Part shown: positions 1 through 58,188 of the stretch, in pieces
Layout of the letters: each line of letters opens with the position of its first letter
How positions within the stretch are numbered: position 1 is the first letter of the stretch
Assembly (NCBI GenBank): GCA_016200585.1
Contig: JACQEN010000103.1
Coordinates: 1 to 58,188 of the forward strand
Direction of reading: 5' to 3'
Length of the DNA: 58,188 bases
DNA from: Deltaproteobacteria bacterium
Lineage (GTDB): Bacteria > Desulfobacterota > Binatia > HRBIN30
Translations under genes and position numbers: made by a program
The notes under the pieces: model-generated
Seen by the model: the letters and a program-made list of their open reading frames with translations, nothing else
Told to the model about the DNA's origin: nothing
Databases searched by the model: none

Positions 1-548
1 ACACGGATTGCCGGGTAGCGCTCCAGGTCGAAGCCGCCTTCGTCGGCGACGTGGGTGTAGGCAAAGAGCGCGATGTCGGCGATCGAGTAGTCGCCGCTGA
101 CGAAAAAGGCGTGGCTGCGCAGATGGTCTTCCATGACGTCGAGGGCGGCGTACCCGAGCTTGCGTTTTGCCGGTAACGGGGACTGGCGCTCGGGTGTCAT
201 CCCGCTGTGCATCCAGAAGCGAACTGTGGCGATGTTGGGCTCGTGGCTGTACTGCTCGAAGAACATCCATTGCAGAACCTGGGCGCGCTGCAGGCGATCG
301 GCTGGAAGGAAGTTTGTTCCTTCGGCGAGATAGAAGAGGATTGCATCGGATTCGGCCAGGTAGACGCCCGGCTCAATCTCGAGCAGCGGAATGCGCCCGT
401 TCGGGTTCTTGCGCAGAAATTCCGGCGTTCGCGTCTCGCCCTTCAAGATGTCGAGCTCGACGCGCTCGAAGGGAATGCCGAGCTGGGTGAACAGCAGGCG
501 GACTTTGTAGCCGTTTCCCGAGATCAGGTAATCGTAGAGCCGCATCAT
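1..548 (-). CDS. glutathione S-transferase family protein (C-terminal end cut by window edge)
   Basis: The reverse-strand frame is open to the window edge, so it is absent from the ORF track. My translation from ATG 548: MMRLYDYLISGNGYKVRLLFTQLGIPFERVELDILKGETRTPEFLRKNPNGRIPLLEIEPGVYLAESDAILFYLAEGT...SIADIALFAYTHVADEGGF. This shows a GST thioredoxin-like N-domain (RIPLL cis-Pro region, ESDAILFYL) plus a helical C-domain. A GGGAGA SD lies upstream. The + strand ORFs 133..569 are antisense shadows. Confidence 0.85.
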   Translation of the reverse strand, partial: MMRLYDYLISGNGYKVRLLFTQLGIPFERVELDILKGETRTPEFLRKNPNGRIPLLEIEPGVYLAESDAILFYLAEGTNFLPADRLQRAQVLQWMFFEQYSHEPNIATVRFWMHSGMTPERQSPLPAKRKLGYAALDVMEDHLRSHAFFVSGDYSIADIALFAYTHVADEGGFDLERYPAIR

Positions 549-645
549 GATCATCTCCCGTGCGGCTAGTACCACGAGTGGCCGAGGCGGCGCACGCCGG
601 TCGTTTCGACGGCTGTGTCAGCCGCGTGCAACAGCAGCGGGCGGC

Positions 646-1038
646 TCAGCCGGTGCTGCGGACGGGATCGACGTCTTCGGTTGCTTCGATATCCCGGAAA
701 GTGTGATTGAGCTCACGGATCAGACGATCAATCTGGATCTCCAACGCTGCGGCCGCTGCCGCTGCTGCTGGCAGGTCGCCGCTGCGCGCCAGCGTCTCTA
801 CACGTTGGGTGCTGGCGTGCGCCGCTTCGGCGTCGAAACTGGATACCGATCCCTTCAGGGAGTGCGCGACGTTTTGAATGGCGAGGCTGTCTCCGGCGGC
901 GATTGCGGCGTGCAGGGCGGCCAACCGCTTCGGGCAGTCGTCGATGAACAGCTGAGCGATTTCCCGGAAGAAATCGACATCGCCGTCGAAGCGAGCGAGT
1001 ATCTTTGGGAGATCGAGGGTGAAGCGCTCAGGCTCCAC
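646..1038 (-). CDS. histidine phosphotransfer (Hpt) domain protein
   Basis: This is the C-terminal 130 aa of ORF 646..1434(-): ...FFREIAQLFIDDCPKRLAALHAAIAAGDSLAIQNVAHSLKGSVSSFDAEAA..., with the HxxKG phospho-His motif in a helical Hpt context. The start is uncertain: I chose GTG at 1038, and the in-frame upstream extension looks non-coding (Arg/Ser/Pro-rich). Confidence 0.7.
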   Translation of the reverse strand: MEPERFTLDLPKILARFDGDVDFFREIAQLFIDDCPKRLAALHAAIAAGDSLAIQNVAHSLKGSVSSFDAEAAHASTQRVETLARSGDLPAAAAAAAALEIQIDRLIRELNHTFRDIEATEDVDPVRSTG

Positions 1039-1411
1039 GCTGGCGGCTTGGTCGGCGCCGCGCCGCGCTCGATCGCTGTGGGCACGCTCTGCTTCGCATT
1101 GTTGGCTGATCACCTTCTCGACCAAGACACGACACCTCCCATCCTGGTGTAAACAAGTCGTGTGCCAGGTGGATGAAGGCGGGGCCCTCATCCATCCAGC
1201 CTCCGATTTCGATTTCAGGCCGTCATTCAGGGTGACATCGGCGCGCCTAAAACAGATGTTTCGTCGATATAGCGGCACCGCCGAGGTCCCGTCCCCTTTT
1301 GGTTGGTGAGTAAGTGATCGATTGGTCGTAAGGCTGATGGGGGGGGCAGAGCCACAAAGTTTTCGCGGTGGGCGGAATCGCACAAGATAACGTGCTAGGT
1401 CGGCGGGACCG

Positions 1412-3778
1412 ATGGACGGCGGAGTTGAGGACAAAACGTCGGGGACGTCCGGTGACTTGAGGCCGGCTCTCGACAGTCGTCTGGGGCGATTGTTTTCCGT
1501 GTTGTTCGAGAAGCGGGCCTGGGTACTGTGCCTGTACCTCGCCGTGTTGCCGGTTGCGGCCTATTTTGCCCTCAAAGTTGGTCAAGACAACTCGCTCGAT
1601 CGCCTGATCGTTCCGACCGACCCGGATTACTTGGCCACACGTGCCTTCCAGCAGACGTTCGGCGGCGGCGAGTTTTCCGTCATCATGATCGAAGCCGACG
1701 ATCCGTTCTCGTTGCCGGTCGTCGAACGCTTCGATCGCATCGAACGGGGCTTGCAACAGATTCCGCATGTCGAAGCCGAGTCGGCGCTGTCGATCTACCG
1801 CCGCGCCAAAGCCGGTTTTGAGGCGACTCCCGATCAGGTCGCGGCCTTCCGCGCCTTTGCTACGGGGACCGATCTGCTGCGCAAACAAGGGCTGGTTCTC
1901 GATCACTTCCTGGCCATCGCGCTGGTCCTCGACGTGCAAGGCCCGCAAGCACGCGAAGAGACACTTGCGAAGATCGACGCCGTGCTCGGAAAGCCGGAAG
2001 GGCCGGTTCTCGGCATCCACACTTTGGGGTTGCCCTACGTCGACGCCTACCTCGATGCGTCGCAGCGGCGCGCGCCCTTGTACTTCGTGCCGTTTGTGTT
2101 GTTCGTGGTGGCGCTGAATATCGGCCTCTACCGCTCGTGGCGCACTCTCTTGGCGTTCCTGATCACTCTGGGTGTCTGCCTGGCTCTTTCGGTTGGCTAC
2201 ATCGGCATGGCCGGCGGAATGTTCACCATCGTCTCGCCGATGGTGCCGATGACGATTCTGGTCACTACGACGGCGACCCTGGTCTACTTGCATTCGCGCT
2301 TCGTCGATTGCCCCGTTGGTCGCGACGTGCGGCAGCATCAGGTCTTCGCCTACGTCAACAAGTTCGTCGCCTGCACGGCATCGATCTTCGCAACAGCCGT
2401 GGGTTTTGCCGCCCTGATGGTTTCGTCGATTCGGCCGGTGCGCGATATGGGTCTGTGGGTAGCGGTGAGCCTGGGACTCACTTGGATCACCGTATTTTCC
2501 CTGTTCCCGGCCTTGCAGCTGGTCTTGCGGACGCCGACGCAGGCACAACGCGCAAACGCCGCTGCCTGGTTTTCTTCCTTTGCCGAGTGGTTGCCGCGCG
2601 TCACGTTTCGCTGGCGCTCTTCTTTGGTGTTCGCGGCGCTGGGGTTTGCTGCCGTGGGTGCGATTTCGATTTTCGGTTTTCCCGGCTTGGCTGCGCCGGT
2701 GCGCGTGCTCACCGATCCGGTCGAGTTCATGCGCCGCGACTCAAAGCTGTACGCTGACATCCAACGCTTTACGCCGATCATTCCCGGCATGTCGATTACG
2801 CAGGTATGGCTGAAGGGCTCCTTGGGGAGCGTTTCGGAGCCGGACGTTCTTTCGGGATTGAATGACTTCCAGCAACGTCTCGAACGCGCGCCGGGAGTTG
2901 GCGCTGCCATCGGTGTCACCAATATTCTGCGGATGATTCGCTACCTCGGGGGCCAGGGCGATCAGTGGCCGAACGATCCGTCTGCGGTGGAGCAGGTTGC
3001 GGCGGATTTGGAGGGTCTGGTTCCTACCACGCCGATGTTGCGGCGCTTCGTTCAGCCGCACGAGCTTGCGCAAACCCAACTCACGGTGATCACCCGCGCC
3101 ATCGATCATCAGGAATTTGCCAAGCTGGAGAAAACGGTCCGCGAACAATGGACGGCTTCCGTCAAGGCATTCCCGGTACTATCGGCATTCCAGTTGCAAA
3201 CCGTCGGCCTGGCGCCATTGCACGCCAAGATGGCGCAGTCGTTGGTGCCGACTCTGGTCGAGAGCTTCGCGCTCACCGTGGTGCTCATCTTCAGCACGTT
3301 TTTGCTGGTGTTCCGCAACGGCACGGCGCGGTTGATGGCGATGATCCCGTCGCTGTTTGCCATCCTGGTGATGTTCGCCATCATGCGCGCCATCGGTTGG
3401 TCGTTGAACATCGCCACGATTTTGATTGCGTCGACGGTCCTCGGAACCTCGGAAAACGATCAAATCCACTTCTTCTATCATTTTCTCGAAAAGCGCCGCG
3501 ACGGATCGAGCATCGAGGTTTCCCTGCGTCACACGCTGCTGATCGCCGGACGAGCCATCTTCTTCGCGACGATCATCAACGCCGGCGGCTTTCTGGCCTT
3601 CGCTCTGGCCGACCTTCCCGCGGTTCGGCAATTCGGAGTTCTGTCGGCGGTGGCGTTCCTGCTGTCGATGGTGGCCGACTTCAGCGCCCTGCCGGCGGCA
3701 TTGTGGATCTTGTCGAGGCAGCAGCCGGACCGGCTCAGCACCACCGGTGAGCTGGACGCCGAGAGATTGCCCGGCTGA
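1412..3778 (+). CDS. RND superfamily exporter (COG1033 / MMPL-HpnN-like)
   Basis: 788 aa. Two multi-helix hydrophobic blocks (e.g. LAFLITLGVCLALSVGYIGMAGGMFTIVSPMVPMTILV and MAMIPSLFAILVMFAIMRAIGWSLNIATILIASTVLGTSENDQIHFF) are each preceded by a large soluble loop. This duplicated architecture is typical of MMPL/COG1033 exporters. Confidence 0.85.
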   Translation: MDGGVEDKTSGTSGDLRPALDSRLGRLFSVLFEKRAWVLCLYLAVLPVAAYFALKVGQDNSLDRLIVPTDPDYLATRAFQQTFGGGEFSVIMIEADDPFSLPVVERFDRIERGLQQIPHVEAESALSIYRRAKAGFEATPDQVAAFRAFATGTDLLRKQGLVLDHFLAIALVLDVQGPQAREETLAKIDAVLGKPEGPVLGIHTLGLPYVDAYLDASQRRAPLYFVPFVLFVVALNIGLYRSWRTLLAFLITLGVCLALSVGYIGMAGGMFTIVSPMVPMTILVTTTATLVYLHSRFVDCPVGRDVRQHQVFAYVNKFVACTASIFATAVGFAALMVSSIRPVRDMGLWVAVSLGLTWITVFSLFPALQLVLRTPTQAQRANAAAWFSSFAEWLPRVTFRWRSSLVFAALGFAAVGAISIFGFPGLAAPVRVLTDPVEFMRRDSKLYADIQRFTPIIPGMSITQVWLKGSLGSVSEPDVLSGLNDFQQRLERAPGVGAAIGVTNILRMIRYLGGQGDQWPNDPSAVEQVAADLEGLVPTTPMLRRFVQPHELAQTQLTVITRAIDHQEFAKLEKTVREQWTASVKAFPVLSAFQLQTVGLAPLHAKMAQSLVPTLVESFALTVVLIFSTFLLVFRNGTARLMAMIPSLFAILVMFAIMRAIGWSLNIATILIASTVLGTSENDQIHFFYHFLEKRRDGSSIEVSLRHTLLIAGRAIFFATIINAGGFLAFALADLPAVRQFGVLSAVAFLLSMVADFSALPAALWILSRQQPDRLSTTGELDAERLPG

Positions 3779-3911
3779 GATTTCGGAACGGGTAGCGCCA
3801 GCGCACTTGCAACGGCCCGCCGCACTCGGCGCAAATGCGTAAACGGTTCGGCCCCCGGCAACCTTACTGGCTGTGGCGCTGCAATGCCAAGACGGTGCGG
3901 AGCGGTTCGGC

Positions 3912-5099
3912 TTAGCGGGGCAGACCGAGGACGCGTTGGGCGATGATGTTGCGTTGGACTTCGGATGTCCCGGCGTAGATCGTCGACGAGCGCGACCACA
4001 ACAGCTCATAGGCCCAGAACCCGCCGTCGACGGCGTGCATTTCGTTGGCCGGAATGAGGCCCCAGTTGCCGAGGATCTCGATCGCCGTGTCCTTGAGCCG
4101 CTGCTCGAGCTCGCTCCAGAAGATCTTCAGGATCGAGCCCTCCGAACCCGGGACTCCGGTGCGCGATACCATGGTGACGTTGCGATACGCGGTGTAGCGC
4201 AGGATGGCCGACTCGATCGCGGCTTGCGCGACCTTCTGGCGGACGACCGGATCGTCGGCGGCGCGCGCTCCGTTACGCGGCGTCTTCAGCGCCAGCCGCG
4301 CCAGGCGATTCGACTCGGCCTGCAGCCGGACGTGCGGAGTCGTGCCGGCGCGCTCGTGACCGAGGGTGGCCATGACGACGTGCCAGCCGCCGTTGATTTC
4401 GCCCACGACGTTGGCGCGCGGCACGCGCAACTCGTCGAAGAAGACCTCGTTGAACCATTCTTCGCCGGTCATCTCACGTAGCGGCCGGATGGTGATCCCC
4501 GGGCTCTTGAGATCGACGAGGAGGAAGGTCAGACCCTTATGCTTGGGCCCCTCGAAACTGGTGCGCGTCACCAACATGCACCAGTCGGCGTGCTTGGCGA
4601 CGCTGGTCCAAATCTTCTGACCGGTGACGATGAATTCGTCGCCGAGCAATTCGGCCTTGGTCTTCACCGACGCTAGATCCGATCCGGCATTGGGTTCGGA
4701 AAATCCCTGACACCAGATTTCCTGGCCATTCAGGATGGGTGTCAGGAAGCGCGCTTTCTGCTCGGCGTTGCCGCAAGCGATCAACATCGGACCGACGAGG
4801 CTGAGGCCGATCTTCAGCGCCAGGATGTCGGGTGCCGCGAAGCGCGCGTACTCCTCGTTGTAGATCAACTGCTCGACGGTGCTCAGGCCGCGACCACCGA
4901 ACTCCTTTGGCCAGGTAATGCCCGCCCAGCCGCCGTCATACAGCTGCCGTTGCCAGGTCCGCGCGAATGCCACCTGCTCGGCGGGGGTTGTCGGCGGTTT
5001 GTAGGCCGGCGTTCCCCAACCCGCAGGGAGGTTGGCGCTCAGCCACGTCTGCACCGTTTGGCGAAACCGTTCTTGTTCTTCCGTAAGTCGAAGATCCAT
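3912..5099 (-). CDS. acyl-CoA dehydrogenase
   Basis: 395 aa. MDLRLTEEQERFRQ..., ITWPKEFGGRGLS, GFSEPNAGSDLAS and the C-terminal IYAGTSEVQRNIIAQRVLGLPR are classic ACAD N/M/C domain signatures. Confidence 0.93.
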   Translation of the reverse strand: MDLRLTEEQERFRQTVQTWLSANLPAGWGTPAYKPPTTPAEQVAFARTWQRQLYDGGWAGITWPKEFGGRGLSTVEQLIYNEEYARFAAPDILALKIGLSLVGPMLIACGNAEQKARFLTPILNGQEIWCQGFSEPNAGSDLASVKTKAELLGDEFIVTGQKIWTSVAKHADWCMLVTRTSFEGPKHKGLTFLLVDLKSPGITIRPLREMTGEEWFNEVFFDELRVPRANVVGEINGGWHVVMATLGHERAGTTPHVRLQAESNRLARLALKTPRNGARAADDPVVRQKVAQAAIESAILRYTAYRNVTMVSRTGVPGSEGSILKIFWSELEQRLKDTAIEILGNWGLIPANEMHAVDGGFWAYELLWSRSSTIYAGTSEVQRNIIAQRVLGLPR

Positions 5100-5137
5100 G
5101 TGTTTGTCCCAGCTCGATCAGGGGCCGCGTCGAGGTC

Positions 5138-5329
5138 CTACCTCGCGATCAGCACCGGATACTCGGTCATCATCACGAAGCCCATACGTTGATAGATCGG
5201 CGCACCCATCATCGACGCTTACAGGTTGGCAAACGATGCCCCGCGGCGAAATCCTTCGCGGACCTCCTGTTGCCGGCGCGGAAAGCTGCGAAGGCGATCT
5301 GCAGCCTTTCGACGTGCGGGTTGCTGCTC
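5138..5329 (-). pseudogene. possible GNAT acetyltransferase C-terminal remnant interrupted by an in-frame TAA
   Basis: My reverse-strand translation reads ...FRRGASFANL*ASMMGAPIYQRMGFVMMTEYPVLIAR*. The tail resembles the GNAT C-terminal motif (L.AS..G.P.Y...GF). An in-frame TAA sits at 5219..5221, and no plausible N-terminal half is present. Confidence 0.3.
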
Positions 5330-6107
5330 ACGGCGCAACCTCAAATGCGATACCCGGCCTTGCACACAGGCATGGCTGAGTCAGAAGACGGGTCTGCAAA
5401 CAGCTCGCATACAACGGCTGCTGATCGGAGAGGCTGAGCGCCAGGTAGCCGGTCTCGCCGGGCGCTACAGCGGATGCCCGGTCGACGTCCACGACCGCAA
5501 CGCGCAGCGTCATGTCGGGATGAAAGACGTCACGCTCACAGGTGATCGCGGCAAAGCTCGTGACCTCGGGAACCGCCAGCCAGCGCCGTTGCCAGCCGCC
5601 GAACCTGCACGTGTCGGACAGCGCCGGAGGAGGTGCGGGTACGAAGTCGGTGCTCGACCAGATGATCCCCGACCACCAGGGACGTGGTGTCGGCGGTGCG
5701 GCGCTCAGGAAACGTGCGGCGCTGCACGGATCAAGGACCAGGACATTTGCTTCGACGCGGTCGACGAGCTCCCAAGCTTGTTTGGCCGCGGCGTCGGTAT
5801 CGATGGTCCCAAGCGGAACGTCGAGCCCACCCAGCTCGTCCACCACGTCGCCGAGTTGGAGGGAACCGGGTGTCGCCAGAGCTCCGGCCAGTGTATTGGC
5901 GACGCGCATTCCGGCGCTCAGGCCCGCCGCGTTCAGCAGACGAACACCGGCCGCACGCTCTTGCGCCAGCTCACTCGCGGTCCAGGTGAGGACGAGCAGG
6001 GTATCACCGCTGCCGGTCATCCCGGCGCGCACTGCACCCGGTCGACGAGCGGATCGAGGATTCCGGCGCTGGGCCTGCACCAGGTCGCTGCGTTTGGAGA
6101 GCGTCAT
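5328..6107 (-). CDS. divergent, truncated PaaK/F390-synthetase-like (adenylate-forming) protein, probably non-catalytic
   Basis: 259 aa. AGMTGSGDTLLVLTWTASELAQERAAGVRLLNAAGLSAGMRVANTLAGALATPGSLQLGDVVDELGGLDVPLG is collinear with the PaaK pattern SSGTTGKP..v.yT..D...W.....r.l...G...gD.v.n...yGl.tGG......e.lGa.v.P.g. The P-loop is degenerate. PGETGYLALS and CLCARPG resemble the downstream PaaK motifs. The protein is much shorter than a normal ~430 aa ligase. Confidence 0.5.
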   Translation of the reverse strand: MTLSKRSDLVQAQRRNPRSARRPGAVRAGMTGSGDTLLVLTWTASELAQERAAGVRLLNAAGLSAGMRVANTLAGALATPGSLQLGDVVDELGGLDVPLGTIDTDAAAKQAWELVDRVEANVLVLDPCSAARFLSAAPPTPRPWWSGIIWSSTDFVPAPPPALSDTCRFGGWQRRWLAVPEVTSFAAITCERDVFHPDMTLRVAVVDVDRASAVAPGETGYLALSLSDQQPLYASCLQTRLLTQPCLCARPGIAFEVAP

Positions 6108-6131
6108 AGGTCCAATTTCGAACCTAGCGTT

Positions 6132-7277
6132 CTATCCCTTTTGCAGAATGTGAATCACGCAGACGCTGCCCCCGCCCATCATGTGGCACAGGCCGATGCG
6201 CGCGTCCTTGACCTGTCGTTTGCCGGCCTCGCCGCGCAACTGCAGGGTGGTTTCCCAGATTTGTGCCAAGCCGGTCGGGCCGCCGGGATGGCCGCGGGCG
6301 ATCAAGCCGCCGTCGGTCGACACCGCGACGCGGCCGCCGAGCTCGAAATCACCGCGTTCGACGCACGCCTCGCCTTCGCCACGCTTACACAACCCGAGGA
6401 GCTCGTAGTACTCGAGCTCTTCGATGGCGAAGGCATCGTGAACCTGAACCAGGTCGAGGTCTTCCGGACCGACACCGGCTTCGTTGTAGACGTTGGCGGA
6501 CGTGTCGATGGTCATCTGCGCCGGACCGACGACCGGGCCCATGAACAGATGGCCGCGCGAGTATTTTTCGCTCTGCAGATCGGATGCCGTCACGCGCACG
6601 AGCGGGCGTTCGGGGTGCAGCTTCTTGGCGAGGTCGGCGCGGCCGACGATGGCACAGGCGGCGCCGTCGCCCATCGGGCACGACATCATCGTCGTCAGCG
6701 GCCAGGCCACGGGGCGCGATTTGAGCACGCGTTCGACGCTCGTCGGCTCGGCGGATTGGCGCTGCGACATCGGGTTGAGCGCGCCGTTGTTCCAGTTCTT
6801 GGCGGAGATCTTTGCCAGATGCTCCACTTTCATGCCGCGTTCGTGCATGCGGCGCGTTGCCCAGAGGGCGAAAAAAGCGGCCGGCAGGATCGCGTCTTCC
6901 ATGTTTTCCGGCGACGTCCCCTGGGTCGACTGCTGGATCATCGTGGTCATTTTGTCGAAGCCGAGCACCATGACGATGTCGTACGTTCCGTTGGCGACCT
7001 GCAAACAAGCTTCGCGGAAAGCCGCCGAGCCGGTTGCCGAGGCGTTCTCCACGTGCTGTACCGGGATGCCGGTCAGCCCGAATTCCTTCATCACACGCAC
7101 CCCGGCCATGACCGGCGCGAAAATGTGACCGACGTAGGCGGCCTGCACGTCGCGGAAGGACAGTCCCGCATCGCGCAGCGCTGCCATTCCGGCCTGACGC
7201 GCCATTTCCGCGTTCGAGATGTCGTAATACATCCCGAAGCGATACATCCCTACGCCTAGGACGGCGACATCCTTCAT
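6132..7277 (-). CDS. thiolase-fold protein (SCP-x / lipid-transfer-protein type)
   Basis: 381 aa. MKDVAVLGVGMYRFG..., GGLIARGHPGGPTGLAQ and the MMGGGSVCV C-terminus match the thiolase fold. The stop of the upstream DUF35 gene lies 1 nt from its start, indicating an operon. The usual nucleophile motif NACASGS reads NASATGS here (see findings). Confidence 0.88.
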   Translation of the reverse strand: MKDVAVLGVGMYRFGMYYDISNAEMARQAGMAALRDAGLSFRDVQAAYVGHIFAPVMAGVRVMKEFGLTGIPVQHVENASATGSAAFREACLQVANGTYDIVMVLGFDKMTTMIQQSTQGTSPENMEDAILPAAFFALWATRRMHERGMKVEHLAKISAKNWNNGALNPMSQRQSAEPTSVERVLKSRPVAWPLTTMMSCPMGDGAACAIVGRADLAKKLHPERPLVRVTASDLQSEKYSRGHLFMGPVVGPAQMTIDTSANVYNEAGVGPEDLDLVQVHDAFAIEELEYYELLGLCKRGEGEACVERGDFELGGRVAVSTDGGLIARGHPGGPTGLAQIWETTLQLRGEAGKRQVKDARIGLCHMMGGGSVCVIHILQKG

Positions 7278-7278
7278 C

Positions 7279-7725
7279 TCAACCCTCCAGCGGCCGGAAG
7301 CGCACGATGACGATGTCGCTGGCGCCGTCTTCGCGCAATGTGTTCAGCTCGGCTTCCAGCGTTTGCCCGATCTTGAACTCGCCTTGCTTGCCGGCCAGCG
7401 GCAGTTGAACGCGCGGACCCTCAGGCAAGTCGACCTGGCCGACGCCGTAACCCTCGGCGTGCTCCATGTTGCTCGAGCCGAACAGCGGCAGATGCACGAA
7501 GGTGTAGCTGTAGAGCGTGCCGCGCGGTCCGAGCTCGACATCGGCGGTGTTTTCGGAAAGGCACTCCGGGCGCGCGCAAATGGCGCGGCGCGGGAAGTAG
7601 TGCTCGCTGAAATCGTTGCATTTCGTGCCGAGAAGCTTCGGCGGCTGCTGTGGGTCGTCGGGAATGGTGAAATAGCCGGGCTTGATTGGTACCCGGGGAC
7701 GCTGCGTCGTAGTCATAGGGCCCAC
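7279..7725 (-). CDS. DUF35 Zn-ribbon / OB-fold acyl-CoA-associated protein
   Basis: 148 aa. KPGYFTIPDD...LLGTKCNDFSEHYFPRRAICARPEC...GTLYSYTFVH... shows the rubredoxin-like segment followed by an OB fold. It is the typical partner of SCP-x-type thiolases. Confidence 0.85.
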   Translation of the reverse strand: MGPMTTTQRPRVPIKPGYFTIPDDPQQPPKLLGTKCNDFSEHYFPRRAICARPECLSENTADVELGPRGTLYSYTFVHLPLFGSSNMEHAEGYGVGQVDLPEGPRVQLPLAGKQGEFKIGQTLEAELNTLREDGASDIVIVRFRPLEG

Positions 7726-7860
7726 TGGCTAGCCCAACGAACGTTTGTTCGTCAAGGTGGATCGGTAGTGCAGCATGCGGCGCGGCGGCGCGCCGCGATT
7801 TTGTGAGTTGCTCGTTCTGTCGAACGGGAGAATACCATTCGCCAGGAGGAACCATTTCTC

Positions 7861-8283
7861 ATGACGAAAACAAAAGATACGTTTTCATGGGTGACGCTGG
7901 TTTGCGCGGCGCTGCTGGCACCACTGTCCTCGGCTGCGGTGGCAGAGTTGAAGGTTCATGAGCACGACGGCGTAGCGTACGTCAGCGGCGGGGTGGGGAC
8001 CGATGAGCGCCACGAAATCGAAGCACTGGCTGCGCAGTTCAATTTGAAGCTGACGATGGCGTTGAGCGACGGCCATTTCATCAGCGACACGCAGGTGCAG
8101 ATTCGCGATGCGAAAGGCAGCACGTTGGTCGAGGCGGCTTCCGACGGTCCCCTGTTCTACGCCAAGCTTCCGCCTGGTTCCTACACGGTGGTTTGCAGCC
8201 TGAACGGCAAGGAGGTGAAGCGCTCGGCTACGGTGACGACCGGCAAACAGCAACGGCTGACGTTTACGTGGTCGTCGGAATGA
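7861..8283 (+). CDS. secreted hypothetical protein (carboxypeptidase-regulatory-like beta-sandwich C-terminus)
   Basis: 140 aa. Signal peptide MTKTKDTFSWVTLVCAALLAPLSSAAVA. The C-terminal YAKLPPGSYTVVCSLNGKEVKRSATVTTGKQQRLTF resembles the CarboxypepD_reg pattern. Confidence 0.65.
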   Translation: MTKTKDTFSWVTLVCAALLAPLSSAAVAELKVHEHDGVAYVSGGVGTDERHEIEALAAQFNLKLTMALSDGHFISDTQVQIRDAKGSTLVEAASDGPLFYAKLPPGSYTVVCSLNGKEVKRSATVTTGKQQRLTFTWSSE

Positions 8284-8383
8284 GCTTGGCGACGGCACGC
8301 GCGTCGTCTTTCCCCGTCGCTGCCGCTTGCCCTTCACGCGCCCTCGGGTATGGTGCGCGAGCTTTCCGACGAAAGGGGCGACA

Positions 8384-9190
8384 ATGGAATCGCAACGAGT
8401 CAAAGTGACCATCGAGGGTGGCGTTGCCGACGTGCGGCTGAGCCGGCCGGGAAAACTCAACGCGCTCGACCAGGCGATGTTCGAAGCTCTGATCGACACG
8501 GGCAAAGCCTTGGCGCGCGACAAACGCGTACGCTCCGTCGTACTGTCGGGTGAGGGGCGGGGCTTTTGCGCCGGGTTGGACTTCGCCAGCTTCATGGCGA
8601 TGGCGGGTTCCGACCGGCCAACCCGTCAATTGATGGATCGTGCCGACTTCGGCCGCGGCAACTTCGCGCAGCAGGCGGCCTTCGTGTGGCAGGAGGTGCC
8701 GGCACCGGTGATCGCTGCCATACATGGGGTTGCGTTCGGCGGCGGATTGCAGATCGCCCTCGGCGCCGATATTCGCTTCGTGCGTCCCGACGCTCAGCTC
8801 TCGGTGATGGAAATCAAGTGGGGATTGATTCCTGACATGAGCGGCACGCAGACCTTACGCCGCTTGTTGCGACTCGATGTCGTCAAGGAGTTGACCTTCA
8901 CCGGTCGTATCGTTTCGGGGGCAGACGCCGTGCAACTCGGGTTGGCGACGCACGTCAGCGATGATCCGCACGCCGATGCCATGGCCTTGGCTCGCGAGAT
9001 CGCCGGCAAGTCGCCCGATGCGATCCGTGCCGGCAAGCGTTTGCTCAATGAATCGGGATTGTCGACGGTCGAGGAGGGTCTGCGGATGGAAGAGTCGCTG
9101 CAGCGCTCGTTGATCGGTTCGCCGAACCAGCTCGAAGCGGTGCAAGCAAAAATGACGAAGCGCGCCGCGGCGTTTCACGATCCGGAGTGA
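8384..9190 (+). CDS. enoyl-CoA hydratase/isomerase (crotonase) family protein
   Basis: I take ATG 8384, preceded by AAGGGG, as the start (ORF track begins at 8327). The sequence MESQRVKVTIEGGVADVRLSRPGKLNALDQAMFEAL...GEGRGFCAGLD...AAIHGVAFGGGLQIALGADIRF carries the crotonase oxyanion-hole motifs. Confidence 0.9.
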   Translation: MESQRVKVTIEGGVADVRLSRPGKLNALDQAMFEALIDTGKALARDKRVRSVVLSGEGRGFCAGLDFASFMAMAGSDRPTRQLMDRADFGRGNFAQQAAFVWQEVPAPVIAAIHGVAFGGGLQIALGADIRFVRPDAQLSVMEIKWGLIPDMSGTQTLRRLLRLDVVKELTFTGRIVSGADAVQLGLATHVSDDPHADAMALAREIAGKSPDAIRAGKRLLNESGLSTVEEGLRMEESLQRSLIGSPNQLEAVQAKMTKRAAAFHDPE

Positions 9191-9255
9191 TATGACGCCT
9201 GCTCGATTGGCGGGCGGTTGGCCCTGACGCCCGGCGGTTCAAACCGCCTTGCTAC

Positions 9256-10134
9256 TTGCGGCACTTGGCTCACTGCGGCACAGTAACGGCTGTGCTCGGA
9301 TCGACGTCGCTCTCCAGCCTGGCCGTGCGATTCGTCGTCGTGATGTTTTCGGTTGCGGCGATTGCGACGCTGGTGCGCCCGTATCCCGAAACGTCTGCGG
9401 CGGAGAAACAGCCGGAGCCGATCAGCGCGGCCACGGACGTTTCCGGCGCAGCCCCGAAGGCGATCTGGCGTCTGGGTGTCGACGGTTGGTTCATTCGTGT
9501 CGACAATGCCGAGATTGCAATTCCTACGTTCGCGGAACAGGTCCGTATGCACCGTCGTGGCCCGCGCAAAGAGTCGTTCTCACCCTTCGACGACCTGATC
9601 GTCCGCCACGCCAGCGCTCAGGGCTTCGATTGGCGTCTGGTGGCGGCGGTGATCTTCGAGGAATCGAAGTTTGACCCCGACAGCGAAAGCGATCGCGGCG
9701 CGGTGGGTCTGATGCAGGTTCGTCCGATCGCCGCCGAAGCGGTCGGCGAAGCCAGCTCGAAAGATCCTGACGACAATATCCGCACCGGCGTTCTGTATCT
9801 GCATCAGCTCGACAAGATGTTCGCCGACGCAGCGGGCGACGATCGCCTTTGTCTCGTGTTGGCTGCGTACAACATCGGCCCCGGGCACATCCACGACGCT
9901 CAGCAGTTGGCGCGACGATTCGGCCTCGATCCAAATCGCTGGGAGGACGGGATAGCGCGCGTCCTCCCGCTGCTCGAGCAACCGGCGATCAACAAGGACC
10001 TGCCGAACGGTTTTGCGCAGGGCCGCGCGACGATCGGCTATGTGAACCGCATTTTGGATCGTTACGACCGCTATCAGGCCGAGGCCCCCAGCCTTTACGA
10101 GGTTGGCGCCGATAGCGGCGCAGCTCCCGGCTGA
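9256..10134 (+). CDS. membrane-anchored lytic transglycosylase (SLT domain)
   Basis: An N-terminal TM segment (VRFVVVMFSVAAIATLV) is followed by AAVIFEESKFDPDSESDRGAVGLMQV...VLAAYNIGPGHI, which carries the SLT catalytic Glu and GLMQ / AYN motifs. The start is uncertain: TTG 9256, GTG 9325 or ATG 9343. Confidence 0.85.
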   Translation: MRHLAHCGTVTAVLGSTSLSSLAVRFVVVMFSVAAIATLVRPYPETSAAEKQPEPISAATDVSGAAPKAIWRLGVDGWFIRVDNAEIAIPTFAEQVRMHRRGPRKESFSPFDDLIVRHASAQGFDWRLVAAVIFEESKFDPDSESDRGAVGLMQVRPIAAEAVGEASSKDPDDNIRTGVLYLHQLDKMFADAAGDDRLCLVLAAYNIGPGHIHDAQQLARRFGLDPNRWEDGIARVLPLLEQPAINKDLPNGFAQGRATIGYVNRILDRYDRYQAEAPSLYEVGADSGAAPG

Positions 10135-10208
10135 CGTGCCAGCTTGCGAGTCGTCATGACTTCCGGCGGGGCGCCGCCGCATTCATCGGAGCTCCTCGGC
10201 AACCCCTT

Positions 10209-11714
10209 CTACTGAGCGGCCACTGCCAAATCATGCCCCGGGACAGGCCGCCTTAGCGTGAGTCTCTGACGCTGTGGGTGCTTGGGTGTCGACGGTGTCG
10301 TGGCCGGGGCGATGAGGCCGGCCGCCGCACGTAACTCGGAGAAGGCCGCTTGCACGTCGGCAGCGAGCTGGTGGATATCGGCAACCAGGTCCCAGTCGCC
10401 GACGAAGCCGAAGGTGAAGTGATCGACATAACTGAAGAGCGCGATGCCGAGACCCTGGTTTTCGAAGAGCGGAACGTGCGGATACGCAGCAACCATCGGC
10501 GCGTCGAGCAAGTAGAGAGGTATGGGCGGCCCCGGGACATTGGTGACGATCAGATTGAAGACACGCGAGCGTGTCAGTAGACGAGTCGCCAACCCGACGA
10601 CCAGCGACGTCGTCCAATCCGCCGTTTGCGTCAAAACTTCTCCGCCCAAAGCCGAGTGATCGTTCTTGTAGCGCTCCGTCGTTTCACGAATTCGCTCGTA
10701 GCGGCGCAACGGGTTGGGCTCGTCGAGCGGTAGCGGCGTGAGCCACATCGAAACGCGGTTCCCTGCCTGGCCGCGCTCATCCTGGTTGCGGACGCTGACC
10801 GGGACGAGAACGCGAAATTCTCCGCCGACGGCCTCGTCGCGTCGTAAGAAGAAGCGGCGCAAGGCGCCGGCCATGGTCGTCAGCACGACGTCATTGAGCG
10901 CACCACCCAAGCGCGCCTTGATCGCCTTGAGCTCGGCCAGCTCGAAGCTCAGCCAATCGACACGACGATGCGGGCTGATGGGTTGGTTCAGGGAGGTTTC
11001 TGCCGATCCGGGGAGACCGGTGCGAACGAGGTCCCAGACAGCCGAGATCCGACTTCCGAGATCGGTGGGCGTCGGGAGCTCACCGCGCCACAAGCGCGGT
11101 GCTCGTTGGAGAAGGCTCCACGCCGTACGCGCGCGACGGCCGACGTCGTCGCGCAGCATGCCTCCGGTGTCGGGGGTAGGTCGCGGCGTCCAGCGCTCGA
11201 CCTTGTCGCTTTCGCTCTGCGCTTGCATTCCGAGGAGCGCGGCCAGGATGTCGACGCCGGCAATGCCGTCGACCATGCAATGATGCACCTTCGCCAGCAT
11301 GGCGAAACGGTTGCCCGGTAGTCCTTCGATCAGCCACAGCTCCCAAAGCGGGCGGCCGCGATCGAGCGGCTGTTCGAGCAGTCGGGCGCACAGAGTCTGC
11401 AGCTGGCGGTCCGTGCCCGGGCTGGGCAAACGCGTGTGGCGTACGTGATATTCGAGGTCGAAATCCGCATCGTCGATCCACACCGGATCGTTGGTGACCG
11501 GAATGTAGGCCAGGCGCTGGCGGTAGCGCGGGATCAAGCGCAGACGCGATGCGATATGTCGTCGGATCCGCCTGATGTCGAGGCCGCCGCGGGCGCGGGC
11601 CAGTGTTCCGGGTTCGAAGATCGCCGTCAGAGCGACGTGCATGTAGGTGTTCTGCGTCTCAAAGTGCAAGAAGGCCTGATCCAGTCCTGACAACCGTTCA
11701 TACCAAGTGTCCAT
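10209..11714 (-). CDS. wax ester synthase / acyl-CoA:diacylglycerol acyltransferase (WS/DGAT)
   Basis: MDTWYERLSGLDQAFLHFE... with the HHCMVDGIAG = HHxxxDG active-site motif, about 500 aa. I prefer ATG 11714 (GAGG SD 6 nt upstream) over GTG 11720. Confidence 0.92.
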   Translation of the reverse strand: MDTWYERLSGLDQAFLHFETQNTYMHVALTAIFEPGTLARARGGLDIRRIRRHIASRLRLIPRYRQRLAYIPVTNDPVWIDDADFDLEYHVRHTRLPSPGTDRQLQTLCARLLEQPLDRGRPLWELWLIEGLPGNRFAMLAKVHHCMVDGIAGVDILAALLGMQAQSESDKVERWTPRPTPDTGGMLRDDVGRRARTAWSLLQRAPRLWRGELPTPTDLGSRISAVWDLVRTGLPGSAETSLNQPISPHRRVDWLSFELAELKAIKARLGGALNDVVLTTMAGALRRFFLRRDEAVGGEFRVLVPVSVRNQDERGQAGNRVSMWLTPLPLDEPNPLRRYERIRETTERYKNDHSALGGEVLTQTADWTTSLVVGLATRLLTRSRVFNLIVTNVPGPPIPLYLLDAPMVAAYPHVPLFENQGLGIALFSYVDHFTFGFVGDWDLVADIHQLAADVQAAFSELRAAAGLIAPATTPSTPKHPQRQRLTLRRPVPGHDLAVAAQ

Positions 11715-11739
11715 CACCACACCTCACCAGGACAGGAGA

Positions 11740-11754
11740 GCAACGGCGGTGCCA
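11740..11754 (-). promoter_or_regulatory. sigma-54 (RpoN) -24/-12 promoter candidate upstream of WS/DGAT
   Basis: The reverse strand reads TGGCACcgccgTTGCT, a perfect TGGCAC-N5-TTGCW. The -12 GC lies about 26 nt upstream of ATG 11714, and the predicted short leader still contains the GAGG SD. Confidence 0.55.
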
Positions 11755-11900
11755 GTAACGATGGAGTAGGGCCGGTATACACGCGGCATGTCACCCGTGC
11801 TGCCTGCTTACTCTTTGGGCGAGGTGTGCTCAGGAAGTGGTCATGGAACGCGCGACCGGACGAGGAGGCCACCCCAGTCGCGGGCGTATCTGGCGTGCCG

Positions 11901-12674
11901 CTACGATTGCGCTACGAAGCGGCGCTGCAGTCGGCGCATGCCTCCGAGCCAACGATCGTAGTCGGCGGTCTTGCGACGCAAGTATTCGGCGACCTGCGGG
12001 TGCGGCAGAATCAGGAAGCGTTCGTCGGCCAGGCCTTCGACGACGGTTTGTGCCACCTGGTCGGGTTCGAGCACGCCGTCGACGCCGGCGACACCGCCTT
12101 CTTCGGTACCGAGAATCATGTTGGTGCGTACGGCCTGCGGGCACAGCACCGACACCTTGATCCCCTGATCGCCGTGCGTGATGGACAACCACTCGGCAAA
12201 GGCTACCGCCGCATGCTTGGTGACCGCGTAGGTCGCCGAACCGATCTGGCTCAACAGTCCGGCGGCGGAGGCGGTGTGCAAGAGATAGCCGCCGCCACGG
12301 GCGATCATCCCCGGCAACAAAGCGCGTGCGGCGTAGACGTGCGCCATGACATTGACTTCCCAGATTTGTTGCCACTGCGCGTTGGGTGTTTCGACGCCAC
12401 CGATCGTCAGAATGCCGGCGTTGGAACACCACAGATCGATCGTGCCGAAGCGCTTCTCGACTTCGCGCACAACACCGGCGACTTCGTCTTCGCTGGCGAC
12501 GTTGGCCTGAAGCGCGGTGCCCCCAGCCGTGTGGGCGACCTTTTGTGCGTTGGCCAGATCGCGATCCACTGCCACCACAGCGCGCGCCCCTTCCTGGGCA
12601 AAGCGTCGAACCATGGCCGCACCAATTCCGTTTGCGCCGCCGGTGACGACGGCAACTTTGTCGCGTATGTTCAT
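11901..12674 (-). CDS. short-chain dehydrogenase/reductase (SDR)
   Basis: 257 aa. MNIRDKVAVVTGGANGIGAAM (TGxxxGxG), NAG, and the Y..xK region (SATYAVTKHAAV). Confidence 0.9.
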   Translation of the reverse strand: MNIRDKVAVVTGGANGIGAAMVRRFAQEGARAVVAVDRDLANAQKVAHTAGGTALQANVASEDEVAGVVREVEKRFGTIDLWCSNAGILTIGGVETPNAQWQQIWEVNVMAHVYAARALLPGMIARGGGYLLHTASAAGLLSQIGSATYAVTKHAAVAFAEWLSITHGDQGIKVSVLCPQAVRTNMILGTEEGGVAGVDGVLEPDQVAQTVVEGLADERFLILPHPQVAEYLRRKTADYDRWLGGMRRLQRRFVAQS

Positions 12675-12857
12675 GCCGAGAGTCTACGACAAGGTGTGCC
12701 TGCGAGGGAAGTGAAGGAAGGCTGTTTCACCCCGTGCATTCCTCTAGTAGGAGGAACCGCGGAGAGAACGACATGGGCCGACGAAGGGGGAACGCACGAT
12801 GCACAAGCGGAGGTTCACGGCGATGAACCGAACGAGTCTGCTCCTGTGCTGCAATCG

Positions 12858-13766
12858 ATGAGCGGCCAGGTGCACCATACGTCGCCCACATCCGTTCGGC
12901 CTGCGTCGCGGCCGATCTTCACTACCGATGCGAACCTGACGTACATTCGTACCGGCTTGCCCGCTGCCCGCCGGCACGATCTCTATCATTGGCTTCTGCG
13001 ATCGAGTTGGGTGGTCCTCTTCAGCCTCTTGGTGTCAGTCTTCCTCACCATCAACTGCGTCTTTGCCACCATCTATCTGCTGCTCGGCGACGGTATTGCC
13101 AACGCGCGGCCGGGGTCGTTCGGCGACGTCTTCTTTTTCAGTGTGCAGACCATCGCAACGATCGGTTACGGCGTGATGGCGCCGCGTTCTTTGCCGGCGC
13201 ATCTGGTGGTGACCGCGGAAGTGTTGTGTGGGTTCATCATGCTGGCCGTGGTGACGGGGCTGACCTTTGCGAAATTCTCGAGGCCGACGGCGCGCGTATT
13301 GTTCAGCAAGCCGACGCTGATCTCGATGCGTGACGGTGTGCCGTCGTTGGTCTTCCGCATGGCCAACGCCCGCGGCACCGGCATGGTGGAAGCTCGGGCC
13401 CACGTGGTCTTCAGCCGCGATGAAGTGACGGCCGAGGGGGAAGCGGTGCGCCGGTTCTATGATCTTCCCCTGCTGCGCGACCAGAACATAATGTTCGCGT
13501 TGAGTTGGACCGTGGTGCACCCGATTCGCGAAGACAGCCCGCTGTTCGGTCAAACCGCCGACTCGCTTGCTGCCGACGAGGCGGCGGTGATCGTTTCCGT
13601 GACCGGTCTCGACGAAGTGCTGGGGCAAACCGTCCACGCGCGGCATGCCTACGAGTCGCAGGACATTCACTGGGGCAAACGCTTCGTCGACATCCTATCG
13701 GTCGACGGCGACGGACGCCGGACGATCGACTATGCTCGCTTTCATGATCTTGCCGACGACGCGTAG
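12858..13766 (+). CDS. inward-rectifier-type K+ channel (KirBac-like)
   Basis: Two TM helices flank a pore helix and the TIGYG selectivity filter (FFFSVQTIATIGYGVMAP), followed by a beta-rich cytoplasmic domain (LVFRMANARG...ALSWTVVHPI). I chose ATG 12858 as the start. The first 344 codons of ORF 11826..13766 are the antisense shadow of the SDR gene. Confidence 0.85.
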   Translation: MSGQVHHTSPTSVRPASRPIFTTDANLTYIRTGLPAARRHDLYHWLLRSSWVVLFSLLVSVFLTINCVFATIYLLLGDGIANARPGSFGDVFFFSVQTIATIGYGVMAPRSLPAHLVVTAEVLCGFIMLAVVTGLTFAKFSRPTARVLFSKPTLISMRDGVPSLVFRMANARGTGMVEARAHVVFSRDEVTAEGEAVRRFYDLPLLRDQNIMFALSWTVVHPIREDSPLFGQTADSLAADEAAVIVSVTGLDEVLGQTVHARHAYESQDIHWGKRFVDILSVDGDGRRTIDYARFHDLADDA

Positions 13767-13826
13767 GCGGCTGTCCAATCGGCGTTCGCTTCGGGTTGCA
13801 TTCGCAGAATCTTCGGAGGTGATTCG

Positions 13827-14525
13827 ATGATCAGTCGACGGCGCAGTGAAGAACGTGGTGCGACCCATCTGGCTTGGCTCGACAGCAAGCACACGTTTTC
13901 GTTTGGCGACTACTATGACCCGCAGAACATGGGGTTTCACAAGCTGCGCGTGATCAATGACGATCGGGTTGCGGCGGGCGGCGGCTTTGCGATGCACGGG
14001 CATCGCGACATGGAGATCGTCACGTATGTCCTGGAGGGGGCCTTGGAGCACAAGGACAGCCTCGGCAACGGTTCGATCATTCGTCCTGGCGATGCGCAGC
14101 GCATGAGCGCGGGGACGGGTATTCAGCACAGCGAGTTCAATCATTCGAAGGCCGAGGTGGTCCATTTCCTACAGATCTGGATTCTGCCGGCGCAGTTGGG
14201 GCTGCCACCGAGCTACGAGCAGAAGACGATACCGGCCGAGGAATTGCGCCGCCGGTTGCGCTGCATCGTGGCTCCCGACGGCCGCGACGGCGCGATTGCG
14301 ATTCATCAGGATTGCCTGCTCTATGCGGCGCGCTTGGCGGCTGGCGAGAGTGTGGCTCACGCCTTGCCGGCAGGCCGACACGCCTGGGTCCAAGTCGCGC
14401 GCGGTGCGGCGACCATCAACGGCGAAGCTTTCGTCGAGGGTGACGGAGCGGCGCTGAGCAACGAGCCGAGGGTCGATATCGCCTCCACCAAAGGTGGTGA
14501 AGTTCTGTTGTTCGACATCGCCTGA
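13827..14525 (+). CDS. pirin family protein (bicupin, YhhW-like)
   Basis: 232 aa. HLAWLDSKHTFSFGDYYDP...GFAMHGHRDMEIVTYVLEGALEHKDSLGN carries the pirin metal-binding His/Glu motif. Confidence 0.92.
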   Translation: MISRRRSEERGATHLAWLDSKHTFSFGDYYDPQNMGFHKLRVINDDRVAAGGGFAMHGHRDMEIVTYVLEGALEHKDSLGNGSIIRPGDAQRMSAGTGIQHSEFNHSKAEVVHFLQIWILPAQLGLPPSYEQKTIPAEELRRRLRCIVAPDGRDGAIAIHQDCLLYAARLAAGESVAHALPAGRHAWVQVARGAATINGEAFVEGDGAALSNEPRVDIASTKGGEVLLFDIA

Positions 14526-14544
14526 TCTGCGCTCGGGTCGGGCG

Positions 14545-17500
14545 CTACATCTTGGCGTTGATCGCTGGCGCGGCGAGCTTGAGGACGCTCAAGGGCAGGG
14601 CGGATGTGAATTCGTATTGCGCCGCGTCTTTGCCTGGGACATGTGCGGTGATCACGCCGAAATATCGGTCGCCGATGTAGAAGACGAAAGTCGCCGTGCG
14701 ACTGACGGCGCGCGAGGAGATCACGCCTCCCGAGCGCGAAAAGGTCTCGAAGCGATTGTCGCCCGAACCGGTCTTGCCACCGACGATCAGTGTCTTGCCG
14801 TGCGACTGAAAAGCGCCTTTGACGCGCCGCGCCGTACCCGCATCGACGACTTCGGAGATCGCCGATCGCAGCGTTTGCGCGACCTCGGGCTCCATCACCC
14901 GCTGGCCCGTATCGTGTGTCGGTACCATCACCGTTTCGTAGGGCGTGCGGCTGGCGAAGTGCAAACGATGGATGCGCTGCAGCGGCAGGCGCATGCCGTC
15001 GTTGACGATGATCCCCATCAAATCAGCCAGTGCGATGGGTCGATCCGAAGAGTTGCCGAGTGCCGTCGCGAGAGAGGGAATGAGGTGTTCAAATGGAAAC
15101 CCGAGGTGTTGCCAGTAGGGAGTCATGCGTGCGAACGCGTCTTGCTCGACTCGGATACGCAGGCGCGTGTCTTGCGCATGTCGATTGCGGGTCTTGAACA
15201 GCCACGCCGATGCCGTGCGCCGTGCTTCGGTGCTGCGGGCGTAGAGCTGATCCCAAGTGAGATTCGACTGGCGCACGAGTTGGCCGGTTGTCCAGACCTC
15301 GAGGGAATTGCGCCCCAGAAGGTATCCGTAGTCGGCGATCGTCAAGCGCGGGTTTGAGTACGCCTTGTAGAGGCGGTGTACTTCTTGCGGCGACAGCGCA
15401 ACGGTTTTGAGCCGCAGCCAGCGGCCCAGTTCTTCTTCGCTCGTGCCGATCTTCCAGGCGAAAAAGAGGATTGCCAGATGACGCGGCGACGTAACGCGGC
15501 CGCCGAGCATGCGATCGGCGATGCGCTCGGGCTTGAGATCGGCGTAGCGTCGGTAGGTGTGCCAGAGGAATCGATGCGCTTCGTTGTCGGCGATCTCGGC
15601 GAGCATGGTTTGGCGCACGGGGTTGTCGGGGTCGTCGAGAATCGTGCCGGCTTCGTACGGCAGGCGAGCTTGATGGAAGCGTACCAGATCGCGCATGAGA
15701 CGCACGAACACCAGGTTGGTCGACTTTCGCAAGGCTTCGCGCAGGGTGAGAATTCGCCCGTTGTCGTTGCGATCAAAGTTTCCGAAGGTGTGAACGCCCG
15801 ACCCCGTGAAGAAGGATTCGCCGGGATTCGCCGAGTACTTGCGTTCGAGCGATTGTGCCAGCAGCGACGACAGCTCGATCTGCGGTTGGCTTTGAATGGT
15901 TTCGATGGCCCACTTGGTGATCGGATCGTGTGCCAGCTTGGCAGGTTCGGTGAGATCAGCGGCCGGTCGCCCGCTCCACTCGTGGTGGAGCTGGGCGACG
16001 ATCTCGAGGTAGTGCGCCAGCGTCCGCAGTTTGGCAGTGCTGCCGAGCTCCATCTTGATTCCGTCATTGATGTCGAAGGGCCGGTCGAGATTGTCGGTGT
16101 GGACGCGCGCTAGATTGCCCGCTTGCGTGCGCTCGAACAGCACCAGGCTGTAAATGACCTTCGACGGGTCGCCGGTGCGCAGCAGATGTTCGCCTTTGAG
16201 GTCGTCGGCGCTGACACAGCGCGGGTCGGCGAGATCGAGGAAGAGCTGTGTGATCTCTTGCTGCAGCGCCATGTCGACCGTGCTGTCGACGGTCAGGTCG
16301 AGACGGTCCATGTCGTACAGACTGTTCATGCGCAAAGTTCGCAAGAGGTGGGTGCGCACGGCGGAGAGGCCCTTGCGCTCGATGAACGGTTGCGCCGCGG
16401 TTAGCGGTACGTACGGCAGGAATTCGATCTGTGTTTGCTGAAGTGCTCGGGCGAACGACGAATCGATTTTGCCGGCCTGTGCGAGAAGGTCGGTGTAGCC
16501 GGTGACGCGTTGCTCGAGTGCGACCGGTGAATGGGACAGATAGTCGGTCGGCGCCCGCACAGCGGCAATCAGTGTCAGCACCTGTTTGAAGGCGCGAACC
16601 TTGGATGGGTCGGTCGCTTCGGTCCGCAGCGCCGAAACGATGTCGCGCAGATCGACCCCGAACCAAGCCCGCAGTCCGGCGCCGAGCCCATAGACTTCTC
16701 CGTACCCCGGTGCGGCGGCCAGAGGGATGGTGTTCAAGTAGTCGACGATGATCTGCCGGCGCTGGCGGCTGGTGTCCTCGCCATCCTGATACGAGCGTAA
16801 GCTCGCCGCCAACAGCTGGCGTAGCTTGTCGAAACCTGAGCTCGTACGGCCGCCCGGAGAGTGGCGGTACTTTTCGAGCTGCACGGCCAGAGTGCTGCCG
16901 CCCTGTAAGTCGACCGGTACGCCAAGCTTGGTGCCGATGAATAGCAGGCCGGCATGCGCCAAGCGGTCCCATTCGATGGCCGGATTGGTACGCGGGTCCA
17001 ACGGCGTCAGCAGCTCGCGATTTTCGATGAACAGCAGTGCGTCGACGATCAGCGCTGGAATGTCTTCGAAGCTCTGGAAGGTTTCGTTTTCATGCACTGC
17101 ATTGAAGAGCGTCGCGCCGTCCGGTCCGCGGATGACCAAGCCGGCAGCCGGCGGTTCGTCGTACGGCGGTGCGACATTCCAAGCCAGGAGCTGCCGTAGC
17201 TCGTTCGAAGCACGCGCTTGAGCTACGACGCGGAAACCCTGGCGCTCCAGGAGGTTCTGAAAGATCGGTAGGGCCGAATAGCCACGGTAGTGATCGAACG
17301 GTCCGCTATGCGGAAACGCAATGCTGTGGCTGGCGCCGGGAGAGACGCGAAAGGTCACTCGCGCGGCGTAATCGGAAAACACGCGCGCTTGCAGAGCCGA
17401 AGTGTCGAGCTCGTAGACCAACGCGGCGCCCACGACGGTTCCGAGGAGCAGCTCGGAGGCGGCAATGAACCAGCGCAGGACGTGTGCGGTTACTTGCGCG

Positions 17501-17586
17501 GCGGCGGCAAGCCGAGCGTTGGGCAGAGCCTGAACGCCATCGACTCGAGGGGGGGATGATGAACCAAGCACCCACCTTATGCGCAT
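14545..17586 (-). CDS. class A penicillin-binding protein-like (GT51 transglycosylase + expanded transpeptidase)
   Basis: 1013 aa. GT51 motifs are present: ALLFIENRELL (EDxxF-like) and GGSTLAVQLEKY. Transpeptidase motifs are STAK (SxxK, ~aa 516), STN (SxN, ~aa 622) and KTGS (~aa 937). An N-terminal TM helix is present. Confidence 0.85.
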   Translation of the reverse strand: MRIRWVLGSSSPPRVDGVQALPNARLAAAAQVTAHVLRWFIAASELLLGTVVGAALVYELDTSALQARVFSDYAARVTFRVSPGASHSIAFPHSGPFDHYRGYSALPIFQNLLERQGFRVVAQARASNELRQLLAWNVAPPYDEPPAAGLVIRGPDGATLFNAVHENETFQSFEDIPALIVDALLFIENRELLTPLDPRTNPAIEWDRLAHAGLLFIGTKLGVPVDLQGGSTLAVQLEKYRHSPGGRTSSGFDKLRQLLAASLRSYQDGEDTSRQRRQIIVDYLNTIPLAAAPGYGEVYGLGAGLRAWFGVDLRDIVSALRTEATDPSKVRAFKQVLTLIAAVRAPTDYLSHSPVALEQRVTGYTDLLAQAGKIDSSFARALQQTQIEFLPYVPLTAAQPFIERKGLSAVRTHLLRTLRMNSLYDMDRLDLTVDSTVDMALQQEITQLFLDLADPRCVSADDLKGEHLLRTGDPSKVIYSLVLFERTQAGNLARVHTDNLDRPFDINDGIKMELGSTAKLRTLAHYLEIVAQLHHEWSGRPAADLTEPAKLAHDPITKWAIETIQSQPQIELSSLLAQSLERKYSANPGESFFTGSGVHTFGNFDRNDNGRILTLREALRKSTNLVFVRLMRDLVRFHQARLPYEAGTILDDPDNPVRQTMLAEIADNEAHRFLWHTYRRYADLKPERIADRMLGGRVTSPRHLAILFFAWKIGTSEEELGRWLRLKTVALSPQEVHRLYKAYSNPRLTIADYGYLLGRNSLEVWTTGQLVRQSNLTWDQLYARSTEARRTASAWLFKTRNRHAQDTRLRIRVEQDAFARMTPYWQHLGFPFEHLIPSLATALGNSSDRPIALADLMGIIVNDGMRLPLQRIHRLHFASRTPYETVMVPTHDTGQRVMEPEVAQTLRSAISEVVDAGTARRVKGAFQSHGKTLIVGGKTGSGDNRFETFSRSGGVISSRAVSRTATFVFYIGDRYFGVITAHVPGKDAAQYEFTSALPLSVLKLAAPAINAKM

Positions 17587-17685
17587 TGGGCGCTTCTCCT
17601 ACAACGCTCCGCGATCCGAATCTAGCACTGATTTGCACCATTCAAGCGATTCTTCCGCCGGCGCGCGGCATGTCGCCGCCCTCCA

Positions 17686-17713
17686 TTGCGCGCAGTTCCA
17701 ACGAAGGCATAAT
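17686..17713 (+). promoter_or_regulatory. sigma-70-type promoter candidate for citrate synthase
   Basis: TTGCGC-N16-CATAAT. The -10 element ends 21 nt before ATG 17735, and the leader retains a GAGG SD. Confidence 0.3.
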
Positions 17714-17734
17714 GGCACCCGAGGTAATGAAGAC

Positions 17735-19066
17735 ATGGGCGCGAAGGAAAGTCTGACGATCACCGACAACCGAACCGGGAAGCAGTACGAGATTCCCATC
17801 GAGAACGGGACGATTCGCACCGCCGACCTGAAGAAGATCAAAGCGTCCCCTGAGGACGGGGGCTTGGTGGGCTACGACCCGGCATTGACCAACACCGCGA
17901 CTTGTAAGAGCCGCATCACGTATATCGACGGGGATGCCGGAATCCTGCGCTATCGCGGCTATCCGATCGAAGAGTTGGCCGAGAAGAGCACCTACCTCGA
18001 GACCGCCTACCTCATTGTCAAAGGCGAGTTGCCCGACGGCAAGCATTTGAAGGCATGGCAAAACAACATCATCGCGCACACGATGGTGCACGAGAACATC
18101 AAGCGCTTCATGGACGGCTTTCGCTACGACGCCCACCCGATGGGGATTCTGGTCGGGACGATCGGGGCGCTGTCGACGTTTTATACCGATGCCAAGGATA
18201 TTTTCGATCTCGAGTCGCGCCGCCTGCAGACGCGCCGCCTGATCGGCAAGATGCCGACGATTGCCGCGGCGGCCTATCGCCACAGTCGCGGGCTGCCGTA
18301 TGTCTACCCCGACAACAACCTGAGCTACACGGGCAACTTCCTTTCGATGCTGCACAAGATGACCGAGCTGGTTTACAAGCCGGACCCTGTGCTCGAGCGG
18401 GCGTTGGACGTGTTGTTCATCCTGCATGCCGATCACGAGCAAAACTGTTCGACCAACGCTCTGCGCAGCGTCGCCAGCTCGCAAGTCGATCCATACTCGG
18501 CTGTGGCGGCGGCCGTAGCGGCGCTTTACGGTCCACTGCACGGCGGCGCCAACGAAGCGGTGATCCGTATGCTCATGGAGATCGGCTCGGCCGACAGGGT
18601 CCCCGCCTACATCGACAAGTTCAAGAAGGGCGAGGGCCGCCTGATGGGGTTCGGCCACCGCGTTTACAAGAACTACGACCCGCGAGCCAAGATCATCAAA
18701 CGGGTTGCCGACGAGGTCTTCGGGGTCACCGGTAAGAATCCGCTGATCGATATCGCGCTCGAGCTCGAGCGTATCGCTCTGCAGGACGATTACTTCGTCA
18801 GCCGCAAGCTCTATCCGAACGTCGATTTCTATTCCGGGATCATCTACCAGGCGATGGGATTTCCGCTGACCATGTTCCCGGTGCTCTTTGCGATCCCGCG
18901 GACTGCCGGTTGGATGGCGCAGTGGGCCGAGCTGGTGCGTGATTCCGAGCAGAAGATCACGCGGCCGCGGCAGGTCTATATCGGTGAGCAAGTGCGCGAT
19001 TACATTCCGATCGAGAAGCGTCCGGAACCCGATATGCGCGAAGACTCGGTCAGCGTCGAAATCTAG
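17735..19066 (+). CDS. gltA: citrate synthase (type II)
   Basis: The start is ATG 17735 (ORF track begins at 17579). MGAKESLTITDNRTGKQYEIPIENGTIRTADL...ILRYRGYPIEELAE...HADHEQNCSTN...GPLHGGANE...MGFGHRVYKNYDPRA are citrate synthase signatures. Confidence 0.95.
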   Translation: MGAKESLTITDNRTGKQYEIPIENGTIRTADLKKIKASPEDGGLVGYDPALTNTATCKSRITYIDGDAGILRYRGYPIEELAEKSTYLETAYLIVKGELPDGKHLKAWQNNIIAHTMVHENIKRFMDGFRYDAHPMGILVGTIGALSTFYTDAKDIFDLESRRLQTRRLIGKMPTIAAAAYRHSRGLPYVYPDNNLSYTGNFLSMLHKMTELVYKPDPVLERALDVLFILHADHEQNCSTNALRSVASSQVDPYSAVAAAVAALYGPLHGGANEAVIRMLMEIGSADRVPAYIDKFKKGEGRLMGFGHRVYKNYDPRAKIIKRVADEVFGVTGKNPLIDIALELERIALQDDYFVSRKLYPNVDFYSGIIYQAMGFPLTMFPVLFAIPRTAGWMAQWAELVRDSEQKITRPRQVYIGEQVRDYIPIEKRPEPDMREDSVSVEI

Positions 19067-19086
19067 CGAGCTCGTCGAGAGTCTAT

Positions 19087-19133
19087 AGTCGACAGTTCAA
19101 GGCGTTGCGGGCGGCAGCCCTCGACTGTCGACT
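19087..19133. terminator. GC-rich hairpin between convergent gltA and DUF2064 genes (possible bidirectional terminator)
   Basis: AGTCGACAGT (19087..19096) pairs perfectly with ACTGTCGACT (19124..19133). The 27-nt loop contains an inner GGGC/GCCC stem. There is no U-tract. Confidence 0.4.
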
Positions 19134-19145
19134 CGATTGTTGCGC

Positions 19146-19787
19146 TCAACGCAGCCGGGCGAGAACGGCCAACGTCGCTGGCAGGCGCGGTGCATCGGGA
19201 TCGCTGTCGAGCTGACGCTGCAGGGCGCGAACGTCTTTGCCTGCGTCGATGTCGAAGCTCGACGGCAGCAAGTGTACCCGCAGTCCTTGCCTGGCGGCCT
19301 TTTCGATGGTCTGCGCGCAAACGTGGCTGGTGCCCATGACGATACCGCTGAAGACGTCGTGCGGATGATTCATGGCGATGAGGTAGTAGCCGCCGTCGTC
19401 GCATGGGCCGAGAACGACATCGTGATCGCCGAGTCGTTGCTCGGCTTCGACGATCCAAGCGCTACGGATGTGAGGTGAGTCGGTTCCGATCATGATCAGC
19501 GGTGCGCAATTTGCCAGGCGCCGAAACGCTTCATGCATGCGCTCGCCGAGATTGGCGCCGTGCTGCGGCTGGCAGTCGGCGCCGGACGGCAGGAGCGCAG
19601 CGAAATCACGGTCCGGCGGATGAAACATCCAAACGACCGGGATCGGACCACCGACAAAGCGGGCTGCAAGGTCGTCGAGAAAGGCGCGGTAGAGATCGCG
19701 GGCCGCGGGCGCTCCGAGCTCGGCGGCAAGCCGCGATTTCACCCGACCGAGCTCCGGGTAGCGCGCCATGATCACCAAGGTGCCCAT
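19146..19787 (-). CDS. DUF2064 / TIGR04282-like glycosyltransferase-fold protein
   Basis: 213 aa. VIMARYPELGRVKSRLA...MIGTDSPH...VLGPCDDGGYYLIAM matches the DUF2064 pattern as I recall it. Confidence 0.75.
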   Translation of the reverse strand: MGTLVIMARYPELGRVKSRLAAELGAPAARDLYRAFLDDLAARFVGGPIPVVWMFHPPDRDFAALLPSGADCQPQHGANLGERMHEAFRRLANCAPLIMIGTDSPHIRSAWIVEAEQRLGDHDVVLGPCDDGGYYLIAMNHPHDVFSGIVMGTSHVCAQTIEKAARQGLRVHLLPSSFDIDAGKDVRALQRQLDSDPDAPRLPATLAVLARLR

Positions 19788-19850
19788 GGACGAGCGCTAG
19801 GCGTCGCCGCTCAACGGGTCAAGACGAGCCGTGCCGCGCGCTCCGGAACT

Positions 19851-20246
19851 TCAACCGGCGTCGGCAGCTGGTTGATCGTCGCAACGACCGAGCAGCTCCT
19901 CGACGGTACGGATCAAAGCCCGTGGGTCGAAAGGCTTGTGCAGGATGGCATCGGGCCGGATACGGTGTGCGAAGCGCTCGGTGTCCGGTGCATCCGCGGG
20001 TACGGCCACGATGAGTCGGGGTCTGTCGCGGCGATCGAATTGCCGGTGTAGTTCCTGGACGGTGCGCAGGCCGTTGACCCCGCTGGTTTCGAGGTCGAGA
20101 AGAACAAGATCGGTATCGTCGAGAGAAGCTGGGTCGATCTGGCTGCCTGACAACGTCCGCACCGAGAAGTCGCGCAGCTCGAGCAGTGTCGCAGCGATGA
20201 TCCGCACGTTCGCGTCGTCGTCGATGATCGTAATCCTTGGATTCAT
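19851..20246 (-). CDS. single-domain response regulator (CheY-like receiver)
   Basis: 131 aa. It has the IIDDD acidic pocket, the phospho-acceptor Asp in LVLLDLETSG and the conserved Lys in ILHKPF. Confidence 0.85.
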   Translation of the reverse strand: MNPRITIIDDDANVRIIAATLLELRDFSVRTLSGSQIDPASLDDTDLVLLDLETSGVNGLRTVQELHRQFDRRDRPRLIVAVPADAPDTERFAHRIRPDAILHKPFDPRALIRTVEELLGRCDDQPAADAG

Positions 20247-20374
20247 ATTCGTCTCCTTCTGCCCCCGGAGCAGTCGGTAACTGCCGCTTCTTCTTGGTTT
20301 GCCTTCGGACGTGCGAGCACCACAGGATATTCGGCCGGCGGTGAAAGAAATCCGCCGAACGGAACTGGGGCGGG

Positions 20375-20800
20375 CTAGCGCAGCTTCAGGATGACGCGCA
20401 CCGTATCGTCGGCCTGGGCTTCATCGATGTAGCCGATGGCGCCGGCTTCGCTGGCGACGTAGCGTTTGACGGAGGCGTCCGAAGACAAGGTCAGGGGCGG
20501 AAAGACACCCTGAAAATACTGCTCGTTCCAATACGCCGCCAGGTCCGTGCTGCTGCGGCCGATGACCAGTCGCGAAAAGGTCTCGCGGTCTTCCGAGCCC
20601 GACTCGCGGTTGACTGGGACGATCGCTTCGCCGCTACTCCAGAATCGGCGCTGCAGCAGAAAAATGCGCGCGATCTCGGCGCGCCGCGGCATATCTTTGC
20701 GCGATGGGTGGACGATGACCACCAGCGCATCCCCGGCGTCGGCGGTGCGAATCGCCGGCGCCGCGAGCAGCAGACTGAGAAACAGGATCGTGCGCCTCAT
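20375..20800 (-). CDS. small periplasmic PstS-like / type-2 substrate-binding-fold protein
   Basis: 141 aa. Signal peptide MRRTILFLSLLLAAPAIRTADA, followed by VIVHPS...IARIFLLQRRFWSSGEAIVPVNRESGS...VASEAGAIGYID. It starts 7 nt after the stop of the upstream porin-like gene, indicating an operon. Confidence 0.65.
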   Translation of the reverse strand: MRRTILFLSLLLAAPAIRTADAGDALVVIVHPSRKDMPRRAEIARIFLLQRRFWSSGEAIVPVNRESGSEDRETFSRLVIGRSSTDLAAYWNEQYFQGVFPPLTLSSDASVKRYVASEAGAIGYIDEAQADDTVRVILKLR

Positions 20801-20807
20801 GGTGGCA

Positions 20808-21905
20808 TCAGAACAAGAGTGAAAAGGAAGTTAGGAATCCCGCCGGCGACGTATCGTTGCGGTGATCGGCGAAGACGTATTCGAGCTTGAAGATGGTGTA
20901 GGGGGTAGGACGGTACGCCAGCGCCGGCACGACAAGATTGATCTCGCGTTGCGGCGCACGTTGATCGAAATGCTCGTAGCGGAGGACGGTCCACAATCCG
21001 CCACCGATCGACCAGGCGCATTGAACGTACCCGCCCCACTGGCGCGACCGCGGTCCGTTCGGCACACCGACGATGGCTTCGCTTGACAGCTCGATCCGTG
21101 AGGCGCGCCACGCGGCGTCGATGCCTGCGACGTGTTCCCACTCGTTGCTCAGGCGTTGGGCGAGATACGACGCTCCAATGCTGGCCCCGCTCAGCCAGCT
21201 GTACTCAGCGCGGGCGCCGGCCGTGTGTTTGGCACTGACGACTTCTTCGTGCGGCGGCGCTACCGTGTTGAGGAATTGGCTGTAGACCGCGTAGGCCAGG
21301 GAGCTGTCGTCCAAGAGCGCGCCCTGCACCACAACCCCGGTCGTATGCGTGTCGAATCCGACCAGGGTCGTTAGCGGACGGGAGGTTGTCCAAACCAACG
21401 GTTGCGCGTGTATGACGTTCCAGCGCCCCACGGGTGTGAGAAACTGCCCGAAACGTAGTTCGAGACCGTCGGAGACGGTGAAGGCCCCGTAAAGTCGCTC
21501 GACGGCAAATTTCTGCGCATTGGTCCCGCCGCGACCGTGATCGTCGACACGCAGGAGATCTTCCTCCTCCAATTCCGAAAAGAGGTGCAGCCGCGCCACC
21601 GGCCGATACGTCACGAACAGACTGAGATCGTCGAGCGCGGCGGTTGCCGGCCCGCCTTCCGGCCTCTCGATCCCTACACCCGTGTAGCCGCCGAGCGTCA
21701 ACCCGGTGTTTCCGACGCGCAAGCCGCGACCGGGCTCATACTGAATCGCTCCGATGGCAGAGGGCAGGTCGACAAGTGTCTTGTCGCCGACGGCGGTAGA
21801 TTCAGTCGCCGGCTGCCCGGCGTCCGGCCCTTGCATTGCGCCAGCGCGACTATTCGGCAGTAGGAGCAGGCTGAAAACGAGAATGAGATCTAAAAGGTGG
21901 ATCAT
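20808..21905 (-). CDS. outer-membrane beta-barrel (porin-like) protein
   Basis: 365 aa. It has a signal peptide, alternating amphipathic beta-strand pattern, many Tyr/Gly residues, and a C-terminal ...SFSLLF with terminal Phe typical of OMPs. Confidence 0.65.
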   Translation of the reverse strand: MIHLLDLILVFSLLLLPNSRAGAMQGPDAGQPATESTAVGDKTLVDLPSAIGAIQYEPGRGLRVGNTGLTLGGYTGVGIERPEGGPATAALDDLSLFVTYRPVARLHLFSELEEEDLLRVDDHGRGGTNAQKFAVERLYGAFTVSDGLELRFGQFLTPVGRWNVIHAQPLVWTTSRPLTTLVGFDTHTTGVVVQGALLDDSSLAYAVYSQFLNTVAPPHEEVVSAKHTAGARAEYSWLSGASIGASYLAQRLSNEWEHVAGIDAAWRASRIELSSEAIVGVPNGPRSRQWGGYVQCAWSIGGGLWTVLRYEHFDQRAPQREINLVVPALAYRPTPYTIFKLEYVFADHRNDTSPAGFLTSFSLLF

Positions 21906-21924
21906 GTCGAAAATTTATCGTGCC

Positions 21925-21940
21925 TGGCTCGTTCTTTGCT
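21925..21940 (+). promoter_or_regulatory. sigma-54-like -24/-12 element upstream of the HK/NtrC operon
   Basis: TGGCTCgttctTTGCT matches 9/10 of TGGCAC-N5-TTGC with correct GG-N10-GC spacing. It lies ~70 nt upstream of the GTG 22010 start I prefer for the kinase. Confidence 0.4.
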
Positions 21941-22009
21941 TTACGAATCTCACCGATAGTTGCATTCCACAAACCGCCGAAGCATGACGCAGACAACGCG
22001 GGGCCGCAA

Positions 22010-23806
22010 GTGAGGAATCTCATCCGCCACATCGCTTTGTCCCTTAGGGGCAAGTTGCTGCTGTTTGCCTTTGTCTTGGTCATCGTTCCGGGCGTTGTTT
22101 TTGGGCTGTTGACGATTACGAGCACGCGCCGCGCCCTCGAGGGAGCGGTCGGACGGCAGCTGGCGGAGGTGGCGGAAGATACGGCTTCGGAGGTCTCGGA
22201 ACGTTTGCTGCGCGAGCAGGCGACCATGCACACCTGGGCCAAGCAAGAGGTCATGCGCGAGCTCTTCATCGGCGACATTGACAAGCACATATCGCGATTC
22301 CTGGCGTCCCTTCGTGCCAGCGACAGCGGCTTCTTGCGCTTGATTTGCGTCGACGTCAACGGCCGAGTGATCGCTTCGAGCGACCCGGCTTTGATCGGCC
22401 GCGACGAAAGCGGGCAAGCGTGGTGGCAAGGTGTCGCCGGCGGCGAGGATTTTCTGGCCGGACCATTCCGGGCGGGCGAGCTTGATGCACCGGTGTTCGC
22501 CATCGCTGTTCCGGTTGTCGATCCGGAACACGGTTCGGAACGGCGCGGCGGCATGTTGGGGTTGCTCAATTGGGACCGCTTCACTGCGGTGTCCAATCGG
22601 ATTCAACGCAACTCCCAACGTCACAAGTTCCGCGTTGACATCGACCTGCTCGATAACGCGGGCAACGTCATCGCCGAAGCGGCGGTGGTGCACGGTCCTT
22701 CTCTCGTCGGCAAGAACCTGCGCCAGGAAGGTTGGCGTTCGGCTCAGGTATTGCCCGTCACCGACCCCGGATTCCTGCGTGACCGCGGGGCCGACGCTTT
22801 GGTGGGTTTGGCGCGCGTTCCCGAGCTTCGTTTTCAATGGACCGTGATTGTCCGGCAGCCGCTGGAGGAGGCTTTTGCGGAGGCCTACCGGCTGCAGCGC
22901 CGCTTGTCGATCTTGTTGACCGGGGTGCTTCTCGTTGCCATGGGTGTCGCGTTGCTGTTCGCCGAGCGGCTAGGACGCCCGCTGCGTCAGCTCAAAGCGG
23001 CCACGCGCGCGATTGCCGAGACCGGTGCGGCTCCGGATCCGATCGAAGTCCGCTCGCGCGACGAAATCGGTGCATTGGCGATTGCCTTCAACCGGATGTC
23101 GCGGCAGCTACAGCGTGCCCAGAGTGATTTGGTGACAGCGGCCAAGTTTGCGTTCGTCGGCGAAGTGGCAGCCGGCGTGGCGCACGAGGTGCGCACGCCG
23201 TTGGGAATTTTGCGCAGCTCGGCCCAGCTCTTGCGCCGGTCGGCGCCGAGCGATTCCGAGGCTATCGAGTTGGTCGATATGATCGTCGGCGAAGTCGACC
23301 GGCTCGACCGCGTCGTCGCTCAACTGCTGGAGCTGGCGCGTCCGCGCGAACCGATTGTCGAGCCGACGGCGTTGGGGCCTCTACTCGGCCGCGCCATGGA
23401 GTTCATTCATGCGCGTGCCGCGGAAGCGGGTATCAAGGTCGAGGGCAATCTCAAGTCGTCGATCCGGCGGGCGCGCTGCGATCCGGAGCAGATCTATCAG
23501 GTGACCCTCAATCTGCTTGTCAACGCGTTGCAGGCGATGCCGCACGGCGGCCGCCTGTCCGTCAAAACCGCTGCCGGAGCCAACGGCTACGTCGGATTCA
23601 CGGTGAGCGACACAGGCTCTGGGATGACCCCGGATGTCATGGAAAAGATCTTCACGCCGTTCTTCACGCGCCGTCAGGGGGGGACAGGCCTGGGATTGGC
23701 TTTCGTGCAACGAACGATTCAAGCGCATCACGGCCAGGTTCACGTGCACAGCGAAGTTGGTCATGGGACGACCTTCAAGATCGATCTGCCTGCTGTGGAG
23801 GAATGA
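22010..23806 (+). CDS. sensor histidine kinase (periplasmic sensor, HAMP, HisKA, HATPase)
   Basis: The ORF track starts at 21920. I prefer GTG 22010 (VRNLIRHIALSLRGKLLLFAFVLVIVPG, a typical N-terminus plus TM1). It has a second TM plus HAMP (LSILLTGVLLVAMGVALLFAERLGRPLRQL), the H-box AGVAHEVRTPLG, and N/G boxes (LLVNALQAM, DTGSGM, GGTGLGLA). Confidence 0.9.
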   Translation: MRNLIRHIALSLRGKLLLFAFVLVIVPGVVFGLLTITSTRRALEGAVGRQLAEVAEDTASEVSERLLREQATMHTWAKQEVMRELFIGDIDKHISRFLASLRASDSGFLRLICVDVNGRVIASSDPALIGRDESGQAWWQGVAGGEDFLAGPFRAGELDAPVFAIAVPVVDPEHGSERRGGMLGLLNWDRFTAVSNRIQRNSQRHKFRVDIDLLDNAGNVIAEAAVVHGPSLVGKNLRQEGWRSAQVLPVTDPGFLRDRGADALVGLARVPELRFQWTVIVRQPLEEAFAEAYRLQRRLSILLTGVLLVAMGVALLFAERLGRPLRQLKAATRAIAETGAAPDPIEVRSRDEIGALAIAFNRMSRQLQRAQSDLVTAAKFAFVGEVAAGVAHEVRTPLGILRSSAQLLRRSAPSDSEAIELVDMIVGEVDRLDRVVAQLLELARPREPIVEPTALGPLLGRAMEFIHARAAEAGIKVEGNLKSSIRRARCDPEQIYQVTLNLLVNALQAMPHGGRLSVKTAAGANGYVGFTVSDTGSGMTPDVMEKIFTPFFTRRQGGTGLGLAFVQRTIQAHHGQVHVHSEVGHGTTFKIDLPAVEE

Positions 23807-25167
23807 ACAGAATGAGACGAGTGCTGGTTATTGACGACGAGCGCAAAATGCGGCGTGTCCTGCAAATCCTGCTTGAAAAGATGGGTCTGCAATCGATCGC
23901 TGCCGAGAGCGGTGAGGAAGCGCTGGCGATTTTTTCCGAGTCGAAGGTCGACCTCGTGCTGACCGATCTACGCCTTCCCGGAATCGATGGCGTCGCGGTG
24001 CTGCAACGTCTGCGAGAAATGGACTCCGACGTGCCGGTGATCCTGTTGACGGCTCACGCCACGGTGCAGACTGCCGTCGATGCGATGAAGCTCGGAGCGT
24101 TTGATTACTTGCTCAAGCCGTTCGACGTTCAGGCGGTGGAAGGGGTGATTCGCAACGCCCTGGAGATGCGCCGTCAGCGCACCGAAAATCGTTTCTTGCG
24201 GGAACAACTTGGCCTCGACGTTGGATTCGAAAGCATCATCGGCACCGCGCCGCCGATGCGGGCGATTTTCGAGCTGATTCAACAAATCGCTCCGACCAAA
24301 ACCTCAGTGCTGATCACCGGCGAAACCGGAACCGGCAAGGAGCTGGTGGCGCGGGCGATCCACAATCTCAGTCCGCGGCGTGACAAGCTCTTCGTACCGC
24401 TCAACTGCGCGGCGATTCCAGCCGACTTGCTGGAGAGCGAGCTCTTTGGCCACACGCGGGGTGCTTTTACCGGCGCCCAGGCCGAAAGAACCGGAAAGTT
24501 CGAAGTCGCCGACGGGGGCACGTTGTTCCTCGATGAGATCGGCGACATGGCCTACGCGCTGCAAGCCAAGCTGTTGCGCGTGCTGCAAGAGGAGGTCATC
24601 GAACGCATCGGCAGCAACAAGTCGGTCAAGGTCGACGTCCGAGTCGTATCGTCGACCAATCGCGATCTCGCGACGAACATGCGCGAGGGCCGCTTCCGAG
24701 AGGATCTTTTCTATCGGCTCAATGTATTTCACTTGCACCTGCCGCCCTTGCGCGAACGGCGCAGTGATATCGGCGCGTTGGCGGCTTCCTTCGTCGCGGA
24801 TTTTGGTGAAGAGCTCGGAAAAGGCGCGCTCACACTTGCCGCTGACGTCGTTCCCCACCTCGAGCAATACGAATGGCCGGGCAATGTTCGCGAGCTACGG
24901 AATTTGATGGAACGTGCCGCGGTGCTGTGCGACGGCAAAGAGGTTAGCCTGCCTTTGGTGCGTTTGCTGCTGCCGGTGGTGTCGGCCAACGATCCTGCCG
25001 AAAGCACGTCGAACGGCTTCCGCCTCGATTCGGCGGTGGAAGAAGTCGAACGCAAATTGATCTTGCGCGTTCTCGGAACCACCAACGACAACAAGGCCGA
25101 AGCAGCCCGCCTGCTCGGCGTCAGTGAACGCACATTGTGGTACAAGCTCAAACGATACGGTCTGTGA
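23803..25167 (+). CDS. sigma-54-dependent response regulator (NtrC family enhancer-binding protein)
   Basis: 454 aa. It has a receiver (VLVIDDE...LVLTDLRLPG), an AAA+ domain with GETGTGKE Walker A, ESELFGHTRGAFTGA (GAFTGA loop) and a C-terminal Fis-type HTH (AARLLGVSERTLWYKLKRYGL). An ATGA overlap links it to the kinase stop. Confidence 0.94.
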   Translation: MNRMRRVLVIDDERKMRRVLQILLEKMGLQSIAAESGEEALAIFSESKVDLVLTDLRLPGIDGVAVLQRLREMDSDVPVILLTAHATVQTAVDAMKLGAFDYLLKPFDVQAVEGVIRNALEMRRQRTENRFLREQLGLDVGFESIIGTAPPMRAIFELIQQIAPTKTSVLITGETGTGKELVARAIHNLSPRRDKLFVPLNCAAIPADLLESELFGHTRGAFTGAQAERTGKFEVADGGTLFLDEIGDMAYALQAKLLRVLQEEVIERIGSNKSVKVDVRVVSSTNRDLATNMREGRFREDLFYRLNVFHLHLPPLRERRSDIGALAASFVADFGEELGKGALTLAADVVPHLEQYEWPGNVRELRNLMERAAVLCDGKEVSLPLVRLLLPVVSANDPAESTSNGFRLDSAVEEVERKLILRVLGTTNDNKAEAARLLGVSERTLWYKLKRYGL

Positions 25168-25404
25168 AGCACGCGATCCGTGAAGAGTTTTGCGCGGTTT
25201 TCTCGGGCGTACTGCAAGCATTTGCGGAATCGGGCCGATTGTCGGTCGTTTGCCCGCGCCATCCATGGGCAATGCCAGGGTGAGTTGGTGGCAAACGAGT
25301 GGGCGTTGCCCAAGGTGCAACAAACAGCAGTCTCATGCGAAAAATCCGCAAGGAATTGCACGACGGCGCGGTCGTGAATGTTCGCCGCGGTTTGCTGTTA
25401 ACCG

Positions 25405-25420
25405 TGGCATGACGGTTGCG
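25405..25420 (+). promoter_or_regulatory. sigma-54 -24/-12 promoter candidate
   Basis: TGGCATgacggTTGCg has GG and GC at canonical spacing, with only C6->T relative to TGGCAC-N5-TTGC. It lies 238 nt after the NtrC-family gene stop and about 100 nt before the small ORF at 25520. Confidence 0.55.
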
Positions 25421-25519
25421 TTACTTTGGTTTTGATACGCAACGAAGGGCGACCGGACGCGAATCGATCTTCAGGATCAAGTGGCGGCGCTTCGGGAAAA
25501 AAACTGGCGGGGCACGAGC

Positions 25520-25678
25520 ATGTTGAAGAGCAGGCGAATTGGAGTGCAAGCGATCGCGTTGGCGCTGGTGCTTCTCGGGATTCTGATCGGCGCCGTGGCG
25601 ATCGTCGGTGCGGCGACGATTCCGTCTGCCGCCGATCGAGCCGGTGAGACCGTCGTCGCGAGCGTCTTGGCGAGATGA
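25520..25678 (+). CDS. hypothetical 52-aa single-pass membrane peptide
   Basis: MLKSRRIGVQAIALALVLLGILIGAVAIVGAATIPSAADRAGETVVASVLAR has a basic N-terminus plus one clear TM helix. The SD is weak. An alternative GTG 25481 exists. It could instead be non-coding RNA. Confidence 0.3.
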   Translation: MLKSRRIGVQAIALALVLLGILIGAVAIVGAATIPSAADRAGETVVASVLAR

Positions 25679-25849
25679 AGTGAGTGATCTGATGCTGACC
25701 TGCCCAATGGTGGCGGGACATCATCAGGTTGGCCGGTTTCCAGCCGCTTGGCCCCCCCTTGCTGCCGTTGGAAGCCGGCCGTTCCTTTTCGCAGGATCGA
25801 CGGTCGTAGGAGCCCGCCTGGTGCCCGTTGCTCTTGCCGCGGTGAACGC

Positions 25850-25877
25850 TTGACTGGTTTGTGTTCTGGCCTATGAG
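25850..25877 (+). promoter_or_regulatory. sigma-70-type promoter candidate for the esterase gene
   Basis: TTGACT-N16-TATGAG, 30 nt upstream of ATG 25908. A GGGAGG SD sits in between. Confidence 0.35.
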
Positions 25878-25907
25878 GGATGAATTCCACCTCGGGGAGG
25901 CGTCGCC

Positions 25908-26801
25908 ATGGCCAGTGAATCGTTGAGCATGATCGTCGAGCTGCTGCGTTCGCAGCAGATGCTAGGTGAGCGACCGGTTGAAGAAATGCGCGCCGGCATG
26001 GAGGCGATGACGCAAATCATGCCGGTGCCTGGCGACGTGGTCTGTGAAAGGCTCGATGCCGGCGGAGTTGCGGCCGAAAAGGTTTCGACGCCGGGTATCA
26101 ACATGGATCGCGTCATTCTGTATCTGCATGGCGGCGGTTACGTTCTGGGCTCGATCAACACGCATCGCGACCTGGCGCAGCGTCTGTCGCGCGCCGCCTC
26201 CGCCTGCGTCGTGCTGATCGACTATCGCCTGGCCCCCGAACATCCGCATCCGGCGGCAGTTGACGACGCGACCGCTGCCTATCGTTGGTTGATCGACCAG
26301 GGTGTGAAGGCGCGAAACATCGTCATCGCCGGCGATTCCGCCGGCGGCGGCCTGACGGTTGCCACCCTCGTCGCATTGCGCGACGCCAAGCAACCCTTGC
26401 CGGCCGCGGCTGTCTGCTTGTCGCCGTGGGTGGATCTCGAGGGCATCGGGGAATCGATGACGAGCAAAGCGGCCGTCGACCCGATGGTCCAACGCACGCC
26501 GTTGCTGCGCATGGCCGCCCTGTATCTGGGTGGCAAGGACCCGCGTACGCCGCTATGCGCGCCGCTGTATGCCGACCTCAGCGGCCTGCCGCCGCTGTTG
26601 ATTCAAGTCGGCACCGCGGAAACGTTGCTCGACGATTCTGTGCGCTTGGCCGAGCGCGCCAAGAAATCCGGTGTCGGCGTGACGCTCGAACCGTGGGACG
26701 ACATGATTCACGTCTTCCAGGCGTTTGCCGCCATGCTGCCGGAAGGCCAACAGGCCATCGAGCGCGTCGGCGAGTTCGTGCGTCAGCATACGCCGTTGTA
26801 G
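25908..26801 (+). CDS. alpha/beta hydrolase, hormone-sensitive-lipase (family IV) type esterase/lipase
   Basis: 297 aa. It has the LYLHGGGYVLGS (HGGG oxyanion motif) and GDSAGGGL (GDSAG nucleophile elbow). Confidence 0.9.
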   Translation: MASESLSMIVELLRSQQMLGERPVEEMRAGMEAMTQIMPVPGDVVCERLDAGGVAAEKVSTPGINMDRVILYLHGGGYVLGSINTHRDLAQRLSRAASACVVLIDYRLAPEHPHPAAVDDATAAYRWLIDQGVKARNIVIAGDSAGGGLTVATLVALRDAKQPLPAAAVCLSPWVDLEGIGESMTSKAAVDPMVQRTPLLRMAALYLGGKDPRTPLCAPLYADLSGLPPLLIQVGTAETLLDDSVRLAERAKKSGVGVTLEPWDDMIHVFQAFAAMLPEGQQAIERVGEFVRQHTPL

Positions 26802-26807
26802 TCCGGA

Positions 26808-27884
26808 TTGCGTCGGGCGTTTGCGAGTACATCGTTGCCGTCGGTGGGTTCCACGGCCGAGTCCTGGTCCCGGCGCTGGTTGCGGCGCGCGATCACCCTT
26901 CCTGGCTACGCCGTGCTTTGCCTGCTCAGTGTGGCGTTGCTGCCGCTCTTCGAGCTGATTGCCGTGCTCGCGGATCGGTTGCGTGGCGGCCCTGCCGTTT
27001 TGACACGTTGCATTGCGTTCTTTGTCTTTTACCTATGCTGTGAGGTGGTCGGGGTTTTCTGTGCATTCGGTGCGTGGTTGCTTCACCTGCTGTCGCTAGG
27101 ACGGCAGCGTCGACGCTATCTCGAATGGAACTTTGCGCTCGAGTGTTGGTGGGCGCGGACCCTGCTTGCCGGGGCGAAATGGATCTTCGCGATGCACGTC
27201 GAAGCCGAGCATGCCGAGGTCGCGAGCCGTGGCCCTCTATTGTTGTTCATCCGCCACGCCAGTGTCGGCGATACGTTGCTGCCGGCTGTGCTGGTGTCGA
27301 ACACCTTCGGGATCCGCCTGCGCTACGTTCTCAAACGCGAGTTACTGTGGGACCCGTGTCTCGACATCGTCGGCAATCGTCTGCCCAACTACTTCGCTCG
27401 GCGTGGCTCGGGCGATAGCGAGCGGGAAGTCCGTGCCGTTCAGCAACTCAGCGAAAATCTCGGGCCGGCTGACGGCGTTCTGATCTACCCCGAGGGGACA
27501 CGTTTTACCCCGGCCAAACAAGCCAAGGTGATCGACCGTTTGGCCCGCAGTTTGACGCCGGATCTGCTTGCTCAAGTCAAAGGCTTCCGACATGTCTTGC
27601 CGCCACGTTTGGGTGGGGTATTGGGGCTCATCGATCGCAATCCGAATGCCGACGTCGTCTTTTGCGCCCACAGCGGCTTCGAAGGAGCGGGGACATTCCA
27701 CGATCTGCTCAAAGGAACACTCGTCAACGCCGCGATCCGCGTCCACTTCTGGCGCGTTGCCGCGAGCGAGATTCCCACAGCTCACGATGCCCGGGTGCGC
27801 TGGCTGTTCGATCAGTGGCAGCGCGTCGATGAGTGGGTGGAGGAGGTAACTCGGTTGTCGAACCGAGAGCAGCCGTCGTCCTGA
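26808..27884 (+). CDS. lysophospholipid / 1-acyl-glycerol-3-phosphate acyltransferase family protein (PlsC-like)
   Basis: 358 aa. N-terminal TM helices are followed by FIRHASVGDTLL (HxxxxD acyltransferase motif) and VLIYPEGTRF (EGTR motif). It has a non-ATG start (TTG 26808 or a downstream GTG), 6 nt after the esterase stop. Confidence 0.8.
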   Translation: MRRAFASTSLPSVGSTAESWSRRWLRRAITLPGYAVLCLLSVALLPLFELIAVLADRLRGGPAVLTRCIAFFVFYLCCEVVGVFCAFGAWLLHLLSLGRQRRRYLEWNFALECWWARTLLAGAKWIFAMHVEAEHAEVASRGPLLLFIRHASVGDTLLPAVLVSNTFGIRLRYVLKRELLWDPCLDIVGNRLPNYFARRGSGDSEREVRAVQQLSENLGPADGVLIYPEGTRFTPAKQAKVIDRLARSLTPDLLAQVKGFRHVLPPRLGGVLGLIDRNPNADVVFCAHSGFEGAGTFHDLLKGTLVNAAIRVHFWRVAASEIPTAHDARVRWLFDQWQRVDEWVEEVTRLSNREQPSS

Positions 27885-27924
27885 CTCCGCGTAGCGGGCG
27901 GTCGAACGATCTTGGGTCTTGCGC

Positions 27925-28731
27925 TCAGTTGGCGGTCAGATCGGTGCTGCTGTCGTCGCTGCTAGCTTCGGAGTCGGCCGGAGTACTGGGCGTGCGCGCG
28001 AAGAGGTAGGCGACCAGGATGCTGACGCCGTACAGGAAGAGCAGCGGTCCCGCCATGAGCAGTTGCGACGCCACATCGGGGCCGGGCGTCAGAACCGCCG
28101 CGACAATGAAGATGATCAGAATGGCGTAGCGCAGGTAGCCGAGCATCGTGCGGTGCGTGACGGCGCCGGCGCGTGCCAGGAAGAAAGTGACGACCGGCAT
28201 CTCGAAGGTCACGCCGAAGGACAGCAACATCCGCGACGTAAACGTCAGATACTCGCTGATGCGGATTTCGGGATTGATGTTGATCGTCGAGTACTGCTCC
28301 ATGAAGAAGCGGTAGCCGACCGGGAGTACCATGGCGTAGCAAAACCAGGCGCCGCTCAGGAAGAAAAAGGTGCCGAAGATCACGAAGGGCAGGGCGTAGC
28401 GCTTTTCATGCTCGTACAAACCGGGCGCTACGAACTTCCAGAGCTGGAAGAGCACGATCGGCAGTGCCAGGAACAATCCGGCGATCGCCGACACTTTGAG
28501 CTTGGTGAAGAAGGCCTCGACCACGCCGGTGCCGATGAGGTGGACCTTGTCTTCGCCGCCGCCGGCCGCCGGGTTGATCGACAGCAGCGGCGCGGCGAGC
28601 AGATTGAACAGCGCGTCGGAGTAGTTGTAACTGATGCCGAAACCGATGGCGATCGCGACGAACGATTTGACCAGACGCCAACGCAGCTCCTCGAGGTGCG
28701 ACGTCAACGGCATCTTGAGATCGGTCGTCAT
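27925..28731 (-). CDS. tatC: twin-arginine translocase subunit TatC
   Basis: 268 aa. MPLTSHLEELRWRLVKSFVAIAIGF..., six hydrophobic helices, classic TatC N-terminus. Confidence 0.93.
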   Translation of the reverse strand: MTTDLKMPLTSHLEELRWRLVKSFVAIAIGFGISYNYSDALFNLLAAPLLSINPAAGGGEDKVHLIGTGVVEAFFTKLKVSAIAGLFLALPIVLFQLWKFVAPGLYEHEKRYALPFVIFGTFFFLSGAWFCYAMVLPVGYRFFMEQYSTININPEIRISEYLTFTSRMLLSFGVTFEMPVVTFFLARAGAVTHRTMLGYLRYAILIIFIVAAVLTPGPDVASQLLMAGPLLFLYGVSILVAYLFARTPSTPADSEASSDDSSTDLTAN

Positions 28732-28778
28732 GCGTGGGTGCTCTGCGAGTCGCGGTCGAGGCCGGAAGACGGGGGCTG

Positions 28779-29117
28779 CTACTTGCGCTCGCTCGCTGCG
28801 GCTTCCGGATTGGGGGAGGCGGCAGCGGCAGCCGGTGATTCGGCATGCGCGGCAGTCTCGGCAGCGGGCTTCTCGGTGCTGCGCTCGACGTTGGGTTGCG
28901 GCATATTCTTGGGCTTCTTGCGTTCGGCGATGCGAGCTTCCTCTTCGATGAGGACGCGTGCGTTGTTGAGCTCTTCGGTCAGTCCGCTGGTGGCCTTGCG
29001 CAACTCGGCGAGGCCCTTGCCCAGGGCGCGAGCGACCTCGGGAAGCCGTTTCGGACCCAGCACCACCAATGCCACCACCAAGATAACGAGCAATTCAGGA
29101 GTGCCGATGCCGAACAT
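28779..29117 (-). CDS. tatB: Tat translocase TatA/TatB family protein (TatB-like)
   Basis: 112 aa. [42 protein letters not shown] shows a TM helix, hinge Gly-Pro and an amphipathic helix. The MFxIGxxELL start favours TatB. The tail is Ala/Glu-rich. Confidence 0.85.
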
Positions 29118-29258
29118 GCGCCTACCGATCTTGTGCGGCGACGCTAAAGAAATCGTCCGAGTGTGTCAACGAACCTGGCACAAACGAACCTTGCGCGGCG
29201 AATAAATCTGCAATCTTCAACCTTCAATCAACCAGCTCCGTGATGTAGATCTCAAACC

Positions 29259-30284
29259 ATGGCGAACACAGGGATCGTCATTGATCCGCGTTATCAAGAA
29301 CACGAGACGGGCGTCGGACATCCGGAGCGTCCGGAACGAATCGGCGTCTTGTTGTCGGCTCTCGAAGAATCGATGGAGGGGCTAAGCGCAATCCCGCCGC
29401 GGGAAGCGTCGGGAGAGGAGATCGCCCTGGTGCACGACGGCGCGTACGTTGCCGATGTAGAAGCGACCGCACACAAGCAACGGTTCGCCTTCGACCCCGA
29501 TACGCCAACCTCGCCGCGCTCGTACGACACCGCGCGCCTGGCCGCCGGCGGCTTTCTGGCTCTGCTCGACGCGATCGTCGCCGGGGAGGTCGACAACGGC
29601 TTCGCTTTCGTACGGCCGCCGGGGCACCACGCCGAGCGCCATCGCGCCATGGGCTTCTGCTTGTTCAACAACGCTGCCATCGGAGCGGAATATTTGCGCC
29701 GCCGCTACGGAATCGAGCGCGTGCTGATCGTCGATTGGGATCTACACCATGGCAACGGTACGCAGCATATGTTCGAAGACGATCCCGGCGTGCTCTACGT
29801 CTCGACCCACCAATATCCGTATTATCCCGGAACCGGCGCCCTCGACGAATCCGGCTGCGGCTCCGGCGAGGGCTACACCGTCAATGTGCCGCTGCCTGCG
29901 GGTTGCGCCGATGCCGAGTACCGCGATGCGTTTCGCCGCGTGATCGAGCCCATTGCACACCTCTATGAGCCGCAGTTCGTCCTCATCTCTGCCGGCTTCG
30001 ATGCCCACGCGCGCGATCCGTTGGGGGGCATGAACTTGAGCGCGTCGGCCTTTGGCGCGATGGCGCGCTCGCTTCTGGCGGTCGCCGCCGCGCATGCGTC
30101 GGGACGTTGTGCGGCGATTCTCGAGGGCGGCTACGACCTGCAAGCCATCTGCGCATCGTCGTCGCAGGTACTGGCGGAGCTCAGCGGCAAAGCCCCGGCG
30201 CTCGAGTCACCCCCAGGCGCGAGTCGCATCGATGCCGTGGTCGAGCGGTTCGTCCGTCACCAGAAGCGCTATTGGAAGATATGA
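29259..30284 (+). CDS. histone deacetylase-family (class II HDAC / AcuC-like) deacetylase
   Basis: 341 aa. RPPGHHAE, DWDLHHGNGTQ and EGGY motifs are present. Confidence 0.92.
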   Translation: MANTGIVIDPRYQEHETGVGHPERPERIGVLLSALEESMEGLSAIPPREASGEEIALVHDGAYVADVEATAHKQRFAFDPDTPTSPRSYDTARLAAGGFLALLDAIVAGEVDNGFAFVRPPGHHAERHRAMGFCLFNNAAIGAEYLRRRYGIERVLIVDWDLHHGNGTQHMFEDDPGVLYVSTHQYPYYPGTGALDESGCGSGEGYTVNVPLPAGCADAEYRDAFRRVIEPIAHLYEPQFVLISAGFDAHARDPLGGMNLSASAFGAMARSLLAVAAAHASGRCAAILEGGYDLQAICASSSQVLAELSGKAPALESPPGASRIDAVVERFVRHQKRYWKI

Positions 30285-30384
30285 GCCCAGGCCCGGCGAC
30301 GACAGAAGACGAAACACAGCCGACCGCAGAACTCGATTGTTCTTTGTCGCCGGTTGGTTACCGGGTGTCGGTTGCCGGGATGAT

Positions 30385-32796
30385 CTAGAATCCCGCGTCT
30401 GCAGAGTTGTCGTTGGTGTCGCCGGCGCTGCTGCCGAATGTTTCAGCGGCGGGGGCGACCGGCTTCGCGCCGTCGGGCGTTGTCTCTGAGCCGTCTGCCG
30501 ATACGACGTGCACCGGGGGCTCGACGAAAACCTTGGGCTCCATACCGCGGCGGAAGCACTCCAGAATGGCCCCGGCCATCCCCGGGTTTGTGCGATGCCC
30601 GGTTGTCGGTTCGACCGGCACGAAGCTGATTCCAGACGGCACGTCGAAGTCGAGGATCGGCTCATCTTCCAAGGCGCGGCGCATGAAGCGCAACCAGATC
30701 GGCGCGACGGCACGGCCGCCGGTTTCGCCTTTTCCGAGCGTGCGCTTCTCGTCGAAACCGACCCAGAAGCCGGCGAGCAGCTGCGGCGTGTAGCCGACGA
30801 ACCATGCGTCGTTCATATCGTTGGTCGTCCCGGTCTTTCCGGCTGCGGGCCGGCCGATTTCATGAGCCCGCCGCCCCGTACCGCGCTGGATGACGTCTTG
30901 CAGGATGCTGGTGACGATGTACGCCGTCTCCGGCGACAACACCGGATCGAGTCTGGGTTCGATGTCGTCGATGAGGTTGCCCTGGCTGTCGGTGATCTTG
31001 GTGATGAAGCGTGGCTCGGCGTGCATGCCCTTGTTGGCAAAGGCCGTGTAGACAGCGGTGAGGTCGAGCAAGGTGACTTCGGAAGAGCCGAGCGCCAACG
31101 ACAAATTGGGCGGTAACGGACTATGGATGCCGATACTCTTGATGAAGGTGACCAGACGCTTGATCCCGAGTTGCTGCGCCAGCTTCACGGTGGGCACGTT
31201 GCGCGAAAAGGTCAGGGCCTCGCGCAGCGTCGTCGGTCCGAAGAAGCGGTTCTCGTAGTTGTGCGGCGTCCATACTCCGTTGTTGTCCGGGAATGAGACG
31301 GGTGCGTCGACGATCACGCTTGCCGGCGTGAACTTGTCGTCGAAGGCCGCCGCATAGACCAACGGCTTGAACGCCGAGCCGGGCTGTCGCGCCGCTTGTG
31401 TGGCACGGTTGAACTGGCTGCCGTCGAAGTCGGTGCCCCCGACCATCGCTTTGATGTCGCCGCTGCGCGGGTCGATGACGATGGCGGCGCCCTGCAGCGC
31501 CAGCTCGCCGCTGCGCTCGAACGTGTAGTTGGCATTTCCTTGCGGGTCGGTGGCCGATCCATCGGCGACACGGACGCGCAGGACATCGCCGTTGCGGTGC
31601 GTCGCGTGCCCCGTCGGAGCGGGGTCGGCAACGAGCACGCCGTGAAACGGCCCGATCTGCAGCCGTGCCGTGCCCCGCCCCGACGTTCCCCGGACGATGG
31701 CCTCGTAGGTCTTGCCGCGTTCCAGGGGCCGCCCGTGCAGGAGGCGGCGTTGCTCCTGAATGAATGCGTCGATCTCGCCGGGCTCGAGATGGCGCAGCGT
31801 ACCGTCGTAGTGCTGGCGCGCTTCGATCTCCCGCAGGCCGTCGCGCAGCGCCGCTTCCGCCGCGGTCTGTAGCCGCAGATCGACGGCGGTCTGGACCCGC
31901 AGCCCGAGTTGGTAGAGTGCCGAGTCGCCGAATCGTTCGTCGAGCATGCGGCGTACATGTTCGACATAGTACTGAGCGGCGACGAAGCTACCCTTGCGCG
32001 AAGCCAAGGCTATCGGTTCACGCATCGCCAGGTCGGCTTCCGCCGGCGTGATGAACCCGACGGCGGCCATGCGCTCGAGCACGTAGTGCTGGCGCGCTCG
32101 GGCCCTGGGCCAATGCTTGAACGGTGAATATTTGCTCGGCGCCTGGGGCAACCCGGCCAGGAGTGCAGCTTCGGCGACGCTTAGCTTGTCGATCGGCTTG
32201 CCGAAGTACTCGTTGGCGGCGGCGGCCACGCCGTAGGCGCCGCTGCCGAGGTAGATATGGTTGAGATACAGGGAGAGGATGTCGTCTTTGCTGAGCTGTT
32301 GCTCGAGGCGGATCGCCAGCAACACTTCCTTGAGCTTGCGCTCGTAACTCTTCTTCGGCGAGAGCAGCAGTTGCTTGACGACCTGCTGGGTGATCGTGCT
32401 TCCGCCCTGCACTTTGCCGCCCGCGACGATATTGTTGGCGAAGGCGCGTAGGATGCTGACCGGATCGACCCCTTTGTGCGTGTAGAACTGGTCGTCCTCC
32501 GCGGCGATGAAAGCGTTGCGGATCAGCATCGGAATGCGATCGATCGGCACGAGGTAGCGCTTTTCGAAATAGAACTCGCCGATGACCGATCCGTCGTCGG
32601 CGAGAATCTGTGTGCTCACCGGTGGGCGGTATTGTGCCAATTGGTCTACGGGCGGGAGGGTCGTCGAGACCTCCCAATAGATGAGGGCCGTCGCCAGGCC
32701 GGCTGCCACGACCAACATCACCACCAAGACCACCAAAAACGTTCGCACGCTACGCAAGCCCGCAAGCAGCTGTGCGGTTCGAGAAGCACCAGCCAT
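30385..32796 (-). CDS. mrcA: penicillin-binding protein 1A (bifunctional transglycosylase/transpeptidase)
   Basis: 803 aa. It has an N-terminal TM helix. GT51 motifs are AAEDDQFYTHKGVD, GGSTITQQVVK and RKLKE. Transpeptidase motifs are SAFKP (SxxK), SRN and KTGTTND. Confidence 0.95.
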   Translation of the reverse strand: MAGASRTAQLLAGLRSVRTFLVVLVVMLVVAAGLATALIYWEVSTTLPPVDQLAQYRPPVSTQILADDGSVIGEFYFEKRYLVPIDRIPMLIRNAFIAAEDDQFYTHKGVDPVSILRAFANNIVAGGKVQGGSTITQQVVKQLLLSPKKSYERKLKEVLLAIRLEQQLSKDDILSLYLNHIYLGSGAYGVAAAANEYFGKPIDKLSVAEAALLAGLPQAPSKYSPFKHWPRARARQHYVLERMAAVGFITPAEADLAMREPIALASRKGSFVAAQYYVEHVRRMLDERFGDSALYQLGLRVQTAVDLRLQTAAEAALRDGLREIEARQHYDGTLRHLEPGEIDAFIQEQRRLLHGRPLERGKTYEAIVRGTSGRGTARLQIGPFHGVLVADPAPTGHATHRNGDVLRVRVADGSATDPQGNANYTFERSGELALQGAAIVIDPRSGDIKAMVGGTDFDGSQFNRATQAARQPGSAFKPLVYAAAFDDKFTPASVIVDAPVSFPDNNGVWTPHNYENRFFGPTTLREALTFSRNVPTVKLAQQLGIKRLVTFIKSIGIHSPLPPNLSLALGSSEVTLLDLTAVYTAFANKGMHAEPRFITKITDSQGNLIDDIEPRLDPVLSPETAYIVTSILQDVIQRGTGRRAHEIGRPAAGKTGTTNDMNDAWFVGYTPQLLAGFWVGFDEKRTLGKGETGGRAVAPIWLRFMRRALEDEPILDFDVPSGISFVPVEPTTGHRTNPGMAGAILECFRRGMEPKVFVEPPVHVVSADGSETTPDGAKPVAPAAETFGSSAGDTNDNSADAGF

Positions 32797-32921
32797 CGGC
32801 TGGATGAGATAGGGCGAAGGGGCGAGTGGGTCAACCGGTCGAAGAGTCCGGCCGAAGATGGACGTCGGAGCGAAAAGGGCCGCCGGTCATCCTCCGCGGT
32901 TCCCCCCGCTTGAATCAGACA

Positions 32922-34085
32922 ATGCGACCAGTACAGTCAAGCATGTCCCGCGCGGTGCTCGCCGTCGACGACGAACCTGCCAGCTTGCGTGCGGTGCAGC
33001 GCGCCCTCGCCGATTCGTGCCGCGTGCTGAGCGCGTCGAGTGGCAGCGCGGCGTGGGAGGTTTTGGCGACCCAGCCGGTGGCTTTGATGGTGGTCGATCA
33101 GCGGATGCCCGACATGCTTGGTACGCAGCTGCTGGCGCGAACCGCCGCGACTTATCCCGACGTCGTGCGTCTGCTCCTCACCGGCTATGCCGAGGTCGAT
33201 ACGTTGATCGACGCCATCAACGCCGGGCACGTCTACCACTATCTCACCAAGCCCTGGGAGCCAGCCGAGCTGCGCCTGGCCGTTGGCCGCGGCCTTGAGC
33301 GTTACGAGGCAACTTTGGAACGCCATCGCCTGCTTGGCGAGCTCACCAACGCCTGCCAACGACTCGAGCGCGAAGCGGAGCAAAAGGGTCGACTGCTGAC
33401 CTTGGCAGCGCATGAGCTCGGTACGCCGTTGCACGTTCTGATGAACAGCCTCGATCTGTTGAGCGCAGGCGGGATCGCGCCGGCTGCATGGCCCTGGCTG
33501 CAGACGGCGCGTCGCAACGCGGCTTGGCTCGGTCGCGGCCTGGCGCAAATGATGACCGCCGGCGGCTGGCGGCAGCGCCCGCTGCCGTTGCGCGGCAAGG
33601 ATACGGACCTGCGTTGCCTTCTGGCGTCGGTGTGTGCGCGCTTTGCTCAGGCGAGCGTCGACGGCGGACGGCGCCTGCGATTCGATGTGCGCATCGCCGC
33701 AGCGCCGGCTGCGATATGGATCGACCCGTTGTGGATCGAACGCGCCGTTGCCAATCTGCTGTCGAACGCGGTTCGCTTCACGCCCGACGACGGCGCGATT
33801 CGCGTTCGCACGGCGGTTACGCCCGAGCATGTCGAGGTGGCCGTGAGCGATAGCGGGATCGGCATCGACGCGGCACATCTCGACCAGGTGTTCGAGCCGT
33901 TTTCGGCGGCCACGGGCGACGTCCTGCTGCATACCTCCGGCGAGCTCGCTTTCGGGGCGCGTGGCCTCGGTCTCGGATTGGCGATTGCCCGTAGCGTCGC
34001 CGACCAGCACGGCGGAACGCTGACGGTGACGAGCCAACTCGGCGCCGGAAGTTGCTTTACGTTACGCTTGCCGCTGCGAGCTTGA
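32922..34085 (+). CDS. hybrid receiver-histidine kinase (N-terminal REC, HisKA, HATPase)
   Basis: I take ATG 32922 as the start (ORF track begins at 32826). It has a receiver (VLAVDDEP...LMVVDQRMPDM...YLTKPW), a coiled coil, the H-box LAAHELGTPLH, an N-box LLSNAVRF and G-boxes DSGIGI / GLGLGLA. Confidence 0.88.
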   Translation: MRPVQSSMSRAVLAVDDEPASLRAVQRALADSCRVLSASSGSAAWEVLATQPVALMVVDQRMPDMLGTQLLARTAATYPDVVRLLLTGYAEVDTLIDAINAGHVYHYLTKPWEPAELRLAVGRGLERYEATLERHRLLGELTNACQRLEREAEQKGRLLTLAAHELGTPLHVLMNSLDLLSAGGIAPAAWPWLQTARRNAAWLGRGLAQMMTAGGWRQRPLPLRGKDTDLRCLLASVCARFAQASVDGGRRLRFDVRIAAAPAAIWIDPLWIERAVANLLSNAVRFTPDDGAIRVRTAVTPEHVEVAVSDSGIGIDAAHLDQVFEPFSAATGDVLLHTSGELAFGARGLGLGLAIARSVADQHGGTLTVTSQLGAGSCFTLRLPLRA

Positions 34086-34194
34086 GGCCGAGGGAGCGTT
34101 TCACCGGGGCGTCACAGCTTCAATCCACCAAGCTGCAATCGCTTGCCTTGCGATTCTCGACTGTCGCGGGGCGCCGTGTTTAAGATGCCCAACG

Positions 34195-34503
34195 ATGATT
34201 CCGGGACACGGCAATCGGCAAAGTCGGCACTGTCATCACTGTGGGCGCGTGGTCCGTGACACGGTGCATACGCGCACCGGCTACCGCGTCGACTTCTATG
34301 GCCTGCATACCGGTGACGTCGAGCCGGTTCAGATGCAACACGGCGACGAAGGTGAAACCATCACCATCCTGCGTCTGATCCGACCGTACGAAGTCTTCAC
34401 CTGTGTCGACTGCTACGCGCAGGCCGATGTGCAGGAAGAGCGCGAACGTCTGTTCCGTCCCGAGAACCTGGAAGCGGCGGCTGCCGCAGGAACGGAACGG
34501 TGA
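34195..34503 (+). CDS. hypothetical small protein with two CxxC pairs (putative zinc ribbon)
   Basis: 102 aa. It has CHHC (aa 13-16) and CVDC (aa 70-73). Its stop overlaps the GTG start of the Memo-like gene (GTGA), which suggests translational coupling. Confidence 0.55.
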   Translation: MIPGHGNRQSRHCHHCGRVVRDTVHTRTGYRVDFYGLHTGDVEPVQMQHGDEGETITILRLIRPYEVFTCVDCYAQADVQEERERLFRPENLEAAAAAGTER

Positions 34504-35366
34504 CCGGCGGCATGGGTAAGTGGCACGACGCGCGACTGGCGGGCCGCTGGTTCAGCGCCAATGCGTCCGCCCTGCGCGACGATATGCGGCATTGGCTCGA
34601 TGGCGCAACGCCGCCGTCGATGCCTCTGGTGCGCAGCCTGATCGTACCGCACGCCGGTTACATCTATTCCGGCAGCGTTGCCGCCCAAGCGTATGCCACG
34701 CTGCGATCGGTCTCGTACGCGCGCGTGGTGCTGCTGGCGCCGAGTCACTTTTCTCGATTCCGTGGCGTTGCCGTATTGCGCTGGGATGGTTTCGAGACGC
34801 CGCTCGGGCGCGTCGGCATCGACAGAGAGACGGTGCAGCGATTGCTGGCGCAGCCGTGCTTCGTCGAAAATGACACGGCGTACGACGAAGAGCATGCGCT
34901 GGAAATCCAGCTGCCGTTTGTACGTATGGTCCTGCCCCAGGCGAAGCTCGTTCCGCTCCTGGTCGGTGACCTCACTGCCGAAGACAACTGCGCCGTTGCC
35001 GACGCGCTGCGGCCGCTCGACGACGGCGACACGCTGTTCGTCGTCAGCTCCGACTTCATTCACTACGGTTCGCGTTTTGACTACCTGCCGTTTCCGGCCG
35101 ACGAGCGCGACCGTGTGAAAGAGCGCTTGCGCGCCTTGGATCTCGAGGCAATCGATCTGGTGTGCGCCGGCGACCTCGATGGCTTTCGGCGCTACCTGTC
35201 GAGAACCGGCGCAACGATCTGCGGCCGCGCCCCCATTGCCGTCTTCCTGGAATTGCATCGGCGCCGATCCGTGGGACGACTGCTCTGCTACCGCACCTCA
35301 CTCGACGTGACCGGCGACTATGAGCACAGCGTTAGCTACGCGAGTATCGCCTTCGCCGCGAGCTGA
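34500..35366 (+). CDS. MEMO1-family protein (AmmeMemoRadiSam system protein B-like)
   Basis: 288 aa. RSLIVPHAGYIYSGSVAAQAY, VVLLAPSH, EHALEIQLPF and VVSSDFIHYG are Memo/dioxygenase-B-like metal-site motifs. Confidence 0.88.
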   Translation: MTGGMGKWHDARLAGRWFSANASALRDDMRHWLDGATPPSMPLVRSLIVPHAGYIYSGSVAAQAYATLRSVSYARVVLLAPSHFSRFRGVAVLRWDGFETPLGRVGIDRETVQRLLAQPCFVENDTAYDEEHALEIQLPFVRMVLPQAKLVPLLVGDLTAEDNCAVADALRPLDDGDTLFVVSSDFIHYGSRFDYLPFPADERDRVKERLRALDLEAIDLVCAGDLDGFRRYLSRTGATICGRAPIAVFLELHRRRSVGRLLCYRTSLDVTGDYEHSVSYASIAFAAS

Positions 35367-35507
35367 TCGTCGTCGACCGGGCGGCAATCGCCTGCGGCAA
35401 GTTGTTTCGATCATCTTCGTCTTGCGGCGGGCCGTGACGACAGGGGCCGTGGCGGCTGCGTTGTCGGGCCCGAATGGCTGGGTTATAGGTGACGCGACAT
35501 CGCCTTT

Positions 35508-37907
35508 TTGAGCATGGCCGAAGCAGCCGAAATACGCCAGCGAGCCCATCAGCGTGCGGGGCATCGCCATGGCCTCCAACTGTTGGAGGCCATCGGCAAT
35601 ATCATTACCCAATCGCACGACCTGCGGGCCAGTGCCCAGGGCGTCGTCGCAACCGTGGCCGAGCACCTCGGGATGGAGGTGTGCTCGATCTATGCCTACA
35701 ACCGCGAGCGCAATGCGCTGACGTTGTGGGCGACGACGGGGCTGGACCCGGCTTCGGTCGGCCGCGTCACCATGGGCGTCGACGAAGGACTTACCGGCAT
35801 CGTCGTCCAGAAGCTCGAACCGGTGATGGCCATCGATGCGCTGGTGCACCCGCGGTACAAGTATTTTCCCGAAACGGGTGAGGAACGCTACCATTCGTTC
35901 TTAGGGGTGCCGGTGGTCGACCGCGGTCAACCGGTCGGCGTGCTCATCGTCCAAACGTCGCGCCGCCGTCGTTTCACCGTAGCCGAGGTGCGGCTGCTGA
36001 AGAACATCGCCGTGTCGGTTGCGGCCATTCTGGCGCAGCTGCAACTGCAGGCGAGCCTGGCGACGAAAGAGGAGGAACGTCGGGCGATCGAAGAACGCAT
36101 GGCCGCCATGAGCCGGTCGCAGGAGCCCGAGCCGGCCTTGCTGCGCGGACAACGCGGTCCGGTGCGTTTGATGGGTCTCGGCGCCTCTCCCGGCTACGGC
36201 ATCGGCCGCGCCCATTTGGTGACCCCCGACGTCAGCTTTTCCGGGTTGGCGAAGGAGCGTCGCCAGCCGCTGAAGCGCGAGCTGGCGCGCCTAAAGAAGG
36301 CGGTTCAGCGAGCCGACGACGAGCTCGTTCGCACCAAGAGTCGCATTCTGGCCAGTGTGCCCGAGATCGACGCGGCGATCTTCGACGCGCAATGGTTGAT
36401 GCTGCAGGACCCGAGCTTCGAAGCGCGCATCGAAGCCGCGGTGCGGGAAGGCCTGAGCGCGGAAGCAGCGCTCGAAGAGGCGGTGGAAGGACTGGTACGA
36501 CACTTCGCCGAGCTCGACGACGCCTACTTCAAAGACCGCGCCTCCGACATCAAAGACATCGGCCAACGCGTCTTGCGGCACCTGCTTGGGATCGGTGAAC
36601 GGACGCGCCAGTTTGCTACGTCGGTGGTGCTCGTCGCGCGCGACGTGACGCTTTCCGACCTCACCATCGTCGAACAGGAGGGCCTCAATGGCGTCGTGCT
36701 GGCCAGCGGCGGCGTGACCTCGCATGCTTCGATTTTGGCGCGCTCGCTGGAAATCCCCACGGTGGCCGGGCTCGAGCGCGCCGACGAGATCATCCACGAG
36801 GGCGACCACTTGATCGTCGACGGCAACGCCGGCGTCGTCTTCGTCAATCCGACTCCAGAGGTGGTGCGCGAATACGAACGCTTGACGACCGAGTACCGGG
36901 CCTTCAATCGCGACCTCGAGCTGTTGCGCGATCTACCTGCGGAGACTCCGGACGGTCATCACGTCTGTCTGTCGGCCAACATCGGTCTGCTCGGCGACCT
37001 GCACGTGGCGCGCTTGCACGGCGCCGAGACGATCGGCTTGTACCGTACCGAGGTGGCCTTCCTGTCGCACCGCGACTTCCTTTCGGAGGAAGAGCAGGTC
37101 GATCTCTACAAACGCGTCGTCACCGGCATGGGCGGCCGTCCGGTGACCATCCGAACCTTGGACCTCGGCGCCGACAAGTACCCCCGTTACTTGAATGTGC
37201 CGCACGAGGAGAATCCGTTTCTCGGCTGGCGTTCGATTCGCATCTCGCTGGAGATGCCGGAGCTGTTCAAGGAGCAGCTGCGGGCCATTCTGCGCGCCAG
37301 CGCCCACGGGCCGGTGCGGATCATGTTCCCGATGATTTCCAGCCTCGAAGAGATTCGCCGCGCCAAGGAGTTGCTGGGAGAAGCGCAGGAAGAGGTCAGC
37401 GCCGCCGGCCACGAGTTCGACGCGCAGATGGCGGTCGGCATGATGATCGAAGTGCCGTCGGCGGTCTCGCTGGCGGTGCATCTCATCCAGGAGGCGGACT
37501 TCTTCAGCATCGGCACCAACGATCTGATTCAGTACGTCCTGGCGGTCGACCGCAACAACCGCAAGGTTGGATCGCTCTACGAGCCGCTGCACCCCGCCGT
37601 CATTCAGTCGGTGATGCACATTGTCGACACGGCACGACGCGCCGGGAAACGTGTCTCGCTGTGCGGTGAGATGGCGGCCGACCCGATGTGCGCCTTGCTT
37701 CTGGTCGGCATGGGGCTGGATGACTTGAGCATGAGTGCGTTCTTCATCCCGTTGATCAAGCGACTGGTGCGTTCGGTGCCGTATTCGGTGGCGCGACAGA
37801 TGGCCGAAGATGTCCTTCGTCTTGCCACCGTCAAGGAGATCAAGGGGCACGTCTTCCAGGTCATGCGTGACCTCGGCATGATCGACATCATGGAGATGTA
37901 TCACTGA
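35508..37907 (+). CDS. ptsP: phosphoenolpyruvate-protein phosphotransferase with N-terminal GAF domain (EI-Ntr)
   Basis: 799 aa. It has a GAF domain (CSIYAYNRERNALTLWATTGL...GLTGIVV), the phospho-His region GGVTSHASILARSLEIPTV and a PEP-utilising TIM barrel (LYRTEVAFL, IGTNDLIQY). Confidence 0.93.
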   Translation: MSMAEAAEIRQRAHQRAGHRHGLQLLEAIGNIITQSHDLRASAQGVVATVAEHLGMEVCSIYAYNRERNALTLWATTGLDPASVGRVTMGVDEGLTGIVVQKLEPVMAIDALVHPRYKYFPETGEERYHSFLGVPVVDRGQPVGVLIVQTSRRRRFTVAEVRLLKNIAVSVAAILAQLQLQASLATKEEERRAIEERMAAMSRSQEPEPALLRGQRGPVRLMGLGASPGYGIGRAHLVTPDVSFSGLAKERRQPLKRELARLKKAVQRADDELVRTKSRILASVPEIDAAIFDAQWLMLQDPSFEARIEAAVREGLSAEAALEEAVEGLVRHFAELDDAYFKDRASDIKDIGQRVLRHLLGIGERTRQFATSVVLVARDVTLSDLTIVEQEGLNGVVLASGGVTSHASILARSLEIPTVAGLERADEIIHEGDHLIVDGNAGVVFVNPTPEVVREYERLTTEYRAFNRDLELLRDLPAETPDGHHVCLSANIGLLGDLHVARLHGAETIGLYRTEVAFLSHRDFLSEEEQVDLYKRVVTGMGGRPVTIRTLDLGADKYPRYLNVPHEENPFLGWRSIRISLEMPELFKEQLRAILRASAHGPVRIMFPMISSLEEIRRAKELLGEAQEEVSAAGHEFDAQMAVGMMIEVPSAVSLAVHLIQEADFFSIGTNDLIQYVLAVDRNNRKVGSLYEPLHPAVIQSVMHIVDTARRAGKRVSLCGEMAADPMCALLLVGMGLDDLSMSAFFIPLIKRLVRSVPYSVARQMAEDVLRLATVKEIKGHVFQVMRDLGMIDIMEMYH

Positions 37908-38011
37908 GGGCTGAGGGCGTCGGGGTTTGAGAGCTTGAGGGGGACTTGAAGGGGGAGAAGAATGCCTGCCTTCAGACTCTCAGGTCCGGCGAGGGCTTGC
38001 GCCTGTTCCGC

Positions 38012-38569
38012 ATGTCGAATAGAAAACGCGGGCCGGCGTTGGCGGGGACGCAGGCAGGAGGAGAGCGGGTGCGACTACAGGCGGCGGGCCGAGTCGGACG
38101 GGTCGCGAGGCGAGCCGCGGTGAGCGCGTTACTTTGCGCGCTGGCCACAGTGGCTGTCGCGGCACCGGATCCGAAGACGGACGCCAAACGGTTGGGGGTC
38201 GAGGTTGCGCAAGGCTTGACCAGCTTGCAGGACGGGCAGCGCGGGCTGACGACGTCGGTGGGCGAGTTGCGTGACCGTTTGAACGAGCTGCGCCGCGATG
38301 TCAGTGCTCTGCACGATGACGTTCGTCAGCTGCGTGACTTGGTCCAGGGCGGCATCGATCACAGCAAGGAAATGCGCGAAGAAGTACGCGGCTTGTACGT
38401 CGAGAGTAGCGGGCTCAAAGGCGACATTGCGCAGGCCGTCAAGCAGATCGACACCCTCGATCAGGAGATCGATGCCTTTCGCTTGAGCTCGGGCATCATT
38501 ATCGCCTTGGTGATCGTCTTGCAGCTGGCGCTGATTGCGCTGACGTTCCGAGGCCGGAGTGGCATGTAA
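38012..38569 (+). CDS. hypothetical coiled-coil protein with N-terminal signal/anchor and C-terminal TM helix
   Basis: I take ATG 38012 as the start. AAVSALLCALATVAVAAPD is signal-like. A heptad-rich middle follows (LRDRLNELRRDVSALHDDVRQLRDLV), and the C-terminus is IIIALVIVLQLALIALTF. Confidence 0.55.
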   Translation: MSNRKRGPALAGTQAGGERVRLQAAGRVGRVARRAAVSALLCALATVAVAAPDPKTDAKRLGVEVAQGLTSLQDGQRGLTTSVGELRDRLNELRRDVSALHDDVRQLRDLVQGGIDHSKEMREEVRGLYVESSGLKGDIAQAVKQIDTLDQEIDAFRLSSGIIIALVIVLQLALIALTFRGRSGM

Positions 38570-38946
38570 TGGAAGCGCACAAGGCTTGCCCTGCGTCTGG
38601 CGGCGCGTGCTCGTCTGTCGCTGCCAGGTTGTTAGACGTTCGAACCGTCGTCGCAGCAGCGGCACTGTTGCTGTCGCTGTTGCCCGCCGCGGCGCAGACG
38701 CCGGCCGGCAAGCGCGACGAAACGCCCGAACAGGTAGTGACGCGCTATCTCCAAGCGCTCAAAAGCGAGAAGTTCGGCGACGCGTGGGACTGCTTGACGG
38801 TGGCGATGCGCCAAAAGAAGAGCCGCGACGATTGGGCCAAGGAGCAGCAATGGCAATTGCAAATGTCCGAGGCCAAGATTTTCGAGTTTCACCTCTTTCC
38901 CGGGGGATCGCTTGACACCGGGGAGCGCGAGTTTGTACAGCGCTAG
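38569..38946 (+). CDS. hypothetical secreted protein
   Basis: 125 aa. Its start overlaps the previous stop (ATGTAATGG context). The signal peptide is ...VVAAAALLLSLLPAAAQTP. There are no recognisable motifs. Confidence 0.5.
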   Translation: MEAHKACPASGGACSSVAARLLDVRTVVAAAALLLSLLPAAAQTPAGKRDETPEQVVTRYLQALKSEKFGDAWDCLTVAMRQKKSRDDWAKEQQWQLQMSEAKIFEFHLFPGGSLDTGEREFVQR

Positions 38947-38991
38947 CTTGCGGCCGACGCGACTCGATTGGGTTGGTTTTCGGGAGGGAGC

Positions 38992-40053
38992 ATGCACGTG
39001 AAGCGCGCTTCGCGATTCTTGGTTTGTCTTGCGGTTCTCAGCGGTATGGTTGGTTGCCATCCGCAAGAGGACGTGCCGCCGTTGCCGACGCGGCTGATCA
39101 GCATTGCGGACAAGTTCTTCGACGTCCAAGCCATCGACGCCGAGCACGCGGTGGTGGTCGGATACGGCGGGAAGATCCTGACCACCGCCGACGGCGGCTT
39201 TGCCTGGACGCAGGCCAAGAGCGGAACGACCGGGGCCTTGTACAAGGTTCAGTTCGTCGACGCCAACAACGGCTGGATCTCCGGGCAAGACGGGATCATC
39301 CTGCACAGCACCGACGGCGGGAAAACCTGGGCGAAACAGAATAGCGGTACCAACGTCTACCTGTTCTCGCTTTCCTTCACGGACGCCAATTACGGATGGG
39401 CGATCGGCGACAAATCGATTGCCCTGCAAACCAGCGACGGTGGTGCACACTGGACGTTGCGCAAGGTTTTTACCGCTGAGCAGCAAAACCAGCGTCCCGA
39501 GGAAGCCATCGCTTCACAGGATCCGGTTCTCTACGACGTCAAGTTCCTCAGCCACGACATCGGCTGGGTGTCGGGCGAGTTCGGCAAACTGTTCCACACG
39601 GTCGACGGGGGTAAGACGTGGACCGGGACGGAAGGCAGCTTGCTCGGTCAGGACATCATCGACATTCTCGACATTCCGACGTTCTTCGGCATGGCCTTTA
39701 ACGATGCGTCCAATGGCATCACCGTTGGTCTCGAGGGCAAGATTGCACGCACGCGCGATGCGCAGACATGGAAATTCGAGCCCATGCAGGTCGACTACCC
39801 CTTCGTCGATCCGTTGTTCTCGCCCGCCGTTTTTGCCGACGGCAGCGCCTGGGCCGTGGGGGCCGCCGGTGAGGTGGTGCATCGTGCCGGGCCGGAGGAC
39901 AAGTGGCAGCGCCAGAAGCTCGGCATGGAAGTGGTCACCTGGTTGCGCAGCATCAACTGGCTCGACCAGAACAACGGCTGGATCGTCGGCGGCTACGGCT
40001 TGATCCTGCACACCAAAGACGGCGGCAAGACTTGGATTCCCTCGCTCGCCTAG
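38992..40053 (+). CDS. BNR/Ycf48-like beta-propeller lipoprotein
   Basis: ATG 38992 sits behind a GGGAGGGA SD. The lipobox is LSGMVGC. The S/TxDGGxTW motif is repeated (TADGGFAW, STDGGKTW, TSDGGAHW, TVDGGKTW, TKDGGKTW). This family is typically paired with COG1033 RND exporters. Confidence 0.88.
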   Translation: MHVKRASRFLVCLAVLSGMVGCHPQEDVPPLPTRLISIADKFFDVQAIDAEHAVVVGYGGKILTTADGGFAWTQAKSGTTGALYKVQFVDANNGWISGQDGIILHSTDGGKTWAKQNSGTNVYLFSLSFTDANYGWAIGDKSIALQTSDGGAHWTLRKVFTAEQQNQRPEEAIASQDPVLYDVKFLSHDIGWVSGEFGKLFHTVDGGKTWTGTEGSLLGQDIIDILDIPTFFGMAFNDASNGITVGLEGKIARTRDAQTWKFEPMQVDYPFVDPLFSPAVFADGSAWAVGAAGEVVHRAGPEDKWQRQKLGMEVVTWLRSINWLDQNNGWIVGGYGLILHTKDGGKTWIPSLA

Positions 40054-40080
40054 CGGGCCGAAGTTACGCAGGAGGTTCGA

Positions 40081-42756
40081 ATGGCGATTGACTACGACGT
40101 TCCTTCCGACAAACGCCTTCTCTACTGGCTCGGTGACAAGCTGATCGATTACCGGCATCCGGTTTCGATCGTCGTCCTCCTGGTCACCGCGGTGTTCGCG
40201 TATTGGGGCTTTCAGTTGCAACTGGTGACCAGCTTCGGTGATCTGCTGCCGCAAAATCACCCGTACATCAAAATCCACAACCGCTTCTCCGGCACCTTCG
40301 GCGGCGCCAACAACATCATGATCATGTTGGAAGTGAAGGACGGCAACATCTTCAATCCGGAGACGCTCAACAAGATCTGGAAGATGACCGAAGGCCTCGA
40401 CAAGGTTTACGGCGTCAACCACAACCAGATCGACTCCATCGCCCACCGTACCGTACGCTATCTCAAGGTCGCCGCCGGCGGCACGATGCGCGCCACACCG
40501 GTCATGCTCGGCGAGGTCAAATCCCAGGAGGACGCGACCCAGATCCGCCGTGTCGTTCACAACGCCGAGAACATTTATGGTCTGCTCGTTTCGCTCGACG
40601 ACAAAGCGGCTTTGATCCGCGCCAACTTCATCGAGGGCCGGTTGGACTACCGGCGCATCTTCGACGAGGTGAATGCGGCCGTCGTTGCTCCGTATCAGGA
40701 TGCGAATACCGAGGTCTACGTGGCCGGCGAACCCCGGCTGTACGGCTGGGTGTACAACTATGCCGGCGACGTGTTCTTCATCCTGGTCATCACCTACTGC
40801 ATCGAATGGGTGCTGCGTTGGATGTACTTCCACGACTGGCGCGGCGCGTTGCGGCCGACCATCACCGGCTTGATCGCTGCCTTCTGGGGCTTGGGGTTCA
40901 TTCATTTCATCGGTCTCGCCCTCGACCCGTTGATGCTGGTGATGCCGTTCCTGATCACGGCGCGTGCCGTCAGTCACGCCATCCAGATGCACGATCGCTA
41001 TTACGAGGAGTTCGAAAAGAGCGGTTGGCACAAACGGCGCGCCATCGTCGCGTCGTTCGCCGAGCTCTTCGTTCCGACGCTCTCGGGCATTACGACCGAC
41101 GCGTTCGGTGTGCTGGTGATTCTGCTGGTGCCGGTGGTCATGCTGCAGAAGCTGGCGATCACGGCGTCGTGGTGGATTCTGGCCATCACGATCTCCGAGA
41201 TGTTGCTCAATCCGGTCGTCTATTACTATCTCAAAGCGCCGGAGCCCGAGCTCGTCATGCTGCGCGAGCGCGGCGGATTCCGGCTGGCCATCAACCGTTT
41301 CGTCAAAGTGCTGCTGACCCCGGCCGGCAAAGCCATTACCGTCGTCGCCTGGCTCGGGTCCGCGGTCGTGGCGCTCTATTTCCTGCGTGGCCTCACCATC
41401 GGCGACCCGACCTCGGCGTCGCCCCTGTTGTGGGTCGATTCTCCGTACAACGTTTCGCACCAAAAGATTCAGGACAAGTTCGGCGGCGTCGAGCCGCTCA
41501 TCGTCGTCGCCGAAGGTCTCGACAAGGACGCCATGAAGGACCCGCTCACCTTGCGGCGCATGGAAGGGTTCCAGCGGCTGCTGGAACGCGATTCCGGCAT
41601 CGGATACAGCTTTTCGCTTGCCGATATCATTCGCGCCGTCAATTCGGTCTTCCACGAGCTGGAACCGAAGTGGGGGGTGATCCCCAATAACTGGGTCGAC
41701 ATCGGCGGCTTGTTCTTCATCTATTTCTCCGGTTCGCCGCCGACCGAGACGGCGAAGTACGTCGACCCGAGTTACACCACCGCGCACGTGACCTTCTTCT
41801 GCAAGGATCACAAAGGCGACAACATCCGTCGTATCGTGCACCGATGCAAAGACTACATCCTGGGTTCGCAGCTCGAAGACCTGGGTGTGGAAGTCGGTGA
41901 CGACAACGGCGCGGTGGTGGTGAAGAAGATCAGCTCCGACGTCACTTGGGAAAAGGCCGGGCCGTCGTGGATCGTTTCCGAGCACGGCAAGGAAGGGGAG
42001 GGCCCCTTCCAGGTCGGCGATCACATCGTCAAGGTCGGTCGCGCGCCGGTCACCGACATGGCCAGCTTCTATGCGGCGATGACCAAGGAGACGGCGAGCG
42101 CTTCGCTCATCGACTTCGGTATGCAGCGCGGCGGTCAGGTTTCGGAGACCACCGTCGGGGCCCCCTGGAAGGCGGTGTTCAAGCTTGCGGGCGGCCTGAT
42201 CGGAACACTTGCTGCCGCCAACGAGGAGCTCTTGCGCAACGACGCGCTGATGAACTTCCTCGGATTCTTCACCATGTGGATGATCATGCTGTTCACCTAC
42301 CGCTCGTTTGCGGCCGGCTTCTACCTGCTGGCGCCGCTGCTGCTGTCGAACATCATGGTCAACGCCTACATGGCCATCAACAACATCGGCGTGAACATCC
42401 ACACCCTGCCGCTGGTGACCGTCGGCCTCGGTTTCGGTATTGACTACGGCCTGTACATCGTCAGCCGCACGATCGAAGAGATCCGCATCCGCGGCGACCT
42501 GGTCGATTCCGTGCGCGAAGCGCTCGAGACCTCGGGGAAAGCGGTGACCTTCACCGCCGTCACCATGGTCATCAGCACCGTGTTCTGGATGACCTCGAAC
42601 ATTCGCTTCAACGCCGAGATGGGTTTGCTGCTCGCCATCTGGATGGCCGTCAGCTACGTCGGCTCGCAGACCCTGACCCCGGTGCTCATCGTCATGATGA
42701 AGCCACGTTTCATCATGAAGGAAGCGAATCGCGCTCCGACCCTGACGTCTGTATAA
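40081..42756 (+). CDS. RND superfamily exporter (COG1033/MMPL-like) with extra PDZ-like insert
   Basis: 891 aa. It has the same duplicated TM-block architecture as 1412..3778. An additional ~100 aa sits in the second soluble loop (see findings). The SD is GGAGG. Confidence 0.9.
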   Translation: MAIDYDVPSDKRLLYWLGDKLIDYRHPVSIVVLLVTAVFAYWGFQLQLVTSFGDLLPQNHPYIKIHNRFSGTFGGANNIMIMLEVKDGNIFNPETLNKIWKMTEGLDKVYGVNHNQIDSIAHRTVRYLKVAAGGTMRATPVMLGEVKSQEDATQIRRVVHNAENIYGLLVSLDDKAALIRANFIEGRLDYRRIFDEVNAAVVAPYQDANTEVYVAGEPRLYGWVYNYAGDVFFILVITYCIEWVLRWMYFHDWRGALRPTITGLIAAFWGLGFIHFIGLALDPLMLVMPFLITARAVSHAIQMHDRYYEEFEKSGWHKRRAIVASFAELFVPTLSGITTDAFGVLVILLVPVVMLQKLAITASWWILAITISEMLLNPVVYYYLKAPEPELVMLRERGGFRLAINRFVKVLLTPAGKAITVVAWLGSAVVALYFLRGLTIGDPTSASPLLWVDSPYNVSHQKIQDKFGGVEPLIVVAEGLDKDAMKDPLTLRRMEGFQRLLERDSGIGYSFSLADIIRAVNSVFHELEPKWGVIPNNWVDIGGLFFIYFSGSPPTETAKYVDPSYTTAHVTFFCKDHKGDNIRRIVHRCKDYILGSQLEDLGVEVGDDNGAVVVKKISSDVTWEKAGPSWIVSEHGKEGEGPFQVGDHIVKVGRAPVTDMASFYAAMTKETASASLIDFGMQRGGQVSETTVGAPWKAVFKLAGGLIGTLAAANEELLRNDALMNFLGFFTMWMIMLFTYRSFAAGFYLLAPLLLSNIMVNAYMAINNIGVNIHTLPLVTVGLGFGIDYGLYIVSRTIEEIRIRGDLVDSVREALETSGKAVTFTAVTMVISTVFWMTSNIRFNAEMGLLLAIWMAVSYVGSQTLTPVLIVMMKPRFIMKEANRAPTLTSV

Positions 42757-42779
42757 CGAGGAACCGGGGAGACTCGATC

Positions 42780-42965
42780 ATGCATCTGACCATTTGGAAC
42801 TCCGTCTTCATCGTCCTGGGCTTCAGCGTCGTCGTCGTTTTGCTCGACGAGTTCGTCGTTAAGGGGTGGCGCCACAGCAAGTGGGAACGCAAGGCGGCGG
42901 CCGGCGACAAGGATGCCGCCGAGCTGTTGCGCGTGGCACGCTCGGCCAAGGTCAGCGAGGAGTGA
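42780..42965 (+). CDS. hypothetical 61-aa membrane protein
   Basis: MHLTIWNSVFIVLGFSVVVVLLDEFVV... is one TM helix followed by a charged tail. A GGGGAG SD lies 8 nt upstream, 23 nt after the RND stop. Confidence 0.45.
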   Translation: MHLTIWNSVFIVLGFSVVVVLLDEFVVKGWRHSKWERKAAAGDKDAAELLRVARSAKVSEE

Positions 42966-42971
42966 CCTAGC

Positions 42972-43017
42972 CGCGGGCGATCGCAGAAGGCGGCCGCCCG
43001 CGCGGTTGTTGGATTTT
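42972..43017 (+). terminator. rho-independent-like terminator candidate
   Basis: The 8-bp GC stem CGCGGGCG (42972..42979) pairs with CGCCCGCG (42995..43002) around a 15-nt loop. A T-rich tail follows (GGTTGTTGGATTTT). Confidence 0.35.
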
Positions 43018-43046
43018 GAATTCTGCGTCCTGGCTTCTGAGTTGCC

Positions 43047-43301
43047 ATGCGCTTCCTGCGTATCGCTCTGTTCACGATTCTGGTTCCGCTCCTTTCCACT
43101 CTATCGCAGCAAGTGTCGCGGGCGCGCGGCAACGAAGCGGTCCCCGGAACCGCAGTCGCTCTGTGCGTGGTCGGCGGATTGTTTCTGGTGCGTGCAGCGG
43201 TGACCGAGTGGGGACGGGGTGCGGAGTACGCACTCCAGAAGGACGTGCTCTGGGGCATCGGCGGCGGCGCGCTGATTGCCGCGGCACTGCAGTGGCTTTG
43301 A
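43047..43301 (+). CDS. hypothetical 84-aa membrane protein
   Basis: It has three hydrophobic segments (IALFTILVPLL, AVALCVVGGLFLV, GIGGGALIAAAL). No clear SD is present. Confidence 0.4.
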   Translation: MRFLRIALFTILVPLLSTLSQQVSRARGNEAVPGTAVALCVVGGLFLVRAAVTEWGRGAEYALQKDVLWGIGGGALIAAALQWL

Positions 43302-43371
43302 AACACCTCGACGGTCTTCGGTTTCCTCCTGCCTGTTGACTGTAGGCTGTCGACTGTCGACTGTGCTTGAA

Positions 43372-44358
43372 ATGATCGAGCTCTCCCACGTCACCAAAGA
43401 CTTCGGCTCGTTGCGTGCCGTCGACGACGTGTCGTTCACGGTTCGTGGCGGAGAGATCATCGGCCTGGTCGGTCCTAACGGTTCGGGCAAGACGACTCTG
43501 ATGCGTATCCTCACAGGATTCTTTCCACCGAGCAGCGGACAAGCACGCGTTGCCGGGTTCGATGCCGGCGTCGATGCGTTGGCGCTGCGCCGTTGCATCG
43601 GTTACCTGCCGGAGAATGTGATGCCTTATCCGGAGATGGACGTGCGCCAATTCCTCGCCTTCTGCGCCGGCCTGCGGCACCTGCGCGGCACCCTGGTGCG
43701 CCAACGCGTCGACCATGTTCTGCACAGCTGTGCGTTGACGGAGGTCGCGCATCGACTGGTCGGAAAGCTGTCGAAGGGCTATCGCCAGCGCGTCGGCTTG
43801 GCACAGGCGCTGTTGCACGAGCCGCAGGTGTTGATCCTCGACGAGCCGACGGTGGGGCTCGATCCGCGCCAGGTCTCGGAGATGCGCCGTTTGATCGACG
43901 GCCTGCGCGGGCGCTCGACGGTGCTGCTCAGCACGCACATCTTGTCGGAGGTGAGCTTGTTGTGCGATCGCGTCGTGATCATCAACCGCGGACGCATCAT
44001 CGCCGAGGACCGCGCTGAGGTGCTAGAGCGGCGCGTCGCCGGAGCCGAGCGTACGTTGCTGCGCGTCACCGGGCCGGTGCGAGAGGTGCGCGCGGTTTTG
44101 TCGCAGGTCGAGGGCGTCGAGCGGGTAGAGGTATCCGAATCGAGCCAACCTCCTCTTGCCGCGAAGGACGGGCCGGGGGATCGCTGGCAGGAAGCTTCCT
44201 TTGTTGTCCATCATGCTACGGCCGATTCGGTCGCGGCACGCTTGGCTGCCGCCGTCGTCGCCTCGGGCTGGCGGCTGCACGAGTTGCGTCCCCTGCCGCT
44301 TGGCATGGAAGAGCTCTTCCTGCGCCTCGTCGGCGACGAACCACGGAGCGCTGCATGA
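43372..44358 (+). CDS. ABC transporter ATP-binding protein (GldA-like, ABC-2 subfamily)
   Basis: I take ATG 43372 as the start (ORF track begins at 43276). It has Walker A GPNGSGKTT, the LSKGYRQRV signature, Walker B VLILDEPTVGLD and the H-loop STH. Confidence 0.93.
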   Translation: MIELSHVTKDFGSLRAVDDVSFTVRGGEIIGLVGPNGSGKTTLMRILTGFFPPSSGQARVAGFDAGVDALALRRCIGYLPENVMPYPEMDVRQFLAFCAGLRHLRGTLVRQRVDHVLHSCALTEVAHRLVGKLSKGYRQRVGLAQALLHEPQVLILDEPTVGLDPRQVSEMRRLIDGLRGRSTVLLSTHILSEVSLLCDRVVIINRGRIIAEDRAEVLERRVAGAERTLLRVTGPVREVRAVLSQVEGVERVEVSESSQPPLAAKDGPGDRWQEASFVVHHATADSVAARLAAAVVASGWRLHELRPLPLGMEELFLRLVGDEPRSAA

Positions 44359-45110
44359 GTTTCCTGACCTTGTTGCGCAAGGAGCTGTACGCTTACTTCG
44401 TATCGCCGTTGTTCTACGTCGTCGCCGCGGTGTTTCTCGGCCTGTGCGGATTTTTCTTCTACACGCGGCTGATCTTCTTCGTCGAGTACGGTCTCGGGGA
44501 GAACATTCTCGGCAACTTCTGGTTGGCCTTCATGGCCGGCGCCCCGTACTCGATTTCGATGGTGTTGCTGTTGGTGATGCCGCTGCTGACCATGCGCTCG
44601 TTCGCCGAAGAGAAGAAACTCGGCACCATCGAGCTGCTCCTCACCTATCCGATCCGTGACGGTGAGCTGTTCTGCGCCAAGTTCACTGCCTGTGTGCTGG
44701 TGTTCGTCGTGTTGCTCGCCGGCACCCTGGTCTATCCGCTGTACCTCTACAGCCTGCAGCCCTTGCCGCTCGGTGCGGTCGCCGCCGGGTACCTGGGTCT
44801 GCTCCTGTTGGGTCTCAGCTTCATCGCCTGTGGAGTGCTGATTTCATCGCTGACCGACAATCAGGTCGTCGCGGCGGTTTCGACTTTGGGGCTGCTGCTG
44901 GGCTTCTGGGTTCTGACGTGGAACGAGGCCGCGACCAGCCCGGGGCTGCTGCGAGTGCTCATCCATCTGTCGATGTTCGACCATTTCGAGCCGTTTGCGC
45001 GCGGCACGATCGACGCGGACCACGTCGGCTATTTCGTCTTCTTCGTCCTCTTTTGCAGCTTCTTGACGCTGCGCGTGCTCGAAGCACGTACGTGGCGCGG
45101 CCGTCGCTGA
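44355..45110 (+). CDS. ABC-2 type transporter permease (GldF-like)
   Basis: 251 aa with six hydrophobic helices. An ATGA overlap links it to the ATPase gene. Confidence 0.88.
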   Translation: MSFLTLLRKELYAYFVSPLFYVVAAVFLGLCGFFFYTRLIFFVEYGLGENILGNFWLAFMAGAPYSISMVLLLVMPLLTMRSFAEEKKLGTIELLLTYPIRDGELFCAKFTACVLVFVVLLAGTLVYPLYLYSLQPLPLGAVAAGYLGLLLLGLSFIACGVLISSLTDNQVVAAVSTLGLLLGFWVLTWNEAATSPGLLRVLIHLSMFDHFEPFARGTIDADHVGYFVFFVLFCSFLTLRVLEARTWRGRR

Positions 45111-45234
45111 AGATGCGACTCGACCCGATGAGACCAACGCGAAAATGCCGCAGAGGAAAAGCGCTGCCGGCACCGGCGTCGTGCCGCCTTGGGTGGTTTC
45201 GTGTTCCCGCAGCTTGGCGTTTGCGTGATTCGCA

Positions 45235-46623
45235 GTGCGACGGATGATCGTGCGACGACCCTGGCAGCATTGGCTTCTGTTGGCCGTCAGCACCGGCGGA
45301 CTGGCTGCGTTCCTGGCCATGGCGCAGGTCGTTCTCGCGTCCTACGGGTGGCGACTCGATCTGACGCCGGAGCGCAGCTACACCCTGTCGCCGCACGCCC
45401 GCCAGGTGCTGGCCGGCCTGTCGCGTGATGTCGTCATCACCGCATTCGTGCGCTCCGGAGACGACCGCAATCACCAGATCGAGGACCTTATGCGGCGCGT
45501 CGCTGCGGTTTCGCCGCATGTGCGCACCAACCTCATCGACATCAACCGCAATCCCGCCGTGGCGCGCCAGTACGGCGTCGGCAGCTACGCTGGCTTCGTC
45601 GTCGAGTGTGGTACGCGGCGTCGCCAGTTCGAGAATCCAAGTGAGCCGTTGCTGGTGGCGGCGATCCTTCAGGTGACTCGCGACTCGCGGCGAGTGGTCT
45701 ACTTTCTCGGCGGCCACGGCGAGCGCGACATCTACAGTACCGACCGGCAACAGGGCTACTCGTTGATCTCTCTGGCGTTGACGCAGGAGCTGTACGACGT
45801 TCGAGTGCTCGATCTGCTGCATCAAGCGGAAGTGCCGCGCGACGCCGACGTCGTCGTCATCGCCGGAGCGCGGCGTGATCCGTTGCCTTTGGAGATCGAA
45901 CAACTGGCTGCCTTTGCGCATCGTGGTGGCGCGTTGTTGGTCCTGCTCGAGCCGCGCGGCGCTACGGCGCTGATCGATTTTCTGGCGCGTTACGGGGTTC
46001 GAACCGACGATACGATGGTCGTCGATTCCGAGAACCGCTTGTTCGCCGGCGACTACGTGACGCTGTCGGTGCCGGTGCTGTCGCCACGACACCCGATCAG
46101 TGCCGCACTGCAGGCGCCGCCGTTGTTTTCCGGGGCGTGCCCCGTCGAGTTCGCGGCTTCGCCGCGCGGCGGAGTGCGCGGCCTCGAAATCTTGAGCACC
46201 GCTGCGAGCAGTTGGCGGACGCGCGACTTCGATGCCTTGCGCAGCGGCGAAGCGGCGTTCGTATCGGGTCGCGATGTGCGTGGCTCGCAGTCCGTCGGGG
46301 TGAGCTTGCTCGTTGGTCCGCCGCACACGGACGGCGACGCGGTTGCCCGCTTCGTCGTGCTCGGCGACTCCGATTTCGCCACCAACTTCTTCGTCGATTC
46401 GCTCGGCAACAAAGATTTGCTGGTCGACTCGGTCAACTGGCTGGCCGGGGAAGACGCGTTGCTCGGTGCACGGGCGCAAGCCCGCATTCCCGGTGTCAAT
46501 CAGTTCTTTCTCACCGACGAGCAGGGGCGGGAGGCATTCCTGTTGGGCACCGTGATCGAGCCTGGAGCGGTGTTGCTGGTCGGTATGGTGGTGGTGATGC
46601 GACGGCGATGGCGCAGCGTATGA
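45235..46623 (+). CDS. GldG-family ABC-transport auxiliary protein
   Basis: 462 aa. It has an N-terminal TM helix (WLLLAVSTGGLAAFLAMAQVVLA), a large soluble domain, and a C-terminal TM anchor (LLGTVIEPGAVLLVGMVVVM). Its order after the ABC-2 pair matches the gldA-gldF-gldG type layout. The start is GTG 45235 or ATG 45244. Confidence 0.8.
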   Translation: MRRMIVRRPWQHWLLLAVSTGGLAAFLAMAQVVLASYGWRLDLTPERSYTLSPHARQVLAGLSRDVVITAFVRSGDDRNHQIEDLMRRVAAVSPHVRTNLIDINRNPAVARQYGVGSYAGFVVECGTRRRQFENPSEPLLVAAILQVTRDSRRVVYFLGGHGERDIYSTDRQQGYSLISLALTQELYDVRVLDLLHQAEVPRDADVVVIAGARRDPLPLEIEQLAAFAHRGGALLVLLEPRGATALIDFLARYGVRTDDTMVVDSENRLFAGDYVTLSVPVLSPRHPISAALQAPPLFSGACPVEFAASPRGGVRGLEILSTAASSWRTRDFDALRSGEAAFVSGRDVRGSQSVGVSLLVGPPHTDGDAVARFVVLGDSDFATNFFVDSLGNKDLLVDSVNWLAGEDALLGARAQARIPGVNQFFLTDEQGREAFLLGTVIEPGAVLLVGMVVVMRRRWRSV

Positions 46624-46648
46624 AACGCCGGCGCTGCTTTCGACCGGA

Positions 46649-47173
46649 GTGCGCATGACCTGGAAGCGCGCCGCGCTCTACTGGCTTGGCTTCCTTGCCC
46701 TGGCCGCGTACTACCGCGTCGCCATCGACAGCGATCGGCCGCAACCGTTGGCAAGTCGCCGCCCGTTCCTCGAGATCGCTACCGACCAGATCACGGCCCT
46801 GGATGTCGACCGTCGCGGGCAGCGCTTGCATGCCGAACGCGTCGATGGCAGCTGGCGAGCCACAACGCCGGCTGGGAGTGCGGTGCCGTCGGATCTGATT
46901 GGCGCGCTGGTCGATTCGCTGACCTCGATACCGGATGTCGAGGTGGTCGCCGAGACGGTGGCGGCTACCGATGACTTCGGCTTGCAGCCACCGGCGGCGA
47001 CGATCACCCTCGCACGGGCGCAAGGAGCCCCGATCGTGATCGACTTCGGCCAGCTCAATCCGACGAGCACCGCGGTCTACGCTCGACGCAGCGATTCGCC
47101 ACGCGTCTATCTCCTCGGCCGCAACCTCGACTACTATCTCGACCTGCTGCTGTCGGGCGTCGAAGCCAGGTGA
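46649..47173 (+). CDS. DUF4340-like membrane-anchored protein
   Basis: 174 aa. An N-terminal TM helix (AALYWLGFLALAAYY) is followed by a beta-rich domain. It occupies the usual position after GldG-family genes. The start is GTG 46649 or ATG 46655. Confidence 0.7.
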   Translation: MRMTWKRAALYWLGFLALAAYYRVAIDSDRPQPLASRRPFLEIATDQITALDVDRRGQRLHAERVDGSWRATTPAGSAVPSDLIGALVDSLTSIPDVEVVAETVAATDDFGLQPPAATITLARAQGAPIVIDFGQLNPTSTAVYARRSDSPRVYLLGRNLDYYLDLLLSGVEAR

Positions 47174-47230
47174 GAAGGCTTTGAAGAACCCCTGTTGCGG
47201 CTGGCGCTGCCACTATGATTTGTTCGGGCG

Positions 47231-47779
47231 ATGCGATCGGCACTGGCGGGAGTTTTGGGAGCCTTGAGCTTGTTGGCGAGCCGTCCAGCACAGGCTCAAG
47301 ACATGAAGCAGGCTGCGCCTCAGGGGTACGGCAAGGCGCACTTCTCGATGAGTGTCGCGCAAGTGCGCAAGGCCTACCCGGAGTTGCGGGAGGCGCCCAA
47401 GGTCGCCGGCTATCTCAGTCATCCCAACCTACAGCGCTTCGTTCTCTGGCATCAGAAGATGGAGGGCTTGCCGCACCCGGTGGACGTCGAGCTCCGCTTC
47501 TGGCGCGACAGCTTGTGGACGATCTTGTTCTATTGCGGCGACAACTCGTTCGACGCCGTGAAGGTGCAACTGAGTAAGCAGTTCGGCTTGCCGGCGAGCG
47601 GCGGAACCGATCCGACCTGGTTGTGGCCGACGCGTACGTTGATGACCGCGTCGAAGCAAGGGTGGTACAGCATCGCCGATCGCCAGATCGGCAAAGAGGC
47701 GCAAACCGAGCTGGCGAAGCAAGCCGGGCAGCCGCTGCCGAAGACACAGAATCCGCCGCCCGAGGCGGCGGAGCATTGA
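47231..47779 (+). CDS. hypothetical secreted protein
   Basis: 182 aa. The signal peptide is MRSALAGVLGALSLLASRPAQAQD. No known motif was recognised. Confidence 0.6.
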   Translation: MRSALAGVLGALSLLASRPAQAQDMKQAAPQGYGKAHFSMSVAQVRKAYPELREAPKVAGYLSHPNLQRFVLWHQKMEGLPHPVDVELRFWRDSLWTILFYCGDNSFDAVKVQLSKQFGLPASGGTDPTWLWPTRTLMTASKQGWYSIADRQIGKEAQTELAKQAGQPLPKTQNPPPEAAEH

Positions 47780-47981
47780 AGCGGGTCGAGCGGCGCGACT
47801 GCGAAGCTTTCATATTGACGAAACCCGTTTGAGGGTGGTAGCCAACAACCTCTTGAATCACTTTGGATCATTTGATGATCAGACGCCTCCGGTCTCATCT
47901 CTTCGGTTTGTCAGCGATTCCTTTCAGCGTTGATTGGCGGTCGAGCACCGAGGGCAGGACTGTGGAGTACGAGGAGCCAGA

Positions 47982-50900
47982 ATGCTGCAACGGCGACTAG
48001 CGACGACAATCAAGCTGACCTTGCCCGCACTGTGCCTGGGCCTCTTGGTCGGATGCGGAGGCGACTCGAGCGTTGGCGTTACCGACCAGGGGCACCACGA
48101 ACCGGGACCACAGGTTTCGGGTACGGTCAAGGCACCGAACGGCAACTTGGCGGCAGCAGCTTCGTTGATGGAACGGTTCGCCAGCTTGGCAGTGAACAAA
48201 GCTCTGGCGCTCGTAGGCAACTTCATACCGGTTGGGCGCAACGTTACGGTTCAGCTCCTTCTTCTCAATGCCGACGGTCAGCCAGCCCAATTGCTTGCCA
48301 AAGCCATCACCAACGATCAGGGAGAGTACCAACTTCATCTGCCGGAGAAGACGACCGAGGATACCTGCCGTTTCGTCGTCAGTGCCGGGAGCATACGGGC
48401 TTTCGTGACCAGCAACGCCAAGCCCGTCGACATCGATCCGATCACCGAAGCAACCGTTCGATTGGTCCTCGAGCGCTCTGCCGGCGGCCACCTCTGCCTC
48501 TTCAGTGTTCAGGACATCAAGGACATCGACGCCGCCATGCGCGCCATTTCCGGCAGCGTTCTCGGCACCAGTGCCTCGTCGGCTGCCGACTACACGACCG
48601 AGCTGGCGCGGCGCGACCACATGGTGCAGTCGCTGCTGGCGGCGCCGTTTGCAACCTTCACCCCGGCCCCGACCGACACCGTACCACCCGTAACCGCGAC
48701 ACCGACGATTACCGTGCCGGAAAGCTCCGCGACCCCGACGCGCACGTCGACCAAAACATTTACGCCGGCGCCGTCGAACACTCCCACCAACACGCGCGGC
48801 TCGTCGCCGACGTTTACCAACACCAAAACCTTCACACCGACCTTTACCCCGACGCTGACGCCTACGCCGGTCCCGCCAACCGGCACGCCGACCAATACGC
48901 TCACCTCGACGCCGACCTTTACGCTGACCTCGACGCCGACTTTCACCCTGAGCTCGACACCGACGTCGACCAACACGTCGACGCCGACTTTCACTCTCAG
49001 TCCGACCTTGACGCCGACGAATACGCTGGTGCCGTCGCCGACCAACACCCCAACGTTGTCGCCGACCGTCGCCGTAACCCCGCCGCATGTCAGCGTCGGA
49101 TCGGGCAGCGGAGCGCCGGGTGGAAACGTTGCGATTGCGATCTCTCTCGCCTCCAATGGCAACGCCCTGGTTACGTTGGCGCCGTTGTTGGTGGGATTCG
49201 ATCCGAGCCTGCTGACGCCCGGAGCCTGTAACCGCGCGTCCGGGGTGAGCACCGGCAAGAGCGCCAACGCCATTCTGCGTGACGACCATACCTTGAGTAT
49301 CGGCCTGGCCGGCGATTTGACGGTCCTGCCGGACGGCGAGATTCTCAACTGTTCGTTCGCTATCAAGGCGAACGCGTCGTCAGGTTCGACGCCGCTGACG
49401 TTTGTATCCGCCGGCCTCTCAGACGCGCAGTCGCGTGACTACGCGGCGACGGGCACGAGTGGGTCGATCACCGTCGTTGCCCTGACCGCGACGCCAGTTC
49501 CAACCCCGACAATCGCCGCCCCCGTCGCCATGGTGAATCTGAACAGCGTCAGCGGTGCTGCCGGCACAACGGTGACTGTTGCCGGAAGCCTGGTGACCGG
49601 CGGAGCTCAGATCTCTGCTACGTCGAACGACATTCAGTACGATTCGACGCAAATCAACGTGGTGCTGAAGAGCGGTAACAAGCCGGATTGCACCATCGAC
49701 GCGAGCATCAATCCTGACAGCGCCGTGAGCAAGTCGTTGGTGGCGAGCCTACCCACTGTGAGCGGGTTGCCGGCCGGCTTCAAGACGCTACGCATCGGCA
49801 TCTTCGGCAGCGACAACGCCAATCCTATTCCCGATGGCCCGCTGTTTACTTGCAAGTTCGCCATCGCTGCCGGTGCGACGGGCTCCCTCACCTTGAAGAA
49901 CATTCCGGGAGCCTCTGATCCGGCAGCTATGCCGGTGCCGGTGAGTGGCAGCGACGGTGTCGTCACCGTCGGCAGTGTTGCCCCGACCAACACGTCTGCC
50001 CCCCAGGCCACATCGACTCCGACGACACCTCCGGCGCCTACCAACACGCCCCCGGTGCCGCCGACGAATACGGCACCGCCGCAGCCGACCAACACTCAGC
50101 CCTCCACCGGTGGTGCCGCGGTCAACCTCGGTAACGCCAGCGGTGCGGCGGGTGCCACGGTCACGATCGCCGGCAGTCTGGTGACCGCCGGGCTGCAGAT
50201 CTCGGCGACATCGAATGACATCCGTTACGACTCGACGCAAATCAACGTGGTGCTGAAGAGCGGTAACAAGCCGGATTGCACCATCGATGCGAGCATCAAT
50301 CCTGACAGCGCCGTGAGCAAGTCGTTGGTGGCGAGCCTACCCACGGTGAGCGGGTTGCCGGCCGGCTTCAAGACGCTACGCGTCGGCATCTTCGGCAGCG
50401 ACAACGCCAATGCCATTCCGGACGGGCCGTTGTTCACGTGCAAGTTTGCCATCGCTGCCGGCGCCAGTGGAAGTATCACGTTGACGAACATTCCGGGTGC
50501 GTCCGACCCCGCGGCGCAGCCGGTTGCGGTCGGAGGCACGGATGGAATCGTCACTGTTGGTGGCGCGGCTCCGACCAATACCCCGGTTGTAGCGGCAACA
50601 TCGACTCCGACAGTGCCGCCGGCGACCAATACGGTGCCACCGGCTACAAGCACCCCGGTGCCGCCGACGAGCACGATGGTGCCACCGACGAACACCATGG
50701 CCCCCGTGGCGACGGCGACGCCGGTTCCACCGACAAACACGCCGGTGCCGGCACCAACCGATACGCCGAGCGGCGGCGGCGGACCGGCCGTCAACCTCGG
50801 CAGTGTCAGTGGTGCCGCCAGCAGCGTCGTCGTTCTCCCCGCAAGCCTGGCGACCGGCGGTGTCGAGATCTCCGCAACGTCGAACGACATTCAGTACGAC

Positions 50901-51233
50901 ACCAACAAGATCAACGTCGTATTGAAACCCAACAGCAAGCCCGATTGCACCATCGATGCGAGCATCAATGCCGATAGTGCGGTGAGCAAATCCCTGGTGG
51001 CGAGCTTGCCGACGGTGGGCGGCTTGCCGGCGGGCTTCAAGACGTTGCGCGTCGGCATTTTCGGTAGCGACAACGCTAACGACATTCCCGACGGACCGCT
51101 CTACACGTGCAAGTTCACGATCGCGGCCGGTGCCAGCGGGACGATTACATTGACGAACATTCCGGGTGCTTCCGACCCTGCCGCCCAGCCAGTGGTGGTG
51201 AGCGGGAGCGACGGCAAGGTGACGGTACAGTGA
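47982..51233 (+). CDS. scaffoldin-like lipoprotein: CarboxypepD_reg-like domain, long Pro/Thr linker, four cohesin-like modules
   Basis: ATG 47982 sits behind a GAGGAG SD (ORF track begins at 47934). The lipobox is LGLLVGC. The PT linker spans ~48660..49095. The four modules are ~49096..49477, 49533.., 50121.. and 50790... Each is ~145 aa with the pattern G..V.V.(G/I)SL......IS.....I.YD...I.V......DC.ID......DG.L(F/Y)TCKF.IA..A.G...L.N....D....V.V.G.DG.VTV, which I read as cohesin-like. Confidence 0.8.
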   Translation: MLQRRLATTIKLTLPALCLGLLVGCGGDSSVGVTDQGHHEPGPQVSGTVKAPNGNLAAAASLMERFASLAVNKALALVGNFIPVGRNVTVQLLLLNADGQPAQLLAKAITNDQGEYQLHLPEKTTEDTCRFVVSAGSIRAFVTSNAKPVDIDPITEATVRLVLERSAGGHLCLFSVQDIKDIDAAMRAISGSVLGTSASSAADYTTELARRDHMVQSLLAAPFATFTPAPTDTVPPVTATPTITVPESSATPTRTSTKTFTPAPSNTPTNTRGSSPTFTNTKTFTPTFTPTLTPTPVPPTGTPTNTLTSTPTFTLTSTPTFTLSSTPTSTNTSTPTFTLSPTLTPTNTLVPSPTNTPTLSPTVAVTPPHVSVGSGSGAPGGNVAIAISLASNGNALVTLAPLLVGFDPSLLTPGACNRASGVSTGKSANAILRDDHTLSIGLAGDLTVLPDGEILNCSFAIKANASSGSTPLTFVSAGLSDAQSRDYAATGTSGSITVVALTATPVPTPTIAAPVAMVNLNSVSGAAGTTVTVAGSLVTGGAQISATSNDIQYDSTQINVVLKSGNKPDCTIDASINPDSAVSKSLVASLPTVSGLPAGFKTLRIGIFGSDNANPIPDGPLFTCKFAIAAGATGSLTLKNIPGASDPAAMPVPVSGSDGVVTVGSVAPTNTSAPQATSTPTTPPAPTNTPPVPPTNTAPPQPTNTQPSTGGAAVNLGNASGAAGATVTIAGSLVTAGLQISATSNDIRYDSTQINVVLKSGNKPDCTIDASINPDSAVSKSLVASLPTVSGLPAGFKTLRVGIFGSDNANAIPDGPLFTCKFAIAAGASGSITLTNIPGASDPAAQPVAVGGTDGIVTVGGAAPTNTPVVAATSTPTVPPATNTVPPATSTPVPPTSTMVPPTNTMAPVATATPVPPTNTPVPAPTDTPSGGGGPAVNLGSVSGAASSVVVLPASLATGGVEISATSNDIQYDTNKINVVLKPNSKPDCTIDASINADSAVSKSLVASLPTVGGLPAGFKTLRVGIFGSDNANDIPDGPLYTCKFTIAAGASGTITLTNIPGASDPAAQPVVVSGSDGKVTVQ
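48660..49095 (+). repeat. coding low-complexity Pro/Thr linker (TPT/FTxT repeats)
   Basis: The translation reads ...TPAPTDTVPPVTATPTITVP...TFTPTFTPTLTPTPVPPTGTPTNTLTSTPTFTLTSTPTFTLSSTPTSTNTSTPTFTLSPTLTPTNTLVPSPTNTPTLSPT. The ACC/ACG-CCG periodicity at DNA level is imperfect. Confidence 0.85.
49533..51230 (+). repeat. three tandem cohesin-like coding repeats (units begin 49533, 50121, 50790; periods 588 and 669 nt)
   Basis: Direct comparison shows 49644..49823 and 50232..50411 differ at only 3 of 180 nt. The flanks and the third unit are clearly more diverged. Confidence 0.9.
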
Positions 51234-53929
51234 TGGCGGCGAACCGCCACCCATACGAGAAGATGAGTGCGACAGTCATGGGGACATTGAGTAACGAGCG
51301 AGTTGGTAAGACTGATTCCACGCGCCAGGGCTTGCCCATCTATCAGCGACCCGCTTGGCGCTGGGCGGCGGTGGCAATCGTTGCGACTTGGATCCTCGGG
51401 GCTGGGCATGTGCTCGCCGGCACCAAGGTCGGCGATTGCCAGGCACCCGTCGATACCGTCGGGATCAGCGAAGTTCAGGCTTGCGTCAACATCTTTTCCG
51501 GAACGCAGGCGGTGTCGACCTGTTCGCAGTGCGACGCCAACGGTGACGGCACCGTCTCGATCAACGAAGTTCAGGGGTCGGTGAACTGCTTTCTCGACGC
51601 CGGCTGCCCGATGATCACCGCGCTATCGCCGACGCCGACCCATACGACCCCCGTCAACACACCGACGTTTACGGTGCCGCCGACGACACCGCCGACGGCG
51701 ACGCCGACCAAAACTCTTCCGCCGATCGATACGGCGACGTTCACGGCGACGGCTACGGCAACCAACACGCCGGTGACGCCGTCGGCAACGCCAACGACGC
51801 CCCCAGCGGGCGGCAGCTGCGGCGCGGACAAGATGGGTAAGTGCTGCAACATGGTGGTCGATACGGGCGAGGAGTGCGACGACGGCGGTACTTGCGTCGG
51901 CGGCGCCAACGGCGGCAAGGACTGCACCAAAGCGGAGGATTGTCCGGACGGCTACTGCCAGGCCTTTGGCGGTGACGGCTGTGCGGCCAACTGTACCAAT
52001 GAGCGGTCGGTGCGCTTCGCGTTTACCGGAGCCCGCTGCTACGGCGCCACCAGCGACACGTGCGGCGGCATACAGACCTGTGTCGGTGGAGCGTACGTCG
52101 GTAAGCCGTGCTCGACCAATTCGGACTGTGGCCCGGCGGCCAACCGCGGCGTGTGCACCAGCGAATGCGTCAAGACGGCAGGCGACGGCAGCCAGTGCTT
52201 CGGCGTCGGCGAATGCGCCACCGGCGATGCCGACAAGATCGGCAAGAGCTGCCCGTCGAGGATTGCCGGAAACTACCCGCCGTTAGCGCAACCTCTTTGC
52301 CAGGGTGGTACGCGCGTTGGATATCCATGCGTTGCGGTTGGCGCCGGTACGCCGACGCCGGCTCCGGGTTGTCCGGGTGGATCCTGCGTCAATCCGTGCG
52401 GCACCAACGGCACCTGCCAGCACCGCAGCGGTTCCGTCATCCAAACCGTCGGCGTGATTCCGTCCTTGAGCATCGGACCGTTCACCGGCGGTGAGGATCT
52501 GATCATGGGTAAGGCCGGTGCGGACGGTCTGATTCCTGTAGCCGTTCCGGCAACCAGCGTAAGCTTTGCCCCGGTCAAGGTTCAGGGGTTGGCTTGTGCG
52601 TGTCCGGCGGGCTCTGCCGATGCACAGGTGCACGGTCCGGGAAATTCCGGATCGGGATACATTGCCTGTGGCGCCGGCGGTCTGGTCGGCGTCGACGTCG
52701 ATGTGTCGCGCGACCACAACACAACGACGGGTGGCGCGGCCAACGGCCTTGGATCGTGCAAAGGTGGTACGCGTGATGGGCTGGCGTGTGGTGCTGCTCT
52801 GGATTGTCCGGGCACCGGGGCCACCTGCAGCGGACTAGGTAGCTGCGTCGGCGGTACCAACGATGGCAAAGAATGTCTGCTGCCAACGGATTGCCCGAGC
52901 GGCACTTGCCAGCATCACGGCGGTGGCGCCTGCGTCGCGGGAACCAACAAAGGCAAGGTCTGCCACGTTGATGCCGACTGCGGCACAAATGGAACCTGCG
53001 TCAGTCCGGACGACAGCAGCTGCAATGCGCAGGAGCCACCGCCGCCGACCGGCAGCGGTTCCAAAGCCTGCTTGGAGAGCAAGGAAAAGTGTGAAAGCGG
53101 TCCGATCGTCGGAACCCCCTGCACGGCCAACGCACAATGCAATAGCGGTGGCAGCACCGGTGCGACGTGCGGCAACGATTGCAACAGCGGTGGCAACCAT
53201 CCCGGAACGTGCAATGGCCCGATCCGGCTGAGCATCTCCGGGACGCGTGGCACGGGGTCGGCAATCATCGTCACCAACACGGCGATTGGCGTCATTACGG
53301 AGGCCAACGACTGTAGTCGCAGCTCCGTATGTACGCCCGTGACCTTCGGCTTGCCCACAACCACACCGCCGACCGCTTGCTCGGTGGATGCCGAGTGCGG
53401 CGCCGGTAAAGCGTGCTCGACGGCGTATTGCGCCGGCACCTGCACCGGCGGCGCCAACGACGGCAAGCCGTGCATCCGGACGTCCGAATGTCCAAGTGGC
53501 ACGTGCAACCAGGGCGGTACGTTCGGACAAGCCTGCACCGGTTCGACGGCAGGCGAATGCCCGAGCGGCGGTGTGTGCGTTCCGGTGTCGCGCGGCAAAG
53601 GCTTCGATGGCTTGCCGTGTACGGATGACGATCCCGATTCGTCCAAGGGTGTGCCGCAAAACGCCCCGACGACGACCGGCATCGCCAGCACCAACATCAT
53701 CGATGCAGCGGCCGGCACCACCGGCACGCTTGGCCATTTGGTCGGCCTTGGCACATGCAATGGCAACGTCAACTGCCTGACATCGAGAAAGGGCAAGGAG
53801 TTCGATTGCACTGCCCTGATGGCTGCCAATCCAAGCGTCACCGGCGCCACACTGGTGAGCGCCTTCAATCAGCTCGATCCGGCGCAGCTCGGGGACGACG
53901 CGATTACCATCAATCAGACGGCCAAGTAG
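51233..53929 (+). CDS. secreted protein with N-terminal dockerin-like module, PT linker and >=8 cysteine-rich repeats
   Basis: ATG 51233 overlaps the scaffoldin stop (TGATG). A signal/anchor segment is present (WRWAAVAIVATWILGAGHVLAG). The dockerin-like segment spans 51431..51620. The PT linker reads PTPTHTTPVNTPTFTVPPTTPPTATPTKT... It carries GEECDDG plus repeated C.GG...G..C....DC..G.C units. Confidence 0.8.
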   Translation: MAANRHPYEKMSATVMGTLSNERVGKTDSTRQGLPIYQRPAWRWAAVAIVATWILGAGHVLAGTKVGDCQAPVDTVGISEVQACVNIFSGTQAVSTCSQCDANGDGTVSINEVQGSVNCFLDAGCPMITALSPTPTHTTPVNTPTFTVPPTTPPTATPTKTLPPIDTATFTATATATNTPVTPSATPTTPPAGGSCGADKMGKCCNMVVDTGEECDDGGTCVGGANGGKDCTKAEDCPDGYCQAFGGDGCAANCTNERSVRFAFTGARCYGATSDTCGGIQTCVGGAYVGKPCSTNSDCGPAANRGVCTSECVKTAGDGSQCFGVGECATGDADKIGKSCPSRIAGNYPPLAQPLCQGGTRVGYPCVAVGAGTPTPAPGCPGGSCVNPCGTNGTCQHRSGSVIQTVGVIPSLSIGPFTGGEDLIMGKAGADGLIPVAVPATSVSFAPVKVQGLACACPAGSADAQVHGPGNSGSGYIACGAGGLVGVDVDVSRDHNTTTGGAANGLGSCKGGTRDGLACGAALDCPGTGATCSGLGSCVGGTNDGKECLLPTDCPSGTCQHHGGGACVAGTNKGKVCHVDADCGTNGTCVSPDDSSCNAQEPPPPTGSGSKACLESKEKCESGPIVGTPCTANAQCNSGGSTGATCGNDCNSGGNHPGTCNGPIRLSISGTRGTGSAIIVTNTAIGVITEANDCSRSSVCTPVTFGLPTTTPPTACSVDAECGAGKACSTAYCAGTCTGGANDGKPCIRTSECPSGTCNQGGTFGQACTGSTAGECPSGGVCVPVSRGKGFDGLPCTDDDPDSSKGVPQNAPTTTGIASTNIIDAAAGTTGTLGHLVGLGTCNGNVNCLTSRKGKEFDCTALMAANPSVTGATLVSAFNQLDPAQLGDDAITINQTAK
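51431..51620 (+). other. dockerin-like duplicated segment (coding sub-feature)
   Basis: The sequence is GDCQAPVDTVGISEVQACVNIFSGTQAVSTCSQCDANGDGTVSINEVQGSVNCFLDAGCP. The second half has the EF-hand-like DxNxDGxVxxxE loop followed by a helix (VNCFL). The first half keeps the helix (ISEVQACVNIF) but has lost the Ca-ligand residues. Confidence 0.6.
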
Positions 53930-53950
53930 GCGCCGGCTTCGCGACCGTTC

Positions 53951-53979
53951 GGAGGCGGATGAAACCTTCATCCGCCTCC
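53951..53979 (+). terminator. perfect 13-bp hairpin after the dockerin-protein gene
   Basis: GGAGGCGGATGAA-acc-TTCATCCGCCTCC, 22 nt after the stop at 53929. There is no U-tract. Confidence 0.5.
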
Positions 53980-53999
53980 CGCCGATCTACAAAACAGTA

Positions 54000-54029
54000 T
54001 TGACAAAGCTGCGAAACCCAGAGCATCAT
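54000..54029 (+). promoter_or_regulatory. sigma-70-type promoter candidate
   Basis: TTGACA (54000..54005)-N18-CATCAT in an AT-richer spacer. This would give a ~200-nt leader before ATG 54234. Confidence 0.3.
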
Positions 54030-54233
54030 TCGACCAGTTCAAACAAGTTCAGGGAAACACCGTAAGGAGTGGCGTATCGTGAAGCGGGAGACCGTTGGCG
54101 ACGAATCGTCAGTACGACTTCTGCCTGGTCGGGATGGGAGGTCGCCTCCGAGACGGTGCATTGATTCAGGGTGAATCGGGTCGAGTTGGCCCGCGAAAAC
54201 AGCAACCAACATTTTGGAGGGAGGAGTAAGAGT

Positions 54234-55988
54234 ATGATCAGCAGAATGAGTAAGGTCGTGGCGGCGGCCGCTTTGGCGGCGCTGTTGTGGCCGACAGCGC
54301 AGGCGAACGCCGTCTGTAGCACGGGCCTTGCGGACAGCGCGACGCCGGCTTGTAAAAATGCGGCGGCATGTCAGACGGGTATCCACAAAGCGGTTTTGAA
54401 GTACTACTCGGACACCCAAAACAAGCTGGCCAATCTACCCTTGGCCGCAAGCTTCGGCGGCAAGACCGTCAAGCCGGTGTACAAGTGCATCGGCGGCCCG
54501 AACAATGGCAAGCCCTGCGTTCACAACAACGGCCAATGCAAGTCGGTGAAGAACAACAAGAAGGGTTGCAATAGCTACCTCGATTGCGATTCAGCGGACA
54601 TGACTTCCTGCGACAAGAGCAAGCAGTGCAACCCGATGTCCGCCAACGACACCAACGAGTGTCAGATCGACACGTCGAAGTCGGCGTACGCGAAAGACGC
54701 GGTGGGAATTCGCGCCAATCTGGTGAAGGCCGTCTTTGCTGCTTGCCAAGCTACAGGCAAGCAGGTTCCGCCGAGTGACCTCGGTCTGGATCAGATTGCA
54801 AATTGTCCCGGCGTTGCGGCGGCGGCCACTGACCCCGATGCGTACAACGCCCTGGTCGATTGCATCACGCGTCGCGCCGAAGGCGATCTCGCTTCCGGCA
54901 AGCTCGTCGACACGGCCCTGTTCGTGTACAACAAGGTGACCGGCACCAATGCGATCGCCCCGCAGGCGAAACCCGGTACGGTTGGAACGACCCAGCCACG
55001 CGGCATTCTGCAGATTGCCGGCTCGCAGTCGCTGCAGGTCGGAACGCAAGCTTCAGGATCGCCGGTTTCCGATGGCGGCGGTTTGACGGAAATCTCCGGG
55101 GCGCACTGCGTCGGCGGCGGTTTCCGCTGCACCAAAGACGCCGACTGCGGCAAGAACTCTGCGGGCCTGGCTGACACGTGTGCGAACAACAGCAACACCG
55201 ATCCGAACTGTGCCAGCGGAATGCCGTGCCGCACTCTGACCGGACCGGGCGCGGTGCACGACGCATCGACCGACGGCAACATTCTCACCGTGTCGGCGCA
55301 ATGTTCGGGAACGATCTCGACCTGTCTGGTTACGCTGACCCAGGATGCCGGCAACGGCACGCCTGCTTCGGGTCATGCGAATTTCGCGGCCGGAGAGGTT
55401 TCGACCAAAGCTCCGATTCACACGAAGGTCTACGTTACCGACATCTTCACGCCGTGCGCTTCCGCGCAGCCCTGTCCGTTCTGTGTCGCGGGCATGTCCG
55501 GCAACACCTGTGACAGCGGCCACACTGTGGGCGGCAGCTGCTCCACCGCAGCCAACGTGCCGACGCAAGAATGCCTCCCGGGCGCCGCTGGGCCGAACCC
55601 ACCCACGGCGACCATCCCGAATCCATTCCTGCTCAGCACCGAGCCGAAGAGCCTGACGGCCAATGGGTCGAATCAGTTCTGCGGCTTCTGTAACAACGAC
55701 CCGACCCAGGGCTGCGCGTTCAGCTACCCGGGTGGCGCCAATCAAGAATGCGTTGATAAGGGCGTCGGCGGCACCTGCAACTTCGGCAGCTCGGGACAGG
55801 GCTTCCAAGGTGATCCGAACGTCGCGTCGATCACCGCCGATGGCGTGCGCAGCACCTACGCGCCGATCTCCACCGGAATCTTCTGCACCGGTAGCGCCGA
55901 TGGTGGTGGTACGGTTGACACCGCGGCCGGCTTGCCCGGTCCGGTGCGCGTCACCATCCCGTACATCCAGGCTTACCTGTTCGACTAG
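54234..55988 (+). CDS. secreted cysteine-rich protein
   Basis: ATG 54234 sits behind a GGAGGGAGGAG SD (ORF track begins at 54171). The signal peptide is MISRMSKVVAAAALAALLWPTAQANA. It has about 40 Cys and contains CIGGPNNGKPC and CVGGGFRCTKDADC, which match the repeat core of the upstream protein. Confidence 0.8.
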   Translation: MISRMSKVVAAAALAALLWPTAQANAVCSTGLADSATPACKNAAACQTGIHKAVLKYYSDTQNKLANLPLAASFGGKTVKPVYKCIGGPNNGKPCVHNNGQCKSVKNNKKGCNSYLDCDSADMTSCDKSKQCNPMSANDTNECQIDTSKSAYAKDAVGIRANLVKAVFAACQATGKQVPPSDLGLDQIANCPGVAAAATDPDAYNALVDCITRRAEGDLASGKLVDTALFVYNKVTGTNAIAPQAKPGTVGTTQPRGILQIAGSQSLQVGTQASGSPVSDGGGLTEISGAHCVGGGFRCTKDADCGKNSAGLADTCANNSNTDPNCASGMPCRTLTGPGAVHDASTDGNILTVSAQCSGTISTCLVTLTQDAGNGTPASGHANFAAGEVSTKAPIHTKVYVTDIFTPCASAQPCPFCVAGMSGNTCDSGHTVGGSCSTAANVPTQECLPGAAGPNPPTATIPNPFLLSTEPKSLTANGSNQFCGFCNNDPTQGCAFSYPGGANQECVDKGVGGTCNFGSSGQGFQGDPNVASITADGVRSTYAPISTGIFCTGSADGGGTVDTAAGLPGPVRVTIPYIQAYLFD

Positions 55989-56018
55989 AACACCAACCGA
56001 TTTTCTCGCGGTTGAATA

Positions 56019-56059
56019 CAACGACCCTCGAGGGAAACCTCGAGGGTCGTTGCCGTTTT
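56019..56059 (+). terminator. rho-independent terminator
   Basis: The 15-bp perfect stem CAACGACCCTCGAGG / CCTCGAGGGTCGTTG has a GAAA tetraloop and is followed by CCGTTTTC. It lies 31 nt after the stop at 55988. Confidence 0.8.
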
Positions 56060-56307
56060 CGGGGGCGGCTGCGCGTCTCCAATTGGAACGGGCGCTGACG
56101 CGGCGCGTCTCCGTCCAAGCTACAAAGGCCCAAATGTTCGCACGCCACCGCCCAGGGCTCTACCCTGGTCCCGCCCCTTTGGGCTGAAAGCGAACAGAAT
56201 TTAATGTGAACCGACGTCAGCCCCGATGGGTGGCATTCGTCAGCCCGGGGTGTATGTGAAGCCCCCCCGAAGGAATTGAAGGGCGAAGCCGCGAGGCGGT
56301 CGAAGTG

Positions 56308-56997
56308 CTACTCGATTCTCGTCCAGGTGTAGTTGCCGCCGATGCGGATCGGCATCAGGCCGGGGCCGCGTACGGCGGAGAGATTCGTCGAGCTCCAGGT
56401 CCCGCGGATCGTGTTCTTGTCGATTTCCCGGGCGTAGAAGACCAGGGCACTGAGTGCCGTTGATTTGTCGCGGCTGAGGATCTCGATGCCCAGGAGCGCG
56501 CCTTCTTGCTCCGGCGGATGCGTGTTGGGCTTGTGCGTGAAGTGCTCCGGATCGCGCAGGTAGACCTTGGTTGGCGTCGTCGGGTCGGTCAGCTCGGAGA
56601 GCGACGCCAAACGGTCTTTCATCGCGCGTGCCGTCGATGCGTCGCACTCGAACGCCACCCCGGAGTCGTTGGCGCGCTTCAGTGCCGCGGCGAACGGCGG
56701 GTTGCGCTCCCAGAGCTGTTGCAAGCTCCAACCCTGGTTGTCGTGCTTGATACGGAAAACCCGCCAGCCGTTTAGCGAGCGCTCGTTCAACGTGGCGACC
56801 TGGACACCGAACCAGGTGCCGGCCAGCGATTCGGGGATCTTGCCGATTGCCGCGGTTCCGCCCTGGCCGATTGGATCGGCAGGCATCGCTTCGGGAGCCG
56901 CCGGCGGGGAGGGCGGTTCCGCCGTCTTGTTCACCGTACTGCAGCCGATCATTCCGGCCGTCACTGACACCATGCCGAAGGTGAGCATCCGTCGCAT
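56308..56997 (-). CDS. hypothetical lipoprotein
   Basis: I take ATG 56997 as the start, behind a perfect AGGAGG SD (ORF track extends to 57624). The sequence MRRMLTFGMVSVTAGMIGCSTV carries a lipobox. The protein is 229 aa with no recognised domain. Confidence 0.75.
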   Translation of the reverse strand: MRRMLTFGMVSVTAGMIGCSTVNKTAEPPSPPAAPEAMPADPIGQGGTAAIGKIPESLAGTWFGVQVATLNERSLNGWRVFRIKHDNQGWSLQQLWERNPPFAAALKRANDSGVAFECDASTARAMKDRLASLSELTDPTTPTKVYLRDPEHFTHKPNTHPPEQEGALLGIEILSRDKSTALSALVFYAREIDKNTIRGTWSSTNLSAVRGPGLMPIRIGGNYTWTRIE

Positions 56998-57192
56998 ACT
57001 ACCTTGCCTCCTGGTTAGGATCGCTAGAGCGTCTGCCTCGGTACCATACGGGATGAGGTCGGACAAGCAACGATGCGGAGGGTTGCGCTCTGCCGATCGA
57101 CTCGCTGCGGCGCCGCCGGGTCGGTCGACATGCGTGGCGAAAGTGAGGTATCTGGTTAGTGATACGGACGCAGGTCGCGGGTAGAAAGTGGG

Positions 57193-57222
57193 TTGACACG
57201 GGTTGCGATCGAGCAGCACAAT
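57193..57222 (+). promoter_or_regulatory. sigma-70-type promoter candidate
   Basis: TTGACA (57193..57198)-N18-CACAAT, about 60 nt upstream of ATG 57283. Confidence 0.35.
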
Positions 57223-57282
57223 CGCGCCACGGTGGGGAAGACTTTCAAGCATGTCGACGCCACTCACCGTAAGGGGTGAAGG

Positions 57283-58188
57283 ATGAGCTATCGGAGCTGT
57301 ACGGTTCAGTTGGGGTCGTTTGCCGGCCGTTTGTTGCGCTATGCCTTGTTGCTTGCCATGCCGTTTGCGGTTCTGCTCTCGGCCCAGCGCGCGACTGCCT
57401 ATAACTGTACAGGCACTCCCTGGCAGACCATTACCGTCAGTCCGTCGAGCAACATCGTCGGCGCGTCGAGCAACTACACGATCGCGACGACCGTACCGGC
57501 GCTCGACGGCTGCGACATCACTCTCAGTAGCCATATTACGATTACCTTTCCGGGCGCCACCAACACCACTCCGGTGACCGGCGCGACCTTCAACGGCACA
57601 CCGGTCAGCAACATCATCACGCAATCCGGCACCTCATTCGTATTCCAAGCGCCGGTTGGAGTTGCGAACAATGCTCCGCTCACCATTATCATCAACACCA
57701 TCACCAACGATTCGACGGGTGGCAGCAAGACGTTGTCGATGTCGGCCTCCTCGGTGCAGAGCGGTTCGATCGCCAACACCACGTCGAGCCCTTACACCTT
57801 GGCGGTTCCGACCGCGACCTTCACCCCGTCGCTGACACCGACGCCGACGTTGACCAACACACCGACGTTGAGCGCGACACCGACCCTGACACCGACGACC
57901 CAGACCAATACGCCGACAGCGACGATCACCAGCACGCCGACGCCGGGCTTCTGCACCTTACCGCTGGCGAGCAACGGCTGTATCCCGGGCGGCGGCTCGA
58001 AGAAGACCGATTGCACCATGGAGCTGCTCTCTACGCCGGTGCCGGTGCCGGGAAAGAGCGGCGTCCCGAAGGCCAAGCTGGTTTGTTACGAGGGCGACCC
58101 GAAGTGCGACTTCGACGCCAATCTGACGAACAAGAGCTGCACCTTCCACGCGCGCGTTTGCATCAACAGCGCCGACCCGCGCCTGCCG
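57283..58188 (+). CDS. secreted protein with N-terminal beta-rich domain, PT linker and Cys-rich C-terminal region (3' end beyond window)
   Basis: The frame is open to the window end, so it is not in the ORF track. ATG 57283 sits behind AAGGGGTGAAGG. My translation: MSYRSCTVQLGSFAGRLLRYALLLAMPFAVLLSAQRATAYNCTGTPWQTITVSPSS...TFTPSLTPTPTLTNTPTLSATPTLTPTTQTNTPTATITSTPTPGFCTLPLASNGCIPGGGSKKTDCTMELL...VCYEGDPKCDFDANLTNKSCTFHARVCINSADPRLP. Confidence 0.8.
   Translation, partial: MSYRSCTVQLGSFAGRLLRYALLLAMPFAVLLSAQRATAYNCTGTPWQTITVSPSSNIVGASSNYTIATTVPALDGCDITLSSHITITFPGATNTTPVTGATFNGTPVSNIITQSGTSFVFQAPVGVANNAPLTIIINTITNDSTGGSKTLSMSASSVQSGSIANTTSSPYTLAVPTATFTPSLTPTPTLTNTPTLSATPTLTPTTQTNTPTATITSTPTPGFCTLPLASNGCIPGGGSKKTDCTMELLSTPVPVPGKSGVPKAKLVCYEGDPKCDFDANLTNKSCTFHARVCINSADPRLP

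Follow-up and report, generated by a model that had tools for sequence, protein, structure and literature searches.

Two adjacent genes of an uncultured soil or sediment bacterium of the Candidatus Binatia, presumably a diderm, probably encode a dedicated non-cellulosomal cohesin-dockerin pair. Gene 1 specifies a lipoprotein scaffoldin with four cohesin modules, and gene 2 a secreted cysteine-rich protein whose dockerin is predicted to dock onto that scaffold. The predicted docking between the type-B dockerin and type-B cohesins is based on the fold of the modules, the adjacency of the genes and the covariation of module types across related loci. The bacterium appears to employ the 'Lego' connectors known from cellulose-degrading cellulosomes in a role that has nothing to do with cellulose. 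All features given below with coordinates lie on the plus strand of the 58,188-nucleotide (58-kb) stretch of DNA that was analysed, hereafter the window.

Lipoprotein scaffold and its cohesin modules

Gene 1 (47982..51233; P0111, 1083 aa) has the architecture N-domain, Pro/Thr linker, one type-A cohesin and three type-B cohesins. The open reading frame was found as the earlier note had given it, with a GAGGAG Shine-Dalgarno sequence 6 nt 5' of the ATG. The signal peptide (47982..48056), read from the sequence, ends in the lipobox LLVG|C (residues 21-25), which agrees with the lipoprotein pattern [LVI][ASTVI][GAS]C. The predicted lipidated residue is Cys25 (codon 48054-48056), as the earlier note had read it, and the motif x-x-[AG]-C-G-G-[DN] is kept in those scaffold orthologs for which the contig covers the N-terminus. 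Pfam and sequence inspection of gene 1 revealed this N-terminal lipobox instead of an SLH or LPXTG cell-wall anchor.

The lipobox is followed by a conserved anchor-proximal domain (aa 26-224; 48057..48653), whose counterparts in an alignment of eight scaffolds (A4) are 40-60% identical to the window copy. This domain matched no Pfam family and was present in 27 of the 150 best among ~1,250 cohesin-B representative clusters. A Pro/Thr-rich linker, also read from the sequence, spans 142 aa (aa 225-366; 48654..49079), close to the ~145 aa estimated before; together with the shorter linkers between the modules, the Pro/Thr linkers of gene 1 amount to ~400 residues.

The search with Pfam Cohesin (PF00963), which the earlier note had suggested, matched gene 1 in four stretches with E=9.7e-20 and 71.6 bits (cut-off 24.1). 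The best stretch (aa 370-498, profile positions 3-139 of 139) corresponds to module 1 (aa 367-500; 49080..49481), which was classified as type A with a cohA HMM score of 211. Modules 2 (aa 516-664; 49527..49973), 3 (aa 712-860; 50115..50561) and 4 (aa 935-1083; 50784..51230) were classified as type B with cohB HMM scores of 228, 231 and 227, respectively. With module 2 as the reference copy of the DNA repeat, modules 3 and 4 were 87% and 74% identical in DNA; judged by sequence, modules 2-4 are recent duplicates. The type-B profile aligned over its full length (positions 3-146) to the solved cellulosomal cohesins 6kgc/6kg8 with E=1.2e-6, the cohesin fold being a nine-stranded beta-sandwich, and a Cys pair is conserved in the cohesins. 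The cohesin identity of the modules is firmly supported by the Pfam match above threshold and by the alignment of the type-B profile to solved cohesins. The identity of the four cohesin-like modules read before was therefore upheld, while their equivalence was not, since module 1 is of another type than modules 2-4.

Dockerin-like module and cargo of gene 2

Gene 2 (51233..53929) encodes 898 aa from the ATG at 51233 and consists of a type-B dockerin-like module followed by a Cys-rich cargo. The overlap of the gene 1 TGA (51231-51233) with this ATG (51233-51235) was as noted before. The database gene caller uses the ATG at 51263 (P0001, 888 aa), a later start is possible, and the gap between the scaffold gene and the next gene is 58-79 nt in the orthologs. 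Translational coupling of genes 1 and 2 is therefore uncertain.

The dockerin-like module comprises 64 aa (aa 64-127; 51422..51613) and scored 99 with the docB HMM and 0 with docA. It has two loop-helix halves at a spacing of 33 residues, and six Cys flank both halves (alignment A1). The first loop, DCQAPVDTVGISE (51434..51472), is degenerate: aligned with the family consensus DCNxDGxVxINE, it has a one-residue insertion and has lost the ligands of positions 3 and 5. Other orthologs, P0009 for example, retain both Ca ligands and an intact first loop. The second loop, DANGDGTVSINE (51533..51568), is a canonical 12-residue Ca-binding loop with weak EF-hand Pfam matches, and a motif scan found it to be the sole such motif across the window. 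The earlier description of a duplicated dockerin-like segment, with an intact second loop and helix, a first half without Ca ligands and Cys residues bracketing both, was thus borne out.

Sequence searches with the window copy did not identify a dockerin. The dockerin HMM PF00404, also named in the earlier note, gave no match to the module even at E<=10, and Pfam and NCBIfam searches of gene 2 and its isolated N-terminus returned only sub-threshold EF-hand, Dickkopf_N and Myxo_Cys_RPT matches. A PDB sequence search with the dockerin alignment profile retrieved EF-hand proteins only and no dockerins, a result that says little about the fold. Among the 22 aligned family members, 11 relatives matched Pfam Dockerin_1, the best with 9e-9.

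Structure prediction, another of the checks proposed before, gave a favourable result for the module. The AF2 model of the 64 residues (pLDDT 90.6) contains two helices and no more, H15-26 and H47-57; each follows a loop, and entering helices are absent. In a Foldseek search against the PDB, the 15 best matches of the model were all solved cellulosomal dockerins, including 4fl4, 8x39, 2ccl, 4dh2, 3ul4, 2vn6 and 2mte (TM 0.46-0.67, rmsd 2.5-3.9 A, probability up to 0.89); the E-values for a model of this size were 0.3-2, and the support comes from the ranking and the TM-scores. EF-hand structures fitted the model with TM 0.3-0.4 and an rmsd of ~11 A. The module has the dockerin organisation of tandem ~22-residue loop plus helix (F-hand) without an entering helix, and its two helices do not correspond to an EF-hand pair, which has four helices in two helix-loop-helix units. 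Like calmodulin-like EF-hand pairs and Entamoeba CaBP, it contains a 12-residue DxNxDGxxxxxE loop and finds its best Pfam and PDB sequence matches among them; it differs from them in the helix topology, in the poor structural fit and in its presumably extracytoplasmic and disulfide-bonded context. An EF-hand signalling domain was rejected on fold and context. Taken together, the relatives matching Dockerin_1, the fold matches and the conserved gene adjacency with type covariation support the predicted dockerin identity of the module.

A Pro/Thr linker of ~65 aa (51614..51808), read from the sequence, connects the module to the 706-aa cargo (51809..53926; ~8% Cys), which contains Cys-rich repeats and conserved non-repeat cores. 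The repeat unit is C-x-GG-x3-G-x2-C-x4-DC-x2-G-x-C, and repeats were also seen at the DNA level. About 60 Cys are invariant in the cargo alignments A2 and A3. AF2 on the cargo with an 11-sequence alignment reached pLDDT 46 and pTM 0.25, and a PDB profile search found no relative of the cargo, with Dickkopf as the best match (E=0.31).

Gene neighbourhood and covariation of module types across loci

The genes upstream of the scaffold encode an ABC transporter ATPase (43276..44358, start probably ~43372; Pfam ABC_tran, E=5e-31), an ABC-2 family permease (44355..45110; ABC2_membrane_2 and ABC2_membrane_3), a GldG-like auxiliary component, ABC_transp_aux (45235..46623; PF09822, E=2.8e-19; also DUF7088 and DUF4350), and a DUF4340 protein (46649..47173; PF14238, E=1.6e-14). 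Pfam thus agrees with the GldG-type ABC system that had been suggested for this region. The ABC/GldG/DUF4340 genes lie directly 5' of the scaffold in the window and seven other loci, and the linkage is missing from L088 and L089. Between them and gene 1, directly 5' of the scaffold gene, is a conserved secreted 182-aa protein (47231..47779), which had no match in the Pfam scan; its orthologs, 34-65% identical, occupy the equivalent position in L001, L002, L003, L009 and L031. The conserved downstream neighbour, gene 3 (54231..55988), encodes a secreted Cys-rich protein without a dockerin and matched neither Pfam nor NCBIfam. Its orthologs are 29-46% identical and are found at the equivalent position in L001-L003.

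Sixteen scaffold loci of Binatia, 10 from genomes and 6 from metagenomes, were compared, and this comparison gives the strongest support for the pair. In 16/16 loci the gene after the multi-cohesin lipoprotein gene opens with a dockerin-like module and encodes a Cys-rich, non-enzyme partner; a small one-cohesin gene is inserted between the two in some loci. Scaffolds with type-A cohesins only (n=5) were followed by docA (scores 100-125, docB 0), and scaffolds containing type-B cohesins (n=11) by docB (scores 61-107, docA 0), as for the A-B-B-B scaffold of the window and its docB neighbour. Cohesin and dockerin types therefore covaried without exception in 16/16 loci, although all of these belong to a single class-level lineage and so lack phylogenetic independence. 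Some of the loci also served to train the docA and docB HMMs, and the held-out cases are the six metagenome docB loci only (L082, L085-L089). Chance adjacency of genes 1 and 2 was rejected on the 16/16 loci and the type covariation.

The strictly classified docB genes were directly 3' of a cohesin gene in 9/9 cases, and docB modules were found only beside cohesin-B genes. For modules of the generic type the corresponding number was 7/109, and 81/109 had no cohesin gene nearby. The cargo parts of P0001 and P0002 (locus L001, docA module at aa 31-103) are 50% identical, yet their dockerin types differ, each matching the adjoining scaffold. The two dockerin types differ at loop positions 10-11 (I-N versus A-G), the positions that set specificity in cellulosomal dockerins. 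Two natural fusions, P0015 of the anchor N-domain directly to cargo and P0021 of a cohesin-B to cargo, indicate that the parts are linked. As for other dockerin-like proteins, which the earlier note had proposed to count, related genomes contain 3-8 per MAG, with few loci sampled. A DsbA-like gene is located within the cluster of L003; together with the Cys pairs that are kept in cohesins and dockerin alike, it constitutes the oxidising-compartment signature present in these sequences.

Proposed assembly and relation to known systems

The gene 1 product would be exported by Sec, lipidated at Cys25 and held on the membrane by the lipid, with the N-domain in a membrane-proximal position. Its 142-aa Pro/Thr stalk and the shorter linkers space out the one type-A and three type-B cohesins. 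The gene 2 product would likewise be exported by Sec, and its ~75 cysteines may be oxidised to disulfides. Its type-B dockerin would plug into the type-B cohesins, giving up to three cargo copies per scaffold, while the lone type-A cohesin is predicted to be kept for a second protein whose gene lies at another place in the genome and which carries a dockerin of type A. Canonical dockerins require both Ca sites. In the gene 2 module only the second Ca2+ site is intact, and the first half would probably be stabilised by disulfides. The assembly most likely forms a multivalent adhesive or coat structure on the cell surface. In diderms, the default orientation of a lipoprotein is towards the periplasm, and no route across the outer membrane was identified for the gene 1 or gene 2 product; surface display of the complex is what we infer. 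Tentatively, the pair may be part of a complete hierarchical, cellulosome-like assembly system in Binatia and related uncultured diderms without a role in polysaccharide breakdown. Such a system would comprise lipoprotein anchoring scaffoldins, adaptors that combine cohesins with a dockerin, at least 2-3 orthogonal cohesin-dockerin specificities based on disulfide-stabilised dockerins, and a dedicated family of cysteine-knot cargo. A GldG-type ABC transporter, genetically coupled to it, would serve for its export or assembly, and the whole would amount to a new kind of modular coat or adhesion organelle on the surface.

The same docking might instead take place in the periplasm, with the complex fixed either in the inner membrane or in the periplasmic leaflet of the outer one, where it might serve as an envelope scaffold connected with the GldG-type ABC system next to it. 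The plain lipobox with Gly at +2, the Sec-type signals that are the only ones borne by genes 1 and 2, the lack of a surface-export signal or secretion system in the window and the ABC/GldG/DUF4340 genes directly upstream in eight loci would suit such a location. However, when extended, the ~400 linker residues and four 4-nm modules would far exceed the width of the periplasm, Pro/Thr linkers are a typical feature of extracellular proteins, and the ABC linkage is not kept in L088 and L089, which makes a periplasmic scaffold less likely. Alternatively, docking may not occur at all: the gene 2 module would be a small Ca2+-binding EF-hand-like stabiliser common on secreted Binatia proteins, the cohesins would be Ig-like spacers or adhesins with another binding target, and the two genes would merely share an operon. 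The preference of the Pfam and PDB sequence searches for EF-hand over dockerin for the window copy agrees with this, as do the many generic modules (81/109) remote from cohesin genes and the fact that most non-cellulosomal cohesins have no known function. But the EF-hand fit is poor and the model lacks the entering helices, whereas dockerins match the module over its full length; moreover, a mere stabiliser leaves unexplained both the co-switch of dockerin and cohesin subtypes in 16/16 loci and the restriction of docB to cohesin-B neighbours, and we consider it improbable.

An assembly or annotation artefact, with repeats collapsed or expanded or with spurious high-GC open reading frames, is hardly credible. 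Modules 2-4 are 74-87% identical in DNA, so the cohesin copy number could be mis-assembled, and high GC does yield many overlapping spurious frames; nevertheless, both genes have strong HMM support and full-length orthologs of 38-60% identity with shared architecture in independent assemblies.

A dedicated pair as proposed here has features in common with cellulosomes. Gene 1 resembles the cellulosomal anchoring scaffoldins (Clostridium thermocellum CipA/OlpB/SdbA, C. acetobutylicum CipA) in its PT-linked cohesins and cell anchoring. As in cellulosomal type I systems, the partner has a duplicated loop-helix dockerin of ~65 aa, the module model and type-B profile match solved dockerins and cohesins, respectively, distinct specificity types coexist and the gene of the scaffold stands next to that of its partner. 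The differences concern anchoring, modules and cargo. The scaffold would be anchored by a lipid at its N-terminus, the host presumably being diderm, and signals of a glycoside hydrolase, a CBM, an X-module, SLH or sortase are all missing from the locus. Its cohesins have a conserved Cys pair, and the dockerin of gene 2 is N-terminal, bracketed by six Cys and has lost one Ca site. One adjoining cognate partner was found per B-type scaffold in the loci sampled, not dozens of competing enzymes, and the cargo of gene 2 is a non-enzymatic-looking Cys-rich repeat protein. Pfam detected no GH, CE, PL, CBM, SLH or sortase domain in genes 1-3 and 28 other larger ORFs of the window (31 scanned). This agrees with the earlier note, which had seen none of the GH, CBM, SLH and sortase signals nearby and had called the system non-cellulosomal. 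Dockerins on carbohydrate-active enzymes, a CBM-bearing scaffoldin and SLH or sortase anchoring, which define a cellulosome, were not found. Since glycoside hydrolase, CBM, SLH and sortase domains are absent, genes 1 and 2 are not a cellulosome, and the cellulosome reading was rejected for want of CAZyme, CBM and SLH domains.

Cohesin and dockerin modules are widespread outside cellulosomes (Peer et al. 2009, FEMS Microbiol Lett 291:1, as cited in PMC5244752 and PMC10066038). Cohesin/dockerin 'adhesins' have been described in ANME archaea and in the sulfate reducers with which these live in syntrophy (PMC10553843), and non-cellulosomal cohesin/dockerin candidates in Saccharophagus degradans (PMC2386152). 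In these publications, such modules occur in cellulosome-free organisms, diderms included, often in adjacent genes as here, and their putative role is adhesion or cell-cell contact; what they give are domain counts or annotations. The earlier statement that no characterised system is known overstated the novelty, as non-cellulosomal modules, including those of diderms, have already been published as uncharacterised putative adhesins. In the literature searched, we found no description of the lipoprotein multi-cohesin family, its operon, the covarying types, the Cys-bracketed dockerins or the Cys-rich cargo, and no paper naming cohesin, dockerin and Binatia together.

If the proposed pairing is true, it would provide a well-defined natural cohesin-dockerin system, in the form of a one-scaffold/one-partner gene pair, from a lineage that is diderm and non-cellulolytic. 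Because the pair is so clear, the role of non-cellulosomal cohesins and dockerins becomes testable with two recombinant modules. Types A and B would be new, apparently orthogonal and disulfide-stabilised cohesin-dockerin pairs for protein-assembly engineering. The pairing would also give a first functional handle on a large Cys-rich repeat family, on the envelope biology of the uncultured class Binatia, and possibly on the GldG/DUF4340 ABC systems. The cargo resembles the Myxococcus-type Cys-rich repeat proteins (TIGR04201, PF13948) in its repeated C-x-GG...C...DC...C units; to our knowledge, neither function nor structure is known for that family. Unlike its members, the window protein is below threshold for both models: it scored 15.4 bits with Myxo_Cys_RPT (TIGR04201; cut-off 25), and PF13948 (DUF4215), absent in the window protein, is present in the homologs P0010, P0013 and P0019.

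The cohesin scaffold and its dockerin-bearing neighbour

Gene 1 (47982..51233) and gene 2 (51233..53929) both lie on the + strand. A GAGGAG ribosome-binding site preceded the start of gene 1, whose 1083-aa product began with MLQRRLATTIKLTLPALCLGLLVG followed by CGGD, a conserved lipobox with Cys25. Between the lipobox and the Pro/Thr (PT) linker lay a domain of about 200 aa (aa 26-224, the N-domain) that matched no Pfam family, and it was followed by the 142-aa linker and four modules with shorter PT linkers between them. These modules had been read as cohesin-like from the sequence alone, which was borne out: Pfam Cohesin PF00963 matched in four stretches (E=9.7e-20; 71.6 bits, cut-off 24.1), and a profile of the last three modules aligned end to end with the solved cellulosomal cohesins 6kgc/6kg8 (E about 1e-6). 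Modules 2-4, with DNA identities of 87% and 74%, are recent duplicates; mis-assembly could in principle have affected their copy number.

The product of gene 2 contained a hydrophobic signal segment, then TKVGDCQAPVDTVGISEVQACVNIFSGTQAVSTCSQCDANGDGTVSINEVQGSVNCFLDAGCPM at aa 64-127, a PT linker of roughly 65 aa and a 706-aa domain of which about 8% is Cys (the cargo). The earlier note had read the N-terminal module as dockerin-like and proposed an HMM search; PF00404 gave no match even at E<=10, and EF-hand matches were sub-threshold. The claim stood instead on the module family and on structure. The loop DANGDGTVSINE was the sole EF-type loop in a six-frame motif scan of the 58-kb window, and the family profile returned EF-hand proteins from the PDB. 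In this populous family, alignment A1 of 22 members gave the consensus C-x-GDC-N-x-DG-x-V-T-[IV]-D-E-[LI]-x3-VN-I-A-L-G for the first half and, after an intervening Cys, D-x-NGDG-x-[IV]-T-[IV]-D-E-[IV]-x2-AVN-x-AL-x-GC for the second; Dockerin_1 was matched by 11/22 members (best 9e-9) and EF-hand_1 by 19/22. The AF2 model of the gene 2 module (pLDDT 90.6) had exactly two helices, H15-26 and H47-57, in a loop-helix, loop-helix topology with no helix ahead of either loop, and this modelled layout is the F-hand arrangement of dockerins, not a four-helix EF-hand pair. When the model was compared with 350,542 PDB chains by Foldseek, the first 15 places were all taken by cellulosomal dockerins (among them 4fl4, 8x39, 2ccl, 4dh2, 3ul4, 2vn6, 2mte, 4uyq and 5k39), with nearly the whole module superposed at TM 0.46-0.67 and rmsd 2.5-3.9 A, while EF-hand proteins ranked after them (TM 0.3-0.4, rmsd about 11 A). 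The E-values (0.3-2) were weak, as expected for 64 residues, and the argument lies in the ranking and the superposition quality. A dockerin-like fold was thus shown at the level of the model.

The reported loss of Ca ligands in the first half was also seen, as the first loop, DCQAPVDTVGISE, has one additional residue and no ligands at positions 3 and 5. It was similarly eroded in the orthologs P0006 and P0007, whereas P0009 and most others kept both loops. Six Cys bracket the two halves, and disulfides may offset the lost Ca site.

The overlap of the gene 2 ATG at 51233 with the TGA of gene 1 is present in the sequence as described. Since gene 2 begins at 51263 in the database (P0001, 888 aa) and 58-79 nt separate the two genes in orthologs, translational coupling is considered unproven. 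Three candidate starts (ATG 51233, ATG 51263 and TTG 51332) leave the beginning of gene 2 ambiguous within 51233..51340; with TTG 51332 the signal peptide would have a conventional length of 30 aa and the intergenic gap would resemble that in orthologs.

Conserved gene order and matching of types

Homologs of gene 2 came almost entirely from Candidatus Binatia MAGs. On three contigs reached via orthologs (L001-L003), gene order was identical to that of the window: ABC ATPase, ABC-2 permease, GldG-like ABC_transp_aux, DUF4340, a secreted protein of roughly 180 aa, the multi-cohesin lipoprotein, the dockerin/Cys-rich protein and a Cys-rich protein of roughly 600 aa. In the window the four-gene set (43276..47173, +) is directly upstream of the scaffold; the GldG-type ABC genes held this position in 8 loci and not in L088 and L089, and a role in export or assembly of the cohesin system is possible but speculative. 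The 182-aa secreted protein (47231..47779, +), directly upstream of the scaffold gene, had no Pfam match and was kept at the same place in L001, L002, L003, L009 and L031 (34-65% identity). Immediately downstream of the dockerin gene, gene 3 (54171/54231..55988, +) encodes a 585-aa secreted Cys-rich protein without a dockerin and without any Pfam or NCBIfam match; it was conserved in L001-L003 (29-46% identity) and may supply a further component of the complex. A DsbA/thioredoxin-like gene in L003 (6161..7078), which separates the small secreted protein from the scaffold gene, fits heavy disulfide bonding of the Cys-rich partners.

Species-representative genomes supplied 78 loci and metagenomes 51, and all their six-frame ORFs were scanned with HMMs built in this analysis. 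Sixteen scaffold genes were found at separate non-duplicate loci, and in all 16 the next gene downstream starts with a dockerin-like module, in some after an intervening small one-cohesin lipoprotein. Lipoproteins of about 160-220 aa with a single type-A cohesin (L001 9496..9975, also L011, L031, L081, L020 and L043) were located between the A-type scaffold and the docA-bearing gene and may be minimal anchors. The same system was present on contigs recorded as Candidatus Margulisiibacteriota and Myxococcales (L011, L022 in DATKMS01; L016, L027, L040, L050 in JBBILD01), labels that could reflect mis-binning, mislabelling or lateral spread.

The cohesins split into two clearly separate types, A (including window module 1) and B (including window modules 2-4), and the dockerins downstream of scaffolds likewise into docB (GDC...V-x-INEVQ-x-C-VNIF ... 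C-x2-C-D-x-NG-x-G-x-V-x-INEVQGA-x-NCFL) and docA (C-x-GDCNG-x-G-x-VSAGELT-x2-IAIIL-x-C ... GC-x-AVPGGC-x2-AD-x-NG-x-G-x-I-x-AGELT-x-II-x2-IL-x-FP-x-GCPP), the latter with a longer, Cys-rich inter-repeat linker. All five A-only scaffolds were followed by docA (HMM 100-125, docB 0) and all 11 B-containing scaffolds by docB (HMM 61-107, docA 0), six of these docB cases (L082 and L085-L089) being outside HMM training. Over all loci, strictly classified docB modules were directly downstream of a cohesin gene in 9/9 cases, generic-type modules in 7/109. The cargo proteins of the window (P0001) and of L001 (P0002) are orthologs, 50% identical, yet carry docB and docA respectively, each matching the B or A cohesins of its own scaffold; the connector pair has thus been exchanged as a unit. 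At loop positions 10-11, docB has I-N and docA has A-G, a difference that would fall on the classical specificity positions of cellulosomal type I dockerins.

Mixed scaffolds occurred in the window and L010 (one A followed by three or four B), each adjoined by a docB gene. Because the window scaffold has an A cohesin and yet a docB gene beside it, a docA-bearing partner is predicted elsewhere in the genome, and related MAGs did contain 'orphan' docA genes. In every related MAG whose scaffold was B-type, the only docB gene in the loci sampled was the one beside it. Other dockerin-like proteins were found, with 3-8 such ORFs per related MAG in the few loci sampled. With adjacency and type covariation conserved, genes 1 and 2 probably form a cognate cohesin-dockerin pair.

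Cargo, proposed assembly and location

The partners downstream of scaffolds were Cys-rich in 16/16 loci (4.7-9.4% Cys) and related to one another to differing extents. The 706-aa cargo domain has about 60 invariant Cys, at least four C-x-GG-x3-G-x2-C-x4-DC-x2-G-x-C units (about eight by eye) and, outside these repeats, conserved cores such as HGPGNSGSG[FY]I-x-CG, DHNTT and KGFDGLPCT-x-DDP. Myxo_Cys_RPT and Dickkopf_N scored below threshold, no PDB relative was found and the AF2 pLDDT was 46.

In the proposed assembly, the scaffold would be lipidated and membrane-tethered, and the cargo Sec-exported and oxidised; its docB module would dock on the three CohB modules for trivalent display, while CohA would recruit a second, docA-bearing protein. 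Surface exposure is favoured because the scaffold, with about 400 residues of PT linker, would be far longer than the width of the periplasm. A periplasmic complex is a serious rival, as diderm lipoproteins by default point into the periplasm and no route for translocation across the outer membrane was identified. The observation of a four-cohesin lipoprotein with a Cys-rich partner was confirmed and the display reading as a whole supported, its 'surface' part, though favoured, being unproven.

A cellulosome was rejected: a Pfam scan of genes 1-3 and 28 other window ORFs gave no glycoside hydrolase, CBM, SLH or sortase signal, in agreement with the first reading, and the neighbourhood is housekeeping (MMPL transporters, acyl-CoA dehydrogenase, enoyl-CoA hydratase, WS/DGAT, class A PBPs, citrate synthase, a sigma-54 two-component system and PtsP-like proteins). 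The WS/DGAT wax-ester synthase (10209..11720, -), two MMPL-family transporters (1412..3778 and 40081..42756, both +) and beta-oxidation genes on one contig fit a lipid- or alkane-oriented metabolism. Besides a normal PBP1 (30385..32796, -), there is an unusually long class-A PBP-like ORF of 1013 aa (14545..17586, -) with only weak transglycosylase (E 2.6e-15) and transpeptidase (E 3.6e-9) matches.

The novelty had been overstated. As Peer et al. 2009 is cited in PMC5244752 and PMC10066038, non-cellulosomal cohesin- and dockerin-like modules were catalogued across three domains of life and their function was given as unknown. Cohesin/dockerin proteins are expressed by ANME archaea and sulfate-reducing partners and regarded as adhesins (PMC10553843), and Saccharophagus degradans has candidate modules beside lipobox-anchored enzymes (PMC2386152). 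Such modules are therefore already known, and our literature search found no paper combining cohesin, dockerin and Binatia. New are the lipoprotein multi-cohesin scaffold family with its conserved operon, dockerins at the N-terminus that are bracketed by Cys and in some cases have lost one Ca site, two covarying specificity types and dedicated Cys-rich cargo.

Fusions and the wider family

Anchor, connector and cargo are tied together independently by natural fusions. Among homologs of gene 2, P0015 joins the scaffold N-domain directly to the cargo domain and has neither cohesin nor dockerin, whereas a type-B cohesin is fused to cargo in P0021 and to cargo-type repeats in P0030. In P0055 a cohesin stands between two dockerin-like modules in a single chain. 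In P0003, a cargo homolog on a 236-kb JGI contig, an N-terminal domain with a CNVCH (CxxCH, haem-binding-like) motif stands in place of the dockerin.

The window type-B cohesin profile matched 1,252 representative clusters among 1.84 billion at E<=1e-3 (476 reaching 1e-10 and 86 reaching 1e-30). Among the best 150 of these, the lipoprotein N-domain was followed by 1-6 cohesins in 27, at least three cohesins occurred in 57, and in 40 a single chain bore both cohesins and a dockerin-like module (B-B-B-d, d-B). These 40 resemble adaptor scaffoldins of cellulosomes and so hint at hierarchical assemblies in uncultured bacteria. Chains of this kind include P0116, P0128, P0129, P0144, P0198 and P0201, and loci of this kind include L095, L106, L119, L125 and L130.
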